This document shows positions 1-64,000 of a DNA stretch of 64,000 bases, piece after piece. The translations under genes were made by a program, and so were the position numbers. Under the pieces are notes generated by a model. The model was not told where the DNA came from. It did no database searches and saw nothing but the letters and a program-made list of their open reading frames with translations. The stretch comes from a virus. Within the stretch, counting starts at the first letter, position 1. Every line of letters begins with the position of its first letter. The DNA is taken from IMG/VR virus record IMGVR_UViG_3300020413_000006, positions 1-64,000 of that record; one strand, 5' to 3'.

Positions 1-584
1 TTCATTCTAGCACAGAAACTTGCTCTTCGCTTATTACCTTTCTTCTTGCTTGGTGCTTTTAAGTCAGAACCAGGATTATCTCTTTCGTAAGACTTTCTCC
101 CCTTCTCATTTAAACCACCTTCTTTATTTTTTCCTGCTTTCTTTGTCCATGCTGCACCCTCACTTACCTGATCTTGTGGAAAGTTAGGAACATCCGTTGC
201 GTGTTGAACTGACTTTTCTTTCTTCTTTATCTTTTTACCTTCGTCCACACTATGTTTCTTACCTTTCATCAATGTACCATCTGGCATTACGTGATGACCA
301 GCTGGTATTGGTTTACATTTCTGACAATCGTTACAGTAATATTCTCCCTCACCACATTTCTCTTTACCCTCTTTCACCATGATGACAGCATCATCTGTAG
401 CATCTGACTCGTGGTATGCTAAAACTCTACTGCCAGGATACATACCATCTACAATTTTTTGTGCTTGAGGTCTTTGCATTTTTGAAAGACTTGCTCTATA
501 CACTGGAACAGTAAACTGCTTACCTCTCCATACTAGAGAGATAACATAGTATCTTCCGTACATTGTTGGTATGCGTGTTGCCAT
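1..584 (-). CDS. Partial (runs off window) conserved cyanophage protein with Cys/His/Met cluster and basic C-terminal domain (DUF6321-like, from memory)
   Basis: Not in ORF track. ATG at 584 overlaps the stop of the upstream ORF (TAATG). Open frame to position 1: MATRIPTMYGRYYVISLVWRGKQF...KCGEGEYYCNDCQKCKPIPAGHHVMPDGTLMKG...AAWTKKAGKNKEGGLNEKGRKSYERDNPGSDLKAP...RRASFCARM. Confidence 0.8.
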   Translation of the reverse strand, partial: MATRIPTMYGRYYVISLVWRGKQFTVPVYRASLSKMQRPQAQKIVDGMYPGSRVLAYHESDATDDAVIMVKEGKEKCGEGEYYCNDCQKCKPIPAGHHVMPDGTLMKGKKHSVDEGKKIKKKEKSVQHATDVPNFPQDQVSEGAAWTKKAGKNKEGGLNEKGRKSYERDNPGSDLKAPSKKKGNKRRASFCARM

Positions 585-841
585 TATTTTGAGAATGCTA
601 TTTTTGCTACCTTAACTGAACTACCGTTAGATGCTACAGACAGTGTATCTGTTGCAACTTTTTCAAATACTTCTACTGCACCATTTAGAACTGTCATACT
701 ACCAATGGTTGTACCACCAGAGTTCTTCCTTGTAACTACTAACGCAGCACTATGTCCATTATATAAACGAACAAGAGTTGCATTACCGACATTAGATGCA
801 GAGGATAGATCCGCTTCAGCTGCTAATAATTTGATTACCAT
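584..841 (-). CDS. Hypothetical 85-aa beta-rich protein, possibly virion-associated
   Basis: ORF with AAGGAAG Shine-Dalgarno-like sequence and late-promoter motif upstream; translationally coupled to next gene. Confidence 0.75.
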   Translation of the reverse strand: MVIKLLAAEADLSSASNVGNATLVRLYNGHSAALVVTRKNSGGTTIGSMTVLNGAVEVFEKVATDTLSVASNGSSVKVAKIAFSK

Positions 842-864
842 GATAGAATACTTCCTTTACTTTG

Positions 865-1299
865 TTATTTATCTTTCTTCTTACTTGCTTCTTTGAGCAT
901 TTTCTGAAGATCAGCAGTACTGCCAACAAATAACGAATTGTTAGTTACTACTTTTTTAGGTCCTTCGTCTTTGATAGCTTTCTTATCTTTCTGAAGTGCC
1001 ATTAATTTATCAGCGACATCACCTACATGTTTGATTAGTTGTCCTGCAACTTCATAAGCACGTGGATGATCAGATGACATAGCAAGGTCAAGAGCACCAT
1101 TGACTGCTTCTTGTCCTTTGTCAATTAAAGAGTACAAGTTCCCTCTTGCATAATCATAGTCTTTATCAACATCTTCACCTTTTGATAAGTGAAGTTTGTT
1201 TTTATCAGAGACTACTTTTGGTGTAGTTGCTCCTTCCATAGTATCAAATACTTGGTCAAGACCTGATGTATCTTTATTGATTGGGTTTGGGTTATTCAT
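865..1299 (-). CDS. g16: Terminase small subunit (T4 gp16-like)
   Basis: DYDYARGNLYSLIDKGQEAVNGALDLAMSSDHPRAYEVAGQLIK...FVGSTADLQKML motifs; directly after g15. Start placed at ATG 1299 (overlaps g15 stop) rather than 1335. Confidence 0.92.
   Translation of the reverse strand: MNNPNPINKDTSGLDQVFDTMEGATTPKVVSDKNKLHLSKGEDVDKDYDYARGNLYSLIDKGQEAVNGALDLAMSSDHPRAYEVAGQLIKHVGDVADKLMALQKDKKAIKDEGPKKVVTNNSLFVGSTADLQKMLKEASKKKDK
866..873 (-). promoter_or_regulatory. T4-type late promoter variant (GATAAATA)
   Basis: Matches NATAAATA, overlapping the gp16 stop and ~25 nt upstream of the next ATG. Confidence 0.55.
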
Positions 1300-2293
1300 A
1301 ATAAGAAGTTGTTTCACCGAATCCGAAGTCATCACCAGCAGTTAGTAATGCATCATCTGCAGCAGAGATTACATCAACAGGTGTTGCTGCATTTGCAGAT
1401 CCTGCTTTTGTTCCGTTCTGTGCACGACGTACATTTAACTTATCAGGTGAAGTCTTACTCTTCACATACATGACTTCGTTTCCTATCTCAATGTATGACT
1501 GAGTAGGAATATTACTGTAGTCAAGAACTTGTATAACAAGGTTTCTTGTATTGATAGCACTAACCAATTCAGTGGTACCATCTTGATCCTTGTCTGTTTT
1601 TGCTTTAGGTACAACCTGATATGAAACTTGCCTTGTAGCAGAAAGATCTGTAGTTGTATAAGTATCCACTTTTGCTTTCTTGATAGGTCCTTGAGTTCCT
1701 ACAGGTCCGAAGATGTATGACTTACAAGTAAAATTCATTGTAATCAAAGTAATTTTCTTGTCATCAAATGAACCTTCATAGTCATCACTATAGTTTACAC
1801 TATTGAGTATGATAGGAATGTCTCTGAAGTCACTCATATCATCAACTAATCTGATAGTCATTTGATATGACGGTTGGAATAATGGTAGTATTTGTTCTGT
1901 TATTTCTAACGCTTCATCATTTGTTTTTGATATTACATTTAATTCAAAATCAATATTATATGGTACGGGAGTAAATTGTTTCTTTACTGTATCCTTATCA
2001 CTAGATTTTAAAGTAAGTGTAGTGGGAGCAAGTTTTCTAGCAGCATCATATGATATCCCTGTCATTTCAAAAGACAAACGGGGAACTGTGATCGCAACCT
2101 TTTGGTTTAGATCTGCTTGTTGTTCTAGTCTTGCTAAAAATTTCTGTCGAGGACCGTACGCTAGTGGTACTTTCATCCTACTGTATATTGAACCGTCTGC
2201 GTTTTCTTTACGACATTCTATGTTATTAAAAAGAGTACCGAATCCAATAACGCACTTTCTAATAATTTTATTGTATGTGTATGCACCTAACAT
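1292..2293 (-). CDS. g15: Tail sheath stabilizer / tail terminator (T4 gp15-like) with C-terminal beta-domain insertion
   Basis: IIRKCVIGFGTLFNNI, KVPLAYGPRQKFLARL, PRLSFEMTGISYDAARK, PVPYNIDFEL, EQILPLFQP motifs; synteny g13-g14-g15-g16. Confidence 0.95.
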   Translation of the reverse strand: MLGAYTYNKIIRKCVIGFGTLFNNIECRKENADGSIYSRMKVPLAYGPRQKFLARLEQQADLNQKVAITVPRLSFEMTGISYDAARKLAPTTLTLKSSDKDTVKKQFTPVPYNIDFELNVISKTNDEALEITEQILPLFQPSYQMTIRLVDDMSDFRDIPIILNSVNYSDDYEGSFDDKKITLITMNFTCKSYIFGPVGTQGPIKKAKVDTYTTTDLSATRQVSYQVVPKAKTDKDQDGTTELVSAINTRNLVIQVLDYSNIPTQSYIEIGNEVMYVKSKTSPDKLNVRRAQNGTKAGSANAATPVDVISAADDALLTAGDDFGFGETTSYYE

Positions 2294-2294
2294 G

Positions 2295-3632
2295 TTATAA
2301 GTTTCCTGCTATTCCAAATGGGTTTCCTTCACTAAAGTCCATAATGTCATCACCTAGAGATTCAAAAGTTACACTCTCTGAGTATTTAGGATCAGCGGTT
2401 GCCTGTTCATTTCTATTATCTAGAATCATAGTAGCACCCGAAGTATCACCTACCATGGATTCTCCTATAACAAATGAACCAGTTGGGGACTTAAGTTTGA
2501 CCCAACCTTCCTGAGCATCCCACTCAACTAGTTGAGCAGTTGCTGCAGATGTAGCACCAGTGACTTGTTCTGGTACTGCGAATGTACCAGTTAGACCAGA
2601 AGGTGCAGCAGTAAATGCAACAGTTGCACTTGTGTAACCACTACCACCGTTAGTTATATCTATGAGTTTTACACTCTTGTAACCAGATCCACCTGATAAA
2701 ATGTTAATTGAAGTTAATACTCCATTAGTAAATGTGGGGACTAAAGTTGCATTAACTCCACCAGTATCAGGTGCTGTTACATTTATAGAAACTCTGTCCT
2801 CATCATAGTCTGCACCTCCGCTTACTATGTTAACAGATCTTATCTGTCCTTCTTTTACAACTCCTCTAATCACAGCAGATGCAGTTGGTGAACCACCACT
2901 AAGAGTTATATTAACTAAGAATGCTTCTGCAGTTGCACCCGTGCCATCTCCTGTGATAGTTATTAGAGGTGTTTCATTATAACTGCTACCATTATCAGTA
3001 ATAAAGATATTACTCAATGCACCACCATCTAGTACAGAAGTGCCTGTTGCTGTGATACCAGCAGTTGTGAGATAGTAATGCTTAACAGTGTAACCGTAAT
3101 CAACAATCTCATCATCTCCAGCAAATACATCGCCTTGCTCGTCGCTGTATTCAAATAATTCTGCTCTAAGTTTGTAGACATATCCTTTACCTAATTGATA
3201 GAATGGTTCTTCATGCTCTACGAATTTAATTTCAAAGTAGTTAGCAGTAAGTGGTAAGTATATTAGATCACCTTCTTGTGGTCTTTCTGGAGCTTTATAA
3301 TCTTTGTCTAGTAAAAGAAATTGTGATATAAGATCTGTAAATCTTTGAGATGAAACGACCATAGTTATTTCATCAGTTTGTGCTACACCAAACTTTGTAA
3401 GTAAATCTCCACCACCTTGGAAACCATCAAAGTTTTCCATATATGCTTCTATAATATATGAGTCATTAAATTGACCTATGACCTCTTCATTAAATACACC
3501 ATCAGTTAACATTATTTCTCTAGGGCAATAGAGAATATCCATACCAAACATCTTAATGAATTCCTCAGTAAGATTTTGCTGTAAGAACTGTTCGTTCCTA
3601 GTACCATTTGTGAAGTAGGTGTTTCTTGCCAT
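2295..3632 (-). CDS. g14: Neck protein (T4 gp14-like) with inserted GSGY-repeat region
   Basis: GMDILYCPRE, IEAYMENFDGFQGGGDLLTKFGV, RPQEGDLIYLP, FEIKFVEHEEPFYQLGK, C-terminal DFSEGNPFG. Confidence 0.95.
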   Translation of the reverse strand: MARNTYFTNGTRNEQFLQQNLTEEFIKMFGMDILYCPREIMLTDGVFNEEVIGQFNDSYIIEAYMENFDGFQGGGDLLTKFGVAQTDEITMVVSSQRFTDLISQFLLLDKDYKAPERPQEGDLIYLPLTANYFEIKFVEHEEPFYQLGKGYVYKLRAELFEYSDEQGDVFAGDDEIVDYGYTVKHYYLTTAGITATGTSVLDGGALSNIFITDNGSSYNETPLITITGDGTGATAEAFLVNITLSGGSPTASAVIRGVVKEGQIRSVNIVSGGADYDEDRVSINVTAPDTGGVNATLVPTFTNGVLTSINILSGGSGYKSVKLIDITNGGSGYTSATVAFTAAPSGLTGTFAVPEQVTGATSAATAQLVEWDAQEGWVKLKSPTGSFVIGESMVGDTSGATMILDNRNEQATADPKYSESVTFESLGDDIMDFSEGNPFGIAGNL

Positions 3633-4447
3633 TATCCTATCATGTCTAGAGGTGGCATTTCATACTGTGTAAGCATTTCAGTCTCTAACTTTGCTACCTT
3701 TTCTTTACCCTCGTTGTATATAAACTCACCATTCATTGTAATTCCACCTGGCAACTGTGCTCCTTGAAACTTTATTAAGTTAGTACCCCACTGCCTTTGA
3801 ATCAATGCAGTCACATATCTCTTTAACCATACGTCATTATAAACATCCTCAAATTGTGTAGGATCAACTGCACGATAACATTCGAGAACTAAGAACTGAT
3901 CTGCAGGAACATCAGTCTTAAAATCTAAATCAAGATATAATCTATCACCACGTCTTTGAAATCTAATCTGTTTCTGTCCCTCTAACAGATAGTAGATATC
4001 TTCTAATCTTCTATTGACCATTTCATATGTAAGAATCTCTGTCTGTGTAAGATCCCAAAGGTCATTCAATCTCCACTGATATCTAACATCAAATAAGTTT
4101 GTGACATTCTTAGATACAAAATCAAAACACTTAATAACAGATGTCACGTATGGTGGCATCTTGATGTAGTTGTTCTGCTCTTTGAATGTGACAGTCTGAC
4201 CAGATGATGTTCCAGAACTTACAGTGGTATCAGTATCTGTTGTCATATCATCCAACATCAACTGACTGTACTGTACTTTTAAATGGGTTCTGATGTAACC
4301 ATCCATATGTCTTTCATTAAAAAACTGGATAGCATCATCCACGAGGTCATTGATTTGATCATCCTCTATGTTTATTTCTAGGACTGGTGCACCGTTTTGA
4401 CGCAATGCATAATCTATAAGTCCTTGTCTGGTTGATGGGGAAGCCAT
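3632..4447 (-). CDS. g13: Neck protein (T4 gp13-like)
   Basis: LIDYALRQNGAPVLEINIEDDQI...WLKRYVTALIQRQWGTNLIKFQGAQLPGGITMNG motifs. Confidence 0.95.
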   Translation of the reverse strand: MASPSTRQGLIDYALRQNGAPVLEINIEDDQINDLVDDAIQFFNERHMDGYIRTHLKVQYSQLMLDDMTTDTDTTVSSGTSSGQTVTFKEQNNYIKMPPYVTSVIKCFDFVSKNVTNLFDVRYQWRLNDLWDLTQTEILTYEMVNRRLEDIYYLLEGQKQIRFQRRGDRLYLDLDFKTDVPADQFLVLECYRAVDPTQFEDVYNDVWLKRYVTALIQRQWGTNLIKFQGAQLPGGITMNGEFIYNEGKEKVAKLETEMLTQYEMPPLDMIG

Positions 4448-4448
4448 G

Positions 4449-7400
4449 TTAGGTAGGATTGATGTTGAATCTAATTCTTACATAGTATGTAGTATTAGCA
4501 CTTAAGTTTACTGCACCAGGTAAGGTATAAGATAGTAAGTTTGTTGAGTTACCAAGAGATTGGTGAACGATAGTTGCAAAGGTATTTGCAGGAGAAAATT
4601 GCCAATCACTAGATGAATGTGTGTAACCAGTCTTCATCTGTATACTAGCAACATTTATTGTTGGGTTGAATGCTGGTGTAATAGTTTGTATATCTGGTTG
4701 ATCAACTAATGGAGTTGTAAAGTTTACTGCTGATGAGAATGCACTCTCAAGACCAGCGTTATCTCTAAATTTAACCTGTACAGAGTATGCGGTATCAAAG
4801 TCTAGAGTTCCAGATGGAACAGTGATAGATGTTTTATTACCAGTATCACCACTAGCAAATGTGTCTGCTGTGTTATACACAGTGACGTTATCACTAACTC
4901 TTCTTATTCTCCAGAAACTAGAGAAGTGAACTGATCCAGAATACTCTACAACATATGCTGATGTATTGATTACAGGTTGTCTAGAGAATGTTTTACTGGT
5001 ATCAGTATCAATAACAGGAGTGATGGAACTAGGTGCAGATACGAACTCAGACTCATTAACAGTGAGTGTTGCTGCATTCGATGTAACTGTTGTAGCATTT
5101 GGATTACTTAATATACAACGGAATTGTTCTGAGGGGTTTGTTGGATAAACTGTAGCGGGAGTTGTATACGTTGCTGTGTTAGCACCATTTATATTACTCC
5201 AAGTTGCTGCATTATCAACAGACTTCTGCCACTGATATGTAATAACATCACTTGTTATTGATGCAACTATGTTAAGTGTTGCAGTCTGTCCTTCAATAAC
5301 ACCAACGTTTTGTGGTTGTGTGCCGATTGATATGACACGTAAGATTGTTAGTAAAGCAAATGTAGATGTGATAGGAGCAGATGAACCTACAAGAGATACA
5401 GTACATGTATAACGGTCATTGTTGTCTGCAGCAAACGTGGTTGTTGGAGTTGTATACGATGCACTCGTTGCTCCTGCTACCTGAGTATAATTGTTTCCAC
5501 CATCATCAGATCTATTCCACTGGTATGTTGGAGTTCCACTACTAGATGTGCTTGATACTGAGAATGTTCCAGTACCACCTTCGTTAACAGTTGTGTTAGA
5601 TGGTTGTGCAGTAATAGAAAATGTTCTTACAACTGTAAGATCAACATCATTAGTATATGCCGAAGCAGATGCTCCAACAGCATCTATCTTACAACGATAT
5701 GAGTCTTGATGATCTGCAGCGTATGTAGTTGCAGCAGTTGTATATGATGCAGAAGTTGCTCCCGCAACTGTATTCCAAGTTGAATCAGCTGTATTCAAAG
5801 CATTACCTTGACCTGTATGGAAATGACACCAGTAATAAATGGTGCCAGTCGCACTGCTAGGTATATTCCATATTACTTGACGAGTAGTAGCAGCGACAAA
5901 TCCACTAACATAATTTGCCATAGTTACAGTAACGCCATCCAACTTATAGGTAACACCTGTATTGTAATGAGTTCCACCAGCTAACTCTCCATCTAAAGTT
6001 GTACTGAGCATCAATGGATGATGTTGATTATTGTAATTAGCATTAGAAGAATCTGACTGATCAAAAGTAAAAGTGTGTCCCCTATATGCACTAAGGGCAG
6101 GTTTTTCTAAACCAAATAAGTAAAATACACCTGTTGCTTGACCACCTACTGTGTCAACTCCAACTGTAACGTTAATAACTTTATTACCATGATTAGATTG
6201 CTCCCACTGATATGTGACACTAGGACTATGTGATGACTGTCCAGCAGCACCACCTCCACCACCACTAGGAGTATCAAATTGTTCTGTCTCGAATGATGAT
6301 GAAGCTGCGTTACCACCAACAGGTGCCATGGTAACATCACCGAGTGTACTGAATGTTGCAGTGGAACCTTCATTTACTGAAGCACTGTTTGGTTGAGTTG
6401 ATACAACCACAGTTACAGTTTCTACTTGTAATGTAGCAACGTTAGACGGTATAGTTGTTGCACCATTTGCTGATAATAAACAACGGTATTGATAAGAATC
6501 GTATGCTGTAGTTAATGTAGGAGTTGTATAAGTTACTGTTGTACCACCACTTCCCTCAGATACATTAGACCATGAAGCACCAGAGGTTATTGATACTTGC
6601 CACTGGTATGTAATGTCTCCTGCATCATTATCAGATGTAGTTGCAGCAACACCAAATGATGATGTACCACCAACTGCACCAGTTATATTAACTGGTTGAG
6701 ATGTTACATTGATTGTTCTTTGTACTAAGTTTCTTGCAGGATTAGTGAATACTTCAGCAGCACCAGCAACGTTTAATTTACATCTATAGTAGTCACCGTA
6801 GTCATTGTCGTATGATGTACTACCTGTAGTATATGTTGTACTATTAGCACCACCTATATCAGCGTATGTTGTGCCATCTCCATTCTGTGATATCTGCCAT
6901 TGATATATAACAGTTGCAGCATCTTTTGTACTAGCAGCAGTGGTAAATGATCCAGCTGCGGGTGCCATTGGTTGAGAATTACTTGGTTGTGTGTCTACAG
7001 TAATTACACGAGTTACAGTAAGTGTTGCAGCAGTAGTTGTGCCTGGTGCAATAGATGTTGATGAAGACATCTTACATCTGTACTGATAAGTGTTGAGTGA
7101 GTATTGATCATCAACACTTAATGTTGACAATGTTGCACCACTATAGAAACCACCGTTAGTTACGTTAGACCAACCAGCACCACCATTACTTGAGTATTCC
7201 CACTGGTATAAGATAGTAGAACCATCAGAACTTGTAGCAGCAACAGGACCAAAGGTAGCATTGACATTTGCCCCAGCTTCTATTGTTGTAGATACAGGGT
7301 TTCCTGTAACAGTTATTAGAACACCAGTTCCTGTTGTAGTGAATGAGTATGCACGAGCATTTTGAGTTACGTTTTCAGTAACAGTAAAGTTGAAAGTAGT

Positions 7401-10337
7401 ATCAAGATAATCTGATGTTACAGTTCCAGATAACTCACCTGTTGAAGTATTGAATGTCAATCCAGATGCACCTAGACCATCTCCACTAAGTGTATACGCT
7501 TCAAATGTAGGTTCATTAGCAAAAGTTGTTCCAGCAAGTCCTAATTGCACACTAACAGTTGCACCGTTTGCATATGGACTACCATTTAATGCACCACTGG
7601 ATGTTGTCCATGTTACACTGCTATCAACATATGGGAAGAATGCACCTATTTTTTTAGTGAGTGTAGAACCAGTTCCTGAATAATCAAAATCAACACCTGA
7701 ATCTAATGGGTAGTATGCTACGTTGGTATATGAACCTGTACCAGCTGCTTCTTGTGCATCTGTCTGCGAACGTAATGTAGTTGATGTATAGACTACGCCA
7801 TCAATACTTTCGTGGGTTTTTGCTTCTGGATCTATTAGTGCTAAGTAATTATTTGAACCACCACCTGTTGTACCAGCAGTAGCATTTGAACTATTCTGTA
7901 CAGTAATACTATTATTAACTCCACTTTCTGCTTGTATAGTTAACCATCCAGATTGTGCTAAACCTGAGACATCTATACCACCAACAGTAATACCACCTGA
8001 TCCACCAGATGCTGATTGAACTGTAACAGCTCCATACATTGAGTTATGGGCAGAGCATTGATAATAGTAAGTTCCTGTAGCGTTTGGTGTCCATGATAGA
8101 ACAGAGTTTCCAGTGGCACCTTGTCCTGTTGCAGCTGGTGTGTTTACTTGATTACCAGTTCCAGTTCCTTGAACTGTTTTAAAGTATGTTGGGTGACTAC
8201 CCGCTACGTTTGATAAGTTAAAGTTTAATGTATCTCCAACACTTATAGTTACTCCTGCATTGTTACCACTAACATTACCATTTCTATCAGTTCCATTTAA
8301 TGTGTAATATGAAGCACTAGGTGCGGTTACTGTTATATTGTAAGTGTTTGATACTGAACCACCAGATCCCGCTGTAGATCCAGTTGTTCTCAACTGACAT
8401 TTCTTACCAACATTTCCTAGGAAATGAGAAGAGTCAGCAGGGTTGAACTTTATCTCTAAGAAATTATTTCCTGCTAAAGTTACATATGGATTGTCTATTA
8501 ATTTCTTATCTTCTATACTATTAGTTGGATAGTATGTGGATGAACCTTTTCTTATATCTCCAGTAGCATCAGTGGTTCTACAGAAAGTTTTAAATGTTCC
8601 TGTTAAATTATTTGTAGTGAGTGTGTATCCATTTGCACCACACCACGCCAGAGCAATACCAGCAACTAAAGGTGCTGAGAATGATGTACCACTTATAACT
8701 GTATAGTTACTTGCACTTGTCTGAGGTGTGTTTGCTAACCAATCATATTGTGGAACTAAGATTCTAGAACCTGGTGCTACTAATGTTACGCCAGCACCAT
8801 AGTTTGAGAAGTTTGCCCATCTATCATTATACTCAGTTGCACCAACAGATACTTTATTTTGATTTGCATCTACATTGTTTATACCACCATTGGTATTGTC
8901 AGCATATCCTGCAGTCCTTGAACCAGCAATACACTTTGCTTGTATAGGTCCTGCAAAGGCATCCGCACTATTTTTAAATCCATTACCAGCTGACCTTACA
9001 ATAATAATATTGTATGTGCTTGATATAGTTCCTTCAATGTCGTCTAATAACTCTTCATCAGTTCCACTGTCGGAACCAGCGTCATTTAATTCAACGTAAG
9101 GATAATTCTGTGTTGGTATAGTAGGACCAAAGGATGAGTTGATAACAGCTGGACGATTACTACCTTTATAATTTGCATTACCACTGGTGTTGTGATCTAT
9201 AACTGCCTGATAAGCACTAAGTATGTTCGTATAAGATGCTGATAATGTACTATCAAATGCCTTAAGTGCATATATCTTTGATCTCTTTGACACGCCAGCA
9301 GTTCTCCCAGCCGCCAAAATAGCACAGTGAGTACCATGTCCATTGTCATCTTCGTTATTAGATCCATAACCACCAGCATAATGTGATAACTGGAATACTC
9401 TATAGTTCTGTTGTTCTGTAGTACCGTTTAAGTCAGATACAAAGTTTGGGTCATATAGTTCAGAATGTAATGCTGCGTTGTTACCTGTAGGTCTACTTGC
9501 TCCTCTTACACCAGTATCAATGACGTATAGGTCAGCACCTTCACCTTGCTGACTGTAACTAAATTGTCTGTTTAAATATTGCCTATCTTGTTTTGTAATT
9601 CTATCTAAATGCCAGTAGTCAAATATGTTTATAGTACCATATTTGTTTGGAGATGCACCATAACGTCCCATTCCAGCAGTAGTTACATTGTAAAAATATA
9701 GTATAGATGGTGTTGCAGAACTTACTACTAATTCTACTGATGCACCAGCTTGTCCTGCAGTTCCTGATGTAGTTACACCTGTATTGAAAGATACTCCCCC
9801 AGTAGTATGTGTGCCATCTGGAGTTATAGAGAATAACATTGGGTGACCAGCGTTAGATGAATCACTCTGATCAAAAGTATATGTTGCTCCGTCTAAGAAA
9901 CCAGTTTGGTTTGCGTATGTTGTATATGAACCACCTTGTGTCTGTGAAAATACGAACAAATCGTTTCCACTCGTAGAGTCTACTTTGACATATATTGTAC
10001 CTGTTCCACTTCCTGTTAAGGATCTAGTATTACTAGTTGTATTGTTTTCTCCAGTAGAGTTTAGAGTGGTAGACCCACTAGTTACAGTTGTTAACTGAGA
10101 CTCTTGTATTGGATTACAAGAAATTCTATTCTCATCCCATGTTGCTTTCTTAACAACATTTAATGCTCTGAGTTGATCCAAGATAACGCTCTCATATCTC
10201 TCAGGACAATCAAACGATACTATGGAAAAAGTTTTAAAATATTCTACAAAGGTTAAGTAACCATATAATTTCAAGATTGCTGACGTTGCAGAATCTAGAC
10301 TATAGTTATCACTGACCCTTACTATTACCCTCTTCAT
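4449..10337 (-). CDS. 1962-aa multidomain protein: I9-like prodomain, subtilisin-family (S8) serine protease, cupredoxin-like modules, six Ig-like repeats, C-terminal FN3-like domains
   Basis: Catalytic motifs YVIDTGV (Asp ~9516), GHGTHCA (His ~9336), RSAGN (oxyanion Asn ~8982), SGTSFSAPLVAG (Ser ~8682); six repeats of the type xQP...TYQW...YRC; C-x2-H-x2-M/Q motifs; YSVQVKFRD / YYVRIRF at the C-terminus. Confidence 0.9.
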   Translation of the reverse strand: MKRVIVRVSDNYSLDSATSAILKLYGYLTFVEYFKTFSIVSFDCPERYESVILDQLRALNVVKKATWDENRISCNPIQESQLTTVTSGSTTLNSTGENNTTSNTRSLTGSGTGTIYVKVDSTSGNDLFVFSQTQGGSYTTYANQTGFLDGATYTFDQSDSSNAGHPMLFSITPDGTHTTGGVSFNTGVTTSGTAGQAGASVELVVSSATPSILYFYNVTTAGMGRYGASPNKYGTINIFDYWHLDRITKQDRQYLNRQFSYSQQGEGADLYVIDTGVRGASRPTGNNAALHSELYDPNFVSDLNGTTEQQNYRVFQLSHYAGGYGSNNEDDNGHGTHCAILAAGRTAGVSKRSKIYALKAFDSTLSASYTNILSAYQAVIDHNTSGNANYKGSNRPAVINSSFGPTIPTQNYPYVELNDAGSDSGTDEELLDDIEGTISSTYNIIIVRSAGNGFKNSADAFAGPIQAKCIAGSRTAGYADNTNGGINNVDANQNKVSVGATEYNDRWANFSNYGAGVTLVAPGSRILVPQYDWLANTPQTSASNYTVISGTSFSAPLVAGIALAWCGANGYTLTTNNLTGTFKTFCRTTDATGDIRKGSSTYYPTNSIEDKKLIDNPYVTLAGNNFLEIKFNPADSSHFLGNVGKKCQLRTTGSTAGSGGSVSNTYNITVTAPSASYYTLNGTDRNGNVSGNNAGVTISVGDTLNFNLSNVAGSHPTYFKTVQGTGTGNQVNTPAATGQGATGNSVLSWTPNATGTYYYQCSAHNSMYGAVTVQSASGGSGGITVGGIDVSGLAQSGWLTIQAESGVNNSITVQNSSNATAGTTGGGSNNYLALIDPEAKTHESIDGVVYTSTTLRSQTDAQEAAGTGSYTNVAYYPLDSGVDFDYSGTGSTLTKKIGAFFPYVDSSVTWTTSSGALNGSPYANGATVSVQLGLAGTTFANEPTFEAYTLSGDGLGASGLTFNTSTGELSGTVTSDYLDTTFNFTVTENVTQNARAYSFTTTGTGVLITVTGNPVSTTIEAGANVNATFGPVAATSSDGSTILYQWEYSSNGGAGWSNVTNGGFYSGATLSTLSVDDQYSLNTYQYRCKMSSSTSIAPGTTTAATLTVTRVITVDTQPSNSQPMAPAAGSFTTAASTKDAATVIYQWQISQNGDGTTYADIGGANSTTYTTGSTSYDNDYGDYYRCKLNVAGAAEVFTNPARNLVQRTINVTSQPVNITGAVGGTSSFGVAATTSDNDAGDITYQWQVSITSGASWSNVSEGSGGTTVTYTTPTLTTAYDSYQYRCLLSANGATTIPSNVATLQVETVTVVVSTQPNSASVNEGSTATFSTLGDVTMAPVGGNAASSSFETEQFDTPSGGGGGAAGQSSHSPSVTYQWEQSNHGNKVINVTVGVDTVGGQATGVFYLFGLEKPALSAYRGHTFTFDQSDSSNANYNNQHHPLMLSTTLDGELAGGTHYNTGVTYKLDGVTVTMANYVSGFVAATTRQVIWNIPSSATGTIYYWCHFHTGQGNALNTADSTWNTVAGATSASYTTAATTYAADHQDSYRCKIDAVGASASAYTNDVDLTVVRTFSITAQPSNTTVNEGGTGTFSVSSTSSSGTPTYQWNRSDDGGNNYTQVAGATSASYTTPTTTFAADNNDRYTCTVSLVGSSAPITSTFALLTILRVISIGTQPQNVGVIEGQTATLNIVASITSDVITYQWQKSVDNAATWSNINGANTATYTTPATVYPTNPSEQFRCILSNPNATTVTSNAATLTVNESEFVSAPSSITPVIDTDTSKTFSRQPVINTSAYVVEYSGSVHFSSFWRIRRVSDNVTVYNTADTFASGDTGNKTSITVPSGTLDFDTAYSVQVKFRDNAGLESAFSSAVNFTTPLVDQPDIQTITPAFNPTINVASIQMKTGYTHSSSDWQFSPANTFATIVHQSLGNSTNLLSYTLPGAVNLSANTTYYVRIRFNINPT

Positions 10338-10365
10338 TCTGTTGGTACAATAAGTCCTTCAGATA

Positions 10366-10373
10366 TATTTATG
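10366..10373 (-). promoter_or_regulatory. T4-type late promoter variant (CATAAATA) upstream of the S8 protease gene
   Basis: NATAAATA ~29 nt upstream of ATG 10337; AAGGA Shine-Dalgarno-like sequence in between. Confidence 0.6.
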
Positions 10374-10710
10374 TACTACTGTCGTTTGCCTTTGCTAATA
10401 GTTTCTGAACCTCTGCTTCTCTTACAGATTCCATCATCGTTTCAACAGGTTTCACAAACTTTAAGTCGTGTTTTTCATCAAACTCAAATTTAGTCCTGAG
10501 ATGGGTTCTATTTCTTTCCACTATGATATGATAGTAATTACCATATACATTTTTGGTAAATCCTATTGATATTATTTCTCTACCATCGTAGAACTCCCCT
10601 ACTTTGTAGGGGCAGGTCTCCAACGTGCCATCAAACTTTGTTGCAGGTTGTCTTGATGCTACGTGTTCTAGTTTCCTAGCTTCACTCGACGGGAACGACT
10701 TCCTCTTCAT
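10369..10710 (-). CDS. Hypothetical 113-aa protein
   Basis: ORF in the minus-strand operon; no recognised motif. Confidence 0.7.
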   Translation of the reverse strand: MKRKSFPSSEARKLEHVASRQPATKFDGTLETCPYKVGEFYDGREIISIGFTKNVYGNYYHIIVERNRTHLRTKFEFDEKHDLKFVKPVETMMESVREAEVQKLLAKANDSST

Positions 10711-10867
10711 CTGGTTTCTTTAGTGTCATTTGTAATGCTTCAACAGCACCTTCCAATCTCAATACTTGTTCTTTACGAGTTGCAAGTGCTTTTTCCATCT
10801 CAACGATTGTTGCTTTTTGTTCCTTAAGTTGATTGGTGAAGTCTTTCACCATTGTTTCAGCGTCCAT
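10682..10867 (-). CDS. Small coiled-coil protein (61 aa)
   Basis: Heptad-like LKEQKATIVEMEKALATRKEQVLRLEGAVEALQ; late-promoter-like CTAAATA upstream. Confidence 0.75.
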   Translation of the reverse strand: MDAETMVKDFTNQLKEQKATIVEMEKALATRKEQVLRLEGAVEALQMTLKKPDEEEVVPVE

Positions 10868-10888
10868 AGTTTAAAATGATAAGTGTAC

Positions 10889-10896
10889 TATTTAGT
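10889..10896 (-). promoter_or_regulatory. Possible late promoter variant (ACTAAATA)
   Basis: TAAATA core overlapping the oxygenase stop codon, ~22 nt upstream of the next ATG. Confidence 0.4.
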
Positions 10897-11602
10897 GTAG
10901 AAATGCATTGAAGGTTAGGCGGTCTACATCCCATCCCTCTTGTCTAAAATATGGCGAGTGCCACATTCTACCTTCATAAACAAGGAGAGTATTGAATTCG
11001 TGTTTTTCAACATGGTACCTCTCCCAATGTTTAGTTTTGTATTTTGATGGATCAAAGTTAACATATGCATTTACTTTGTTAACTATCCGTTCTATCCGAT
11101 AATTTTTATCAGATGAAACAAACTCCTCATCATACTCAGCGTGTCTCCAAAATGCAGTACCGTTATCAGTATCTTCCATTTCTTCATCATAGTTTAATGC
11201 TAACACAGCAGCGTAGTGTGTGTCATCCGTATGAGGTGTAAGACTACACATTCTACATTTCTTTTCTACTTCGTAACTTTGAAATGTAAAATGAGAGAAC
11301 TCTGGATCCTTCATTACCTTCTTAGATGCTTCAAAATAATTGTTTAAGATAAATCTAAACTGAGGTAATAATTGATTTGAAACATGTCCCAATCTAGAAA
11401 CATAACCTGGCAAATTAGAAAACTCACCACCGACAGTAGATACATAATCTGCTGCCATAGCGTATGCCCTAACTTGCTCTGGGTTAACAAAGAAATTTTT
11501 TATCTTAATAACTCTGTTCTTTGCTTTACCTATATGAAGTTGTTCTACTTCCCAATCTTTTGGGTGTAGGGAATTTAATATCTTTGGATCAATTATTTTC
11601 AT
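10892..11602 (-). CDS. 2OG-Fe(II) oxygenase superfamily protein (DUF6445-like)
   Basis: IKNFFVNPEQVR N-terminus, HxD motif PHTD, GTAFW, FNTLLVYEGRMWHS (distal His) and DRLT (2OG-binding Arg). Confidence 0.85.
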   Translation of the reverse strand: MKIIDPKILNSLHPKDWEVEQLHIGKAKNRVIKIKNFFVNPEQVRAYAMAADYVSTVGGEFSNLPGYVSRLGHVSNQLLPQFRFILNNYFEASKKVMKDPEFSHFTFQSYEVEKKCRMCSLTPHTDDTHYAAVLALNYDEEMEDTDNGTAFWRHAEYDEEFVSSDKNYRIERIVNKVNAYVNFDPSKYKTKHWERYHVEKHEFNTLLVYEGRMWHSPYFRQEGWDVDRLTFNAFLH

Positions 11603-13383
11603 ACTGTTTCTAACTGAGATGCATTTCTGTCTTCACCAAAATAATCTTTAATCAATTTGTCTTTACGTAAAACAAGAACATGTAGTCCATTCCACCAGTG
11701 AGTAGGATTCTCTATGACTCCACTTAGTATCCTTCTTTCAAAAAATACTTCTAACTGGTTCTCTTGTATAAAAGTAACTGTACTCTCAACAACACCATCA
11801 AAGTTGGCATCATCTACTACGAGTATGAACTGATCATCTAAGAATGGAAGAACATGGTTCAAGTTGTTCATCTGTTCCATCATATCATGATTTGCATCAT
11901 AAAACAATATGTTAGGTTTAACACCATCAAAGTCTTCTTCTGTTAGTTCATCAATAGATGCTTTGACAAATGCTGCATTACCATTCTCATACTTTTCCCA
12001 ATAGTTTACTAGAGTATCATATGGGTTCCCAACCTCTGTCCACCTTATATGGTCTGTCAGGGGTCTTACATTAGACTCTGAGAAGTCATCTACTCCAATA
12101 CACTTAACATTATTATTCATAGTTGCAGCAAAGAATGTGCTTCCAACATGAGTTCCAAGTTCTAGATATACTGCATCCTCGTGAGAACATAGACTGTTAA
12201 GGAAATGTCTAACACGATTAGAAGTTAATCCCATCGGTTCAAATCCATCAGGATTGAAGTTAGAGTTCTCTTGCATACCGTCATCTATAGCATTCAATAC
12301 TCTCTGTACATACTCATCCATATCTACAGGTCTATCTTGTTTTTTAAGATGTGCATTAACAACATTTTCACAGTAGTTGCAATCCCAACAATCAAATCCA
12401 CAAGTCTTTATCTTCTCTCTCCATAAAGCAATAGGACTATCTTTTACAAGAAGGTCATCCATATACTTATTAAACTCTGGAAACATTGTTTCTATTTTTT
12501 CATTGCCCCAAGCAGAAATTATATCCATGGACTCTTTGAGTTTCATAGCATTTTCTCTACCGTGCATTTTAAATACATCAATACCAAGATCCAAAAATTC
12601 ATTCCAATCTGATTTCCAAGGAGGTAAATTAGCTGCTTTCAGTGCGTGAGAGTTATCTTCTATATCCCACTTAGCACAAGAGTTTGTACTGATAGGATCC
12701 ATAAAGTATTGTGGAGTATCTTTTGTTCTTGTGCTATTGAAATGATAGTGTTCGTCCATCATAGAACAACCACCCCAACAACCCTCGTTAGTTAAAATTG
12801 ATAACTCTACAGGTTTGCCAATAGATGCACAGTATTCTTTTGCTTTTTTTATTTTTAATAGAGCATTCTTATCTCTCATCAAATCTCTATCTAAATTGAT
12901 GTAATGGAATCCTGCTTCCGCAAGAGACACAACTTCATTTGCTCTACTTACATTTCTAAGTATTGTATTCTTAATCTTTAATTCTGGAAATTCTTTTTGT
13001 AAGATTCCTGTAGCAACCCAACTAGTATGTGGTATAGTTACTATCTTGACACCCGCTTCATATAGTTGCCTAAAATTTTTGACAAACAAATCCAGATGTT
13101 CTAAGTCTGGTCTTACGTAGATATTATTGAACGTTGCTGATAATGGTATACCAGTCTCTTGATGAATAGCATATGCATTATAAAACAATTGAACTGGGTC
13201 ACCTTGAAATACATCACCCATAGCATCCTGATTAAAAGGAGGCATCCTACACGTGAAGTATAAGTCAACAATATATTCTTTATGTCTTTTCAACCAAGGT
13301 ATGAATACATCCTCAGCATATCTCGAATCAATCTTTGGGTTTATTGGAAGACTGAAGACGGATTTTTTCTTTGGGGATGTCAT
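11599..13383 (-). CDS. Peptidase U32-family (Fe-S, TIM-barrel) domain fused to class I SAM-dependent methyltransferase (Methyltransf_24-like)
   Basis: U32-like: INLDRDL, ELSILTNEGCWGGC..DEH...SCAKW, LGIDVFKMHGRE (cf. LKIEGR), extra Cys cluster CGFDCWDCNYC. MTase: YLELGTHVGST, IGVDDF, LFYDANH, ILVVDD. Confidence 0.8.
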   Translation of the reverse strand: MTSPKKKSVFSLPINPKIDSRYAEDVFIPWLKRHKEYIVDLYFTCRMPPFNQDAMGDVFQGDPVQLFYNAYAIHQETGIPLSATFNNIYVRPDLEHLDLFVKNFRQLYEAGVKIVTIPHTSWVATGILQKEFPELKIKNTILRNVSRANEVVSLAEAGFHYINLDRDLMRDKNALLKIKKAKEYCASIGKPVELSILTNEGCWGGCSMMDEHYHFNSTRTKDTPQYFMDPISTNSCAKWDIEDNSHALKAANLPPWKSDWNEFLDLGIDVFKMHGRENAMKLKESMDIISAWGNEKIETMFPEFNKYMDDLLVKDSPIALWREKIKTCGFDCWDCNYCENVVNAHLKKQDRPVDMDEYVQRVLNAIDDGMQENSNFNPDGFEPMGLTSNRVRHFLNSLCSHEDAVYLELGTHVGSTFFAATMNNNVKCIGVDDFSESNVRPLTDHIRWTEVGNPYDTLVNYWEKYENGNAAFVKASIDELTEEDFDGVKPNILFYDANHDMMEQMNNLNHVLPFLDDQFILVVDDANFDGVVESTVTFIQENQLEVFFERRILSGVIENPTHWWNGLHVLVLRKDKLIKDYFGEDRNASQLETV

Positions 13384-14107
13384 GTTTCACTTCAGATAAT
13401 TGAGGATTAGTTTCCTCAGGTGTTGTAATTTCAGAACCATTTATTTGCGGAGGAGTAAATTTACCACCCTCCATGATGTTAGCAACAGATCCACCCATTG
13501 CTTGTCTCATCTTTTCTACTCCTGCTCCAATAAGAGCAGAGTGGTGTACAGCTCCAGATAAGACTTGGACTTGATCATCAGGAGGTAGATTCATAATAGA
13601 ATCCATGTTACCAGTGCCAACGTGTCCAAAAGAAATCATATCGCAAGCAGCTTGTTTTGCCATACGACTGATCCAGTATTTCTTATCTTCCTCCTCATTG
13701 GTATCTAGATAATACTCTACTCCTTTAGATTTGTCTACCATCTCTTCCAACTGACCTGTAAAGTTAGCAATCTCTCGTTTACATACTAAAACTTTTTGCT
13801 CCCAGATAGTTCTATCGTAGTGAGCTTTCTCAATTTCAACTTCAACCATTTCCTTATCTAAAGGATCAGTCGCCAGTTTTAATTGTCTATTGAGTTTTTT
13901 AATATCAATAGCGTTCTTGTCAAGACGATACTGTAACTCCACTCTAGTGTTGTCTCTAGACTGTAGTTCTAGCAATGCTTGCTGTACTTTTTTAAATGGT
14001 GTTATCTGTGTCCCAACTACAAAATTCTGGTTTTGATATTTAGTTTGTCCACCTTCTAATTTGTACGAATGTTCTATCCAACCCTTTTCAGAATCCGAAA
14101 GTTCCAT
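13328..14107 (-). CDS. Hypothetical 259-aa helical/coiled-coil protein
   Basis: Long ORF overlapping both neighbours; coiled-coil N-half and YWISRMAKQAACDMISFGHVGTGNMDSI segment. Confidence 0.85.
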   Translation of the reverse strand: MELSDSEKGWIEHSYKLEGGQTKYQNQNFVVGTQITPFKKVQQALLELQSRDNTRVELQYRLDKNAIDIKKLNRQLKLATDPLDKEMVEVEIEKAHYDRTIWEQKVLVCKREIANFTGQLEEMVDKSKGVEYYLDTNEEEDKKYWISRMAKQAACDMISFGHVGTGNMDSIMNLPPDDQVQVLSGAVHHSALIGAGVEKMRQAMGGSVANIMEGGKFTPPQINGSEITTPEETNPQLSEVKHDIPKEKIRLQSSNKPKD

Positions 14108-15035
14108 AAGCTAGTTCTCCATCAAGTCGTTTTTGATTTTCATCAATACGTCCTAACTTCTGACCCTGCTTAATCGGCATTCCAACATTCAAGTAATCTT
14201 CGTACAAGATGTTCATATCCCACATATTATCACAGTTCCTGATCTGGGAACGTATTGCATGATATTTGCCTAATAATGAGGCGTAATCTATAAGGTATTT
14301 ATCATGGTTTTTGAGGACTCTTTTTACAAGTTCTCCTTTCTGCATTCCTCTCGTCATGCATAAGATATCTATAAAGGGAGTCTTCGAGTTCTCATCTTCG
14401 GTAAACCGTCTAGCTTCTTCAAGTTGATATAACCAACTCTCTGATTCTACATCACAACAATTTTTAAAGTTCTTAAATCTTAAATCAAACTCGTGTTCAA
14501 TAACTAAGATTGCTTGCTTCTTCATGTAAGAAAGAGCGAGTTGTATATTTTTAGATTCAACTTTTTTCTTTTTCTTAACATGTACCATCTCACCTTTGTC
14601 ATTCATTTCCATGACATAATCTTTATAGTGAGATCTCACCTCTCCTTGGAATCGTGGTGCGTTTAAAAATTCTTTCTCATCTAATTCGATATATCTCTTG
14701 AAGCAAGATTTAACTGTCTCAAAGACAAGTTTGTTCATCTTGACAGTAGTTACATTATGAAAATTAAATACAACTGAATATGTTGTAGAGTGTGGTTTTA
14801 TATCTGCCATCCTCAATGTATCCTCGTGGATAAGCATATAGATATAACCTTCTTTAATTTTTTCTTTGTCCTTAATAAACTTCTTAGTCTCTAATTCTAG
14901 AGGATGCTGAGGTACATATTTTGGACGTAAGAATTCCTCATCTTGTATAAGATCAGCAGGGATTCTTTTTTTCCACGCAGTATCTTCCTTCTCCTTTAGG
15001 AAGTTTCTGTTGGTTACAAATCTATTATTCTCCAT
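14088..15035 (-). CDS. 315-aa protein with C-terminal tail-fibre-assembly-associated helical domain
   Basis: ESESWLYQLEEAR...TPFIDILCMTRG...ELVKRVL...YASLLGKYHAIRSQI resembles the E.xSW..Q..EA...TP.LD.LA..RG...EL..KV pattern I recall from proteins encoded beside phage tail-fibre genes. Confidence 0.7.
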   Translation of the reverse strand: MENNRFVTNRNFLKEKEDTAWKKRIPADLIQDEEFLRPKYVPQHPLELETKKFIKDKEKIKEGYIYMLIHEDTLRMADIKPHSTTYSVVFNFHNVTTVKMNKLVFETVKSCFKRYIELDEKEFLNAPRFQGEVRSHYKDYVMEMNDKGEMVHVKKKKKVESKNIQLALSYMKKQAILVIEHEFDLRFKNFKNCCDVESESWLYQLEEARRFTEDENSKTPFIDILCMTRGMQKGELVKRVLKNHDKYLIDYASLLGKYHAIRSQIRNCDNMWDMNILYEDYLNVGMPIKQGQKLGRIDENQKRLDGELAYGTFGF

Positions 15036-15186
15036 TTACCTGTTTCTTCAATGCATCAAATTCCTTTCTCAAGTCTTCATGCTCTTTCTTTAAGATCATG
15101 AATGCCTGATAACTTGCGAAATCTGGTTGATTAAAATACATCAACGCATCGCTTCCTGTTTTAATACTTACATTTCCTGTTGACAT
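15025..15186 (-). CDS. 53-aa protein with C-terminal coiled coil
   Basis: Start reassigned to ATG 15186 (TAATG overlap with upstream stop): MSTGNVSIKTGSD...LKKEHEDLRKEFDALKKQVNGE. Confidence 0.7.
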   Translation of the reverse strand: MSTGNVSIKTGSDALMYFNQPDFASYQAFMILKKEHEDLRKEFDALKKQVNGE

Positions 15187-16565
15187 TACTGATACCTCAA
15201 TCCTGTTACTGCAAATGCTCCAGTGAAACATGCACCAGAGGATTGTCCCTGATGACCTTTAGGTTCTGCTTTAAATCCTAAAACAACGTCTCCATCTGTA
15301 GCGTGGAATCTCTTCCAAGTTCTATTGTTCTGATAACCTCCACCACCTCCTGCGTAGTTACCCATACAGTAACCCCAGTCTTGACCCATACACATATTTT
15401 CTTCACCAGAAGATATATCTACTTGGTTGAATGCACTACCTATTGATGAAGTTGTGACATCGTTAAATTTGAGCCATGGTAGTGTAACATTATTACCGTT
15501 ACCATGATAGCAGAAACCCCACTTGGTTGACAAGTCTTTCTTCCAACCATCTCCACCCCATCCAGATAAACTGTAGGATGAAACAGACTCATTACTAAAC
15601 TGTACATATCTTGCGTTACCAGTATCACCAAATAGATGACATCTAGTTTCACCTTCTGATCCAGTAGCACCACCATTACCAAAACCGTTACCTAGTCTTG
15701 TAGACATTTCAGTAACAAAGTTTAGTCTCTGGATAGAACCAGGACCTCCACCAGCAGTGTAACCTCTTTGTGTTTGTTGACCTGAGGCACAGCCAGGATC
15801 GTCTGTACTGTCCCAACTGTCTATTGATGCACCAATACTGTCTGGAGTAGAGTTATATGCATCGCCATGTCCGTATGTTCCATTAGGACCAAAAGATCTA
15901 TTAGTTCCAGTGTGTAGGTTAATACTACTTACCGCTTGTCCAGAACCACCGTATGAGTTCTGTGTACCGTAAACATATCCGTTAAAGTCACCGAAGTTTC
16001 CATCAACATATGATGCTGCTCTGTCTAACTGGTCACCACGACAAATAGTTACGTCTGTTGCTTGATATATCTGATTAACTGTTCTCCATGGATTTGATCC
16101 TCTATAACCACCAACCAAATATCCATGTGTGAAAATACTTCTGTATAAGAATGAAGAACCAACTGTGATATTATATGTGCTTCCAGTATATGTGTACCAT
16201 TGTCCTTCTCCACTATAAGGATTATAGTTTCCAGAACTTACAGATGGGTTCTGTGCGTTAGCAGATCCAGTATCTGTGTTGTAAGGACCGAAGTTATTAG
16301 TACCATAACTTCCTTGAAATGCTGCTTGACTAGATTCTGATGCTGCTGCTGTTCCCCAGAAAGCATTTTTACCATCAGACATTAAAATACCACCCGCAGT
16401 CTTAGGACTTTGAGATGGTAGTGTTTCAAATAAAACACCGTTCTGTAATAAATCACCAGTAAAATTTATGTTACCAGTAACATCAATGTTCTTTGGTATA
16501 GCAACTGTACTACCACTAGAGGTAACAGTATTTACTTGTGTAGTAGCAGCATTTAACTGTGACAT
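15186..16565 (-). CDS. 459-aa tail-tip/adhesin-like protein with Kelch-like beta-propeller repeats
   Basis: Short fibre-type N-terminus (NIDVTGNINFTGDLLQNG, LPSQ...GGILMSDGKNAFW) then ~6 spaced blades: GYLVGG, GYVYG, GYTAGG, CHLFG, CYHGNG, GYCMGN. Confidence 0.65.
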   Translation of the reverse strand: MSQLNAATTQVNTVTSSGSTVAIPKNIDVTGNINFTGDLLQNGVLFETLPSQSPKTAGGILMSDGKNAFWGTAAASESSQAAFQGSYGTNNFGPYNTDTGSANAQNPSVSSGNYNPYSGEGQWYTYTGSTYNITVGSSFLYRSIFTHGYLVGGYRGSNPWRTVNQIYQATDVTICRGDQLDRAASYVDGNFGDFNGYVYGTQNSYGGSGQAVSSINLHTGTNRSFGPNGTYGHGDAYNSTPDSIGASIDSWDSTDDPGCASGQQTQRGYTAGGGPGSIQRLNFVTEMSTRLGNGFGNGGATGSEGETRCHLFGDTGNARYVQFSNESVSSYSLSGWGGDGWKKDLSTKWGFCYHGNGNNVTLPWLKFNDVTTSSIGSAFNQVDISSGEENMCMGQDWGYCMGNYAGGGGGYQNNRTWKRFHATDGDVVLGFKAEPKGHQGQSSGACFTGAFAVTGLRYQ

Positions 16566-16568
16566 AAT

Positions 16569-16919
16569 TTACTCGGTATATTTCTCTTTAATTGCCTTAA
16601 TTGTTTTATACCAATTACCATCTTTACCAGGCATTAGTCCTGCATCCATATCTTTCCACAACAAATTTAATTGTTGTTCTACACTCAGTTCTTCATAGTC
16701 TAATCTTCTTAGAAAATGGTGATCTGGTTCTGAATATATTTTTGGAATTACACTCCCGTTTGATGGTTCATAGGTAAAATCAGGAGGTTGCATTCCCTCA
16801 ATAGTTTCATCAGGAATATCTTTCCAGAAGTAATCTTCGTGTGTTTCAAAACACTCGTCTTCAGTCATAACAAACTGACAAACGTTATTATTGCTTTTGT
16901 TAATTAATGCGAAACTCAT
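16569..16919 (-). CDS. Putative tail-fibre assembly/chaperone protein (116 aa)
   Basis: C-terminal RRLDY...VEQQLNLLWKDMDAG...WYKTIKAIKEKY resembles the R..YPSI.DQLD.L.HD...W...I.AVK.KYP pattern of marine phage fibre-associated proteins. Confidence 0.7.
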   Translation of the reverse strand: MSFALINKSNNNVCQFVMTEDECFETHEDYFWKDIPDETIEGMQPPDFTYEPSNGSVIPKIYSEPDHHFLRRLDYEELSVEQQLNLLWKDMDAGLMPGKDGNWYKTIKAIKEKYTE

Positions 16920-16924
16920 AATCT

Positions 16925-17680
16925 TTATGTGTAATTGAATACGATAACGCAGCCTGCACCACCGTTTGAGTTATTGTATGCGAAACTGTTTTGTGAGTAG
17001 TAACCATAACCTCCACCAGATCCCCACTGACCATGAGTAATCTCTTCTTGGTCGTTTTGATAATGGTGTGAAGATCCTGCTTTATGCCAGAATGATGATC
17101 CACCGCCACCTTCTCGGTTAGTACCGTGACACATTTCACCACCACCGCCAGGTAAGTTGATATCACCACCAGAGGCATTTCCACCAGGTCCTCCCTGATA
17201 TGGGTTATCGGTTTGTCCACCCTGACCGCCAGTAGCAGTTATATAAGAACCAAAGGATGAAGTTCCTCCAGTTGATCCTCTACCACCGTTACGAGCATAT
17301 GCTCCTCCACCACCATAGGTGTAGTTTACAGTACTGACATTAGATACATCAATGTATCTGATAGCAGTGGCACCACCACCGCCTCCAGCACCACGATAAG
17401 CGTTGTCGTTAATTCTTGCTCCACCGCCACCACCAGTTGCATATACTAGAACGTGAGTACAACCAGATGGTTTACTCCACACTCCAGATCCACCAGAAGT
17501 TGACTTAGAGTTCCAAGTACCATTCTGTGAGGTGTATGTATTAATGCTAAGTAAAGCACCACTTACAGTGAATGCTTCGTATGAATTACCATCCCAAATT
17601 TTAAAAGTTCCTGAGGAAACGTCGATAACGTTTGATCCTGCAGTACTCTGTATTTGGTCTACTCTTAAAATTCCTGCCAT
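16925..17680 (-). CDS. Glycine-rich adhesin / receptor-binding protein (251 aa)
   Basis: MAGILRVDQI N-terminal docking motif, WSKPSGCTHVLVYATGGGGG, and many Gly-rich (polyglycine-II-type) segments ending GGAGCVIVFNY. Confidence 0.75.
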   Translation of the reverse strand: MAGILRVDQIQSTAGSNVIDVSSGTFKIWDGNSYEAFTVSGALLSINTYTSQNGTWNSKSTSGGSGVWSKPSGCTHVLVYATGGGGGARINDNAYRGAGGGGGATAIRYIDVSNVSTVNYTYGGGGAYARNGGRGSTGGTSSFGSYITATGGQGGQTDNPYQGGPGGNASGGDINLPGGGGEMCHGTNREGGGGSSFWHKAGSSHHYQNDQEEITHGQWGSGGGYGYYSQNSFAYNNSNGGAGCVIVFNYT

Positions 17681-17687
17681 GATTAGT

Positions 17688-20600
17688 TTAAACTATGCTC
17701 CAGTATCCACCACTGTTTATGGTAACAGTTACACCGCTATTTATAGTAATAGGACCTGAACTTAAACAGTTGTCTCCACTATTAACAGATGTGCTCTCTC
17801 CAATAGAGTTTCTATTACGCTTCATTACACCATATCTATCTATCCATTGCTTGTCTCCATCAGCACGAAGAACAACGGATCTTTGTCCGCTAGATAGACC
17901 CACAGATGATGTATTGATATTTAGACCGTTCGCTCCTCTAACTTCCATTCGGTAAGATGACTGTGTTTGGTCACCACCACCATAGATTGTCCAGTAACCA
18001 CCGTCACCATCAATAGAACCCATTCCAGTATTGTTATTAGATCTGAAGTAGAAGTTATCTCCAGTTCTAAGATATGTGTGTGAGTTGTTAGCAAAGTAGA
18101 ATCTTTCTTGTCCACCATCATCATTCAACCATGTGTTAACACTAGCACCTAAGTATGGAAGTGCTAATGCAGTATAACCATCAAGTAAGTCTGCGTTAAG
18201 ATTAGGACATACAGTTGTAGAACTAACAGAGATCGGTGCACTACCTTGTGCGACTGTAGATCTTATAGTATTTGTTGAACGAATGTCGCCCTTAACATCA
18301 AGTTTGTAAGATGGTGTACCACTACCAAAGTTACCCACACCTACATTACCACTTCTTGAGATTCTCATAGACTCGAAGAAGTCGCCAGAACCATCAGTTC
18401 CTTGTGTATAGAACGATAGACCTAGGTAATCACTATCTGTGTTTTCACAAACACCAGTAATCATTGCACGTCTACGACTTCCAGTTCTCCATACAAGAGA
18501 ACCTAAAGTATGACCCACAGTAAATGCTGTGTCAACTTGAATCAACATTGATTCTCCACCAGTTGCAGTCATAGATGCTGATCCATCACCGTCACCAGTG
18601 TTACCACCTTCGTCTACGTGGATACGTGCTGCAGGATTGGTTTCCCCAATACCTAAGCGACCACCACGGAAAGTGATATTGTTGTATGATAAGTAGGTTC
18701 CATTCCAACCAAAGTCATTACTATCATTACCAAATCTTATTGAACCTACGTTAGAGTTTCCTCTACCACTAATCTTAAGAACGTTTGTTGCTGCCTTACC
18801 AATATTAACACCATTAGATCCAGCAAGTTGTAATGAAGAAGCACCAGTATTATTGAAAGTACCTTGGTCAGCAGTTAAGTCATTAACTGTTAAGTGTCCA
18901 GAAGCATCTCTACGTGCAAGAGTATTTGCTGTTGCAGATGTTGACTGAGTATAACCATCAACATAGTGAGCGTCTAACTGTGATGATGCTCCATCGTTTC
19001 CTGCGTGCCACATGGTGTTACCATTGACAGTTAGGTCGTTTGCGTTAAATCTTAATGCACCATTACCATCACTTCCATTACCACCAGAGACGATCATTTG
19101 AACGTCATAGTTTGGTGCTTGACCTGATGATCTAAAGTCTATTGTTGGTGTAGTAGATACCGCTGCTTTACCAATCTGTAACTTAGCACCGTTTGCATTA
19201 TCACGTAATCCAATAATTGTGCTAGATCCACTAGAAATTTTATTAGATGATGATACAGTCCATTTTGTGCCAGGATTAGGTCCGAAGACATATATGTTTG
19301 GATTATTATTAGAACCAACAAATGCTATCGTTCCAGTTACAAGAGAGTATATTTCACCAGTTGTGTGTGTAAGTTCTTGAACACCGCCAGAACTATCAAC
19401 TACGATAGAACCAATGTTGTTTGTTGCCCCTATATCAGAGTAGATAGTATATGTTCCACCATTGTTGATGTTACCACCAACACCACTATTACAATGGAAA
19501 TTTGGAATGTATAGAGTATATTTTAGTCCTGTGTCATTAACATAGAAGTTCTCAAAGACCATCTTGTCTTGACCAAGAACCTCTGGTAAGAACATATCAC
19601 CAATAGGTGATGTAACTCCACCACGTGTGTCACCTATGTTATAACCTGTCTGATACCAAAGTCCTTGTGATCCATCTAATTTGTCAGCATCTAGACCTGT
19701 TCCAGCACCATCGTTACCAGATGACCATATCTTCTCCCAGTTAGAGTAGACTGCATTTATTCCACCATTACCTCTGATGTATAGATTGTTATTATCTGTG
19801 AATCCTAATTGAGTTGATGCAGTTCCAGTAGACTGTCTTCTGTAAGTTACAATACCGTGTGTAGTACCACCATCATTTAATGCTGTAGCAGAGTTGTTTC
19901 TTAATGCTGCAGCAACACCATTTGCTGCCTGAGCAGGAGATGGGTTTGATGTGAGTGATGCAGTCTCGTTAAATATTCTGTTTGCAGTATCAGCAGTACC
20001 AGATATAGAGATGTTGTATGTTACGTTTGCAAGTCTTGCAGGATCTAACGTACCAAAGATAATGTTGTTTGCAGTCTGATAGTAGATACCTTGGTTACCA
20101 TCTAGTCTGTCAGCGTTAAGTTCTGAACCAGGTCCTTGGTCAATTGAAACTTGACCATTATCATCAATAACAAATCCACCTTGATCTTGGTTAGCAACTG
20201 CTTGGTTAGCAACGTCCTTTCTAAATCTGAATACACCGTAGTTACCATATACACTAGCACTTGCAGTTAGTGCATTACCCTTTCTAATATCAATTTCAAT
20301 GTTACCAAAGGCACGATTGATTGATCCTTTAACAGCACTCAATACTGCAGAACTACCAGAACCAAGTTCACTTGGTATAGTTACAGAGAATGTTCCAGTA
20401 TAACCAGTACCAGAGTCAGTAACCTGTGCGGATGTAATTGCACCACCTGATACAACATATGTTGCACGAGCAACGTCTTGACTGGTAACAGAAACGTTAC
20501 CACCTTCCATTGGTAAGTTCTGATAAGTTCCATCTGTATATCCAGTACCAGCGTTAGTAATAGTAATACTGTCAATGTATGAACTATCTGTTACTGATCC

Positions 20601-23600
20601 ACCAATTAATATCGCATCAGCAGTTGTAGGTCTAATTGATTGTAATGCATACTCCCATGATGAATCACCACGTAAGAATGTGAATGAGTTTGCAGTACCC
20701 TTTCCTGCCATTCTTTCTGGGTCAATTGTACCAGCAACAATATTAGAAGCATCAATATTTGTTGATGTCAACTGTGTCCAGTTACCAGCATTTTGTGCTG
20801 ATGTATTAACTACTCTTGAAAGGTCAACTATTCTCTTTCTAGCATAGTTACCAGATGTGGTTGCACTGTTAGGAGATGTAATAGAGAACTGACTAGAGTT
20901 CAATAATGTTATAGTGTAGAATCCATCAGGACCATCACCTGTAGTAAAGTCAAAGAATTGTAAAGCACCGTTAGCAAGACCGTGATTACTCTCAGTGAAT
21001 GTTATTGTTGTTGTACCACTTTGAGAATAAGTTCCAGTTGCTAAGTTTGCTAATGCTTGGTCTACAATAAAGTCACCAGCGTCAAACTTAATATTGTTTG
21101 CAATCGCAATCGCAACTCTACCTTCTATCTGAGCAGAAACAACTGCATTGTTAGCAACACCACTAGGTGATGTCAATACCTGTACTGTTGGTTGCGAGTA
21201 GTAACCTTTACCAAGGTTTGTGATAGTAACACTAGTTACAACACCACTTGTTACATTACATGTTGCAGCAGCTTGAACTCCATTACTTGTGTCATCAGGT
21301 GCAGCGATTGTTAGGTTAAAGTTACCTGAGTATCCAGAACCACCGTTACTAATTACATAGTTAAATACAGCACCGTCATTGTATGATGAAACTGTACCAC
21401 GAGCAGTTGTAGAACTACCAGTAATAATGTCTCCAGAAGTAAACTGATAAGCACTGTTTGGTGTAAATGCTAGGAATTGACTTTCTAAGTCATTTTCTAA
21501 GATATAAGATATTGCTATACCAGCAGTTACAAATTGATGAGTACCAGAACCTTGATTAGTTAAAGTAATCTCAGAGTTTGCAGATGCATTAGATGAAGTC
21601 GCAGCAAGTTTGATTGTATTGTCATCAACTTTAATAACGTAGTAGACATTGTTTGTTGACAACCCACCAATTGCTGATGAACCTTCTGTATATGTTAACT
21701 GATCTCCAGTTGATGTACCGTGACCTGTGATTGTAATAGTATCAGCACCTGTATTAACAGAAGATGATGCAACGTTGAATGTAGTTGCTGTTGTTTGTAT
21801 CGCAATGTCACCAGCGTTTGCGTCTTCAATAGCAAGTCTTTCTGCTTGTGATGCAACAGATGTAATATTGAATGGACGTAATGCAGGGATTTGGTCAAGG
21901 TTAATCTTACCATTTGAAGTTAACTGAACTAGAGCAGATGGAACTGCGTTTGTTGAGAACGGTTGGTTTAGATATGGTCCTAAATTATTTGAAATATAAT
22001 CTTTAACAGATGCCTGTGTAGGTAGTAAGGAGTCAGATGCGAATGTTCCACCTAAGTTATCATCTTGTGAGAATCCTGTAATTGTGATGTCACCACCAAC
22101 AATCTTAATAGATGTAAGTTCTGAGATTGCAACAGTACCAACAAAACTAATAGCACCAGTTCTGTTGAAGATCGTAACAAAGTTACCAACTTTAAAGTCA
22201 CCAAATTCGTTGGTTCCTGATGTATAAACCTGACCGAATAATTCTTCTGCTGCTTCGTATGCACTTCCTAATCCAACACCACCGTTTTGTGGTAAAGCAG
22301 CGTAGGTGTTACCTGATCCAGAGTATTCCCAAGTGTGTGATGATGAGTTACATACAGATGGTCTGTGGAATTTAATTGCTAAACCTACAAGGGTAGTTAA
22401 TGGTTGAGAACCAGCTACAAAACCAGCATCGTTAGAAGACTGATATCTAACATTAGTGCTAGTATTCTTATAGTCCATAGACCTGTTGGTCTTGATCTTA
22501 GCAACAATCTGTGTACCAGCAGAACCAGAAATAAGTTCTGTCTCTAGAATAATGTGCTCTACAGCAGGATCAGTTGGAGTATGTCCATCAATCTTGATAA
22601 TATAATCTTCAATCGGAATGTTTGTTAGAGTTGTACCACTAACTTGGATTACCTGTCTACCAGTTGGTGTTCCATTTCCATCAGTGTCATCTACAATAGA
22701 ATCAATAACACCAATATCAAATGAATATGGTTCAGATCTAAATCCAGTAGCACGTAGAGAGTATGTACCAAAGTTAGACGCTGAGTTAGTAACAGATGCA
22801 TAACCACCAGACTGTACAAGAATACCATCTTGACAGAAGATAGCGAACACAGAAACTAACTGTGTATATCCATCATTACTAACGTTGTACGCAGTACCAC
22901 CAAAACAAATGATGGTGAATGCGTTAGCAACCATCGACTTACCTTGTGGATCAAACTGTGCAACGGTGTTACCCTGTGAATTCTGTTTTAAACCTGGTCT
23001 AGGAACGTTAGGTGTAGCAACCTTAGCACCATCAATTTCACAACCAGAACCACCAAGGAATGATATAAGTGAAGAGTTCTGAATATAAGGAGATGCTTCA
23101 ATAACTGGAAGATCTAAGAATACATTTCCAAGTGGGAAATTGTAACTATTATTTGATTGTTCTTGAAGTAAAGGATCAGGGGTTGTTACTGTTCCACTGT
23201 ATGCTGTAGCACTTGATAATACGTTATCAAGAATACCCCAGTTTGTAGTCAATGCAGATACAACGTTTGCACATTCTGGTTTACTACTATCTACAGTAAT
23301 AGAACCATTTGATACAGGAACAATCTGTGAGAATTGACCAGCTTCTAAATTATTTCTTATTGCGTCTATTGATAATTCTTTTGCTGCAGCAAACATTGCA
23401 CGACTGTACTGAACTTCATTGTTCAAGAATGCAATTGCACTACCACTAATGTATAGATTTGATGCTTCTACAATAGCAGAGTTACCACCATAACGTAAGT
23501 CATACTGGAATGCTCTACATATTTTCATTACGTCATCAATACACTGTTGATCGCCAGGTGCAGATGTTCTTGTAACACTTGACACACTACCCGCAGTAGA

Positions 23601-26600
23601 ACCGCTTCCTAAGGCAGTTGTAACAGTATCAAAGAAGGTTGTAATAGAAGATATAACAGATGCACAAGAAGGAGCAGATGTAACAGTTCTAGTAGCGTGT
23701 GACATGTTATCGTTAGCGATAGCAGTATCAAGGATTGTGAAGAATCCTTCAACTAGATTTTGTTCAACACTAGTTCCTTTGAGACCAGCGTTAGTTACTT
23801 GAGTAAATCCGTGATTACCTTCAATAGTGATTGTTTCACTAGCAGCTGCCTGTTTAGCAAGTCCTTTTGCTAATTGGAATACAGCACGGGACTCTGTTTC
23901 TTCCCCGTCTAGGAAAGTAGAGTTTGTGTATAGTTGTGCGTGATCATAAACTTGCTCGTTACCACCATGGTTTAAGTTCCATACGACAGCACGTAAGAAA
24001 TCACTAACGTCATCAATACAGTTCTGGTTTCCACCAGGCACATTGTGTGAAGGATTGTCTACGTTATATTGTTGAACTGATTCAAATGCAATTAAATCTA
24101 AGTTAGCAAGTATTAGAGTTGCAGCATAACCAGATACAGATTGTGATGCAGTATCTAAAGTGAGAGTATGATAATATTGTAATTTTGTAGAATATGGATT
24201 TCTGTATAATGGTAAATTTCTAGCTGCTTTAATACAAGCATCTTTTGCATTGTTGAATACTTCTACGTAACGATCTCTAGTTAATGAGAAACCAGGATCA
24301 ATGTAGAATTTTGCTTGATCATATACTCTATCGTTACCACCCCACTTAAGGTTATGTGCTACACACTTTTGTATAAAGTCTCTGACATCATCATAACACG
24401 CTGTACTTCCTGTAGGAATACTGTAACCACTATTGTTAGCAAGCATTTTATTGACTGACCAATCGGCAATCATATCTGCATTACCAAATAATAACTCAGC
24501 AGCATCAGCATACTTATTATCTGTTGGTATACTATTTGGAGTTCTAAATGGTTTTTGTAAATCTGTAAATGTTCCTACTGTTCCAGACTGTCCGTTAGCA
24601 GTGTTGTTAGCAAGGTCTAAGATGAATTTTCTATCATCTACAATATCTTTAATACCATGGACACCATTGACTGTTGAGTTACCAGAACTCGCAATAGTTA
24701 CTGTTGTTAATGCTTTCTTAACTGAGTTAGTTCCAGCACTTACAAATGTGTGAGTTGTAGTGTTAGAAGATACACCAACGTTAACAGTAAATGTATTTGT
24801 ATCCTTTGCAGTTATCTTTAACCACTTATCAAATGCAGGATCTCCACCTCTAGGATATGGGTGATCAGATGCACCGCTATCTTCAGCACACTGGAATACA
24901 AATGCACCAGCATCAAACTTAACTAAGTCTCCAACACTAAATCCGTGGTTACTTACAGTTACTACAAACACACCTGTAGCTGGTGTGTACGCTGCAAGAG
25001 TAGGAGTGTGTTGACTAAAGTTAGGATATAAATTATGACCTCTCTGACATACAACTGTTAAATCATCTCCACTAACAGACCATGATGTAATACTTCTTGC
25101 TATTGTGTCTGCGGCTTGTTGGAAGTTTGTTCCACCAATAGTAAGTGCACTACTACGAGTAGCGGATGATTCATAATAATATTTGACATATCCAACTGCC
25201 TCCTGAGCAATAAATTCTTGGTTAATTTTAATTGCTTCAGCACCATCTTTAAAACGGTCACTTTGACTAATCTTGTTGAATCCATAAGGAGAGTTCCTTA
25301 AGGATGATAAGACATAGTTGCAAGATGATATAACTGTTTGGTCACCAGTTGGGTTAATAGAAGCACCTATCTGACTGATATTACCACGAACAACAAACTG
25401 TAGTGAGTAACCATCTGCCCTTTCTATACGGTGAGTAACATATTTTCTTCCGTTTAAATCTGTTAAGTTATCAAGGATACTAACGTTAGAACCTGATGCA
25501 GTTGTTACGTCACTTGCAGTATCAATATTTGCTTGTTTTAGAACAAAGGTGATTGTTAGGTTAGAACTATTATATCTCGCAATACCAATACCTAGGTCAG
25601 TATTACTTGCAAGAGTTGGAGTTCCAGATCCTGTACTAAAACCATCTATAGAATATGTCTTACTAAATCTTTCATAACCAGCAGGGAAGTTAAATGTAAT
25701 ACCAGCTTCTGTAAGAGTTGCCCAGTTGGAGAATAATGTAGATGTTTTTGTGTTGTCTACACTTGATACAGTAACTGTAATTAATCCACCACTGATTGTA
25801 AATGATGAGTTTGTACCAGTACCAAAATCTATAGCACTATTCTGGAAACCATATACTTGAATCTCTTGACCAACTTCATAATCATGGAAATCTGATGATG
25901 TACTAGAACTCTGCAGAGTGAATACAGGACCATTATATGTTGCTACAGTATTCAAAGATGTATCAATCGTAGTAATTGATAATACTTTTTCCTGTATGTC
26001 AAATCTTTGGAATCCGTTTCCTGGTGTTGTTAGTGTTACTGTTACTGGGTTGTCAGCTCCAGAAGCATCTTTCTGTGTAGCGTCAGCAGCAGATGCAGCA
26101 AGTCTTATATAATCATCATTTTCTTTATAAACAAAATATGCAGTACCATCAACAAGTCCACCAATACCGCCCATTTTACTAGCACGATATATTATACCAT
26201 CTCCAGTTATGAATTGATGTTTGTTAATATAGATGTTATTAACTTCTGGCATAACATTACCAGAGTCAAATGTATGGAATCTATCATCAGATGATACACC
26301 AGTAATATCTTTTCTACCCTGAGTTACAGATACATTAATAGCGTTGGCATAAGTGTCATATAATGCAACACTGTTAGCGTCAACACTTCTTATATAATAG
26401 ACTGTGCCATCAATTAAACCAGGTAATGCTGTAGCGTTTTCGTCTTTATGATATGCAACAGCTGCACCAGTTCTATATCTGTGAGCTGTTAGTGTAATTG
26501 TATCATTTGCTGTATCAATATAATTACTGCTACCACGGAAAGAAACAAATTCTCTTTCACTATCAATAGTGTGCTGATAAATTTGATTAGATATAACTTC

Positions 26601-28067
26601 AAGTTCTGGTCTTAATGATTCAGCATCAACAACGTCAAATCTATCTGATACACTAGCATTGTTGAGGTCAGTAATTATATTTGCAGCAACATTATCATAG
26701 AATACTTTTTCAGCGTCTTGGAATACATCATTAACACCTGAGGTAATCAATACCGTGATATCACCAGTAGAATATGGTGATGCAATAGGACCTGTGAAGT
26801 TGACAGTCTGGATTGTACCAAGTGTACCAGATGATCCACCTTGTACGAAATCTCCAACTTCTAGAGTTGCATTACTACCTGTGTGGTTGTTAAATGTAAT
26901 CTTGAATATGTTATCACCACGGAACTTATCTCCAGCAACTGCAGGAATCTGTCTTAATTCTGGTTCATAGTATAATCTTTGCTTATCATCAAATACAAAG
27001 GCATACTTCCATGTATGGATTACTGTACTTTGTGGGTCTGATGAGTTTTGTAGTGCGTCTCTGAATACAACACCAAAGATATATGTTTCATTAGACGCCT
27101 TGATCATGTGACGATCCTGATTTGCAGGACGCATGATAACACGACGTAGGTTGTCACCAATTAGTGAACAGTTCCTAGGAAGTGAAATTGGGTTATCTTC
27201 TAGATACTCACCACCAGATACGATGATAGAAACGTATTCGTCAGTTGCTGTGGGCACAGCTTTCTGTAAACCGTAAGCAATCTGTGCTGCTTTCTTAACT
27301 GTTTTTACTGGTCTTGCAGCTGAACGACCATCGTTTAAATCACTACCAATAGTTTGTGATACATATACACGACCACCAGTGTCATTAGTAGCAACTTTAT
27401 ATACAAAGTCAGTGGTAGCAACCCTTCTAGACTGATCACTTAGAGGAGGTGTATCAGCAGTTGGGAAGAATGTAGTTCCAAAAGTAGGACTTGTTACATC
27501 TGTATCTTCAAAGTTAACTAAGTTTGGAGCACGAAGATTCAACGCAGGGTTGATAATAGTACTGATATCAAGGTTTGTAACCTGTGCAGTATCAGAAATG
27601 ATAGAACGAGTCGTTCTAATCTGACCTTCTACATCAAGTTCATACTGAGGATCTTGAGTATTAACACCAACACGAATGTTTTCCTGTGCGTTTTTGTTTA
27701 TGAATATTGCGTCTTTCTCTAATGCACCTTGACCCACTGACATTTCAATGGATGTGTCTCCTTGTATACTTAAGGATCTTACTCTTTTATATGATACGCC
27801 AGCACCCGCTGTGATGATGCTTGCATTTGAACCTGTAAAACTTAAATTATCGTCATCTACTTTCGTTACTGTATACTGTCCGTCTACTTCTCCACCAGAT
27901 GTGAAGTCAAGATATAAAGTTTCTTGTCCTATAAATCCGTGAGCAACCGAAACAATATTTCCCACACCAGCCGCACTTCGACTGTATGTGGCATTCGTCC
28001 AATTTCCTGTCGCTTTTGAACCAGAGGCTTCAATCCTTTGCTGGTCTACATTAAACTTTAAACTCAT
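17688..28067 (-). CDS. Giant tail-fibre-like structural protein (3459 aa): split pectate-lyase-like beta-helix, beta-barrel repeats, three phycobiliprotein/globin-like helical domains, fibre repeats
   Basis: RVYVSQTIGSDLNDGRS...VKTVKKAA beta-helix cap; LDADKLDG/LNADLLDG fibre repeats; WEKIWSSGNDG; C-terminal GPITINSGVTVTINSGGYWSIV adaptor motif. Confidence 0.85.
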   Translation of the reverse strand: MSLKFNVDQQRIEASGSKATGNWTNATYSRSAAGVGNIVSVAHGFIGQETLYLDFTSGGEVDGQYTVTKVDDDNLSFTGSNASIITAGAGVSYKRVRSLSIQGDTSIEMSVGQGALEKDAIFINKNAQENIRVGVNTQDPQYELDVEGQIRTTRSIISDTAQVTNLDISTIINPALNLRAPNLVNFEDTDVTSPTFGTTFFPTADTPPLSDQSRRVATTDFVYKVATNDTGGRVYVSQTIGSDLNDGRSAARPVKTVKKAAQIAYGLQKAVPTATDEYVSIIVSGGEYLEDNPISLPRNCSLIGDNLRRVIMRPANQDRHMIKASNETYIFGVVFRDALQNSSDPQSTVIHTWKYAFVFDDKQRLYYEPELRQIPAVAGDKFRGDNIFKITFNNHTGSNATLEVGDFVQGGSSGTLGTIQTVNFTGPIASPYSTGDITVLITSGVNDVFQDAEKVFYDNVAANIITDLNNASVSDRFDVVDAESLRPELEVISNQIYQHTIDSEREFVSFRGSSNYIDTANDTITLTAHRYRTGAAVAYHKDENATALPGLIDGTVYYIRSVDANSVALYDTYANAINVSVTQGRKDITGVSSDDRFHTFDSGNVMPEVNNIYINKHQFITGDGIIYRASKMGGIGGLVDGTAYFVYKENDDYIRLAASAADATQKDASGADNPVTVTLTTPGNGFQRFDIQEKVLSITTIDTSLNTVATYNGPVFTLQSSSTSSDFHDYEVGQEIQVYGFQNSAIDFGTGTNSSFTISGGLITVTVSSVDNTKTSTLFSNWATLTEAGITFNFPAGYERFSKTYSIDGFSTGSGTPTLASNTDLGIGIARYNSSNLTITFVLKQANIDTASDVTTASGSNVSILDNLTDLNGRKYVTHRIERADGYSLQFVVRGNISQIGASINPTGDQTVISSCNYVLSSLRNSPYGFNKISQSDRFKDGAEAIKINQEFIAQEAVGYVKYYYESSATRSSALTIGGTNFQQAADTIARSITSWSVSGDDLTVVCQRGHNLYPNFSQHTPTLAAYTPATGVFVVTVSNHGFSVGDLVKFDAGAFVFQCAEDSGASDHPYPRGGDPAFDKWLKITAKDTNTFTVNVGVSSNTTTHTFVSAGTNSVKKALTTVTIASSGNSTVNGVHGIKDIVDDRKFILDLANNTANGQSGTVGTFTDLQKPFRTPNSIPTDNKYADAAELLFGNADMIADWSVNKMLANNSGYSIPTGSTACYDDVRDFIQKCVAHNLKWGGNDRVYDQAKFYIDPGFSLTRDRYVEVFNNAKDACIKAARNLPLYRNPYSTKLQYYHTLTLDTASQSVSGYAATLILANLDLIAFESVQQYNVDNPSHNVPGGNQNCIDDVSDFLRAVVWNLNHGGNEQVYDHAQLYTNSTFLDGEETESRAVFQLAKGLAKQAAASETITIEGNHGFTQVTNAGLKGTSVEQNLVEGFFTILDTAIANDNMSHATRTVTSAPSCASVISSITTFFDTVTTALGSGSTAGSVSSVTRTSAPGDQQCIDDVMKICRAFQYDLRYGGNSAIVEASNLYISGSAIAFLNNEVQYSRAMFAAAKELSIDAIRNNLEAGQFSQIVPVSNGSITVDSSKPECANVVSALTTNWGILDNVLSSATAYSGTVTTPDPLLQEQSNNSYNFPLGNVFLDLPVIEASPYIQNSSLISFLGGSGCEIDGAKVATPNVPRPGLKQNSQGNTVAQFDPQGKSMVANAFTIICFGGTAYNVSNDGYTQLVSVFAIFCQDGILVQSGGYASVTNSASNFGTYSLRATGFRSEPYSFDIGVIDSIVDDTDGNGTPTGRQVIQVSGTTLTNIPIEDYIIKIDGHTPTDPAVEHIILETELISGSAGTQIVAKIKTNRSMDYKNTSTNVRYQSSNDAGFVAGSQPLTTLVGLAIKFHRPSVCNSSSHTWEYSGSGNTYAALPQNGGVGLGSAYEAAEELFGQVYTSGTNEFGDFKVGNFVTIFNRTGAISFVGTVAISELTSIKIVGGDITITGFSQDDNLGGTFASDSLLPTQASVKDYISNNLGPYLNQPFSTNAVPSALVQLTSNGKINLDQIPALRPFNITSVASQAERLAIEDANAGDIAIQTTATTFNVASSSVNTGADTITITGHGTSTGDQLTYTEGSSAIGGLSTNNVYYVIKVDDNTIKLAATSSNASANSEITLTNQGSGTHQFVTAGIAISYILENDLESQFLAFTPNSAYQFTSGDIITGSSTTARGTVSSYNDGAVFNYVISNGGSGYSGNFNLTIAAPDDTSNGVQAAATCNVTSGVVTSVTITNLGKGYYSQPTVQVLTSPSGVANNAVVSAQIEGRVAIAIANNIKFDAGDFIVDQALANLATGTYSQSGTTTITFTESNHGLANGALQFFDFTTGDGPDGFYTITLLNSSQFSITSPNSATTSGNYARKRIVDLSRVVNTSAQNAGNWTQLTSTNIDASNIVAGTIDPERMAGKGTANSFTFLRGDSSWEYALQSIRPTTADAILIGGSVTDSSYIDSITITNAGTGYTDGTYQNLPMEGGNVSVTSQDVARATYVVSGGAITSAQVTDSGTGYTGTFSVTIPSELGSGSSAVLSAVKGSINRAFGNIEIDIRKGNALTASASVYGNYGVFRFRKDVANQAVANQDQGGFVIDDNGQVSIDQGPGSELNADRLDGNQGIYYQTANNIIFGTLDPARLANVTYNISISGTADTANRIFNETASLTSNPSPAQAANGVAAALRNNSATALNDGGTTHGIVTYRRQSTGTASTQLGFTDNNNLYIRGNGGINAVYSNWEKIWSSGNDGAGTGLDADKLDGSQGLWYQTGYNIGDTRGGVTSPIGDMFLPEVLGQDKMVFENFYVNDTGLKYTLYIPNFHCNSGVGGNINNGGTYTIYSDIGATNNIGSIVVDSSGGVQELTHTTGEIYSLVTGTIAFVGSNNNPNIYVFGPNPGTKWTVSSSNKISSGSSTIIGLRDNANGAKLQIGKAAVSTTPTIDFRSSGQAPNYDVQMIVSGGNGSDGNGALRFNANDLTVNGNTMWHAGNDGASSQLDAHYVDGYTQSTSATANTLARRDASGHLTVNDLTADQGTFNNTGASSLQLAGSNGVNIGKAATNVLKISGRGNSNVGSIRFGNDSNDFGWNGTYLSYNNITFRGGRLGIGETNPAARIHVDEGGNTGDGDGSASMTATGGESMLIQVDTAFTVGHTLGSLVWRTGSRRRAMITGVCENTDSDYLGLSFYTQGTDGSGDFFESMRISRSGNVGVGNFGSGTPSYKLDVKGDIRSTNTIRSTVAQGSAPISVSSTTVCPNLNADLLDGYTALALPYLGASVNTWLNDDGGQERFYFANNSHTYLRTGDNFYFRSNNNTGMGSIDGDGGYWTIYGGGDQTQSSYRMEVRGANGLNINTSSVGLSSGQRSVVLRADGDKQWIDRYGVMKRNRNSIGESTSVNSGDNCLSSGPITINSGVTVTINSGGYWSIV
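17738..17745 (-). promoter_or_regulatory. Consensus T4 late promoter (TATAAATA) inside the 3' end of the 3459-aa gene
   Basis: Exact TATAAATA ~58 nt upstream of ATG 17680. Confidence 0.5.
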
Positions 28068-28083
28068 TTTGTTCCTATAGGAG

Positions 28084-28617
28084 TTATGATACGACTGTTA
28101 TATCTAGATTACCAACCCATTTCACTGTAGAGCTGGATGTCACACTTGATACTTGGAATGTAAAATAAGGTGCTGAACCGATTTGAATCGCTGCTGGCAC
28201 TACGTTCCATGTTTCTTGACCTGGCGGATTGTTTCTTATGACTGTTTCATCAGTAACAGCTACAGTTGGAACTCCGCTAGAGTTTGTTGTAATGATAAGA
28301 TCAAATTTTGCTGCGTACACATAAGTGTTTGTGGTAGTCTCTTGTCCAAATACAGTTGCTTTTGCAAAAGAAACAGAATCATTTGCTAGTGGAGGAGTAT
28401 TTGTTGTTATGGGTGTATTACCATCCAAAGATAATTGCATCGTATTATTAGATGCATCTGTCTGTCTCTTAAGAATAAAGATGTCTTTGTTTGCATCAGT
28501 GAAGTGAGCACTGACCATATGCATCGCAGAAATATTTTTCAGAGCTCTAGAAGTATTTAATACTTCAGTTGCAGCAACTGAGTATCCCCCTATTGATGAA
28601 AAATTCTTAATTGACAT
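28084..28617 (-). CDS. 177-aa putative virion structural protein
   Basis: Beta-rich ORF between two fibre genes, preceded by TATAAATA; KNFSSIGGYSV N-terminus. Confidence 0.75.
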   Translation of the reverse strand: MSIKNFSSIGGYSVAATEVLNTSRALKNISAMHMVSAHFTDANKDIFILKRQTDASNNTMQLSLDGNTPITTNTPPLANDSVSFAKATVFGQETTTNTYVYAAKFDLIITTNSSGVPTVAVTDETVIRNNPPGQETWNVVPAAIQIGSAPYFTFQVSSVTSSSTVKWVGNLDITVVS

Positions 28618-28638
28618 GGTTTACGATTACCTATGGTT

Positions 28639-28646
28639 TATTTATA
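28639..28646 (-). promoter_or_regulatory. Consensus T4 late promoter (TATAAATA)
   Basis: Exact match overlapping the stop of the 2426-aa gene, ~22 nt upstream of ATG 28617. Confidence 0.75.
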
Positions 28647-31600
28647 CCTTAACTTTTGTAGTTGTGAATCTACCAGTAAAGGATGTTGATGAACTAGCAG
28701 CACTAGATTTTGCTAGTGAGATGTTAACGTTGCTACCAGCAACAGCAATAGTTGCATCTACAAGGTCATTATCTGATGTTACTGAGTTTGTAACTGTGGC
28801 GTGTGCAGTGGTTCCTGCTGCAGCACATATAGTTGTGACTTCTAACATGTGAACTTTACCATCGTTACTTTCAATGGTAATTAATGTCTTAGCACCCTTA
28901 TATGATGTCTTATCAAATTGTGTTATCGCTGCGTTAGCAGTAAAAGATGTTAATTGTCCACCTTCTACTCTACAGTCATCTAGTTCGACAAAATCACCTG
29001 TAGAATCAAAGACAGTTAGATATGATGTTGTTCCACCATTCCAACCTCTGTTAATTTTCCATGCACACTCAGATCCATTTGCATCTAAAGATATGAATGC
29101 TTTAGAATCTAGTCTTGTAACAAAGTCTTGTTGAATTACATCAGTACGAGCAAATGGTGATTTAGTATTTGATAGAGTTGTAACTGGGAATGTTACATCA
29201 TTTGCGGGAGTAGCACCACCAAGTAGATCACCAGTTATTGTTATAACTTCTTGAGCTTCATAGAAATCACCACCAGTTGCAATGTTTATCTGATCTATAT
29301 TTCCACTACCATTAGTTGTAACATTGAATGTTGCTCCTGTACCTTCAAACTGAGCTACTGATACCACACCACTATATGATTGAGATACACCATAAGCACC
29401 AGTGCTTGCTGTCTCAGTTCCAATAGCGGATATTGTACCTTGTGTAGGAACTCCTCTAAATCTTAATCCATTAGAAATTTCAAAATCTTTCTTTGATCTA
29501 AAGGATGCTATATTAGCACCAGAAAATGTAACTGAGAATGGGTCACCAGCTGAAGTTCCGTTAAAGATTGCTGTGCCAGGTACGTCAAATTGTTTTGCGT
29601 TCTTAAGAACAAATTTATCTTTATCAAGTGATAAACAATTAACACCAGCTGCATAGAACTCAAATGTGTCTTCATCAGAACTAGGTGATACCTCAGTTAA
29701 GATGTAAGTATCTTGGTCAACGTCACGAACACCACCAAGAGAAACAAAGTCGTTTCCATTGAAACCTTCAAACTGTAACTGTGTAGAGTTAAATCTAATT
29801 GCACCAGCTAATCTATCTGAAGTGCCAGGTCTTTGGTTTGTTGTACCAGATGGAATTACAAATGCACCTGTACTGTTTACCCAAACACTCTTACCACCAC
29901 CAGGTTTCAATACAAGACCTTGACCTTGTGTATCACTTACAGTAACTGTGTTTCCAGTTCCAGAACCTATGGTTGTAGGATTTAAAGTTATATTATCACC
30001 AATGTAATAGTTGTAACCTCTTGTTGCTGCTGTTGGAGTTACCGATGTAATTGCACCTCCAGAAACGACAACTGTAAATGTTGCTCCAGTTCCAAGTCCA
30101 GATGTTCCAGTAGCTGTAACCGCATTGTAACTACCATCAGTATATCCAGATCCAGTTCCAGTAACAGTACATGCTACAAGTTCACCGAATGATGCAGTTC
30201 CACCAATATCAGCGTTATTGATTGTAGATCTCTTTATCTCTAATGCAGTATCAACTTTCAAATTACCTTTGATATCGGTATCACCAGTAATAGAGTCTAT
30301 AGTAAACTGTGCTGTAGTACCGTCATTAACTTCAAATTGTACGTCTGTACCACCTTTAAGAATAAGATTTCCAGTTCCTTTTGGAGTAATGGTAACAGGA
30401 ATATTTGCATCTATACCAGCAGCAGTTATCTCAGCAGCATTATTAATTTGTAATCCAGATTGTACTGTACCAATGGTTGTTGTCTCAGCAGTAGGATCAA
30501 CTTTAAAGTATGGATTTGCTGCACCAAGCACAGAATCGACTATTAAATTATTTGCAGTCTCAAGTACAGTGTCACTCATCTTGATTTTCTGCACTCCTGC
30601 ACCAGAGTAACTTAACTCATTAGCAGCAGATCTATAGAAACCACTTCCAGTATCCGCAGCTAGTTGAATAGCTGGGGCAGCAGCAGTTCCTGCTTGTATT
30701 TTTAATTTAGCATTATCAACAAAGTTATCTGTGCCATTAGCAACTAGGTTTCCTGTAAGTGTTGATATCCCATTAACACCAAGAGTTGTTCCTATACTTA
30801 CTGCTGCTTGAGCTGTGATGTCTCCTCTGGTTGCTATAGTACCAGTGGTTATTGCGTCATTAGATACTGTACTGGTATTTCCAGTAGAACCCATTGTTAA
30901 TATACCAGAAGCTGATATATTATACTCTGCAGATTTAAGAGCACCAGATGAAGCAATTGTTGTAACTTCACTAGTATCAATAGTTGCAGCTGTCAGTGCA
31001 AAGTTAGATCCATTATCACCCAAACCAGCAAAGTTTGTGGTGTCAAATACAACTGTTTGACCTGTAAAGAATGCGTTACCACCATCTGATAATACAACAG
31101 AACTTGCATATCCAACTTTAGTAACAGTGAATTGGAATCCTGATCCACCACCAGCTCCAACATCAGCATCATCACAACTAAGAACATTTCCTATGTTGTA
31201 ACCAGAACCTGATGATACGATATCAGTTAATGAACTAATGCTTGTATCATTAGAGTTAATAGTATATGTGAAGTTATTTGTGTTACCAATTAAAGATGGG
31301 CTAGCAACTCTAACAACGTCTCCTGCTTTCCAACCAGTTCCTTGTCCACCTGTTGAGAATGCAACAGCAGTAACTGCACCACTAGCACCAACAGTAACAT
31401 CTATCTGACCACCATCACCATAAACTCCTGCAGTTCCAGTTGTAATTGCGATGAAAGAACTCTCAGACATAGATTGTCCATGTTGAGTACAAGTATAGAA
31501 AACTGTATTTGTGCTTGGAGTTGCGTTTTGTTTGATTACAAAATCAACAAAAGATCCAGCAGTACCAGGTGAACCATAAGTTCTAACACCAAAGTTTACG

Positions 31601-34600
31601 GTATCTGCTAATGATGTTCCATCTAATGATAATGGATGGTTAGTATTAGTGGTGTCAGACATATCAAAACGATATGTGTTACCTCTAACCATGGTTAAAT
31701 TAGGTGCTTCAACTGCACCAGATCCTGTGTCTATAAAATATCTGTATGTCTCAATAGGTGCTGTATCTAAAACTCCACTACCGCCTGATGTAAAGGTTAC
31801 AGTCTCACCTTGTTGGAAAGGTCCGTTAGCAATTGTTGCTAGATCATAGTAAGCAAAGTTACTGCCAGAATCAACATATGAGACAGTTGCAGTAGCACCA
31901 GAGGTTCCACCAGTTGCTGTATTACCTACGTTTACAGTTCCTGTAAATCCACCCCCCGCTACGAACTCAAATAATCCACGGTTCGCAACAGTTACTGTGT
32001 AAGTTGCAGCAGGAGCATTTGCATATATGTCAATTTGTTGATATGAAGATTCAGTACCACCAGTACCAGCATTGCTGATAGTTCCTGTTAGTCCAGCTAC
32101 AGTTAGGGTTGCAGTAGCACCAGTTCCATCTCCACCAGTTAGACTTACGTTTTGATAAGTTCCTACAGCATATCCAGAACCACCAGATAAAATATTACCA
32201 CCAAAAGGTAATACAGTAATACTTGCTTGTGCTCCAGATCCAGAACCACCATTGATTAGAACTGTTGGTGCTGATGTATATCCGTCACCTCCAGAAGTTA
32301 AAGTTAATCCTGATACTTGACCTAATTCTGTGTCTAAAATAGCAGATGCAATAGCAGTAGTTTGACTAGTTCCTACGAATGATACTAATGGAATCTCTGA
32401 GTATCCATAACCACCACCATTCAAAGTAAGACTAGCGACTTGGTAAGTCATGTTTGCAACTGACAATGTTGCTCCAGAACCAGTTGGATCGTTAGTATTT
32501 GCAGTGACAGTTAAAGTTGGTGTAGTAGTGTAGACTGCGTTTCCAGTTGTGGATACAGTTGCAACTTGAGATCCAAGATTAACAGTAAGAGATGCGTCTG
32601 TAATTCCTGCACCTGTTTCACTGATAGTAAGAGATGGTGCAGCACCAGTTACATATCCAGATCCCGCATTATTAATCGTGATTGCTGAAATTGCTCCTGC
32701 AGAAACCGTTGCAGTAGCAGTAGCAGTTATACCTTGAAAGTTGTGTAATTCATTTGGAGTTGCAGCAGCAGTCAATGATATTGGAGATCCACCAGAAGTT
32801 GCTGACAACTGGATAGTGTTGTTGACTGTATCTGCATTTACAACATAATAAGAAGTTCCATTACTCAATCCATTTAAGTCTGAGTTACCATTATTATCAT
32901 AAGTTACTTGATCACCATTATTAACCCAACTTGATGTAAATGTGATTGTATTTCCAGATGTAGATATAGCAGAGTTCGCATCAAATGCATTTGTTGGAGG
33001 AGCAGATAATGTTAGGTTAGGTGAAGTATATCCTGAACCACCACTTGTAATTGCAATCTGAGCAACTCGTGCAGCTGTGCTAAGACTAACTAAAAAACTT
33101 ATACTACCACTTACAGGAGTTAAGTTTGCTGATATATCAGGAGTTTGCTGGTATAGTCCATTACCTCCACTGCTAACAGTGATGTCTCCAATAGAACCAT
33201 TGGTTGCTAGGGTTGCAGTTGCTGTGGCAACTTGATCTGGGTTTGATAGTAAAGGTGCTTGATATTGTCCTGCATCGTATCCTGTACCTTCATTAGAAAT
33301 GGTAAGTCCAGTTGTAAGGTTTAATGCCTTTTTGTTGATAGCAAAATTTTTGTTGGAGAAAATACCATAAGAGGAGAAACCCGCTTGTGTGTAAGAACCA
33401 ACAGTAAACGCACAAGAAGAGTTACCAGTACCGATGATAGATGCTAATCTATTAGAAGCAAAGTAAATATTTTCTGGAGCAATAACCTGACCATTCAAAG
33501 TTATGTCTTCATCTCCAGCAGGGTCGAGGATTATCTTACCTGATGTGGATGTAACACTGTTACCCGCTAGTCGTAAGTTACCTGTTTCAACGTATGCAGG
33601 ATATATGTTTGTAGTACCAGTTGAGTCACTTAAAGTAATATTGGCAGCTGACTGAGCTGAAGATGTTGCAGCAAACTGTACGTTACCAGTAGAGGCATCA
33701 ACTGTAAGTGCATCACCAACTCTAAAGTCACCTTCGTGGTCTGTAGATGAATATAATACTTTACCACTATTAAGTTCTTCTACTTCATTTGCTTGAATAG
33801 CAAGTGAGGGGTCATTGGTATAGTCAGCACCAGAACCAACATAACCAAAGTTATGTCCAGAAAGAATAAGTTTTACACCAGCACCGTCTGCCTGTACACC
33901 TTTAGTACCGTATACACATGCAGATGCAGCTGAACGTAATTCAGCACCAAACTGAGCATAGTCAGCAGTTGTTACGACAGTAGCAGAATCACCACCGCTT
34001 GATCTGATATCTGAAGTTCCACCAGAACTGTCAGTGAATGTTGTAGTTGCATCATTACCACCACCATGTAGTAATAATACAGTAAAGAGGTCTGATGAGA
34101 ACTCTCCAGTTGTAGGTGTAAAGTTACCAGAGTATGAACCTTGTGCTTTCTTAATTCTTATTTCATCAATATTTCCTGCAAATGCTTCTGTAGGAGATGA
34201 TGTGTCATAGTTAGAACCGACGACTACAGGTTTTGATGAACCATAGTCATTAGTGTCAGTGTAACTAGAACCTAATTCTGTTCCATCTAAGAATAGTCTT
34301 GTTGTTCCAGCACTTCTAGAAACAGCAACATGATACCAAGTATTGATTGCAAGAGTTCCACCAGAAATTTGAGATGAGTTACCTACTGCATAATGTAATG
34401 TAGTTCCATTCATATACACAGTGGGTGCTGTGTCCGTCGCAGAGGCGTTTCTTAGGTCAAAGATACGTTGTATACCAGAAACACTAGTAGGGCGTATAAA
34501 CGCTTCTAGAGTCCAGTTAGCAGTACCAAATCCAAAGTCACCATCAGCAGGAACTTGTAAGTTATCCTGAGTACCGTCAAATAGTATTGATCCACCACTG

Positions 34601-35922
34601 AACTTACTCTGTGCAGTGTCAATTTGTGTATCACCAAATCTACTTAATATCTTTGCTGGTTTTGTTGTAGTTACAAATTCACCAGTTCCTTTACCATTGA
34701 TATAGATGTAAGTTCCATCATTAGATGCAACAACACCACGACCAACTGCCTTCTTATAAGTTACATTACTAGAAGATATAGTACCAGAACCTGATGTAAA
34801 GGTTACGGTATTATTATCTACTTTAGTTACTTGGTAGAATCCATCTGTAGCACCACCACTAATAAAGTCTGCGTAGATATAATCATTAGATACTAGACCA
34901 TGTGCTGTTCTTGTTAAAGTAACAGTGGTTCCAGATCTTGTATATGTTCCTGACTGGAATCCATCTTCCAACTGGTATGCAACTTCACTTGTGTTGAATG
35001 TACCAGCAGTACCACCTAATTTTAATCTTGTTTGTCCTGTGCCATATTTACCTGTAGCACCTTGAATACCTTGTACACCAATAGATGCAAAATAGTTGAA
35101 GCAATTTAACCACTCGACTCTAATACCATTAGTTGCAATTAAACCAATATTACCAGGTGTAATAAATGTACATTCGTTGAATAGTACAGAAGCATGTTGT
35201 GAGGATGAAGATATGTTGGCACCATCAAGCTTAGCACCACGTCCTGCATCTCCTTGTGCAAATCCATAAGGATCTGAACCAGATACTACACTACCTTTAG
35301 TTGTTACTGTAACTCTCTCAACATAAGGACTTGTAGTTGAATCTACTGATGTTCCTAATACAAAACCGTACCCAGTATCACCACTACTATCATATAAAAA
35401 ATCTTTAATTGTCAAATCAGATACTTGACAATCACCATTTAGAACTATTGCGTTATTGCTCTGCGTTGCATTCGTTGGTTTTATCTTTGTCGCACGTAAG
35501 TTTGTACCACGTACTGTAACACCATCAGGAATTGTTAGTGGAAATACTTCTTGGAATTCACCTGGTGCAATCATGATGCAGTCACCAGATGTTGCTTTGG
35601 TAAGTGCCTTTGTTATTGTAAGGAATGGAGTGTCTGGATGTTTACCATTAGCACTACCATGACCTAGCAAATCATTATCTGATCCTACTGATGCGACATA
35701 ATAAGTATTACCCTGACCATTCGTGATGTCAGCATTAAGCATCGCAGTGGTGATTTCACCAGTTGCAGGTTCAGCGTTTGCTACCTCGACTATATTAGAG
35801 CCGTCTCTGACGTAGATCTTTTTATCAGCGGTGTTTACCGCAACTTCACCATCAAGGAGTGTGGAAGTCGTCGGAGCCGCTGCTGCTGTGCTCGATCTCT
35901 TTAGCTTGATTCTCGTTGCCAT
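28642..35922 (-). CDS. 2426-aa tail-fibre-like protein: fibre anchor, pectate-lyase-like beta-helix, LamG/concanavalin-A lectin domain, GSGY repeats, cupredoxin-like module
   Basis: MATRIKLKRSS...LLDGEVAVNTADKKIY anchor; YYVASVGSD...PFLTITKAL; WTLEAFIRP...WYHVAVSR...RLFLDG...FAGNIDEIRI (LamG); NHPLSL...FYTCTQHGQSM. Confidence 0.85.
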   Translation of the reverse strand: MATRIKLKRSSTAAAAPTTSTLLDGEVAVNTADKKIYVRDGSNIVEVANAEPATGEITTAMLNADITNGQGNTYYVASVGSDNDLLGHGSANGKHPDTPFLTITKALTKATSGDCIMIAPGEFQEVFPLTIPDGVTVRGTNLRATKIKPTNATQSNNAIVLNGDCQVSDLTIKDFLYDSSGDTGYGFVLGTSVDSTTSPYVERVTVTTKGSVVSGSDPYGFAQGDAGRGAKLDGANISSSSQHASVLFNECTFITPGNIGLIATNGIRVEWLNCFNYFASIGVQGIQGATGKYGTGQTRLKLGGTAGTFNTSEVAYQLEDGFQSGTYTRSGTTVTLTRTAHGLVSNDYIYADFISGGATDGFYQVTKVDNNTVTFTSGSGTISSSNVTYKKAVGRGVVASNDGTYIYINGKGTGEFVTTTKPAKILSRFGDTQIDTAQSKFSGGSILFDGTQDNLQVPADGDFGFGTANWTLEAFIRPTSVSGIQRIFDLRNASATDTAPTVYMNGTTLHYAVGNSSQISGGTLAINTWYHVAVSRSAGTTRLFLDGTELGSSYTDTNDYGSSKPVVVGSNYDTSSPTEAFAGNIDEIRIKKAQGSYSGNFTPTTGEFSSDLFTVLLLHGGGNDATTTFTDSSGGTSDIRSSGGDSATVVTTADYAQFGAELRSAASACVYGTKGVQADGAGVKLILSGHNFGYVGSGADYTNDPSLAIQANEVEELNSGKVLYSSTDHEGDFRVGDALTVDASTGNVQFAATSSAQSAANITLSDSTGTTNIYPAYVETGNLRLAGNSVTSTSGKIILDPAGDEDITLNGQVIAPENIYFASNRLASIIGTGNSSCAFTVGSYTQAGFSSYGIFSNKNFAINKKALNLTTGLTISNEGTGYDAGQYQAPLLSNPDQVATATATLATNGSIGDITVSSGGNGLYQQTPDISANLTPVSGSISFLVSLSTAARVAQIAITSGGSGYTSPNLTLSAPPTNAFDANSAISTSGNTITFTSSWVNNGDQVTYDNNGNSDLNGLSNGTSYYVVNADTVNNTIQLSATSGGSPISLTAAATPNELHNFQGITATATATVSAGAISAITINNAGSGYVTGAAPSLTISETGAGITDASLTVNLGSQVATVSTTGNAVYTTTPTLTVTANTNDPTGSGATLSVANMTYQVASLTLNGGGYGYSEIPLVSFVGTSQTTAIASAILDTELGQVSGLTLTSGGDGYTSAPTVLINGGSGSGAQASITVLPFGGNILSGGSGYAVGTYQNVSLTGGDGTGATATLTVAGLTGTISNAGTGGTESSYQQIDIYANAPAATYTVTVANRGLFEFVAGGGFTGTVNVGNTATGGTSGATATVSYVDSGSNFAYYDLATIANGPFQQGETVTFTSGGSGVLDTAPIETYRYFIDTGSGAVEAPNLTMVRGNTYRFDMSDTTNTNHPLSLDGTSLADTVNFGVRTYGSPGTAGSFVDFVIKQNATPSTNTVFYTCTQHGQSMSESSFIAITTGTAGVYGDGGQIDVTVGASGAVTAVAFSTGGQGTGWKAGDVVRVASPSLIGNTNNFTYTINSNDTSISSLTDIVSSGSGYNIGNVLSCDDADVGAGGGSGFQFTVTKVGYASSVVLSDGGNAFFTGQTVVFDTTNFAGLGDNGSNFALTAATIDTSEVTTIASSGALKSAEYNISASGILTMGSTGNTSTVSNDAITTGTIATRGDITAQAAVSIGTTLGVNGISTLTGNLVANGTDNFVDNAKLKIQAGTAAAPAIQLAADTGSGFYRSAANELSYSGAGVQKIKMSDTVLETANNLIVDSVLGAANPYFKVDPTAETTTIGTVQSGLQINNAAEITAAGIDANIPVTITPKGTGNLILKGGTDVQFEVNDGTTAQFTIDSITGDTDIKGNLKVDTALEIKRSTINNADIGGTASFGELVACTVTGTGSGYTDGSYNAVTATGTSGLGTGATFTVVVSGGAITSVTPTAATRGYNYYIGDNITLNPTTIGSGTGNTVTVSDTQGQGLVLKPGGGKSVWVNSTGAFVIPSGTTNQRPGTSDRLAGAIRFNSTQLQFEGFNGNDFVSLGGVRDVDQDTYILTEVSPSSDEDTFEFYAAGVNCLSLDKDKFVLKNAKQFDVPGTAIFNGTSAGDPFSVTFSGANIASFRSKKDFEISNGLRFRGVPTQGTISAIGTETASTGAYGVSQSYSGVVSVAQFEGTGATFNVTTNGSGNIDQINIATGGDFYEAQEVITITGDLLGGATPANDVTFPVTTLSNTKSPFARTDVIQQDFVTRLDSKAFISLDANGSECAWKINRGWNGGTTSYLTVFDSTGDFVELDDCRVEGGQLTSFTANAAITQFDKTSYKGAKTLITIESNDGKVHMLEVTTICAAAGTTAHATVTNSVTSDNDLVDATIAVAGSNVNISLAKSSAASSSTSFTGRFTTTKVKV

Positions 35923-36073
35923 CTAAAGCATTCTCATTAGAATTTTGTTCGGTTATAGTATTTAACTGAGTTTGCAAATCAGCGATTTGTGCCTCCAGCA
36001 TCACATTTGTTAAAGTCAGTTCAGAAATTTTCTTTTGTAATGTGTTAATAACAATTTGTACGTTCATGTTCAT
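35852..36073 (-). CDS. Small coiled-coil protein
   Basis: VINTLQKKISELTLTNVMLEAQIADLQTQL; start moved to ATG 36073 (or 36067) just after the upstream stop; 3' end overlaps the next gene by ~70 nt. Confidence 0.6.
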   Translation of the reverse strand: MNMNVQIVINTLQKKISELTLTNVMLEAQIADLQTQLNTITEQNSNENALDGNENQAKEIEHSSSGSDDFHTP

Positions 36074-36078
36074 GTAGT

Positions 36079-37755
36079 TCAGAAAGTTCCACCATCGAGG
36101 GTATTTGTCCATACAGGAACGCCACCAGAAGTGACTGTTAGTACCTGATAGGAAGTTGTGGCATCGTCACCTGTGCCAGGTGATGCCATGTTAGCAGCTG
36201 AGGTTACTTGTAATGCTCCAGTATTGTTACCGTAAGGTATACCATTTGCAACAAATTGACTTACACCAGTACCACCGTACTGTACTTCTAAGTCTGTATC
36301 TAATTCTAGGTCTCCTAGTACAACTGTACCACGATTACCTGTTACACCAAATACAGTTCCTGTATCCGTTGCATCTTCAATAAATGTCCATGCACCGTTT
36401 CCATCAGCACCACCTGTACGGTCATAACCGAAGAAACCAAATTTAGCAGCTGCACCAGTGTAGTAGTGTACTTTAACACCACGGTCTAATGCATCATTAC
36501 TAGATCTAGTAACGGTTAATGTAGTACCAGATGCAATGATAGCATTGGTTGCTTGAGACAATGTAAGAGTCTTAGTTCCAGTATTGATACTAGAAATTGT
36601 TGTTGAACTAGGTATTCCAGATGCAGCAGTGATTGCGTCTCCTGCAGCAATTCCAGTTACTTTATCAACCACAATTGTAGTTGCTCCTGAGGCAGTAGAG
36701 CCTTGAGAGGTCAATACAGATGTTGGGTCTCCCAACTCAATAGTAGGATCATTAACAGACATTGAAGCACTATTAACAGTTGTTGTAGTACCATCAATCT
36801 GTAAGTCACCTTTAATAATAACTAAACCTTCAGCGTCACCACCAGCTGGAAACGGGTCAAGAATCATCTCAGTACCAGAGGTAGTAGAGATAACATTGCC
36901 ATCCATCTTCAGACTGTCGATTGTGAACTGTCCTGTTTGCGATATATCAGCGTTTATACTTGTTGTTCCGTTGAAGGTAACGCCATTCGCAAAAACCGTA
37001 GTGGAGTTAACAGTCAGATTATCGCCAGAGGCATCTCCTACTGTAGCATCCCCTTCAACGAGGAGAGACCCTACAGAGGCTTTACCAGCGATACCCGCTC
37101 CACCAGCGACTTGGAAGGCACCAGTTGTACTTGAAGTAGATGCAGTTACATCAGAAACTTTAATGGCAACGCCATTATCGTATTCCCAATCAGCACCATC
37201 TACTCTTACTTTATCAAGAGTTGTTTCATCATATCGGATTCCACCGTCTTTATTAGTACCGAAGTACAGACGCATATCATCCTGTATACGTAAATCAGGA
37301 GAACCAGCAGCTCTCTTGATATCTAATGCTGCATCTCCATCTGTAAAGACGAGTTCTACATCACCAGTTGTTCCGAATTCTAATTCTTGCCCGTCTTCGA
37401 TGACGAGTTTACCCGTACCATTGGCACGGAAAATTAAATCTGCATCAGTGGTTGATGTTGTAATGACATTTGCATTAAGAGTAATGTCGTCAACATTCCA
37501 TTGATCTATTTTTGAGTTACTATCTACTAAGACAGATGAACTCGCTGTAAGTGTACCATGGACATGATCTAACATATCCATAAAATATCTACCACCTACA
37601 ACCTGAGCAGCACCGTTATTGTCTCCGACAAATACACGGTCTCCTGCGTTTGCTTGTGTACCGTTAGCACCTGTTGTTACTGCTAGTTCACCGAACGTAA
37701 TAGTACCTGGTGCAACTGATCCAGTACTCCTTTTAATTAGGATATTTGATGCCAT
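36079..37755 (-). CDS. 558-aa tail-fibre-like structural protein
   Basis: MASNILIKRSTGSVAPGTITFGELAV anchor paralogous to the 2426-aa N-terminus; GAFQVAGGAGI and GDLQIDGTTTTVNS fibre repeats; ends LDGGTF. Confidence 0.8.
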   Translation of the reverse strand: MASNILIKRSTGSVAPGTITFGELAVTTGANGTQANAGDRVFVGDNNGAAQVVGGRYFMDMLDHVHGTLTASSSVLVDSNSKIDQWNVDDITLNANVITTSTTDADLIFRANGTGKLVIEDGQELEFGTTGDVELVFTDGDAALDIKRAAGSPDLRIQDDMRLYFGTNKDGGIRYDETTLDKVRVDGADWEYDNGVAIKVSDVTASTSSTTGAFQVAGGAGIAGKASVGSLLVEGDATVGDASGDNLTVNSTTVFANGVTFNGTTSINADISQTGQFTIDSLKMDGNVISTTSGTEMILDPFPAGGDAEGLVIIKGDLQIDGTTTTVNSASMSVNDPTIELGDPTSVLTSQGSTASGATTIVVDKVTGIAAGDAITAASGIPSSTTISSINTGTKTLTLSQATNAIIASGTTLTVTRSSNDALDRGVKVHYYTGAAAKFGFFGYDRTGGADGNGAWTFIEDATDTGTVFGVTGNRGTVVLGDLELDTDLEVQYGGTGVSQFVANGIPYGNNTGALQVTSAANMASPGTGDDATTSYQVLTVTSGGVPVWTNTLDGGTF

Positions 37756-37976
37756 TAGAAGCTACCTCCATTGATTGTCACGTTACTTAAGACATTTGTT
37801 GCTACAAATTTTGTTTGTGCTTGATCGTAGACAAGCATTGATCCGTTTGCTAATCCACCTTGAGATGTGTCTGTCAAATCTACATCAGACAGTCCACCAA
37901 GTGAACCACCACCGCCACCAGCAGCGACACGTGTTACCTTTGGAATTGATTGATCACCAAATCTTAGTCTTGCCAT
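37755..37976 (-). CDS. 73-aa small structural protein
   Basis: LGGLSDVD...NGSMLVYD...KFVAT fibre repeat and INGGSF terminus; TAATG coupling at both ends. Confidence 0.75.
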   Translation of the reverse strand: MARLRFGDQSIPKVTRVAAGGGGGSLGGLSDVDLTDTSQGGLANGSMLVYDQAQTKFVATNVLSNVTINGGSF

Positions 37977-38314
37977 TAGAGTGTTACTCCCTCAAGTACG
38001 CTTACAGAACCTTCTAACACTCGCGTCTTTTGCCCAGTGGTCGAAGTAATAACTACATCATATACATATCTCCCCGCCTTCATTGCGGTAGTGACAGCGT
38101 TGCCAAGAGATAATTGAACCTGTCCAGCAGTTGCAGGAGTCAGTATTGCTCCAGTCACAGTAGTGGACGTACTACTAGTATAGTGCTTCTTTATTTGACA
38201 TGCTACTGAATATCCAGTTAAGTCGAACAGAGTTCCATTATCATTCTCGATAGTGAAATCGGTGATAAAATCAGCACCCTGATAGATTATGAGGTTGGAT
38301 ACAGCAGAAGCCAT
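37976..38314 (-). CDS. 112-aa Ig-like structural protein (BppU N-terminal-like)
   Basis: NLIIYQGADF...FDLTGY...GQVQLSL...GRYVYDVVI...RVLEGSVSV pattern. Confidence 0.75.
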   Translation of the reverse strand: MASAVSNLIIYQGADFITDFTIENDNGTLFDLTGYSVACQIKKHYTSSTSTTVTGAILTPATAGQVQLSLGNAVTTAMKAGRYVYDVVITSTTGQKTRVLEGSVSVLEGVTL

Positions 38315-38332
38315 AGTTCAAAGAATTTCCTA

Positions 38333-38359
38333 TATTTATTTAGCTCCTGATTATTTATC
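38333..38359 (-). promoter_or_regulatory. Cluster of late-promoter-like motifs (GATAAATA, CTAAATA, AATAAATA)
   Basis: Three TAAATA cores within 27 nt upstream of ATG 38314. Confidence 0.6.
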
Positions 38360-38560
38360 CTCTTTTATAACTAAACCTTTTACTATTTCTTTTAGTTCCG
38401 CAACTTCTGCCTGTAAATCAGTCAAAGTTTTGTCTTTTTTCTTTGCGTTCTCTCTTGCTTTTAAATAAGCATCATACCCAGAAACATCTGTATTTAGAAT
38501 CGCATTTGACTCTGGATCTCTGCCCAATGATGTATGTCCTTCAACTGGCATTAATTCCAT
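38351..38560 (-). CDS. 69-aa small protein with C-terminal coiled coil
   Basis: VEGHTSLGRDPESNAILNTD...YLKAR...LQAEVAELKEIV; TAATG-coupled to the DUF4815-like gene. Confidence 0.8.
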   Translation of the reverse strand: MELMPVEGHTSLGRDPESNAILNTDVSGYDAYLKARENAKKKDKTLTDLQAEVAELKEIVKGLVIKEDK

Positions 38561-41500
38561 TATGCTAACGCGATACCTCTGAAATCTTTAACTCTAGGTA
38601 TGTATGGTTGATTGTAACTGAGTAAACTGATCTTGACTTGGAAAGCATCAAACTCATCTGTGTCTTCTATAGAATACTCATAATCTGTAAATGTAGTCAA
38701 ATCGTTTTGTGGAACTAAAGAACCGTTATCTGGTACACCTGTACTATTGAAGAATCTAAATTCTAGTTCATCTAAGTTACCTGTATATCCAACTGGGACT
38801 AACTTATACATAACAACTATCTTAGATTGTGTAAATGTATTAGCAGCAAGCATAACTTTTAGTCCAGTAGCACTCTTCTCTAGTCTTGCAACTTTAGTGA
38901 TGTAGTTTCCTGCACACTCTCCACCGATACCAGTAGTAGGTTCAATATTGTTATATTGGTTAGCGTGTGTAATAACTGAGCATCTAGTTAAGTCAACTAC
39001 AGGAGATAAGTGTGAAACTTCAGAACTTAGGTTCAACTCCATAGTTAATGACTTTGTACTATTCATTCTATTAATTTCATTTAGTTCATTTGCAACAACC
39101 TTAGTAGCACCAAAGTAGTTCTCCTCACCAACAGTAACGTCAATGTAAGTAGTATCTTTTGTAAATGATGTCTCAGCACTAGCACCAGATGGGAAAGGAC
39201 CACAAGATGTTCCACTTGTTCCTAATAATCTAGTGACCATACTGGTCTTAGGTTCTAATTGACTCTGGATCTGAGGTGTAATTGCATCCCATGGAACGTT
39301 CTGAGATACAGTTATGTTAGATCCACCACCAGTAATACCAGTAGTAGCAGTCTTATTTGTAATTTTAAGATGATAACTATGAGGACTATTAATTGATATA
39401 AGTCCACCTGTAGTAGAATTGTGTGTAGTATTAACCAATGTTAGGGGTATACCATCAAAGTTGTAGCACTGTACCACTGCATTGTCTGCGTGTGCTAGTC
39501 CAGTTCCAGAACCTGATGTACCATTATGGTTTCTACCAGCAGAGTTAATAGTAATATCATTACCAGATATTCCTTCGTATGCAAGAATTTCATCACCACT
39601 ACCATCTTCAGCAGTTCCAAGTATCTTAATAAATCCAAGATTAGATGAACTAACAGCAGATCCACCTATTGTTGTATGGAACTGAGAAGCATCTGCAACT
39701 GTCAAAGTTGTTCCAGTGGTTGTAAAATTACCACTCATATTGATAGAAGTATCTGCTACCTCTGAAGTTACTCCTGTTACCTTAACATAGTTCAATGCAG
39801 ATTGCATACCATGATTACCGTGGAATACTCTAATCTCATCACTACCAGATGTAGTCTTGAGTGTATTCGTTGCAAGGTTTAGATAACCACCATTCTGTTC
39901 TCCTAACTGTGCATTCTCTAGTATAAGTTTACTAGGTGCTGCTGTTGTTGGAAGTGTAAACTCTGCTCTGTACATCTTAAACATTAGATCTTCAAACTGA
40001 GAAGGAGTCCAAGTAGATGCGTTTTGTGACTTGAATAGAACACCGATATATGGTTGCTCAGATATTTTCTCACCTTGATGTGCTGCATCAATCGCATCCT
40101 TACCAAGAAGTGAAATGAATACCTTGAACTGATTAGAGTCAGATGTAACCACCATAGAATGCTCAGACCTATATGGAATGAATACAGGTGCTTTGAATGT
40201 AAATGTTGTTGGCACTGAAGCATCAGTAGATGTAAATACATCAGCTGCTTGCTTAACTACCTTAGAGAATGGTAATACTGTTTGTGTAGGAGTACCATTT
40301 TCTACAGTTCTAATATCAATCGCTACAGGAATCTCAGCATCTTTCTGTTGGAAGAATAAGTCAATCTTAGTTAAGAATACTCCACCTTCTAAATTAGAAT
40401 CTTCAATCAAGAATGTTTGTGCAAGTGGGTCAGTCCATCTTGTCTCTTCTGCAGATGTCTCAGTAACACTAGTTAATGTTCTGGAATCATACTGATCCTC
40501 AGATGTAATCTTAGCATTTCTAACAGAGATGATTGTCTCTTGTGTAGTCTGTAATATACCAGATGACTCAAATTCTGCCTCACCGTTAGAATCAGATATA
40601 CCAACAACCTTACTATTAGAGGCAGAGTCACTAAGTCTGAATAGTTTTGTACCTGTCTTAAACTTAAGATTACCCGCAGTATTGGGTGCATCAATAAAGA
40701 ATGAACCTCTAAGATTACCTTGTTTGTCAGTAACCATATCTTTATTAGATACTTTTGCAACAGCACCACTAGTCTCACCAACTAAGTAATCATTTAGTTT
40801 TGGTGATCCGTAGTAAGTTCCTTTTGCTTGATCTGCAAGAGATTTAGTATCAACATTAATAAATGCTAGGTTAGAAGTATAGTCTGCAGTAGCACTGATA
40901 TCTGTACCATCAAGAGGGTTAATTGAGAATACATCATTAGGTGATGATACTCTTGCCTTGAATCTAAATTTACCATTTCCTTTTTTAACATGTACAGTTT
41001 CACCAATCTGGAATGGAATATTATTTGTCTGTGCATCAGTAGATGGATCTTTAATAACACCCATAATTTTTGGTGTTACCAACTTCTTAGGTAATGCAAT
41101 ACCATCAAAGAATGCAAAGAACTTTGTCCTTGGTTTTAGTTTCTGACATGTAAATTCAATATTTCTAGAACGCATAAATTGAATATGCTCAACAGATACA
41201 ACTCTACTACCAAGAGACTGTTGTTCAACTACAGGTGTAACTCTGTATCTAATACCAGTTCTAGTTTGCTTGGTGGTTGTTGTAGCAGTTGTAGTAACAG
41301 TTCTACGTTGCTGTTGTCTACCTTTACCACCGCCACCTCTCCATGCACCAACATTCTGAGTTGTGGATGTTCCTGTCCAAGTTGTTTTCCAAGAGTTCCA
41401 TTGTATTGGAGAAAATCCATTCTGATCAGCGTTAAATTCTCTAACTGTAGTTAAGAAATTACCCTCTGTGACAGGTCCTTGGATAGGATTTAATGATGTT

Positions 41501-44500
41501 GTATCTACCCAATTATCTGATTCTGGATATAACTCTATGTCACCAACATATGTAAACACGTTGAATGGGTTGACGTTTTCCACAGCTGATGCATATGGTT
41601 GGTCAATTAATACAGAAGATGTATATGGAAGTGTTATGATATCATCTGTCTGTGTAACGTTTTGCGAAGCTGTACTGTATGTAAGAGGTACTTGAGTTGT
41701 GTAGTGTGCTGGTCTAACATAACCCTGTTCAAAATCAGTTGATACTCTATAGTCAGGATGTAATGTATCTGCAGTAGCAAGACTTGCAAAGTTATCAACT
41801 ATAAAACCATTTTTAAATCTGCTAAGACCACTAACATCTCTAATCTCCATACTTGCAGTTTCACTTTCAAGTAAAGATAATTGAGTGTAATACTCCAGAG
41901 TTTTAATTCTGTCTTCTAGATATTGAATATCTCTAAATGTATATCTCTTATAGTTTGTTTCTTCTATAGTTACATCTTCATCAATATCAAACACGTATGC
42001 ACTGTATTGTACAGTTGCTAATAACATGGCGTCTTCAACATCCTCAGGTGCTTGAGGTCTTGTGCTAGGTGCACCTTTAACTATTTGAATAACACTATCT
42101 TTACTCATGTATACCTTATCAACACGTGGTAAGTAATATTGTAAACTTAAGATAGTAGTATCGCCTATGCCAGGTAATCCAGTTAAGTTACCAGTAAACG
42201 CCCTATTTGCAAAGTCAAAGAATTTTGTTTGACTTAATGTATATGGAGATGCCTGACTACCAGTTCCTGTTAACTTCTCAGGAACGATTGGTCTGTAGTC
42301 GATCATGTCTCTCAACTTATCAGACTCATATTTTGGAATAATTTTATACTCAGATGTAGGATATGAATCTACTGTGTATGGACTTGATCCATTAGTGGTA
42401 AGGAATCTATCAAAGATAATAAGTATTTTATGTGTGGGTGCAGCAAAACCTGGTTTTCTTACAATCCTAGAGTAATCATAATATTGATCTCTCTGTCCAT
42501 CGTCTAGATCATATGTACTAGTAATGTTTGTTGAACCACTATCTACACTACCTGTAATTTTAAGGGTTGCAGTAGGTGCAGTTATTGTTTCTCCAGCAGT
42601 AAATACGTCATCCTCAACAGGTACATAGTAAATGTAATTACTTGTAGTAGATACTATTCTTGCTCTAGATCCAGAACTATCACCTTCAATTACATCATCT
42701 ATAGCAAGAGTTCCAAGTAAGTTTGTATATTGGAAATTAGGTATTACTGGATCACTTCCATTCTTAGACTCAAATACTGCTTTGACTTTAAATACATCAG
42801 CAGTACCAAGAGATATACTAGAGTCGTCTACTCTACTACCAAAACCACCAGCTACAGTTGTTAAATTATTTACAGCACTACCAGTTGTATCATCAATCTT
42901 AAGAACCTTCATACGTTCTGTGGTCTTTGCTTTTGCTGACCTGTCAGATGAATAGACAGTTCCAGTAATTGTTATATTTCCACCACCATTAGATAAACCA
43001 GTCAACGCAATAGTCTGTGTATTAGCACTTGTACCACTTATACTAAATCCATTACCAGATGATAATATATCACCATCTCCAGTTCCTGATGTGATGATAA
43101 CTTGGAAGTCATCATTATCACCACCATTCTTCCATAGTAATCCTGCTCCTGCGTTTGCAGATGCTTCACCGCTACCATTAACAGTTGTGCTAACACTGAT
43201 TCTATAGTAACCAGCAGGGTTTTGTGTGTTGTTATTATTTGTATTCTTAACCGCAGCAAACCCTAGTGGTGTTAAGAGTTTCTTTTTATTTGCTTCCTTA
43301 ATTTCTGGACGAGTTCTTATAATAGGACTTGTAAGTGCACTATTAGTTAATGCACCAGCACCAGCTTCAACTTTTTGAATAGTAAATGTGAAATTATTAG
43401 TGACTGCAGTAACTTTACATTTATGTGCTAAGTTAGCATTTGAAAATTCTATTACGTCTCCTATTCTCAATTGAGACGCAAAATTAGACAATGTGGATGT
43501 GATAGTTGCAGTTTGAGATGCACCAGATCCACTTATACCTGAGACAATAGGACCTGAGCCAGGTAATGCTACCTTGACATCTAATACTGCATCAGCAGTT
43601 CCACCACCACTATTAAAAGCATAAGATTTTACATCACCAAAACCATATTTTCTAACACCACCAGATGCAATGGTTGCAAATGTGCTACCTTGTGCATTGT
43701 TTGTTTTTAAAACTTCTCCTGCTACAAACTCACCATTAGTCTCATAGAGATATCCAGTAGTACCACTACCAGATACAACAAAACCTACAGCACCACTAGT
43801 AGCACCATATAAAAGATTTCCAGCTGTCCATGTAACACTACCTGTCGCTACTATTTTAACGTAGAACTGTGTGTCTATGACATTTGTACGGTAAACCGAA
43901 CTTTGATTATTAATTGCTCCAGATTCATAAGAGAAGTTTATTGCTCTTGCTTGACCAATGACTGTACCAGCTGGTGTGCCAGGTGTAGCAGTCAGTGCAT
44001 CCCTAAGTTCTATAGTTTCATATAGTGTAGGTGCTTGATGCTGATTAGTAGTGAGAATATAGTTACCAAAATCAGATGTAAGAGATTGATTTAATTCTGT
44101 CTCAAATGTACGTGGTTTATCTATTTCTTTATATGTTGTTGATATCCTCTCAGTTCTGTAACCCTGAACATATGCACAACCTGAAGATAATTGAATAGCA
44201 ACATTCTCTTCACTAGGGGTAGTGCCAGCAGATGTTGTATCTGTTGCAGCATATACACCATTGTTAAATCCATCATCTAAACTTTCTCTAGCATCGAGTT
44301 TAAATTTCTTGACGTAATAGTTTCCAGACTCTTCTTTAGTTCTAGTGGCAAGAATATCATTGATAAAACTTAGATCACTACGTTCTACCTTCTTTTCAAT
44401 CTTACCAATATTAGTTCTAAGTAACTCAATAAAGTCAGCAGAGTTAGGTGCTGAAACGACTTTTTTAACTAATGTTAAGTTGATCTTAAATCTATCTGCA

Positions 44501-45243
44501 CCAGGTGCTGAGAAATTTGTGCTTCCTATAGCATTATCATATAACGTTGCGTCTTCATCAGCAGTTATAATTCTTTCTTCTACCTTTAAACCAACTTTGT
44601 AAGATGGACTTGTACCATACTGATCTAATATAAGAGTTTGTTCTGCAACTGTTACAAAGTAACCTCTAACAAAATAAACACCATTACCAATATTAGCAGT
44701 AGAACCTCTAGAGTTTGAACTAGAATTTAACAACTGTGCCATGGGTGTTCCAGCAGCAATAGTTGTAGTGGAATATGTTATATCCTCTTCACATGTAAAT
44801 GTCTCTCCATCAGTAAATGTACTTGTTACATTGTCTGATGCTTTTTCTAAGTAATTAACATAGAAAGTAATATTATTTCTAGTAGATGTTGTCGCACTAA
44901 TTGAAAATAGAATACGTGCACGTACACCTGATGTAGAACCTTTTATAATTTTACCATCAAGAGCAGTACGATAATTTTCTACATCAAGGTTAAGATAACT
45001 GTTCTGGATAAGAAGACAAGGAACATCATTGTTCAATGTAATTCCACCAGGCACCACCATGGAACCTTCTTTGTATACTCCTTGACCAAACGTGTCAATT
45101 TGATTCTGCAGCAAACTCTGCAAAGTAGTTAGTTCTCTTGCCTGTACTGGATAACCAGGTTTGAACAATACTTTTAGGAACCCTTTTGCCGAATCAAAGT
45201 CGTCATAATAGGGAGCTATATTCAGATTAGTATTCTGTGCCAT
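38560..45243 (-). CDS. DUF4815 / VrlC-like virion structural protein (2227 aa)
   Basis: N-terminus TNLNIAPYYDDFD...KVLFKPGYPVQARELTTLQSLLQNQI; APGADRFKI; RFKNGFIVDNF; DPLAQTF; GVLFKSQNASTW. Confidence 0.9.
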   Translation of the reverse strand: MAQNTNLNIAPYYDDFDSAKGFLKVLFKPGYPVQARELTTLQSLLQNQIDTFGQGVYKEGSMVVPGGITLNNDVPCLLIQNSYLNLDVENYRTALDGKIIKGSTSGVRARILFSISATTSTRNNITFYVNYLEKASDNVTSTFTDGETFTCEEDITYSTTTIAAGTPMAQLLNSSSNSRGSTANIGNGVYFVRGYFVTVAEQTLILDQYGTSPSYKVGLKVEERIITADEDATLYDNAIGSTNFSAPGADRFKINLTLVKKVVSAPNSADFIELLRTNIGKIEKKVERSDLSFINDILATRTKEESGNYYVKKFKLDARESLDDGFNNGVYAATDTTSAGTTPSEENVAIQLSSGCAYVQGYRTERISTTYKEIDKPRTFETELNQSLTSDFGNYILTTNQHQAPTLYETIELRDALTATPGTPAGTVIGQARAINFSYESGAINNQSSVYRTNVIDTQFYVKIVATGSVTWTAGNLLYGATSGAVGFVVSGSGTTGYLYETNGEFVAGEVLKTNNAQGSTFATIASGGVRKYGFGDVKSYAFNSGGGTADAVLDVKVALPGSGPIVSGISGSGASQTATITSTLSNFASQLRIGDVIEFSNANLAHKCKVTAVTNNFTFTIQKVEAGAGALTNSALTSPIIRTRPEIKEANKKKLLTPLGFAAVKNTNNNNTQNPAGYYRISVSTTVNGSGEASANAGAGLLWKNGGDNDDFQVIITSGTGDGDILSSGNGFSISGTSANTQTIALTGLSNGGGNITITGTVYSSDRSAKAKTTERMKVLKIDDTTGSAVNNLTTVAGGFGSRVDDSSISLGTADVFKVKAVFESKNGSDPVIPNFQYTNLLGTLAIDDVIEGDSSGSRARIVSTTSNYIYYVPVEDDVFTAGETITAPTATLKITGSVDSGSTNITSTYDLDDGQRDQYYDYSRIVRKPGFAAPTHKILIIFDRFLTTNGSSPYTVDSYPTSEYKIIPKYESDKLRDMIDYRPIVPEKLTGTGSQASPYTLSQTKFFDFANRAFTGNLTGLPGIGDTTILSLQYYLPRVDKVYMSKDSVIQIVKGAPSTRPQAPEDVEDAMLLATVQYSAYVFDIDEDVTIEETNYKRYTFRDIQYLEDRIKTLEYYTQLSLLESETASMEIRDVSGLSRFKNGFIVDNFASLATADTLHPDYRVSTDFEQGYVRPAHYTTQVPLTYSTASQNVTQTDDIITLPYTSSVLIDQPYASAVENVNPFNVFTYVGDIELYPESDNWVDTTSLNPIQGPVTEGNFLTTVREFNADQNGFSPIQWNSWKTTWTGTSTTQNVGAWRGGGGKGRQQQRRTVTTTATTTTKQTRTGIRYRVTPVVEQQSLGSRVVSVEHIQFMRSRNIEFTCQKLKPRTKFFAFFDGIALPKKLVTPKIMGVIKDPSTDAQTNNIPFQIGETVHVKKGNGKFRFKARVSSPNDVFSINPLDGTDISATADYTSNLAFINVDTKSLADQAKGTYYGSPKLNDYLVGETSGAVAKVSNKDMVTDKQGNLRGSFFIDAPNTAGNLKFKTGTKLFRLSDSASNSKVVGISDSNGEAEFESSGILQTTQETIISVRNAKITSEDQYDSRTLTSVTETSAEETRWTDPLAQTFLIEDSNLEGGVFLTKIDLFFQQKDAEIPVAIDIRTVENGTPTQTVLPFSKVVKQAADVFTSTDASVPTTFTFKAPVFIPYRSEHSMVVTSDSNQFKVFISLLGKDAIDAAHQGEKISEQPYIGVLFKSQNASTWTPSQFEDLMFKMYRAEFTLPTTAAPSKLILENAQLGEQNGGYLNLATNTLKTTSGSDEIRVFHGNHGMQSALNYVKVTGVTSEVADTSINMSGNFTTTGTTLTVADASQFHTTIGGSAVSSSNLGFIKILGTAEDGSGDEILAYEGISGNDITINSAGRNHNGTSGSGTGLAHADNAVVQCYNFDGIPLTLVNTTHNSTTGGLISINSPHSYHLKITNKTATTGITGGGSNITVSQNVPWDAITPQIQSQLEPKTSMVTRLLGTSGTSCGPFPSGASAETSFTKDTTYIDVTVGEENYFGATKVVANELNEINRMNSTKSLTMELNLSSEVSHLSPVVDLTRCSVITHANQYNNIEPTTGIGGECAGNYITKVARLEKSATGLKVMLAANTFTQSKIVVMYKLVPVGYTGNLDELEFRFFNSTGVPDNGSLVPQNDLTTFTDYEYSIEDTDEFDAFQVKISLLSYNQPYIPRVKDFRGIALA

Positions 45244-46758
45244 TTAGAATTCAATTACTACTTTGAGCTCTTCGTTTTGGTCTGCCGAACGAGTGATCGG
45301 GATACGATTATCTATGTAAAGTATTTCACCTGAGTTTAACTCAACTTCTTCGTTGGCATAACCAGCGACGAATGATAAACCTAATTCATAAACAGATACA
45401 CCTATAGTTATCTGTGATAATGGAACGGATGATGTTCCAAATGTTGAATCTGGAGTTGCTGTATAGTTATTTGTTCCTGATGTAATTTGATAATTACCAG
45501 AGAACGCTATAACGTTTCCATTTACAGTACCATCAGTAACATCCTGATAATACTTCAATACTTTAGTTATGGAGTCATAAGAAACTACGAATCCTTTTGC
45601 ACCAGTGGTTGCTTGTGTGATAGTTTCGCCAGTTGCAAAATTACCACTAGGTGCTCCAGAACCTGTTTGTGGGAATATCAATGCTTTAACAGCAGATCTA
45701 GTATTCTGACTACAAACAGTTGTAGTGTTGTAATCAGTTGGATTTAATACAAGACCAACTCTTCTATAAGTTAAATCATTAGGAAAATCAACGAATGCAC
45801 TAGTTGTTTCTAACTTACTGGCAAACATTAAACGATATGCACCTAATTCTCTTACAGCATCATAACCATGTCCATTGTTAGGAGGAAGTACAACATCAAG
45901 ATCTGCACCAGTACCATTACCAATATTAGGAATAAGACTAACATCAATAGATGCAAAACTATATCCAGATCCTGCCTGTGTAATGGTTACTGTAGAAACA
46001 GAACCAGAAACAACAGTTATAGTACATAGTGCCTGTGTACCACCATTTATTTCATAATCACCACGGATAGGAACATTGGTATAAGTACCATTGTTATATC
46101 CAGCACCAGCATTCTCAACAACAACAGTATCAATAGATCCTGCGTTTGCAGCAGACTGTACAAGACTGTTTGATAACACTGGAATAAACTCAGATGTAAC
46201 AAACTTTAGAATGTTATCAGCGTCAATAGTATAAAGATACTTCCAACGATAAGAGTAAACGCCAGGACTATCAGATGTTTCAATAATAGTGCTTGAAGTT
46301 CCAGTGGGTTCTACCAAAGAGGGACGTCCTCTTGGGTATGTTGGTGTCTGCCCATTATAAAGACACTTATAAACATTGAAACTACTATTCATTACATAGA
46401 AGTTACTATCATATAATCTAGATGCACCATTAGCAGTTGTTTTTGTTGGTGCATAATCTGGTTTGTACATTGAATATGTACGTCCTATTCCACCAGTTGT
46501 GTTAGTAGGATCTATCCAATCAACTCTAGGAACTACTAATGCAGTATCAGATACATCAACACGTTTAAAAGCAACAGAGTCACCATAAGATGTTCTTGCA
46601 TACTCAAAACTATCAATAGGTTCTCCTGTAGGAGGTACGTCTGAACTACCCCAAGATTTTGCTCTACCTACAAACATGTAAACTTTATTTGTCGCAGTTA
46701 AAGTATTCCTAAAGCTCTCTGCAGCGTATATTCTAAATTTGTCTGTAACTAATGCCAT
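45244..46758 (-). CDS. g8: Baseplate wedge subunit (T4 gp8-like)
   Basis: YMFVGRAKSW, VVPRVDW, FYVMNSSFNVYKCLYN, YRWKYLYTI, GEILYIDNRIPITRSADQNEELKVVIEF. Confidence 0.92.
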   Translation of the reverse strand: MALVTDKFRIYAAESFRNTLTATNKVYMFVGRAKSWGSSDVPPTGEPIDSFEYARTSYGDSVAFKRVDVSDTALVVPRVDWIDPTNTTGGIGRTYSMYKPDYAPTKTTANGASRLYDSNFYVMNSSFNVYKCLYNGQTPTYPRGRPSLVEPTGTSSTIIETSDSPGVYSYRWKYLYTIDADNILKFVTSEFIPVLSNSLVQSAANAGSIDTVVVENAGAGYNNGTYTNVPIRGDYEINGGTQALCTITVVSGSVSTVTITQAGSGYSFASIDVSLIPNIGNGTGADLDVVLPPNNGHGYDAVRELGAYRLMFASKLETTSAFVDFPNDLTYRRVGLVLNPTDYNTTTVCSQNTRSAVKALIFPQTGSGAPSGNFATGETITQATTGAKGFVVSYDSITKVLKYYQDVTDGTVNGNVIAFSGNYQITSGTNNYTATPDSTFGTSSVPLSQITIGVSVYELGLSFVAGYANEEVELNSGEILYIDNRIPITRSADQNEELKVVIEF

Positions 46759-46779
46759 CGCAATATAAGCTTTATTGGT

Positions 46780-46787
46780 TATTTATA
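46780..46787 (-). promoter_or_regulatory. Consensus T4 late promoter (TATAAATA) upstream of g8
   Basis: Exact match overlapping the g7 stop, ~22 nt upstream of ATG 46758. Confidence 0.75.
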
Positions 46788-49700
46788 AGGATCTTAGACG
46801 AACTTCTGGGAGAAGACTCACGTTTCCGCTTGTTGTCCTAGAGAATGGGAACTCAACTGTAAATGTAGTCGCTCCTGTGACGGTAACTATGTAGGTTCCG
46901 TCAAAACCTGTTCCACTTGTAAAGTCTAGATAAATTGTCTGACCTGTAGAGAAGAAATGATTACTTGATGTTGTTACTGTACACGCAGTTCCACTAGAAC
47001 TATAAGTTCCTGTTATCACAGCATGTTCTGCAGCAGTTGTTCCTAGATAACCCCTACCACCAGTTGCAACTGTTAAGGTATTACCAGAAACATCTTTTGC
47101 ACCAAATAAAATTCTTTCCGCATTCCATCTGTTTGGAGTAACAGTTGTATCATAGAATGGTATTAATACCTCACCCTCATCTGGGAAACCATTCTTCTGT
47201 GAGGAATTGTACCAAACATTTTTAAGATTGATAGTAGTTCCAGATTGAGAAAGTGTTGAGGTTAAGTAAGAGTTGGCAAGATTCTTAGAATTAGAAATAA
47301 TTCTATTTCTTTGTTTTCTTTCAATCGCCATAGGATGAGTTGGATTTACTGTAGGAGTTCCTTGAGTATATCCTGCACCACCATTCAAATTGATAACGTC
47401 AAGAACTTTACCACTACCTTGCTCAATAACAGTTTCTGCAAATGCACCTTCACCTCCACCACCTGTAAATACAAGGATTGGTGGAACTTCATAGTTTGAA
47501 CCAGGATCAGTGATATTAACCTGAGTTACCACACCATTTACAACTGTTGCAACAAATACTGCAGTTGTTGGTTTCAAACCAGTATATTCATAACTATCAA
47601 TCGTGATAGAACTAGAAATTTTAGCGATTGATCTATCAGAACCTTCACTTGCAATTTGCAATCTATCTCCTATATCAAGAGCATTGAATGTATTACTAAT
47701 TAATACGTCAGCAGAAGAACCTGTGAAGATAAACATATTACATGTTGACCCTGCTCTAGGTGCTTCACTAAACTCGATAATAGAACCAGTTAATGAATAT
47801 GCAACGCCAGGTTCCTGATATATTCCATTAAGGAATATTAGTAGATTGTTCTGTGCCTCTACTGATGGATTATCCGATTCTAATGAGAATGGTTCTGTCT
47901 CACTCTTCATAACAAAAGTTTTCTTAGAACTATCAAAGAATGGTGCAATCTCATCAAGTAAAGTTAACTTACCAAGATAGAATCCATAGAAGTCCATACC
48001 TGGTACTGGTGGTTCATTAAAGGTTAATGTGCTTCCTGTGTATGTGTATGACTCTGTTGTACCTTTAACTTGGAAAGTACTATTCAAGAATATTAAGAAG
48101 TTATCACTTGCTGGTAGTACTTGTGTACTACCGCCTACCTGTGCAGTAAATGTTGTATCAGTACCGTCAAATGTTACTGTATCAACTCCAATTTGGAAGT
48201 ATGGTTGAGATGCAGAAGTCCTAGTAATACCAGATAAATCCCCAGTCGTACCAACGTTCATAGTTATTGTTGTCGTATCTACAGAAGTTAGATTTATTGC
48301 AGTGTCATAGAATGGGTCAGTTGATCTTGGATATGTATGGTTAGTAGCATAGTTGTCACGTGCACATGTAAATGTCAATGAGTTAGCAGCGATCTTAATA
48401 CTTGTTCCTGCAGTCAAACCGTGACCAGAACCAATAGTTAATACTAGTACACCTGTACTAGGTACATAACTCGCATCAGTCACATTATGATTGACTATAG
48501 GTGATGCTCCAACGTTGACTGTGATAGTATTAGTGGATGTGTTTGTAATAGTAATAGTTTGTCCAGATACAGGGTCAGTAGATCTTGGATAAGTCTTCGT
48601 TGCTGTATTTCCGTCCATAGCACATGTAAAGGACAGTGCATTGTCAGCTATGGTGAGTGTGTTAGATGTTGATAGACCGTGACCATTAGAGGTAATTACC
48701 ATATTACCTGATGATGGAGTATATGCTACGTTTGTTACTGGATTTGGTAAGTTACCAACGTTACTTGTAACACCGTTTGCTACAGCAGATACGAATGTAT
48801 GTGCATAGTTACCACCTGACTGGACTGCATTACTTGCTGTACCGCCCGCCCATTGGTGAGTTCCAGAACCAACAGCTGTAGTAACTATATTCCATAGAGT
48901 GCTTATAGTGGATGCTACGTCTATACAACACGCAGTTGAGTATGATGTGCTTCCAGAGTCGTTACTGATTGTATTGTCTTTTATTTGTGTACCGACTGTG
49001 TAACTATTTGTAGTAACAGTAAGGTTACGCATAACCTCACGACATATATCTCTAGCGTGATTGAATACTTGTATAGACTCTGCTTCTTCATCTGCTAGGT
49101 GAACTGTAGAAACATAGAGACTTGCTGCATCATATGTTGCATCGTTTCCACCAAACTCTACGTTGTCAGAAACAGCATCAATAAGGATCTTAGTATCACG
49201 AATACACTTAACTTGATAACTGCTAGAGAATCCCGCATTGTTTGCCATCATTCTGCCATATGCAGTAGTAGCAATGAATTCCTGATTAGTTCTCATTAAT
49301 GATGCAGCGTCAGCACCTTTGCTATATGCATAGACACCGTATGATACAACTGCTCTTGTGACAGCTGTAGAAGTGGCACTCACAAAAGTATGAGTTGATG
49401 TATCAGATGATACACCGACATAAACAGTGAATGTATCATTTGTTACTTCATCAATTGTTAACCAAGCACCCTCTGCTGGATCTCCAACTCTAGGATAGGT
49501 ATGGTTTGTAGAATTATTATCTAAACCACAGGTAAATGTAAGAGAGTTATTTGCAAACTGTATTCTATCACCTTTAATCATTCCGTGAGAAGTTTTAGTC
49601 AATACCATCTTCCCATCAACAGGTGTGTAAGTGATACCAGTTGGTTGGAACTGATAAGTTGATAACCCAACCCATGTATGTGCGTCTGTGTTGGTAGGAG

Positions 49701-52700
49701 CAGTTCCGTTTAATGCATTGACTTCAATAGTAGTAGTTGCAATTGCCTCAACAGGTATATCTCTCATCTTACCTTGTGTACCCAGTGGGTCAGTAGCACG
49801 AGGATATGATGCAGTACCACCACCGTTGTAACCACAACTAAACTGTAATGATTCGTTTGCAATTCTAACTGTAGATACTGCCTTCTTAATACCGTTTGAT
49901 ACTGCTGATACAAATGTATGTGGATCAACGTTAGTGGAAGGGATAGTATCAAGAATCTGTACAGTGAATGTATTTGCAGTTACGTCAAATACTTGCAACC
50001 ATCTATCAGAAGCGTAGTCAGTAGAACGAGGATATGCCTTCTCTGCAGCAGCACCAGTAGCACCACCAAATCCACAACTGAATGTTATAGAACTATCTGC
50101 AAATTTAACTTGATCGCCATTTACAAACCCATGACTGTTAATAGTTACTACCATCAAACCTGTATTAGGATCGTATGTTGCTGTGGATGCTGTGTGAGTT
50201 GTTGGTGCCAATAAACCGTGACCAGAACCAATAGTCAATACCATGGATCCTGTAGCAGGATCATATGTTCCATTTGTAGGAATGAAATGCTTGACTAATT
50301 GTTCTCCAACACGAGCATCGGAAATACCAAGTACATCATTAGATGTGTATCCATTTCCTGCAGCATTTAGTACAACGTTACTAACCGAACCATTAGTGAC
50401 TGTAATATCAGCAGTACCACCTGTACCACTTCCAAGATTGTTCTTGAGTGGTACATTTGTATAAGTTCCATCGCTATATCCAGAACCAGGTGTCAATCCA
50501 TTAGTTACATCAAATGCTTTGAGTTCATCTCCTATCTGATCTAACTGGAAACTACCTGAGTAAGTCTGACGATCATAGTACATCGCTAAAACTTCAGTTC
50601 CGTCTAGAGGAGGTGTAAGGAACGTTATTGAATTATTAGCAAATGTATAAGTTGCTGGATTTGTAACTAAACCATTAGTTATTACAAGTAATTGTGACTT
50701 TGCAGCAGTCTTACCAATCTGAGTACCAATAGCAATACCATTTGTTCTGAGTAAGAATGTATCGTTAACACCATCAATATACATTCTGATTGTGTGTCCA
50801 ACACCAGTTCCTACTGCAGTCAGATCAATAGCATTTCCTCCCTCAGTTGTTGCAAGTTCTATATTATTTGCATCAACATATTTCACATAATATGTTCCGT
50901 TGTTTGATATTCCACCTATTGCAGTTCCAGTTCTATTATTTGGATAATTTCCTGTGTTTGAGGTAGGAAGAGTTGATGGATTGTCAATACCGTTTGTAAT
51001 AATACCAGATAATGTGGTTATTGCAGATTTAACGTCTGTACACCCTCCAGAATCGGTTGTAATGCTTAAATCAGTTGTTGGGACTATGGTTGTATATGTA
51101 CCAGCTGGTAAACTGTTTGTTACTGCTAGATTACATAAGTCTCTTGCCTTATTAAATGCAAATATTGTCTCAGTCTCTTCACCAGCAATGTGTGCAATGT
51201 AGTTTGCTGGATTTGTCCTTGTGACAGTTGATAAACTGTCTGAGCTTATCGCAGTTGTCACGATATTGAACAAAGTATCCATAGCACTATCTACAGTTGC
51301 ACATATCGCTGCATCAAACGTTACACCAGTGTTCTTAACTTGAGTGTATCCATGGTTTCCTGTGATTGTAATATCTTGATTGATTATAATAGATGCTGCT
51401 AGTTCTTTTGCTTTATTAAACGCCCATATTGCCTGTGTCTCTTCATTGTCTAGGTGTACAGTGTTAACGTATAAATTTGCTGCATCCCATACCTCACTAT
51501 TTGCACCATATGTTAAATTGTATGCGATTGCTTCAACAACATCTACAATATCGTCAATACAGTTCTGATCACCGCCAGGTACACCAGCAAAACCTGATGG
51601 AATACCAACTGTTCCATCTTGTAACATTTGATACACTGCTTCAGCAGCAATTAGATTCTTATTATCTTTAAGTAAATTTCCAGCATCAATATATGCGTTA
51701 CCTTGACTAACAACACCACCAACATATGAGTTAGTTGCTGCTAGTGTAAAGTAATTACCACCATACTTGAGATCGTTTGCCCAAGCAGCGATTACAAGTC
51801 TAGTATCTCTAGCACATGTCGCTCCACTGTAATTAAGTGATGGATACGCTGCATTTAAAGCTCCGATAGTCTCTTCAACAATATGATCAATGTTAGCAAT
51901 GATCAAATCTCTAGCATCTTGGAATCTATCTCCACCAGCTTTGTAAGTTACACGTTGACCTTCAAGTAAACCGTGGTTTGTAAGTGTAAGTCTATTATTT
52001 GATACATCTACAATGCTAGAGGATGACGCATCAAAAGTAATTGATCTATCACTAATGTCATCAATCTTATAAACGATACATGATAGGATTTTTTGAATAT
52101 CTAATAGTTGTCTACCAAATACTGATACCTCTGTAGGAACTGCTGCAGTGTAATCTGGTTTTGCTAGTGCAAAGTTATTGATTACAGATAACTTACCAGT
52201 ATTCCTTGCAGATGGTTTGGGCGTAACAAATGTTGTACCATTAAATGTAGTTCCTATACTATTTGTTGTTGATTGCCACCAGTCAGTATCATTACCAGCA
52301 CTTAAATTAAGGTTTGGTCTAGATCTATAGTCCTTCTTGACTGATTGTGATAGTACTTGTGTACCAACTACCTTAAATCCTGCAGGATGTGCAGCAAACT
52401 TAAGTGGATTCTTCCAATCGTTGATGTTTATTGAAGATGATACGTCATATGAGAATTCTTGGAATCTATTACTGTCATAAACACGTTGTTCATTAAGATC
52501 AAGGAATCCAGTGGTTCTTTCCCAACCAGACGCACTAATACTGATAGGAGAAACGTCAAAGACTGCATCTGCTCTGGTAAATGTATGAATTTGACCAAAT
52601 GCTGCAGTCTCTTCACCAAATACAGGTTCACCAATCTTAAACTCACCTTCTATAATCTCTACACTAACAACACGACCAGAGGCATCCCAGTTCTTAACAA

Positions 52701-55700
52701 ATCCATATGCAGTAAAGGAAGATGTTGATGCACCTTGATAAATTCTTTCTCCGATAGAGAAAGTTGCTGGTTTCATATATGCATTGATAACATCACCAAG
52801 GTCAATAGTTTCTAAAGTGAAAGCAGTCTGCCCTGTTGATATATCTCCTACAGGAGCACTAGTAAAGTTAATGAATGTTTCTGTATTTGCATTTGCAAGA
52901 GATGATGCTAATCTAATTTGGTTATCTGCTAATCCATTTGCTGTAGTTGCTGCAATGGCATAGTAAACAGTATTAGTTGCTAATGGTTCTGGGAACTGTC
53001 CAGTAGTCTCTATAAGAGTTACTTGTGTACCTGAGGGTATCTTTGCATTATATGGGAAGTTCAATGTGCTGCTAGATTGTAATCCAACAAAACTATGACT
53101 CACTTTTGCAGTTACAGTAGGTGCAGATGTAAATCCTCTACCAGGATTCTCAACAGTTACTGCCTGTATTACTTCATTCTCAATAATAGGTTTTAATGCA
53201 AATAAAGAACCTTGTCCACCAGTAAGTACGATTTCTGGTTGAGATACAAAGTTTGAACCACCATTCACAACGTCAATGTAATCAATAACCTGAGTTCTAA
53301 TCAACTGTAAGTTATATGTTGTGTTTAGCGATGGTTTAAGTGTTCTATCATGTGAATAGTTGTATGTGATATTATCACCACTAATCTTAAGTATTTTTCC
53401 AAGGTCTGAAGATTTAAGTAATATAGATGCACCAGTTCCAGTTTTTTGTTCAATGTTGATAACAGGAGCACTTTGATATTGTATACCAGCTGCTTCTATA
53501 CCAATAGATGTAACACTCTGGTTTTGTATTGTTGCATTCAATACAGCATTAATTCCATTACCACCACTTACTGATATTGTTGGAGCAGATAAAAATCCAG
53601 AACCTCCATTAGTAACTGTTACGGTGTCAATAGATGCATTGATAATAGTTGATATGGTTGCAGGATCAGCATGTGATAGTGTTTGAATTGTTATAGTAAA
53701 GTCTTCTGTACTATCACCGCCTGGTAACTTTGTACCATCAAAAGTAATTACATCACCTAGTGAATATGTACTACCGCCACCAGTAACAGATACTGTGTCT
53801 ATTCTTCCATTACCATCTGTTGTAAATGTAAATGTTGCTCCAGATCCACCAACGGGTGAAACAGTGGACTGTGTTACTCCAGTGGTTGTTGTAGTTGCAG
53901 TAAATGTTCCGTTACCCGCAGGTTGAGACGTAAGTGAGACAGTTGCGACAGATCCATAGTAAGGATCGTCAAATACGACACTTGGTGCGGATCTGTAATT
54001 ACTACCCGCATTTGTAACTGTCACAGAACTTAATTTACCACCCCCGCTTACAGCAGTGGCAACGATTGCTTGAGTTCCACTTATCGCTTGTATAGAACCT
54101 TGAGAGTCAGAACTGTATACATTATTGGTTGCAGCAGTTCCAGTACTGAACATGATGTAACCTTTATTACCAGCACCAGTTCTAGTGTTCTGTAATGGTT
54201 TTATTCTTAATACAGAGTTAACTGGGTTCCATGATATTACTTGAGCTCTTGCAGTTTGATTTCCTTGAGTTTCTTGAGATATAACGATCTCATTAGGTAC
54301 GAATGAACCAAATACGTTTTGAAGCGTTAAATCAACAAAATCAGGTAACGTTACAACACCGTTAGGTAAAGATGAAGGATTATAACCAGATCCATCATTT
54401 GTAATTGATACACTAGATAATATTCCAGATATAGTTGCTACAGCAGTAGCACCAGAACCAGATCTTGTAGTTCCGTTGAATTTAGGTAAAGATGAGTAGT
54501 TTCTGCCAGGATCACCAACTGTAATTGTTTTTATACCACCTGTAGCATATATTGAGTTTGAAGCATATGATACGCCAACAGTATACCCTGCTTCTGGTTC
54601 TAGAGCAGTAATGTACTTAAACGTGGTATCTGTCTTTTCTGTAACCGTGTTTGTTCCAATTACAGGATCATTAATAGTTGTAAAGTAACTACCAGTTATT
54701 GCTCCCTGTAAATCGAAATAATAGAAAATACCAGGCAATCCTGTTATCTTAATCGTAATAGAGTTCTGTTCACTGGTTACAGAGTCTAATACTTCACTAG
54801 TAACGTTTTTATAAGTGAATATGTCTGTATTTGCTGGATCAAAGGTAAATGCTAACTTTTTACCCGCATTACTACTATCTGTAGTATCAAAGGTGTATGA
54901 GTGACCATCTATCAACTGTAACTTAGCTTCTTGAACATAAACTTCCGCAGTTGTGACATTTGCAGCTGCAGGAGTTGCAAAATTACTCTTTATCGTAAAT
55001 CTACGTAAAGTTTCTGTTCTAATAACTGTATAGTCTGTCTTATTGTAAGACGTAGGTGAGACACCTGAGATATTGACTGTATCACCGATATTGACTTGAT
55101 GTGCAAGATTCGTATGACATACTGCTTCTCTTTGTGTTTGTGTAAGTGTAATACTGAAACTAGAACCTCCTGCATTACCAAGGTTGATGTCTGCAGCAGA
55201 TATTGTATCTCCTACGTTATATCCAGTTCCTGTTGAAGTAATCGTTACTGCAGTTACCGCATTTCCAGAAACAACAATAGTTGCTTGTCCACCAATACCA
55301 GATCCACTAGTTGTTATAGGTACGTTGACATATGTGCCATTTGCGTAACCAGATCCACCAGTAATACTATTCCAACCACCTTGATATAGATTTCCATCTG
55401 TACGTGTTCTTACATACGTCCATGTTAAGGTTCCGTCTGTTACAGTTCCAGAAGTGTGTGTAGGTGCATTTCCAGAACTAGAATCCGATGTTCCTGTATC
55501 TGCTGCTTTATAAACTCTGTTATCTACGTAAACAAGATCCTCTTTGTTGTACGCAGTACTCATTGTCCACGCAGAAAGAAGTTTTAAGCTCTGTAAGTCG
55601 AAATATTTGAAATGATACTTATTACTGATAATCTTACTGAATAGAGTTCTGGTATTTGCGTTATCAGTCACATCAACTGTAACTTGATCACCCACAAGTA

Positions 55701-58700
55701 AATAATGGTTTGTAGATGTGTTTATTGTAGTAGTGTAGATGTCATCATACGCAGAAACCGCATTTGTAAGACTGGAGACAGTTACACCCTCAACTGTAGA
55801 CACAGTTCCGCTAACTCCGTCTCCTCCAGTTCCTGTATTGTCAAATAACAGTCTATCGTTTACTTTATATTCTTTACCGCCACCTTCTACAAGATATTGA
55901 TCTATTCCCGCTGATGAGTATTTGTTTGTTGCAGATACAACAAGAGAATCTGCTAAACCACCTCTAATAGTAGGATAGTAACTATAGTATCCAATACCAT
56001 CTTCAAGATACGCTAGATTCTCTCCAGTCTCCATAACAATTAATGTTGTAGTATCTTCCATGGATAAGAAGAAGTCAACTTTGTTATCAAGTTCCTTTCT
56101 CTTCGCTACAATATTATCCACACCTATAAATGGTTCTCTGTAACGTATAGCGTCTTCTGTGAAGTTTTTCTGCAAACCATTTCCGTTCCAGTTTACAGCA
56201 GCTGCTTCTCCGTAGAAATTAGGTCCTACAAAGTATGGAAACGCTGGTTCCCCTGCGGAACCTTTAATTGTAGCAAAATATGCATACACTCCATTTGGAA
56301 ACTCTGGAGTGACGCAGAATCTACCATTATATTCATCTAAATCACCTAAACCTTGTACATATTCATAATCTTCAATATAAGTCCCTAGAGGGTCGTTGAG
56401 ACCGCTTAGAAGGGCACTTCTACCATTCTTTACTCTATAACTACTAACTATCTGTTTATATGAGTTATATGGTGCTGCGTTCTCTGGATCAACGTAACCA
56501 TAAGGTCCGTATATTGGGTGTCCATCAAATGCCCATCCAATAATAGGAGAGTGTGCTGTAGGGTTAAGTTCCGTAAGAGCAGAGCTGATATTATCCTTTG
56601 TAAGGAACCTAAGCTTCTTAGGGTTGTGCATATATCCATATTCCCCGCCATATATCAAATAGTTTTCACCTTGTATTGACGCACCACCCGCAGTATCCGT
56701 AACTTTACGCTCTGTGAATGATGAACTTCCCAATTCTGCTTGTGTTGCAGCTTCATTAAATGATAATTCCGTAAGGTTGGTTTGGAATGTTGCACCAGAA
56801 CCAGGATAAACAATAGTCACTGTAGTAGCACCAGCTGTATATCCCGCACCTTTGTTCGTAACATTAACAGAAGTAACAATATTTGTACCACTATCAACAA
56901 CAGCAAACGCGGTAGCACCAACTCCATCACCTGTAATGATGACATCAGGTGCACCATAATATCCAGTACCACCAAATGTGACGATTATACTTTCTATCTT
57001 TCCATTTAATATTGATGGATACGCAACAGCACCGCTACCAGTAATCAAATCAATAGTTGGTTCAAATGTATATTGACTTCCTGCATCAGTAATTGTGATT
57101 GTATCTACAGGTCCTCTACAGATTGCTGTAGCAGTAGCACCGCTTCCTCCTCCACCAGTCAGTGTGACAGTTGGAATACTTGTATATCCAGAACCACCTT
57201 GCACCACATTAATACCAGTAACTGCACCATCAGTGATTTGTGCTGTAGCAGATGCTTGATTATCTGATGTAGCTCCACCACCAGTAATAGAAACAACTGG
57301 TTGAGTTATGTATCCTGTACCACCGTCAGTAACGTTGACTGCTGTTACGGATCCTGTAACAGTTACAGTCGCTGCAGCGGACTCACCTTCATATGTCCAG
57401 TTAACAGTTCCGAGTGTCACTGTACCAAGTGTATGAGTAGGATGTGTTGTGGTAGAAGTTACACCAGCAGTATCCGCAACGTATCTGTTTCCATTATATT
57501 TTACTCTAGTTGATGATGCATATGTTGCACCTAATTTATGATCTGCTTCAAATTGTACTGTGGGTGGGTTTGTAATGTCGTATCCTTCACCACCAGTGGT
57601 CTTAGTAATTGATAATAGACCACCATACTTCTTAATACCCTCTCCTTTGTATGAAAAGAAAGGAACTCCGTTTACACCAAGACCAACTTGTCCTACAGGA
57701 GTTGCAGTCTTTGTACTTTTGACTGAGGGTGTGATTGGAATGCGTTTTAAGTACCTTTGGTTGCCTGGCACTAAATCAGTGGAAGCAAAAGGTCCTATCT
57801 TATGAGTTGGTATACCTGTACTAGCAACAATGACGTCTGATGCGGATTTGTAAGTATTTTGTACGTCTCCTGTGAATTTATTGACTGCATTGTCGATTGA
57901 ACCATAATCACTCTTTCCAAATGCAAATTCTCTTGCAATATAAAACTCATAACCACTTATGCCATTAGCAGGGGTTGTAGTAAAGTTGAATTCAAAAGTA
58001 AAGTCATCAACAATACCTACAACATCGTGATTATTGTTATAGATGTCCTCAGGTGCATTTAGGATTCTAATTACGTCATCTCTGACCAATCTATGCTTCT
58101 CTTTAGTAGTTACGGTACATTTTACCGAACCATCAGCATTGATGCTTCCTAGGGTCGCTGAGTCGCCTCTGAGAGCACGTCTGACATTATAGATGAAGCT
58201 ATCATATATTGGATCAAGACTATCGAAGCCAGGTGCAGTGGGTGTGGTGACTTTTGAGTCTGGTAAGTAATATCTTCCACCATCATTAAGTGTAACCCCT
58301 CTAGTTCCACCAAATACCTTTAATTGTATCTCTGATCCGTCTATATTAGAATTACCGTAGATTTTAAACGCAGCAAACACTTCTTGTCCTGCATCATGGG
58401 CAACATTGACTGTATTTTCCCTAGCACGACTACATCCTAAGAATTGAGTAACAGTTTTGTCGGTATAAGTGATTATTTCGTCTTCTAATCTAAATCTACC
58501 GTTTTGTTGTGGCCATCCTAGTGTAGAATCAACTGTTACTACATCATCTATTAAATTAGCACCTAAATCCGAAGATAATACAGTTTTATACGGTGTAACA
58601 AATGCACCAGATGAATTATTAGTATCTACGTCAATTTCAAAGATAGATCCTTGAGGAGTAAAGACTTCTACAACTCCTTTTACGTAAATACGTGCTGCTT

Positions 58701-59568
58701 CAACATCAGAGTCTGTTGCATCTGCTTCTTGATACAATACTTGACCTACAAGTGCAATAGGATCTCCAGAAACAGGAACTGCACGAATTACTTCTCTAGA
58801 AGTGAAGTATGCATCGGATGGTTTGAATATTCTGTCTCGTGGATAAGACACTTGAGAATCAACGCCAAAAAGTGACCTCAATACAAATTGGAAAGACCTT
58901 GTAGAACCCTTAGAAGCGTAAAAATCTTTAATTCTCTTAATTATTGTACTTTCTGTAACTCCAGTTGCAAAATTCTTTGGATATGTTGATAAAAACTGCT
59001 CTTTGAACTTCCCTAACATGTAAAGTGGGAAAATATTGTTCAAATTGACAACTGTAGCACCAATTGCGTGACTTGCAGCTACTGTAGACTCAAATTTATA
59101 CTCATTTTCCAATCCAACTGCCTTTACAGCGTTAAATCCGCGTGCACATGTTTGAAATAGTGTAGATCCTTTACTTTGGTAGTAAATTATCTCATCACCA
59201 ATCAATAAAAGTCCTTCACTAGGAAAATCACGTGTAGATTCGACGTCAATTGTTGTAGAAGACGTTGTGACAGCAGAAATTAGCGTTGTTTCAGTTACAA
59301 GTTCTCCATATTGGTCAATATTATAGTAATCACCCCAGTTTTGGATGATGTCAATGCAATATCCTTTTAATTCTTGTGATTTATAGTACTCTTTTACAAA
59401 TTCTATGAATGTGGGGAAGTTTTCCTGTATGAAACTAGGAAACTGTGCTTGTATGTTCGTAGATATCTTCGATCTCGACTCAGGACTAACCTCCGACGGT
59501 ACAGGCGTTGCTGTAACCGTGGTGGTCGGGGTAGTCCACGACCCAACTTTCCAACTACTATTTGTCAT
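46783..59568 (-). CDS. g7: Giant baseplate wedge initiator (gp7-like, 4261 aa) with YHYH domain, CBM5/12-like modules, GSGY repeats and three phycobiliprotein/globin-like domains
   Basis: Between g6 and g8; QFPSFIQENFPTFIEFVKEYYKSQE, IKRIKDFYASKGS, DSNRFQEFSY...HPAGFK; YHYH-type HSPIIGWAFDGHPIYGPYGY...DLDEYNGRFCVTPEFPNGVYAYF. Confidence 0.85.
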   Translation of the reverse strand: MTNSSWKVGSWTTPTTTVTATPVPSEVSPESRSKISTNIQAQFPSFIQENFPTFIEFVKEYYKSQELKGYCIDIIQNWGDYYNIDQYGELVTETTLISAVTTSSTTIDVESTRDFPSEGLLLIGDEIIYYQSKGSTLFQTCARGFNAVKAVGLENEYKFESTVAASHAIGATVVNLNNIFPLYMLGKFKEQFLSTYPKNFATGVTESTIIKRIKDFYASKGSTRSFQFVLRSLFGVDSQVSYPRDRIFKPSDAYFTSREVIRAVPVSGDPIALVGQVLYQEADATDSDVEAARIYVKGVVEVFTPQGSIFEIDVDTNNSSGAFVTPYKTVLSSDLGANLIDDVVTVDSTLGWPQQNGRFRLEDEIITYTDKTVTQFLGCSRARENTVNVAHDAGQEVFAAFKIYGNSNIDGSEIQLKVFGGTRGVTLNDGGRYYLPDSKVTTPTAPGFDSLDPIYDSFIYNVRRALRGDSATLGSINADGSVKCTVTTKEKHRLVRDDVIRILNAPEDIYNNNHDVVGIVDDFTFEFNFTTTPANGISGYEFYIAREFAFGKSDYGSIDNAVNKFTGDVQNTYKSASDVIVASTGIPTHKIGPFASTDLVPGNQRYLKRIPITPSVKSTKTATPVGQVGLGVNGVPFFSYKGEGIKKYGGLLSITKTTGGEGYDITNPPTVQFEADHKLGATYASSTRVKYNGNRYVADTAGVTSTTTHPTHTLGTVTLGTVNWTYEGESAAATVTVTGSVTAVNVTDGGTGYITQPVVSITGGGATSDNQASATAQITDGAVTGINVVQGGSGYTSIPTVTLTGGGGSGATATAICRGPVDTITITDAGSQYTFEPTIDLITGSGAVAYPSILNGKIESIIVTFGGTGYYGAPDVIITGDGVGATAFAVVDSGTNIVTSVNVTNKGAGYTAGATTVTIVYPGSGATFQTNLTELSFNEAATQAELGSSSFTERKVTDTAGGASIQGENYLIYGGEYGYMHNPKKLRFLTKDNISSALTELNPTAHSPIIGWAFDGHPIYGPYGYVDPENAAPYNSYKQIVSSYRVKNGRSALLSGLNDPLGTYIEDYEYVQGLGDLDEYNGRFCVTPEFPNGVYAYFATIKGSAGEPAFPYFVGPNFYGEAAAVNWNGNGLQKNFTEDAIRYREPFIGVDNIVAKRKELDNKVDFFLSMEDTTTLIVMETGENLAYLEDGIGYYSYYPTIRGGLADSLVVSATNKYSSAGIDQYLVEGGGKEYKVNDRLLFDNTGTGGDGVSGTVSTVEGVTVSSLTNAVSAYDDIYTTTINTSTNHYLLVGDQVTVDVTDNANTRTLFSKIISNKYHFKYFDLQSLKLLSAWTMSTAYNKEDLVYVDNRVYKAADTGTSDSSSGNAPTHTSGTVTDGTLTWTYVRTRTDGNLYQGGWNSITGGSGYANGTYVNVPITTSGSGIGGQATIVVSGNAVTAVTITSTGTGYNVGDTISAADINLGNAGGSSFSITLTQTQREAVCHTNLAHQVNIGDTVNISGVSPTSYNKTDYTVIRTETLRRFTIKSNFATPAAANVTTAEVYVQEAKLQLIDGHSYTFDTTDSSNAGKKLAFTFDPANTDIFTYKNVTSEVLDSVTSEQNSITIKITGLPGIFYYFDLQGAITGSYFTTINDPVIGTNTVTEKTDTTFKYITALEPEAGYTVGVSYASNSIYATGGIKTITVGDPGRNYSSLPKFNGTTRSGSGATAVATISGILSSVSITNDGSGYNPSSLPNGVVTLPDFVDLTLQNVFGSFVPNEIVISQETQGNQTARAQVISWNPVNSVLRIKPLQNTRTGAGNKGYIMFSTGTAATNNVYSSDSQGSIQAISGTQAIVATAVSGGGKLSSVTVTNAGSNYRSAPSVVFDDPYYGSVATVSLTSQPAGNGTFTATTTTTGVTQSTVSPVGGSGATFTFTTDGNGRIDTVSVTGGGSTYSLGDVITFDGTKLPGGDSTEDFTITIQTLSHADPATISTIINASIDTVTVTNGGSGFLSAPTISVSGGNGINAVLNATIQNQSVTSIGIEAAGIQYQSAPVINIEQKTGTGASILLKSSDLGKILKISGDNITYNYSHDRTLKPSLNTTYNLQLIRTQVIDYIDVVNGGSNFVSQPEIVLTGGQGSLFALKPIIENEVIQAVTVENPGRGFTSAPTVTAKVSHSFVGLQSSSTLNFPYNAKIPSGTQVTLIETTGQFPEPLATNTVYYAIAATTANGLADNQIRLASSLANANTETFINFTSAPVGDISTGQTAFTLETIDLGDVINAYMKPATFSIGERIYQGASTSSFTAYGFVKNWDASGRVVSVEIIEGEFKIGEPVFGEETAAFGQIHTFTRADAVFDVSPISISASGWERTTGFLDLNEQRVYDSNRFQEFSYDVSSSININDWKNPLKFAAHPAGFKVVGTQVLSQSVKKDYRSRPNLNLSAGNDTDWWQSTTNSIGTTFNGTTFVTPKPSARNTGKLSVINNFALAKPDYTAAVPTEVSVFGRQLLDIQKILSCIVYKIDDISDRSITFDASSSSIVDVSNNRLTLTNHGLLEGQRVTYKAGGDRFQDARDLIIANIDHIVEETIGALNAAYPSLNYSGATCARDTRLVIAAWANDLKYGGNYFTLAATNSYVGGVVSQGNAYIDAGNLLKDNKNLIAAEAVYQMLQDGTVGIPSGFAGVPGGDQNCIDDIVDVVEAIAYNLTYGANSEVWDAANLYVNTVHLDNEETQAIWAFNKAKELAASIIINQDITITGNHGYTQVKNTGVTFDAAICATVDSAMDTLFNIVTTAISSDSLSTVTRTNPANYIAHIAGEETETIFAFNKARDLCNLAVTNSLPAGTYTTIVPTTDLSITTDSGGCTDVKSAITTLSGIITNGIDNPSTLPTSNTGNYPNNRTGTAIGGISNNGTYYVKYVDANNIELATTEGGNAIDLTAVGTGVGHTIRMYIDGVNDTFLLRTNGIAIGTQIGKTAAKSQLLVITNGLVTNPATYTFANNSITFLTPPLDGTEVLAMYYDRQTYSGSFQLDQIGDELKAFDVTNGLTPGSGYSDGTYTNVPLKNNLGSGTGGTADITVTNGSVSNVVLNAAGNGYTSNDVLGISDARVGEQLVKHFIPTNGTYDPATGSMVLTIGSGHGLLAPTTHTASTATYDPNTGLMVVTINSHGFVNGDQVKFADSSITFSCGFGGATGAAAEKAYPRSTDYASDRWLQVFDVTANTFTVQILDTIPSTNVDPHTFVSAVSNGIKKAVSTVRIANESLQFSCGYNGGGTASYPRATDPLGTQGKMRDIPVEAIATTTIEVNALNGTAPTNTDAHTWVGLSTYQFQPTGITYTPVDGKMVLTKTSHGMIKGDRIQFANNSLTFTCGLDNNSTNHTYPRVGDPAEGAWLTIDEVTNDTFTVYVGVSSDTSTHTFVSATSTAVTRAVVSYGVYAYSKGADAASLMRTNQEFIATTAYGRMMANNAGFSSSYQVKCIRDTKILIDAVSDNVEFGGNDATYDAASLYVSTVHLADEEAESIQVFNHARDICREVMRNLTVTTNSYTVGTQIKDNTISNDSGSTSYSTACCIDVASTISTLWNIVTTAVGSGTHQWAGGTASNAVQSGGNYAHTFVSAVANGVTSNVGNLPNPVTNVAYTPSSGNMVITSNGHGLSTSNTLTIADNALSFTCAMDGNTATKTYPRSTDPVSGQTITITNTSTNTITVNVGASPIVNHNVTDASYVPSTGVLVLTIGSGHGLTAGTSIKIAANSLTFTCARDNYATNHTYPRSTDPFYDTAINLTSVDTTTITMNVGTTGDLSGITRTSASQPYFQIGVDTVTFDGTDTTFTAQVGGSTQVLPASDNFLIFLNSTFQVKGTTESYTYTGSTLTFNEPPVPGMDFYGFYLGKLTLLDEIAPFFDSSKKTFVMKSETEPFSLESDNPSVEAQNNLLIFLNGIYQEPGVAYSLTGSIIEFSEAPRAGSTCNMFIFTGSSADVLISNTFNALDIGDRLQIASEGSDRSIAKISSSITIDSYEYTGLKPTTAVFVATVVNGVVTQVNITDPGSNYEVPPILVFTGGGGEGAFAETVIEQGSGKVLDVINLNGGAGYTQGTPTVNPTHPMAIERKQRNRIISNSKNLANSYLTSTLSQSGTTINLKNVWYNSSQKNGFPDEGEVLIPFYDTTVTPNRWNAERILFGAKDVSGNTLTVATGGRGYLGTTAAEHAVITGTYSSSGTACTVTTSSNHFFSTGQTIYLDFTSGTGFDGTYIVTVTGATTFTVEFPFSRTTSGNVSLLPEVRLRSL

Positions 59569-59570
59569 TC

Positions 59571-61427
59571 TTAGTATTGATAGCTAGATTCTGGAAGCAC
59601 TCCTGTTCCAGAAAGATTTGATCCACTACTGATAGTATCTTCTAATACACTAACAGTCGTATTATCTATACCTAGTGTCAGATAGGTTTCTCGTAAAGAA
59701 ATCAAATCGTTCGACTTGGGGCATGCAGATATTTGTAATTGATTATTAGTAACAGATGTAGACTGAATAATCAAGTCATTAATTACAATTTCACCCATGT
59801 CATAGTCTATGGTTCCCCATAGTCCATCCACATACTCAAACTCACCAGTTCCTTTTACATAATACAAGCGTAATGTACCCGCACCATCATCATTTAGATA
59901 ATACGTATTAATGTCATCGCCCACAATCTTGAAACCAGACGAAGAAACTGAAGGTTTCGTTGATGTTTGCTGATTGATTCTGTTTCCATAACATATTTTG
60001 TAGTTAACACGAGCGTTGAGTTCGACTGTTACGTTCTTTCTCATCTTTACACGTGTTATATTAGATGTTATTGATGTCTCTGCATCATCAATTATCTTTT
60101 GTAACTTGGAAAACTTGAACTTTCCACCAAATTTGTTAAATTCTGCACTCGCATTAAGTGTAGTTAACGCTGCAATGATGATATTCTTAACCTCTGATGG
60201 TTCTCTACGTGTAACATTAGGGTTGAAGTAAGCAAAAGTGGTCAAATCAATGTAAAGTATGCTCGGATCAATGATAGTAGGTTGAATTGCAGCTACAGAA
60301 TACTCTCTCAACTTCTTCAAAATGGCATTTTTCTCAGAAAGTGATAATTTATCAGCATTTTTTGGTTTGATTGCCAAAAATACCTTACCATACTCAGGTG
60401 GTTCTGCTTCTTCACCACCATAACATGCTATAGAACTTACGTTTGCGTAAATTTGAGGCACTATCGCTTCATAATCACGTGTAGAAACTGCTCTACCGAA
60501 CGCAGAATAGAATTTAGGAGCAGCAAACTTGATAGATTCTGTACTTTCTGCAGATGCACCTCCATCTGGGAAGCTTGTAACTGAAATTGTGATGCCAGAA
60601 GTGATCGCATTTAGATTATTATCTCTAAACGTACCAATATTATTAAAAACTTTCAGTCCATTTGCACCTGTTCCTGTTGAAGTTGCGTATTTTACGTCAA
60701 CAACATCACCATTAGCAAGGTTTTTACCAATAATACCGTCACCAAATAGAACTTCGGGTATCTCATACTCACTTTCCTCCAAGAAGAATACCTTAGAGTT
60801 AGCATCTATCTTTGTAATATCAGTCGCTTGTAAATATTTCTCTGTAATTGTACCAGAAGTCACCTCTACTATCATGGAGGAGGTGTCTGCATTTTCATTA
60901 GTCAATATAAATCTCTGTCTCTGACTAGTGTTCTTAACAAAAGTGTCTGTAAGGAACAGTCCTTCACTCAAAACTATATTAGAAAACGTTGCGATACCTG
61001 TTAAACTGTCTACAGATACTGTATTATCAGTCGGAAGAGAGAAAACAAAGTTGTTATTATCCAATCCTGTGAAGTTTAGTACCAATCCTGCTGCCATTGT
61101 GACAGTTATAGGGTATGGAAACACTGTTTGAATCGAAATATCGACTGTACATGTTGCACTTCTTGCACTTTTTGGTGTATAACCAAGCATACGAGCAAGT
61201 TTTACAACATTTTCACGTAAAACTGCCGTTTCAAGGAACCCTTCGTTGACAGCAAGGTTCGCATTGACTGCTGTATAGTACGTATTATACGCAAGCGAGT
61301 CTAAAAGTACTGTAAGAGATGATCCTTCAAAGTCATAATCACTAAATTGTGACTGAGATCGTAAATATTCTTTAATTTGTGCCTTGATCTCGTTAAATTC
61401 AAGAGCATTAACTTGGTTGAATGCCAT
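59571..61427 (-). CDS. g6: Baseplate wedge subunit (T4 gp6-like)
   Basis: FSDYDFEGSSLTVLLDSLAYNTYY, RENVVKLARMLGYTPKS, FGDGIIGK, RAVSTRDYEAI, PPEYGKVFLAIKP. Confidence 0.95.
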   Translation of the reverse strand: MAFNQVNALEFNEIKAQIKEYLRSQSQFSDYDFEGSSLTVLLDSLAYNTYYTAVNANLAVNEGFLETAVLRENVVKLARMLGYTPKSARSATCTVDISIQTVFPYPITVTMAAGLVLNFTGLDNNNFVFSLPTDNTVSVDSLTGIATFSNIVLSEGLFLTDTFVKNTSQRQRFILTNENADTSSMIVEVTSGTITEKYLQATDITKIDANSKVFFLEESEYEIPEVLFGDGIIGKNLANGDVVDVKYATSTGTGANGLKVFNNIGTFRDNNLNAITSGITISVTSFPDGGASAESTESIKFAAPKFYSAFGRAVSTRDYEAIVPQIYANVSSIACYGGEEAEPPEYGKVFLAIKPKNADKLSLSEKNAILKKLREYSVAAIQPTIIDPSILYIDLTTFAYFNPNVTRREPSEVKNIIIAALTTLNASAEFNKFGGKFKFSKLQKIIDDAETSITSNITRVKMRKNVTVELNARVNYKICYGNRINQQTSTKPSVSSSGFKIVGDDINTYYLNDDGAGTLRLYYVKGTGEFEYVDGLWGTIDYDMGEIVINDLIIQSTSVTNNQLQISACPKSNDLISLRETYLTLGIDNTTVSVLEDTISSGSNLSGTGVLPESSYQY

Positions 61428-61816
61428 TATGGTTTAAATGCAATACTAACATCATCAATTTTAGGAGCAAGTCCTAAGATAAGATATGATACACTAACGT
61501 TTAGTTCATTGCGATTCTCTTCCCAGTCTGCTATAACTTCGTAGACTGCAACCCTTGGTTCATGTATTTGTATAGCTTCAGTGATTCTTTCTTCAATCTC
61601 TGTTGCTAGACCGTTTGTGTAATTCTCAAATAAGAGTCCAATGATATTACCACCAAAGGTAGGATCAAAAGGTTTCTCATAAAAGTTGTATAATACTATA
61701 TTCTTGACTGCTGCTTTGATGGCTGCTTCATTCTTGAGTGACAAAACATCGTTTGTAACTGCATTCTTTTCAAATGTTAAAGAGAAGTCTCTAAATGACT
61801 TCGATACCAATGCCAC
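61427..61816 (-). CDS. g25: Baseplate wedge subunit (gp25/GPW family)
   Basis: FRDFSLTF...NEAAIKAAVKNIVL...EKPFDPTFG...LLFE...IHEPRV; GTG start. Confidence 0.92.
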   Translation of the reverse strand: MALVSKSFRDFSLTFEKNAVTNDVLSLKNEAAIKAAVKNIVLYNFYEKPFDPTFGGNIIGLLFENYTNGLATEIEERITEAIQIHEPRVAVYEVIADWEENRNELNVSVSYLILGLAPKIDDVSIAFKP

Positions 61817-61843
61817 TTTTGTGTCAATATAGTGCTATCAATA

Positions 61844-61851
61844 TATTTATA
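61844..61851 (-). promoter_or_regulatory. Consensus T4 late promoter (TATAAATA) upstream of g25
   Basis: Exact match ~28 nt upstream of the g25 start. Confidence 0.75.
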
Positions 61852-61996
61852 CTCGTTTTTTTGGTTTTCTATCAGAACGTGGGTCTGTGATTAGATATCT
61901 GCAATATTCATTCCCATTATCGTAGAAATCATCTGACATATCTACGGGAATATTTGCATTTCTACAACCATCTACGATTCTATTTGCCTTGGCCAC
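61847..61996 (-). CDS. Small hypothetical protein (~49 aa)
   Basis: C-terminal part of the 79-aa track ORF; GTG at 61996 avoids most of the overlap with the basic ORF upstream: (M)AKANRIVDG...PVDMSDDFYDNGNEYCRYLITDPRSD. Start uncertain. Confidence 0.5.
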   Translation of the reverse strand: MAKANRIVDGCRNANIPVDMSDDFYDNGNEYCRYLITDPRSDRKPKKRV

Positions 61997-62117
61997 GATA
62001 CCTCTTCTTTGCTTTGTTTCTTGATGTAGCACTATACTTCGTGTGTTGTCCACGACCTTGTGCTGATTTCTTTGGTTTCGATTCAATACTGTTTCCAGTG
62101 TTCCATGTCATTGCCAT
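61980..62117 (-). CDS. 45-aa highly basic small protein
   Basis: Not in ORF track (<60 aa). MAMTWNTGNSIESKPKKSAQGRGQHTKYSATSRNKAKKRYRGQGK; starts 2 nt after the PAAR stop; I recall KKRYRGQG-ending peptides as common in cyanophages. Confidence 0.8.
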   Translation of the reverse strand: MAMTWNTGNSIESKPKKSAQGRGQHTKYSATSRNKAKKRYRGQGK

Positions 62118-62119
62118 AA

Positions 62120-62425
62120 TTAATTGTTGTTTGCGAATACTGTTGGACTTCCCCCAGTCATTGCTCCTGCATCGGCACTATCGCCAATACGAGCAACTTT
62201 AACTCCTGCCACATATACATTGGGGGATCCTGCATTTACTGTAGCAACATGTGGAGCACACGCTGGTACAGGTGGAAAGGGGTGTGATACAGTCGGGTCT
62301 CCTACTCTTGCGATAAGGATGCCATCTGCATAGACAGTTGACTGAGAAGGGGTAGAGAGCGTGGTCGATCCTGCACAAGCGTGACCTGTGGAAAGACTAT
62401 CTCCCTTTCTTGATACTGCTGCCAT
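62120..62425 (-). CDS. PAAR-repeat spike-tip protein (T4 gp5.4-like)
   Basis: VSRKGD...GHAC, IARVGD...H, PH, GSPNVYV.GVKVARIGD, GSPTVFAN. Confidence 0.92.
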   Translation of the reverse strand: MAAVSRKGDSLSTGHACAGSTTLSTPSQSTVYADGILIARVGDPTVSHPFPPVPACAPHVATVNAGSPNVYVAGVKVARIGDSADAGAMTGGSPTVFANNN

Positions 62426-62507
62426 AATGGTTGCGATGTGTGCGAAAGGTCTGCTAACTTGCGTGCTAACGCAGACATATAAGTAACAGGTTTATGTTCC
62501 ATTCTCC

Positions 62508-62515
62508 TATTTATC
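62508..62515 (-). promoter_or_regulatory. Late promoter variant (GATAAATA) upstream of the PAAR gene
   Basis: NATAAATA overlapping the stop of the 60-aa ORF. Confidence 0.5.
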
Positions 62516-62693
62516 CTTTGAGACCAACGCGGGGTTTACGGGGTTTTTTCCTACGTCGTTTACCAAAGAACTTCTGATAGATCGGTCTGACTAAAAACAA
62601 ATCTAATATCTCAAACAAGAATACAAGCCCTAGAAAGGTTACTACCCCTGCTAGAATCGTATACTCAAATAGTTTACCAATTAGTATCTTCAC
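62511..62693 (-). CDS. 60-aa membrane protein with basic C-tail
   Basis: Hydrophobic YTILAGVVTFLGLVFLFEILDLFLV followed by KRRRKKPRKPR. Confidence 0.65.
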   Translation of the reverse strand: MKILIGKLFEYTILAGVVTFLGLVFLFEILDLFLVRPIYQKFFGKRRRKKPRKPRVGLKG

Positions 62694-62901
62694 TTTCAGT
62701 CAAAGTCCCGACAGTATGTTCTACTATCTCAGTAATGGTCTTATCATGTTCAACTACAACATCGACAAGTCTCTCATAGTCGCCATCCATAGTTCTCTTC
62801 ATCATAAGTTTAGAGTTTGCTACCTTTCTCTCTAATACATCTAACCTCTCCAATATCTCATCATACCTTCTATCTGTATGTGTGAAGTAATCGCCTGACA
62901 T
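62674..62901 (-). CDS. 75-aa hypothetical coiled-coil protein
   Basis: Strong GGAGG Shine-Dalgarno before ATG 62901. Confidence 0.8.
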   Translation of the reverse strand: MSGDYFTHTDRRYDEILERLDVLERKVANSKLMMKRTMDGDYERLVDVVVEHDKTITEIVEHTVGTLTESEDTNW

Positions 62902-62909
62902 GAATCCTC

Positions 62910-63086
62910 CTAATCTTGTTTTATGTCAAAGTGCCATCTGATATGTTTAATGTAATCAAATGTATCTCCTATGTCCTTATCGCAGTCTATGTCGTACTTT
63001 CTATCGCAGAGATACTTACGTAAATCGTAGATACTGTCATATGTACCTACTTCGTCGAAAGAATCGTCATACAGAACGTAACGCAT
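62910..63086 (-). CDS. 58-aa hypothetical protein
   Basis: Not in ORF track. MRYVLYDDSFDEVGTYDSIYDLRKYLCDRKYDIDCDKDIGDTFDYIKHIRWHFDIKQD; lies directly after a sigma70 promoter and fills the gap exactly. Confidence 0.8.
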   Translation of the reverse strand: MRYVLYDDSFDEVGTYDSIYDLRKYLCDRKYDIDCDKDIGDTFDYIKHIRWHFDIKQD

Positions 63087-63112
63087 AAGAGAAAAAGAGA
63101 TGTATATTATTT

Positions 63113-63141
63113 ATTATATATTGAGATCAACACATTGTCAA
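63113..63141 (-). promoter_or_regulatory. Perfect sigma70-type promoter TTGACA-N17-TATAAT, overlapping a late-type AATAAATA (63108-63115)
   Basis: Minus strand reads TTGACA ATGTGTTGATCTCAATA TATAAT AAATAA. Confidence 0.85.
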
Positions 63142-63605
63142 GTACAAACATATCCTACAACATTGTCTGGTAGACCATCTAATCTTACCATGTCTTCTAT
63201 CTTATCTGCATACATCAATACCTTATCAATACGCTCTTGCATATTCACTGCTATCTTCTCTTTCTTCCACTTAGTGTATGCTTCCTTCTGACACCAGAGA
63301 CTATAGAAGGTCTCTTTGTTGTCTGTAACTTCGTGAATGTCAAAGTATCTCTTAGTTATCTTCTCAAAAGGACGTTCTTTCATATATTCAATATCTACAC
63401 CAACGTTCTTTGTGGATACTGCAACTACTGTATGACTATCAGTGTCTGACTTGTTCCAATATATCTGTACAGGTTTCTTACAGTTCAACGTATAGTTCGG
63501 TAAGAAATCTTTGATGGCGGTTTTGACTAGGTTATCAGTAGACGCAATCGTATTACTGTAAAGGTATACTGAGGTGGTTTTGTTGGAAAAAATCTTAGAG
63601 GGCAT
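63138..63605 (-). CDS. 4'-phosphopantetheinyl transferase, Sfp/HetI-type (short)
   Basis: NVGVDIE and FYSLWCQKEAYTK match the (I/V)G(V/I)D.E and W..KEA..K PPTase motifs, with ITKRYF between. Start ATG 63605 preferred; GTG 63635 possible. Confidence 0.85.
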   Translation of the reverse strand: MPSKIFSNKTTSVYLYSNTIASTDNLVKTAIKDFLPNYTLNCKKPVQIYWNKSDTDSHTVVAVSTKNVGVDIEYMKERPFEKITKRYFDIHEVTDNKETFYSLWCQKEAYTKWKKEKIAVNMQERIDKVLMYADKIEDMVRLDGLPDNVVGYVCT

Positions 63606-63720
63606 TTTTTGGAAAAAAAATATTTTTAATATCACGCTCGCGGATGCAAGACTTTATAGATTAGCTGCTCTGGGACTCCTTAAACGGCATACGGGGGGGC
63701 GACGCTGTTTTAAGAGTGGT

Positions 63721-63832
63721 GATGCAAGAGGTTCGACTTAAAAGCGATTAGTGAACGCTACCCTTGCCTTGCATCGGTGTGTGGTCTTACATAGATTGAT
63801 ATCCTTTAACGCATGGACTCTCACCATGCCCA
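63721..63832 (-). other. Structured intergenic element (two stem-loops; candidate ncRNA / cis-regulatory RNA)
   Basis: GATGCAAG/CTTGCATC 8-bp stem enclosing GGGT/ACCT and AGCG/CGCT helices; separate GCATGG/CCATGC hairpin inside ATTGAT/ATCAAT. Confidence 0.45.
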
Positions 63833-63847
63833 ATCAATGCCACGTTA

Positions 63848-64000
63848 TCAGAATGGACAGTCTTCGGGGACTGTGTACTGTGGACTGTCCCCACTCATCC
63901 ACGCTGCTCGCTGGTCGTCTTGCCACTCAAGGTGAGCAACACGCTTGAGCATCTCATCTACGTGAACACGCTCTAGCATCTGTGTGTATGTTAGGTCATG
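63848..64000 (-). CDS. Partial hypothetical protein (3' end only)
   Basis: Open frame from window edge: ...HDLTYTQMLERVHVDEMLKRVAHLEWQDDQRAAWMSGDSPQYTVPEDCPF-stop at 63848. Confidence 0.55.
   Translation of the reverse strand, partial: HDLTYTQMLERVHVDEMLKRVAHLEWQDDQRAAWMSGDSPQYTVPEDCPF

Follow-up and report, generated by a model that had tools for sequence, protein, structure and literature searches.

A conserved gene module in the fibre region of T4-like cyanophages, with a U32-like/O-methyltransferase fusion and a probable propeller protein

The window analysed here comprises positions 1-64,000 (64 kb) of IMG/VR record IMGVR_UViG_3300020413_000006, a marine T4-like cyanophage. ORF calling on this window places six consecutive ORFs on the minus strand at 10892-16565. 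From 5' to 3', these are g459 (15186-16565; 459 amino acids [aa], phrog_1417), g68/g53 (15025-15231; 68 aa, or 53 aa from an internal ATG at 15186), g315 (14088-15035; 315 aa, phrog_1604), g259 (13328-14107; 259 aa, phrog_1409), g594 (11599-13383; 594 aa), and g236 (10892-11602; 236 aa). The successive overlaps are 46, 11, 20, 56, and 4 nt, in agreement with the run of overlapping genes described in the first-pass annotation; by the coordinates, the first of them (g459/g68) shrinks to 1 nt with the 53-aa start. The small g68/g53 gene, which overlaps both neighbours, is seen only in closer relatives (22 loci). On the 5' side lie genes for a 3459-aa fibre-like protein and for the 251-aa g251 (16925-17680, minus strand), a glycine-rich protein of fibre-tip type that matches Gly_rich_2 (PF21722, E 1.1e-10) and tail-fibre PHROGs. 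Between g251 and g459 is a small protein, g116 (16569-16919, minus strand; phrog_1787). In closer relatives, too, g251 is found upstream of g459, and it likely shares a transcription unit with the cassette. The 3' neighbour encodes a 1962-aa protein with S8 subtilase and Ig domains, followed by homologues of genes annotated in S-CAM4 as head-tail adaptor, head closure, and tail sheath stabilizer. These flanking matches bear out the earlier placement of the cassette between fibre and neck genes.

The core ATAAATA, which we take to be a late promoter after those of T4-type phages, has 11 matches in the window, all 11 on the coding strand and most of them just 5' of gene starts. One late-promoter-like copy, CTATAAATAG (17738-17744, minus strand), stands 58 nt before the ATG of g251 and likely marks, by this analogy, where transcription of the unit containing the cassette begins. 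The next copy after it that precedes a gene is at 10366-10372, before the 1962-aa gene. The first-pass annotation had noticed no such motif between the six genes. This is not strictly true, since an internal copy, GATAAATA (14296-14302, minus strand), lies within g315, 190 nt before g259. Parts of the cassette are represented in contigs from four seawater RNA libraries (two studies), and these contigs span all of its gene junctions, a weak sign that the cassette is transcribed.

Four of the genes, g459, g315, g259, and g594, form a conserved core. Among 50,697 phage records searched, g594, g459, and g259 each match 123 cyanophage records (77 Synechococcus, 38 "Cyanophage," and 8 Prochlorococcus), and g259 matches 126 in all, including 3 Ralstonia phages. 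Wherever a viral locus has over 1 kb of sequence upstream (73/73), g259 adjoins the U32-like gene, lying at most 2.5 kb upstream of g594, and all 49 viral loci with over 4 kb of flank have g459 upstream of g594; the 73 loci, like the 71 considered below, are related to one another, so that such counts are not independent events. The linkage of g594 is kept down to 41-47% identity, and an HMM match to g315 is present in 51 of 59 loci. The Ralstonia jumbo phage RP12 carries a cut-down module in which ORF142, a propeller-only homologue of g459 (hhalign 78.8%, E 1.6e-5), ORF140, a homologue of g259, and ORF139, a U32-like gene without the methyltransferase, stand side by side. A large set of T4-like cyanophages has the module, as do some other phages, and fibre genes flank it in the window as well as in distant phage loci. 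Literature searches returned no paper on the cassette. Three cyanophages whose virion proteomes have been published are cited in Sullivan 2010 (PMC3037559), and as far as the part of that paper available to us shows, they lack the module (T4-GC 351-354).

These distributions bear directly on whether the enzymes are coupled to their neighbours at all. They could be passenger auxiliary genes in a hypervariable fibre region, with g459, g315, and g259 as ordinary fibre parts; in cyanomyoviruses, according to the same portion of that source (Sullivan 2010, PMC3037559), accessory genes concentrate in fibre-region hot spots. Cyanomyovirus genomes have many 2OG oxygenases, a DUF6445 gene in Sf-FS3 lies directly 3' of a gene annotated with a peptidase S74 domain, and g594 is about 6 kb from g259 in S-ShM2 and S-RIM14. 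However, the identical record counts of the three core genes, their co-occurrence without exception in the loci above, the same trio in the unrelated RP12, and the overlaps between the genes make this improbable. The expected co-occurrence of the enzyme with the propeller and helical partner genes is upheld for g594; it does not extend to the whole redox set, as the DUF6445 gene is accessory to the cassette (9 records versus 123 for the core genes).

The first-pass annotation read g594 as a fusion of a U32 protein and a methyltransferase, and profile and fold evidence agree, whereas the Pfam U32 model (PF01136) has no match to g594 even at E ≤10 and matches 0 of 24 sampled family members. In an AlphaFold2 model (pLDDT 90.2) searched all against 48,161 solved-structure chains, the N-terminal domain (residues 1-370; 12274-13383, minus strand) has as its best fold match the U32 protein Mk0906 (5d88; Z 16.7, root mean square deviation 3.3, 227/247 residues). 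An hhalign comparison of the 58-sequence g594 family with a bona fide PF01136 phage protein, EcS1 ORF039, gives 95.5% (E 1.4e-8, 329 columns), while the same family against Escherichia coli UbiU alone gives no match. The domain thus appears to be a very divergent U32-like TIM barrel, belonging to a small family with 276 representatives at E ≤0.001 among 1.84 billion. It has seven invariant cysteines (C202, C206, C236, and C328-x3-C332-x2-C335-x2-C338), which suggest that it binds an Fe-S cluster. The U32 family includes the O2-independent Fe-S hydroxylases UbiU/UbiV, TrhP (YegQ), and RlhA (YdcP), and by analogy we infer that this domain is a hydroxylase. It has the TIM barrel of Mk0906 and conserved cysteines of its own, but differs from the family in the extra invariant C-x3-C-x2-C-x2-C block, the methyltransferase fusion, and the phage partner genes. 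The historical name of the fold family, as in the title of 5d88, is peptidase U32, and the RP12 module has a collagen-repeat gene nearby, so cleavage of a fibre or host surface protein was also considered. We regard it as highly improbable: the characterised members of the family known to us are Fe-S hydroxylation proteins, and seven invariant cysteines together with a fused O-methyltransferase fit redox chemistry better.

The C-terminal domain of g594 (residues 371-594; 11599-12273, minus strand) matches Pfam Methyltransf_24 above its cut-off and contains the conserved motifs E-x-G-x3-G, F-Y-D, and D-D-A-N, whose metal-ligand assignment we presume from known motifs. It is predicted, from sequence and model, to be a cation-dependent, catechol-type O-methyltransferase (class I, catechol/CCoA/TrmR type). 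Its fold matches are O-methyltransferases, including TrmR (5zw3) at Z 15.9, a match tied with many others (Z 16.2 to 14). With norbelladine 4'-OMT, MeT1, and Rv0187 it shares the Rossmann fold and the SAM/acidic motifs, but identity is only ~12-15%, and the g594 domain is fused to a U32-like barrel.

In Bacillus subtilis, yrrMNO encodes TrhP and TrmR, which convert tRNA U34 to ho5U and then mo5U. Like that pair, g594 combines a U32-type protein with a cation-dependent O-methyltransferase of the TrmR fold class, a likeness that suggests a logic of hydroxylation followed by O-methylation; unlike it, g594 is one fused chain in a late fibre operon with partner genes that the tRNA system lacks. The parallel invites a nucleic acid target, with g594 hydroxylating and methylating a pyrimidine C5, at the tRNA wobble position or in phage DNA. 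The gene for EcS1 ORF039 is surrounded, according to annotations, by thymidylate synthase, thymidylate kinase, and sugar isomerase genes, and both RP12 and locus L087 have dCTP deaminase genes close to the U32-like gene. Yet the TrmR match is shared with many O-methyltransferases, we found neither a tRNA link for g594 nor an RNA- or DNA-binding domain, and such a target would leave unexplained the obligatory linkage to the propeller and helical genes and the placement in a late fibre unit. We consider it quite unlikely.

The last gene of the cassette, g236, encodes a DUF6445 (PF20043) protein with an invariant H124-x-D126 ... H215. Its earlier assignment as a 2OG-Fe(II) oxygenase stands as far as this HxD...H signature, shared with the 2OG/Fe(II) oxygenases of PF13640 and PF13759, makes the protein 2OG/Fe(II)-oxygenase-like; it has no match to any named 2OG family in Pfam, and a profile search of solved structures returned nothing meaningful. 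A DUF6445 relative, Sf-FS3_27, gives a subthreshold match to 2OG-FeII_Oxy_3 (E 0.0027). In 57 of 71 related loci, the gene directly 3' of g594 is of 2OG type, drawn from three Pfam families (37 DUF6445, 17 Oxy_5, and 3 Oxy_3).

Other genes at this end of the module raise the possibility that g594, the 2OG enzyme, and Trp halogenases tailor a free aromatic compound (indole or phenol), with g459 as an enzyme or binding protein and a DUF401-like protein moving the compound across the membrane. Distant phage versions of the module add Trp halogenases, whose genes lie directly 3' of g594 in four loci (L053, L063, L065, and L083), and a gene resembling a DUF401 transporter, which comes after the enzyme in 8 of the 71 viral loci as well as in RP12; a Trp halogenase gene is also near a bacterial relative (L100). 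Among the nearest methyltransferase folds are catechol O-methyltransferases from plants and bacteria that act on small molecules, and a small aromatic ring is the substrate of the U32 members UbiU/UbiV. Against this, the cassette in the window has neither transporter nor halogenase, the module's position among fibre genes and after a late-promoter-like motif is constant, such a pathway leaves the two helical partner proteins without a role, and the g459 family carries fibre-type features, described below. Tailoring of a free compound is, in our judgment, a serious but less likely alternative.

The g459 protein consists of a variable N-terminal region and a conserved core of ~320 aa with six periodic motif pairs and an invariant G387-E388-E389, followed by a C-terminal tail that ends R-Y-Q. 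The motif pairs fit the earlier propeller label, and the core is a probable six-bladed propeller, but the internal-repeat signal by hhalign is weak (E 0.026). Its composition (G 16.3, S 10.9, T 9.2, N 8.3, Y 5.4, and C 1.5%) does not agree with the Cys-rich tip proposed earlier. One of 23 g459-family members has a Gly_rich_2 fibre-tip domain fused to the propeller core. Syn19_043 and PSSM4_032 share an N-terminal motif, VGTTA(Q/E)RP...(R/F)(Y/F)N...EGY, with the adjoining fibre-like proteins Syn19_042 and PSSM4_031. An aromatic residue is present at the C terminus of 70 of 73 g459-family ORFs, kept 1-4 positions from the end; by our own estimate from g459 composition, roughly half of tails would have one within the last six positions by chance. 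This residue is a candidate modification site.

The remaining core proteins resemble helical accessory partners. In g315 (model pLDDT 78.1), a disordered N terminus precedes an alpha/beta domain (~62-158) and a helical bundle (160-295). No known fold or family was found for it, and with a best solved-structure match of Z 6.0 its description as fibre-chaperone-like is not supported. The helical/coiled-coil protein g259 has a conserved core of W145, R148, K151-Q152, G161, and G166-N167.

Taken together, we favour, at a probability of roughly 40%, a late-expressed module in which g594 hydroxylates and then O-methylates a target, with g459 as the prime candidate. The U32-like domain would hydroxylate an sp2 (aromatic) carbon, the fused methyltransferase would O-methylate the new hydroxyl, and a 2OG-type oxygenase, here DUF6445, would be a frequent extra tailoring step. 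Hydroxylation followed by methylation is the likely chemistry, and g594 probably adds a methoxy group. The target would be a macromolecule made by the module itself, first of all g459, a presumed fibre-associated protein of the virion, with g315 and g259 as accessory proteins. A point against a protein target is that, to our knowledge, U32 enzymes act on RNA bases and on a quinone ring, and we know of no protein among their substrates.

Bacterial stand-alone relatives of the U32-like domain are found in a peptide- or aromatic-tailoring setting. The first-pass annotation had asked whether radical-SAM enzymes are swapped in at related loci, and radical-SAM/SPASM genes do adjoin these relatives (L088, L089, and L093), as do C39-ABC exporters with HlyD (L090, L091, and L094) and, in L093, a DUF6445 gene. 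With its radical-SAM/SPASM enzymes, C39-ABC exporters, and a halogenase, this setting resembles maturation clusters for RiPPs and protein-derived cofactors, such as the qhp genes for quinohemoprotein amine dehydrogenase, which combine a radical-SAM/SPASM enzyme with an exporter and a Trp hydroxylase. The phage module resembles such clusters in pairing an enzyme with a specific protein partner, a likeness in gene content only, with no precursor peptide or recognition element found; at one bacterial locus inspected, no precursor-like small ORF was evident. In L088, L089, L093, and L095 the bacterial relatives come as two paralogues in tandem, and one pair is fused (P0014), an arrangement resembling the UbiU-UbiV and TrhP1-TrhP2 pairs.

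In the genome of a T4-like cyanomyovirus, the window corresponds to the late structural region. Every large open reading frame (ORF) lies on the minus strand, and the closest named relatives of the encoded proteins come from Synechococcus and Prochlorococcus myoviruses such as S-CAM4, Syn19, and P-HM2. We recovered the six consecutive ORFs that a first-pass annotation had described as a cassette, named here by protein length: g459 (15186-16565), a small ORF (g68), g315 (14088-15035), g259 (13328-14107), g594 (11599-13383), and g236 (10892-11602). As that annotation had also reported, all six genes overlap, by 46, 11, 20, 56, and 4 nt in successive pairs, the first overlap shrinking from 46 to 1 nt when an internal ATG is taken as the start of the small ORF (53 aa). 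Upstream, the cassette is preceded by genes for a fibre-like protein of 3459 aa, a Gly_rich_2 protein of 251 aa that matches tail-fibre PHROGs, and a protein of 116 aa. Downstream, two small ORFs precede a gene for a 1962-aa protein (4449-10337, minus strand) with a Peptidase_S8 domain (residues 272-573, E 1.3e-25) and Ig-like domains, beyond which lie homologues of the proteins annotated in S-CAM4 as head-tail adaptor, head closure, and tail sheath stabilizer. The subtilase in this giant fibre-like protein may serve in self-processing or in degrading the host surface, and residues 692-774 show a weak, sub-threshold match of the plastocyanin/azurin copper-binding type.

The motif ATAAATA, which we take to be the core of the T4-type late promoter, occurs 11 times in the window (866, 10366, 14296, 17738, 28639, 38333, 38352, 46780, 61844, 62508, and 63108), 11/11 on the coding (minus) strand and mostly just upstream of ORF starts. 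Shuffled sequence carries about 23 copies, counting both strands together, so ATAAATA is under-represented as a whole and its strand bias is complete. The copy 58 nt ahead of the 251-aa gene is followed by one ahead of the 1962-aa gene, positions by which the cassette is probably part of a single late unit of ten genes. The earlier remark that no late-promoter motif separates the cassette genes needs one amendment, as a copy sits inside the g315 gene. Four seawater RNA libraries from two studies contain contigs with 92-99% identity to the window that cover each of the six genes in part and span the junctions g236/g594 (X1 record 4), g594/g259 (X4 record 27), g259/g315 (X1 record 5 and X2 record 13), and g315/g68/g459 (X1 record 5 and X4 record 30). 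These contigs, from libraries that can contain DNA and in which a two-gene contig is no proof of a single transcript, lend weak support to transcription of the cassette, timing aside.

The protein g594 is a divergent, predicted U32-like enzyme whose architecture and context are new. The first-pass annotation had called it a U32-methyltransferase fusion, and both halves find support, the barrel (residues 1-370) by profile and fold comparison and the methyltransferase (residues 371-594) by Pfam and fold, although the Pfam U32 model itself is silent: PF01136 did not match g594 at E up to 10, the six-frame translation of the whole 75-kb record, or any of 24 sampled members of the N-domain family (0/24). 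An exhaustive phmmer search with residues 1-370 returned only 276 representatives among 1.84 billion proteins, many of them stand-alone proteins of 330-390 aa. By tblastn, g594 matches a “peptidase” of E. coli phage EcS1 (ORF039), which is a bona fide PF01136 member (E 6.1e-11) and to which a 58-sequence family alignment can be aligned with 95.5% probability (hhalign, E 1.4e-8, 329 columns); against E. coli UbiU alone, hhalign gave nothing (probability 0.7%). The AlphaFold2 model of g594 (pLDDT 90.2) was compared with all 48,161 representative solved chains, without a Foldseek prefilter, and the best match of the N-domain was the U32 protein Mk0906 (5d88_A; Z 16.7, rmsd 3.3 A, 227/247 residues, model residues 5-282). 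Taken together, the EcS1 tblastn match, the hhalign result, and the fold match place this putative barrel in the U32 superfamily. Proteolysis as the activity of the module fits less well and is very improbable. Seven Cys residues are invariant in the 58 sequences: C202, C206, C236, and C328-x3-C332-x2-C335-x2-C338. In UbiU and UbiV, four conserved Cys residues hold a 4Fe-4S cluster. Phmmer and profile searches of solved-structure sequences gave nothing meaningful for g594 or its family, and Foldseek matches of the whole two-domain model were mostly unrelated barrel-plus-Rossmann proteins such as pyruvate kinase and PRMT5, the N-domain being resolved by the all-chain comparison. The U32 gene of EcS1 (locus L004, 1892-7910) is found among genes annotated as arabinose-5-phosphate isomerase, phosphoheptose isomerase, putative thymidylate synthase, and thymidylate kinase, and its region may, from these annotations, be a DNA-hypermodification cluster.

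The only Pfam match in g594 is Methyltransf_24 (PF13578; residues 407-525, E 5.8e-6, above the cut-off). The predicted fold of the C-domain matches 6g7d, 8c9v, and 5zw3 at Z 16.2-15.9, all of which are cation-dependent O-methyltransferases (MeT1, a Desulfuromonas OMT, and the tRNA ho5U methyltransferase TrmR), and its Foldseek matches also include catechol, norbelladine, and CCoA-type OMTs. The domain keeps E-x-G-x3-G, the SAM-binding glycine motif, while F-Y-D (493-495) and D-D-A-N (524-527), presumably the COMT-type Asp/Asp/Asn metal ligands, are kept in at least 80% of 24 full-length members. This two-domain architecture suggests a sequential chemistry in which the U32-like domain would hydroxylate a substrate and the fused domain would then O-methylate it.

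Iterated HMMs were run on all ORFs of 80 IMG/VR loci found by g594. The helical protein g259 is encoded within 2.5 kb upstream of g594 in 73/73 loci whose flank exceeds 1 kb, g459 is present in all 49 loci with a flank above 4 kb (49/49), and g315 in 51/59 loci with one above 2.2 kb, so the co-occurrence of propeller-like gene, helical partner, and enzyme proposed in the first-pass annotation is borne out. Of the eight loci missing g315, the three that were viewed (L053, L056, and L083) have an unassigned ORF of 141-188 aa in its slot. The linkage persists down to 41-47% g594 identity, with the order of the middle genes swapped in three loci. Among 50,697 phage records, g594, g459, and g259 each match 77 “Synechococcus”, 38 “Cyanophage”, and 8 “Prochlorococcus” records, compared as totals; g315 matches 116 cyanophage records at E up to 0.001, as well as 10 Helicobacter prophage records via a partial helical region. 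Only 9 of these records carry g236, which is thus an accessory. Megablast of the cassette against the same 50,697 records gave no match, relatives being found at the protein level only. That the genes are merely co-located is a poor fit to this linkage and improbable. In Sullivan 2010 (PMC3037559), the four core genes appear as T4-GC 351-354, annotated as hypothetical or as “similar to sericin 1 precursor”. As far as can be read from its table, S-SM1, S-PM2, and Syn9 lack these clusters; these are the three phages whose virion proteomes that paper discusses, and those proteomes are therefore silent on the core genes.

The gene directly after g594 varies. Across 71 viral loci with enough flank, this slot is occupied by DUF6445 (37 loci), 2OG-FeII_Oxy_5 (17), a DUF401-like gene (8), a tryptophan halogenase (4; in both loci checked, a 2OG oxygenase comes next), 2OG-FeII_Oxy_3 (3), a glycine-rich fibre-like gene (1), and an unknown gene (1); in cultured Syn19-type phages it holds denV. 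The recurrence of three 2OG-type families in one slot suggests that they are functionally tied to g594, although the loci are mutually related and cyanophages are generally rich in 2OG-type oxygenase genes. Side by side in the Ralstonia jumbo phage RP12 are genes for ORF142, a propeller-core homologue (hhalign 78.8%, E 1.6e-5), ORF140, a g259 homologue, ORF139, a U32-like domain without the methyltransferase (39% identity), and ORF138 (L003, 8016-9056), a DUF401 transporter-like protein. From this gene set, the conserved partnership would be that of propeller-like, helical, and U32-like proteins, with the methyltransferase an addition. The g315 family gave nothing against RP12 ORF141 by hhalign, and a Foldseek search with g315 lists a 158-aa RP12 protein at E 0.011. 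In distant viral loci, too, tail-fibre genes flank the module. DUF401 (citrate-transporter-like) membrane protein genes adjoin the U32-like gene in unrelated phages (L003 8016-9056, L052 11616-12530, L053 16085-17122, and L056 11595-12560), and in two large uncultured myovirus contigs of 145 kb and 245 kb (L053 11673-14818 and L083 11638-13185) one or two tryptophan-halogenase genes lie directly after the U32-like/O-methyltransferase gene, within the tail-fibre region. The tryptophan halogenases and the DUF401 transporter-like gene favor the main rival reading, in which the module is a small-molecule pathway. This we consider somewhat unlikely; linkage, fold, and context support a role of g594 with, or on, the product of the adjoining propeller-like gene.

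Stand-alone U32-like genes were also found at 19 loci in bacterial MAGs and genomes, one of which (L086) is actually a phage-like contig with the whole module. Tandem paralogue pairs are seen in Campylobacterota, the paralogue-pair loci (Campylobacterota and Syntrophaceae MAGs) being L088 (5982-10150), L089 (8-3013), L093 (1722-5679), and L095 (16-2017). A further relative, P0014, is a fused U32-like pair whose N-terminal half looks like a second U32-like paralogue; hhalign of the g259 family against this half gave nothing. UbiU/UbiV and TrhP1/TrhP2 are protein pairs in the U32 family, and the paired bacterial paralogues, tandem or fused, resemble them in this respect. Radical-SAM enzymes, raised in the first-pass annotation as possible substitutes, do turn up here, with radical-SAM/SPASM genes neighboring the U32-like genes in L088 (two), L089, and L093, and with a DUF6445 gene near the pair in L093. 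Other neighbors are C39-peptidase ABC exporters with HlyD (L090, L091, and L094, two of them with a TolC-like protein), a tryptophan halogenase (L100), and an ATP-grasp enzyme (L097, with a homologue of the same family in L098 by blastp). Judged by these neighbors, the bacterial setting is one of predicted peptide or aromatic-metabolite tailoring, not of tRNA/rRNA modification. For the phage module, nucleic-acid modification also fits less well and is quite unlikely. The gene sets of L088, L089, and L093 look like a putative, undescribed bacterial tailoring cluster, with no precursor-like ORF evident in L093, the bacterial locus inspected. In a Hydrogenimonas MAG (L092, 3100-9062), a U32-like gene directly follows, on the same strand, a type III-A CRISPR effector operon with Cas10/Csm1, Csm2, and RAMP proteins.

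Without a match in Pfam, g459 was characterized from its family alignment, which reveals a conserved core (about 320 aa) in which six motif pairs recur periodically, each an aromatic-x-x-G-G/N followed by N/F-x-x-T-E/D, starting at residues 147, 196, 267, 309, 351, and 398. The core thus described fits a six-bladed propeller, as the first-pass annotation had proposed, though the internal repeat is weak when one half is aligned with the other (hhalign, E 0.026). The described Gly-, Ser-, and Asn-rich composition (also rich in Thr) is found, but the protein is not Cys-rich (Cys 1.5%). The N-terminal part is variable: some distant members consist of the core alone (about 340 aa), and 1/23 family members carries an N-terminal Gly_rich_2 domain. 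A regex search found the fibre motif “GTTAQRP” in only 4 ORFs of the IMG/VR loci. In sequences from Sullivan 2010 (PMC3037559), the Syn19 and P-SSM4 orthologues share an N-terminal motif with adjoining fibre-like proteins. In the ESM Atlas, g459 matches only viral clusters auto-named “Sericin 1”, the best score for g259 (0.80) is at noise level, and neither protein has a model.

The C terminus of g459 offers a possible target. After a conserved SSG, an aromatic residue occurs within the last six positions in 70/73 g459-family ORFs, in tails of the types R-Y-Q (the clade of the window), Y-T-G-V/M, W-R/S-D, W-K-G, and Y-R-S, with Syn19 ending in P-N-F and RP12 ORF142 in Q-G-F; only the L048-type tail has no aromatic residue, and Trp-type tails are found in the halogenase-carrying clade. 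Because composition alone would put an aromatic residue in about half of the tails by chance, we treat this candidate modification site as a lead and not as a finding. Our main reading, to which we give a probability of roughly 40%, is that g594 would hydroxylate and then O-methylate a module protein or fibre; the predicted chemistry alone, irrespective of a protein target, is more probable than this full reading. A more specific version, which we consider unlikely, has an O2-independent U32-type Fe-S hydroxylase, the fused O-methyltransferase, and swappable 2OG oxygenases or halogenases tailoring the conserved C-terminal Tyr/Trp of a propeller-shaped fibre-tip protein, so that a hydroxy-, methoxy-, or halo-aromatic residue would yield a tailored receptor-binding tip and the first U32 protein substrate. 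We rank the small-molecule pathway above nucleic-acid modification, co-location, and proteolysis, which fit less well.

If a virion protein is indeed hydroxylated and methylated, phage structural proteins would be matured in a new way, U32-type enzymes would have their first protein substrate, and the modification might help to determine host recognition in the most abundant marine phototroph-phage systems. A small-molecule product would instead make the module a biosynthetic cluster carried by phages. In both cases, the U32 superfamily is extended well past Pfam detection and tied, in bacteria, to radical-SAM/SPASM and peptide-export genes. Literature searches found no paper on the cassette, and g594 relatives fall into 1,867 public-protein clusters (90% identity), of which the 120 listed are all unnamed or “hypothetical protein”.

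The remaining cassette proteins are described more briefly. Helical g259 has a conserved core and otherwise noise-level matches only, and phmmer and profile searches among solved-structure sequences gave no meaningful match for g459, g259, or g236. The protein g236, previously read as a 2OG-Fe(II) oxygenase, has a putative iron triad (H124, D126, and H215) that is invariant in 11 sequences including one bacterial, but it matches only DUF6445 in Pfam and no named 2OG family; its relative in Synechococcus phage Sf-FS3 (Sf-FS3_27) has a sub-threshold match to 2OG-FeII_Oxy_3 (PF13640, E 0.0027). In Sf-FS3 (L106, 2935-4263), a gene annotated with a peptidase S74 domain comes immediately before a DUF6445 gene and a second gene, for an Fe2OG dioxygenase, and oxygenase genes of this kind therefore occur beside another kind of neighbor too. 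The label “fibre-chaperone-like” for g315 found no support: the predicted structure (pLDDT 78.1) comprises an alpha/beta domain and a helical bundle, with no Pfam match, a best solved-structure Z of 6.0 (0 chains at Z of at least 8), PHROGs matches that are all functionally unannotated, and BFVD matches to uncharacterised viral proteins. A hypothetical protein of Helicobacter prophages (L105, 4701-5351) is about 30% identical to the helical C-terminal part of g315 (residues 168-271), and its gene lies about 2 kb from the portal gene.

What the first reader, a model, noticed from the sequence alone, without database searches (positions are those of the whole stretch)
23215..25260. Three more phycobiliprotein-like domains in the 3459-aa fibre, one with the PGGN motif
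Seen: KYADAAELLFGNADMIA...TACYDDVRDFIQKCVAHNLKWGG...YVEVFNNAKDACIKAARN...SCASVISSITTFFDTVTTAL (Cys ~24396, ~23664); YAATLILANLDLIAFES...NPSHNVPGGNQNCIDDVSDFLRAVVWNLNHGG (Cys ~24018, second Cys absent); and DRFKDGAEAIKINQEFIAQEA...PGDQQCIDDVMKICRAFQYDLRYGG...PECANVVSALTTNWGILDNVL (~23541, ~23271). CASVISSITTFFDTVTTAL is close to phycocyanin-beta CSALASEIASYFDRAAAAV, and PGGN recalls the beta-subunit Asn72 motif, although it is only 3 residues from the Cys here versus ~10 in phycocyanin. These three have CxDD rather than CxRD (Arg lost, Asp kept). The same domain in two different virion proteins suggests a mobile, selected module.
Basis: partly seen in the sequence, partly recalled or inferred. 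Interest (0 to 1): 0.88.

Follow-up and report, generated by a model that had tools for sequence, protein, structure and literature searches.

The report
Phycobiliprotein-like domains in cyanophage tail fibre
A giant tail-fibre protein of a virus of marine cyanobacteria holds three nested domains that are true, diverged relatives of the host's light-harvesting pigment proteins and keep the pigment-attachment cysteine, so it can now be tested whether the virus particle carries pigment and senses light; pigment binding itself has not been shown.

Summary
A profile of 43 such units hits phycobiliproteins (PBPs) in PDB sequences (best E 9.5e-6). hhalign against 20 cyanobacterial PBPs gives 96% probability, E 2e-9. 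The AlphaFold model (pLDDT 93) matches PBPs best (Z 14.9).

The invariant Cys and Asp align with the PBP Cys-82/84 and Asp of CxRD. The second Cys falls in the beta-153/155 column. PGGN aligns with the beta-subunit PGGN, across a 7-residue deletion.

The units are nested: D2 sits inside D1, and both sit inside D3. These three are a minority CxDD type. In 150 metagenomic relatives, 1370 of 1482 sites are CxRD.

tblastn hits were in cyanophage-named records apart from a few uncultured ones and one Pelagibacter record. No strong match appeared in 301 cyanobacterial genomes. In 25 phage records the domain co-occurs perfectly with the bilin-lyase gene cpeT (21/21 against 0/4).

The nearest isolates, P-HM1 and P-HM2, adsorb only in light. 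Bilin binding is inferred, not shown. No paper on this was found. The scan noted the same thing before on other DNA (90 notes, at least 74 genomes).

The parts
17688..28067 (-). 3459-aa tail-fibre-type ORF (P0001) that carries the three units
   Evidence: ORF list and translation. phrog_5342 'tail fiber protein', E 0. The P-HM2 orthologue PHM2_096 is annotated as tail fiber protein.
25167..25256 (-). N-terminal helices of unit D3 (residues 938-967, profile positions 1-30), cut off from the rest of D3
   Evidence: Unit profile match E 2.2e-4, positions 1-30. Helix 6-37 in the 711-aa model.
24558..25145 (-). Beta-rich insert inside D3 (about residues 975-1170)
   Evidence: Strands 46-241 in the 711-aa model. 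Weak fold match to the phage phi92 endosialidase beta-barrel, Z 7.8, 76 residues aligned.
24141..24515 (-). Unit D1, main part (residues 1185-1309, profile 1-127); site-1 Cys1224 in C-Y-D-D
   Evidence: Profile match E 9.6e-31. HMM 3.7e-29.
23700..24131 (-). Unit D2, contiguous (residues 1313-1456, profile 3-153); PGGN-QN-C1350-I-D-D; no second Cys; nested inside D1
   Evidence: Profile match E 4.4e-50. AlphaFold model pLDDT 93.3. PBPs are the best fold matches.
23610..23669 (-). Last helix of D1 (residues 1467-1486) with second Cys1468, lying after D2
   Evidence: Helix 540-557 of the 711-aa model. The orthologous piece in P-HM2 matches profile 126-151, i-E 0.004. The G001 piece gives E 1e-3.
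23205..23558 (-). Unit D3, main part (residues 1504-1621, profile 35-151); Cys1509 in C-I-D-D, second Cys1599
   Evidence: Profile match E 6.2e-30.
51232..51693 (-). Whole unit (CxDD type) in the 4261-aa gp7-like baseplate ORF 46783..59568(-), nested in a split unit
   Evidence: Profile match E 6.6e-57. The split unit around it is 51712-51927 (profile 1-74) plus 50974-51195 (profile 75-151).
48859..49314 (-). Whole unit (CxRD type) in the same 4261-aa ORF
   Evidence: Profile match E 3.7e-53. K-C-I-R-D motif.

Best explanation
Residues 938-1621 of the tail-fibre protein are three globin-fold modules nested like Russian dolls. D2 is inserted before the last helix of D1. D1, D2 and a beta-rich insert are all inserted after the first helices of D3.

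The modules belong to a family, so far seen only in cyanophages, that is homologous to phycobiliproteins. It is most like the rod beta subunits CpcB and CpeB, but lacks their N-terminal X-Y dimerisation hairpin.

Shown here:
- the homology;
- the fold;
- the alignment of the near-invariant Cys and Asp with the Cys-82/84 and Asp of the PBP CxRD chromophore motif;
- the alignment of the second Cys with the beta-153/155 site;
- the restriction to cyanophage virion genes;
- the co-occurrence with phage cpeT.

Inferred mechanism: during infection the modules are loaded with a bilin. The bilin comes from the host, or from the phage's own haem oxygenase and bilin reductase, which the nearest isolates encode. 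Loading is by thioether at the conserved Cys. The second site is served by the phage T-type lyase CpeT. The first site is served by host lyases or loads itself.

The mature fibre would then carry pigment outside the cell. The most likely use is a light-dependent change in the fibre or baseplate that gates adsorption, as P-HM1, P-HM2 and S-PM2 show.

My odds:
- homology and nesting: about 0.9;
- bilin binding by the family: about 0.55;
- bilin binding by these three CxDD units: about 0.4;
- a role in light-gated adsorption: about 0.3.

The confidence given for this entry (0.45) is for the whole statement, mechanism included.
For: Homology:
- The unit profile against PDB sequences has best E 9.5e-6 (phycoerythrin beta 7s96_B). 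Profile 2-59 aligns with PBP 36-100, with Cys on Cys and Asp on Asp.
- hhalign against 20 PBPs: 96.2%, E 2.1e-9.
- PF00502 is hit at 13.8 to 26 bits.
- In 301 cyanobacterial genomes the profile's only matches (5 genomes, at most 26.4 bits) are 4 CpeB and 1 CpcB.

Fold:
- The D2 model has pLDDT 93.3.
- All listed Foldseek rows but one are PBP entries, with TMq up to 0.73 and best E 1.7e-3.
- The VIA top 8 are PBP or ApcE, led by 5aqd_M at Z 14.9, rmsd 2.4, 137 residues aligned. Photocobilin follows at 11.5 and globin sensors at about 10.7.

Site conservation:
- In the 150 best of 1384 relatives there are 1551 domain hits. Cys is present at 98% of 1482 sites, Arg(+2) at 93% and Asp(+3) at 99%.
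- CxRD accounts for 1370 sites and CxDD for 45.
- CXRD is the PBP chromophore motif, and BBAG globins that carry it bind bilin without a lyase (PMC10151467, passages read).
- The second Cys column holds Cys in 7 of 7 CpcB/CpeB and in 46 of 73 phage units.

Beta affinity: the tree that holds phage units with CpcB/CpeB has a log-likelihood 20.6 higher than the free quick tree, p-AU 0.82.

Gene company, in 25 phage records:
- The domain is in 21.
- CpeT passes the family cut-off in 19 at E <= 1e-3, and in P-SSM7 and S-ShM2 when two stretches in one frame are summed (28.6 and 23 bits).
- None of the 4 records without the domain has CpeT, even at E <= 10 for the two myoviruses.
- This makes 21/21 against 0/4, Fisher p about 8e-5 (own arithmetic).
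- P-HM2, MED4-213 and G001 also carry a haem oxygenase and a bilin reductase.

Phenotype: P-HM2 and P-HM1 do not adsorb in the dark. P-SSM2, P-SSP7 and P-GSP1 do. The S-PM2 effect does not depend on photosynthesis, and the authors name light-sensitive tail fibres as one option (PMC6628666, passages read). P-HM2 and S-PM2 carry the domain, while P-SSM2 and P-SSP7 do not.
Against: - No experiment shows pigment in any cyanophage particle or in any of these proteins.
- The three units here have Asp where PBPs have the propionate-binding Arg (CxDD), and D2 lacks the second Cys.
- The window's own protein is below the PF00502 cut-off, and Foldseek E-values are above 1e-3.
- A best Z of about 14 is also what unrelated helical models reach, by the tool's own note.
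- T-type lyases serve the beta-153 site (PMC10452541, passage read), not the near-universal first Cys. The second Cys is present in only 207 of 574 units of the wide set.
- P-SSM4 keeps cpeT and a bilin reductase, yet its 3 units have lost both cysteines.
- P-SSM2 has a bilin reductase and a haem oxygenase but no domain, so these genes do not exist only to feed it.
- Across 16 isolates plus the window, the first-site Cys is kept in 77 of 86 units. That is less strict than in the wide set.
- The 25 records were not a random sample (most came from my own hit lists) and are related to each other. cpeT and the domain may simply both be near-core genes of this phage family.
- The phenotype link rests on 4 to 5 phages.
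- The nesting rests on sequence and secondary structure. I could not inspect model coordinates.
Confidence: 0.45

Rival explanations
1. Apo module. The fold came from a phycobiliprotein but now serves only as a rigid helical spacer or a receptor-binding knob on the fibre and baseplate, without any chromophore. The conserved Cys, Asp and Tyr are kept for folding or for contacts within the fibre.
For: - These three units have lost the Arg of CxRD, and D2 has lost the second Cys.
- The P-SSM4 units lack both cysteines yet are retained.
- Motifs in isolates vary: CxTD, CxHD, CxLD, DxLD.
- Units are freely duplicated, split and nested like other fibre decoration domains, with up to 34 matched stretches in one protein.
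- No report of coloured cyanophage particles was found in 9 literature searches.
Against: - A lone Cys kept at 98% of 1482 sites, with Arg at 93% and Asp at 99%, is exactly the ligand triad of PBPs. It would be expected to drift in a mere spacer at about 15-20% identity to PBPs.
- It cannot be one half of a conserved disulfide, because the second Cys is present in only 207 of 574 units.
- Co-occurrence with cpeT is perfect across 25 records.
Confidence: 0.38
2. The pocket binds another ligand: a metal ion, haem or another tetrapyrrole, or a host surface molecule. It uses the conserved Cys and the acidic residues. In the CxDD units two adjacent Asp would replace the Arg-Asp pair.
For: - Globin-fold sensors that bind haem are the next-best fold matches, at Z 10.8 to 10.6.
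- The CxDD type is a conserved variant, present in 15 of 16 isolates examined and usually once per genome. This suggests a distinct, selected chemistry.
- An earlier unchecked note flags a cupredoxin-like metal site in the neighbouring fibre protein.
Against: - No haem-binding globin family is hit by sequence.
- Sequence similarity is to PBPs only.
- The conserved residues match the bilin site, not the proximal-His haem site. Which residue would sit at the His position was not examined.
Confidence: 0.1
3. Chance or convergent resemblance of a helical bundle, with no common descent from phycobiliproteins.
For: Helical models often reach a best Z of about 14 against unrelated chains (tool note). 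Single-sequence searches are not significant.
Against: - Profile-to-sequence E is 9.5e-6, and 59 of the 60 listed hits are named PBPs.
- Profile-profile E is 2.1e-9.
- The same PF00502 region is hit in several paralogues.
- The Cys, the Asp, PGGN and the second Cys all fall in register.
Confidence: 0.02

Closest known systems
Phycobiliprotein rod beta subunits (CpeB, CpcB; Pfam PF00502)
   Same: - Globin-like fold from helix A to helix H (Z 14.9, 137 residues aligned).
- Cys and Asp of the CxRD site.
- PGGN ahead of the Cys in D2.
- A second Cys in the beta-153/155 column.
- They are the best sequence hits.
- The likelihood favours grouping with them.
   Different: - No X-Y hairpin: alignments start at PBP residue 31-37.
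- A 7-residue deletion between PGGN and the Cys.
- Arg replaced by Asp in these three units.
- Embedded, nested and repeated inside giant virion proteins, not free 17-20 kDa subunits that build discs.
- Separated from 18 PBPs by a branch of 2.4 changes per site.
- Below the Pfam cut-off.
- Bilin not shown.
ApcE (core-membrane linker) bilin-binding domain
   Same: A PBP-type domain built into a large multidomain protein. Fold match Z 13.9-14.0 to 4xxi_A. From recall, ApcE attaches its bilin without a lyase and has a loop inserted in the domain.
   Different: ApcE is a cellular phycobilisome component with one PBP domain and linker repeats. Here there are several nested units in a virus fibre. 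The ApcE attachment site and loop details are recalled, not tested.
BBAGs and photoglobins/photocobilins (bilin-binding globins of non-photosynthetic bacteria; PMC10151467)
   Same: They are PBP paralogues outside phycobilisomes. Some carry CXRD and bind bilin without a lyase. They are associated with haem oxygenase and bilin reductase genes. Photocobilin fold match Z 11.5.
   Different: They are free cellular proteins of unknown function. I held no BBAG sequences, so the position of the phage family relative to them is untested. The relevant tree is in that paper's supplement, which I could not open.
Globin-coupled sensors and RsbR-type sensor globins
   Same: Same globin-like fold used as a sensor module joined to other domains (Z 10.8 to 10.5).
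   Different: No sequence similarity was detected. They are haem-based or ligand-free. They score lower than all PBP rows.

Membership tests
Phycobiliprotein (Pfam PF00502) | Match to the family model above the curated cut-off (22.2 bits) | tested here: not met
   P0001 scores 13.8 bits and D2 alone 12.9 bits. The sister ORF scores 15 bits, or 23.6 when neighbouring stretches are summed. Relative P0056 scores 26 bits. Homology is nonetheless supported at profile level.
Phycobiliprotein (Pfam PF00502) | Globin-like helical fold of PBP subunits | tested here: met
   The model has pLDDT 93.3. The VIA top 8 are PBP or ApcE, Z 14.9-12.0. All listed Foldseek rows but one are PBP entries.
Phycobiliprotein (Pfam PF00502) | N-terminal X-Y helix hairpin that forms the alpha-beta monomer | tested here: not met
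   All alignments begin at PBP residue 31-37. The unit starts at the equivalent of helix A.
Phycobiliprotein (Pfam PF00502) | Cys-82/84 within C-x-R-D (thioether Cys, propionate Arg, pyrrole-binding Asp) | tested here: inconclusive
   Cys and Asp are present and aligned in all three units. Arg is replaced by Asp. In the family at large, 1370 of 1482 sites are CxRD.
Phycobiliprotein beta subunits | Second attachment Cys at beta-153/155 | tested here: met
   The column holds Cys in 7 of 7 CpcB/CpeB and in 46 of 73 phage units. Here it is present in D1 (C1468) and D3 (C1599) and absent in D2.
Phycobiliprotein beta subunits | PGGN with Asn-72 (gamma-N-methylated in PBPs; the modification is recalled) | tested here: inconclusive
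   hhalign puts D2's PGGN on the PBP PGGN with a 7-residue gap. D1 has PTGS and D3 has PGDQ. The motif is confined to the CxDD subfamily. Methylation is not testable here.
Phycobiliprotein (Pfam PF00502) | Covalently bound bilin and assembly into trimers, hexamers or phycobilisomes | not testable with these tools
   This needs spectroscopy or mass spectrometry of particles or recombinant protein. Disc assembly is unlikely for nested units without the X-Y hairpin (inference).
BBAG / bilin-binding globins | Phylogenetic position within the BBAG clades; neighbourhood with HO and FDBR genes | not tested
   No BBAG sequences were at hand. HO and FDBR are in the same genomes in P-HM2, MED4-213 and G001, but not next to the fibre gene.
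Haem globins / globin-coupled sensors | Sequence membership and a proximal His for haem | tested here: inconclusive
   These appear only as lower fold matches, Z 10.8 and below. No sequence hit was found. The His position was not examined.

The most novel reading that the evidence does not exclude
The cyanophage particle is itself a biliprotein. Fibre and baseplate modules descended from a phycobiliprotein beta subunit are chromophorylated during infection with help from the phage's own CpeT. In Prochlorococcus phages, the phage's haem oxygenase and bilin reductase would supply the bilin. The modules then act as the photoreceptor behind light-dependent adsorption.

This would give a function to cpeT and explain why phages of phycobilisome-less Prochlorococcus carry bilin genes. 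It would also be the first light-sensing virus particle.
Probability: 0.3. Interest if true: 0.95.

Novelty: new variant of a known kind. Interest (0 to 1): 0.8.

Why it matters
Two old puzzles of marine virology would become bench-testable with named residues.

(1) What senses light when cyanophages such as S-PM2, P-HM1 and P-HM2 adsorb only in the light, independently of host photosynthesis? [quoted passage not shown]

(2) Why do cyanomyoviruses carry cpeT, and why do those infecting Prochlorococcus, which lacks standard phycobilisomes, carry bilin-synthesis genes? [quoted passage not shown]

A PBP-derived module with the chromophore triad, sitting on the adsorption apparatus and always found with cpeT in the records examined, is a concrete candidate for both.

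Even if the module is apo, it is a clear case of a host photosynthesis fold recruited into a virion. It has an unusual nested domain architecture and has expanded to dozens of copies per protein. It is also a possible source of small, robust, extracellular bilin-binding scaffolds.

Tried and rejected
Weak or failed attempts
- Single-sequence searches were too weak. phmmer of residues 930-1640 against PDB gave only histone noise at E 1.4. Pfam on single units gave at best 12.9 bits.
- The search for related loci with the 5-row alignment A1 failed for lack of a conserved stretch. I used D2 alone instead.
- Foldseek E-values stayed above 1e-3, so the fold claim leans on VIA and on sequence profiles.

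Nesting
- The search with the 711-aa model returned almost only D2 (residues 379-527). The packing of the split pieces of D1 and D3 was therefore not verified in three dimensions.

Ideas rejected
- A conserved disulfide: the second Cys is in only 207 of 574 units.
- A recent copy of host cpeB: a branch of 2.4 changes per site separates the family from 18 PBPs.
- The free quick tree placed the phage units near the alpha/beta split. The tree that holds them with CpcB/CpeB is better by 20.6 log-likelihood units. I therefore do not rely on the first placement. I named the group after seeing the hits, so the test is not blind.
- 'cpeT is missing from P-SSM7 and S-ShM2': short CpeT-like ORFs pass the cut-off once their two stretches are summed.
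- The P-SSM2 and S-SRM01 hits of P0088: in P-SSM2 they lie outside the units. For S-SRM01 this is inferred only from the profile search finding nothing.

Not resolved
- Of the 455 records hit by P0088, which has non-domain parts, 1 is named Pelagibacter, 2 Bacteriophage, 1 uncultured and 11 Marine.
- The context of the giant metagenomic proteins is unknown.
- Cellular genomes outside cyanobacteria were not searched with the profile.
- Absence of the domain in P-SSM2, S-SRM01, P-SSP7 and S-RIP2 rests on the tool's loose first look. For P-SSM2 it also rests on tblastn with P0157 hitting only its non-domain end.

Literature
- Nine searches found no report of the domain. Subscription journals are not covered.
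- Gasper et al. 2017 on PhiCpeT is not held; I saw only its citation. Jia et al. 2010 was seen only as cited in PMC6628666.
- Supplements are closed and I did not ask for them. Fig. S1 of PMC6628666 and Fig. S11 of PMC10151467 may bear on the adsorption data and on globin phylogeny.

Full report
WHAT IS THERE

The window is part of a 75.5-kb IMG/VR virus record. Over the flagged stretch its nearest named relatives are Prochlorococcus phages P-HM2, P-HM1 and MED4-213, at 76-77% nucleotide identity. The finding lies in the 3459-aa ORF 17688..28067(-). This ORF matches phrog_5342 'tail fiber protein', and its P-HM2 orthologue PHM2_096 is annotated as tail fiber protein.

The three units are paralogues. 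D2 alone finds D1 and D3 at i-E 5e-13 and 1e-8. A family HMM finds all three at 4e-29 to 6e-54, and finds two whole units and one split unit in the 4261-aa gp7-like ORF 46783..59568(-).

ANATOMY

The units are nested.
- D2 (residues 1313-1456) is contiguous.
- D1 covers profile positions 1-127 at residues 1185-1309. Its last helix, with the second Cys (C1468), follows D2.
- D3 has its first helices at residues 938-967 (profile 1-30, E 2e-4) and the rest at 1504-1621 (profile 35-151). About 536 residues are inserted between these two pieces: a beta-rich part, then D1 and D2.

A 711-aa AlphaFold model (mean pLDDT 78.6) shows the secondary structure that this layout predicts: helix 6-37, strands 46-241, then helices in the order D1, D2, last helix of D1, D3. 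I could not check the three-dimensional packing of the split pieces, because the fold search on this model returned almost only D2. The gp7-like ORF has the same trick: one whole unit sits inside a split unit.

IS IT A PHYCOBILIPROTEIN RELATIVE?

Single sequences are weak. PF00502 scores 13.8 bits against a cut-off of 22.2, and phmmer against PDB gives noise.

I collected 79 related viral loci, cut out complete units and aligned 43 non-redundant ones as A2. Invariant positions are N12, I16, C40, D43 and Y70.
- A2 against PDB sequences matched 118 distinct sequences at E <= 10. Of the 60 shown, 59 are named phycoerythrin, phycocyanin, allophycocyanin or CpcB, and one is a 'bacterial fluorescent protein'. 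Best E is 9.5e-6. Profile 2-59 aligns with PBP residues 36-100. The invariant Cys falls on the Cys of A-A-C-L-R-D and the invariant Asp on its Asp.
- Relative P0056 passes the Pfam cut-off at 26 bits.
- For a profile-profile test I obtained real PBPs. A cyanobacterial MAG locus, found with the P-HM2 haem oxygenase, gave a genome handle. PF00502 found 14 places in that genome, and NCBIfam named the proteins.
- hhalign of A2 against 20 PBPs gives probability 96.2%, E 2.1e-9, over 101 columns.

The D2 model is confident (pLDDT 93.3).
- All listed Foldseek rows but one are PBP entries, with TMq up to 0.73. E-values are only 1.7e-3 and weaker.
- VIA-align ranks PBP or ApcE in the first eight places, from 5aqd_M phycoerythrin beta at Z 14.9, rmsd 2.4 and 137 of 148 residues aligned, down to Z 12.0. 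Photocobilin follows at 11.5, then haem sensor globins near 10.7.
- The tool warns that helical models can reach Z of about 14 by chance. I therefore rest the homology claim on the sequence profiles and use the fold as agreement.

WHICH PBP FEATURES ARE KEPT?

- The alignments start at PBP residue 31-37, so the X-Y hairpin is missing.
- Cys and Asp of the CxRD site are kept in all three units. The Arg is Asp here (CxDD).
- hhalign places D2's PGGN on the beta-subunit PGGN with a 7-residue gap before the Cys.
- In a joint alignment of 18 PBPs and 73 phage units, all 91 rows share the first Cys column. The second Cys column holds Cys in 7 of 7 CpcB/CpeB and in 46 of 73 phage units; alpha and allophycocyanin rows are gapped there.
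- In 301 cyanobacterial genomes sampled across the phylum, the A2 profile matched in only 5, at 20.5 to 26.4 bits. Those proteins are four CpeB and one CpcB.
- A quick maximum-likelihood tree separates all 73 phage units from the 18 PBPs by a branch of 2.44 changes per site (SH-aLRT 100) and attaches it near the alpha/beta split. A tree that holds the phage units with CpcB/CpeB is better by 20.6 log-likelihood units (p-AU 0.82).

I read this as an old or fast-evolving offshoot with beta-subunit traits. Its position relative to BBAGs is untested.

THE FAMILY AT LARGE

- The A2 profile finds 1384 proteins at E <= 1e-3 among 1.84 billion representatives, and 965 at E <= 1e-10. The best 150 are mostly giant proteins with up to 34 matched stretches.
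- In those 150 I counted 1551 domain hits, covering up to 81% of a protein.
- At the site, Cys is present in 98% of 1482, Arg at +2 in 93%, Asp at +3 in 99% and Tyr70 in 98%.
- By type there are 1370 CxRD, 45 CxDD and 17 CxED.
- The second Cys is present in 207 of 574 units that cover that part.
- The three units here therefore belong to a minority CxDD subfamily, which also carries the P-G-G-N-Q-N motif.
- In 16 isolates plus the window, 77 of 86 units keep the first Cys. Fifteen of the 16 isolates have at least one CxDD unit, usually exactly one. P-HM2 has 3 and the window has 4. The three P-SSM4 units have lost both cysteines.

WHERE IT OCCURS

- tblastn of D2 hit 318 of 50,697 phage records, all named Synechococcus, Prochlorococcus or Cyanophage.
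- P0157, of which 81% is made of units, hit 251 records: 242 so named and 9 'Marine virus'.
- P0088, which has non-domain parts, hit 455: 440 so named, 11 Marine, 2 Bacteriophage, 1 uncultured and 1 Pelagibacter. I did not resolve which part of P0088 those last 15 matched.
- No phage-type match above 26.4 bits was found in the 301 cyanobacterial genomes searched.
- Two representatives carry a Nanopelagicaceae MAG label on contigs of 2-5 kb.

GENE COMPANY

I scanned 25 phage records: 24 named isolates and one IMG/VR record, G001. The choice was not random, since most came from my hit lists.
- The domain is in 21.
- CpeT (PF06206) passes its cut-off in 19 at E <= 1e-3. In P-SSM7 and S-ShM2 a short ORF in the usual genome position passes once its two stretches are summed, at 28.6 and 23 bits.
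- The four records without the domain have no CpeT. They are podoviruses P-SSP7 and S-RIP2 and myoviruses P-SSM2 and S-SRM01. For the two myoviruses this holds even at E <= 10.
- That is 21/21 against 0/4, Fisher p about 8e-5. Among the 23 myoviruses alone it is 21/21 against 0/2, p about 0.004 (own arithmetic). The rows are not phylogenetically independent.
- A bilin reductase (PF05996) is in 11 of 25: all 9 named Prochlorococcus myoviruses, G001, and 1 of 13 Synechococcus myoviruses.
- A haem oxygenase is in 5: P-HM2, MED4-213, G001, P-SSM2 and P-RSM6.
- The window's own record is about 41% complete and shows none of these genes, which says nothing either way.
- Against a simple story, P-SSM2 has the reductase and the oxygenase but no domain, and P-SSM4 has cpeT and a reductase but Cys-less units.

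PHENOTYPE LINK

In PMC6628666 (passages read):
- P-HM2 and P-HM1 did not adsorb in the dark.
- P-SSM2 adsorbed in the dark, in smaller numbers.
- P-SSP7 and P-GSP1 adsorbed in the dark.
[quoted passage not shown] Citing Jia et al. 2010, they note that the effect in S-PM2 does not depend on photosynthesis.

P-HM2 has 6 profile matches and S-PM2 has 11. P-SSM2 and P-SSP7 have none. P-HM1 has the orthologous region. This is four or five phages, confounded by relatedness.

MECHANISM

PMC10151467 (passages read) states that the CXRD Cys makes the thioether to the bilin A-ring while the other two residues hydrogen-bond to the chromophore. It also reports that BBAG globins with this motif bind bilins without lyases. 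PMC10452541 (passage read) states that T-type lyases serve the beta-153 position.

I therefore propose that the first Cys is loaded autocatalytically or by host lyases, and the second Cys by phage CpeT. The pigmented modules on the fibre and baseplate would make adsorption light-dependent.

Homology, fold, residue alignment, distribution and co-occurrence are shown. Loading, pigment in particles and light response are inferred.

The CxDD change removes the Arg that binds a propionate in PBPs. For these three units I therefore put bilin binding at about 0.4, against about 0.55 for the family. The main rival is an apo structural or adhesion module (0.38).

NOVELTY

Nine full-text searches found no report of a PBP-like domain in cyanophage virion proteins. 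PMC10151467 mentions phages only for bilin reductases. PMC2984593 calls the benefit of bilin genes in Prochlorococcus phages unclear.

The scan's own notebook holds 90 notes on the same theme in at least 74 genomes, with follow-ups that reached similar verdicts. These are AI notes, not independent evidence. One claimed that the domain always travels with the lyase gene, and I tested that here and it held for 25 records.

I class the finding as a new variant of a known kind: a new, phage-specific branch of the PBP/bilin-globin superfamily in a new setting. It would become categorically new if particles prove to be pigmented photoreceptors.

Noticed in passing
window 28642-35922 (-): A 2426-aa baseplate-wedge-type ORF (phrog_32294, E 0). 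It has a Laminin_G_3 domain at residues 449-590 (E 1.7e-17) and a weak Mtd_N match at the N terminus. An earlier unchecked note (e1-6172662) flags a cupredoxin-like H...C-x2-H-x3-M site at about 31440-31760. Pfam gave no cupredoxin family at E <= 1.
   Followed up: partly
window 46783-59568 (-): The 4261-aa gp7-like ORF combines the PBP-like units with a YHYH domain (PF14240, E 1e-30). Weak matches are FlgD Tudor-like, Baseplate_wedge and CBM_5_12.
   Followed up: no
window 24558-25145 (-): The beta-rich insert inside unit D3 weakly resembles the phi92 endosialidase beta-barrel (Z 7.8, 76 residues aligned, 22% identity) and the E1 FCCH barrel (Z 7.7).
   Followed up: no
P0061-P0210 (metagenome proteins): These are giant proteins made largely of these units. 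P0062 has 5984 aa and 34 matched stretches. P0157 is 81% covered by units.
   Followed up: partly
P0193, P0222: Two unit-rich partial proteins are labelled as a Candidatus Nanopelagicaceae MAG, on contigs of 2.2 and 5.5 kb. They may be mis-binned phage DNA or a freshwater non-cyanobacterial occurrence.
   Followed up: no
L133 (P-SSM4, record 70000-77400): The three P-SSM4 units have lost both cysteines (QxAR, KxTD, VxNN), although the phage keeps a CpeT-like ORF and a bilin reductase.
   Followed up: partly
W08 13416-13832 and W14 15536-15958 (P-SSM7, S-ShM2): Many cyanomyoviruses carry short CpeT-like ORFs of 134-165 aa. These match PF06206 only as two weak stretches, so ordinary annotation would miss them. 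A review counts cpeT in only 31 of 153 cyanophage genomes (PMC10452541).
   Followed up: partly
25 phage records: A bilin reductase is present in all 9 named Prochlorococcus myoviruses and G001, but in only 1 of 13 Synechococcus myoviruses. Phages of the phycobilisome-less host bring their own bilin synthesis.
   Followed up: partly
L086 (P-SSM2, record 216546-219228): The P-SSM2 homologue of P0088 is a 617-aa ORF with no profile match below E 1 in local hmmsearch --max. P0088 itself holds three units. The units therefore behave as insertable modules.
   Followed up: partly
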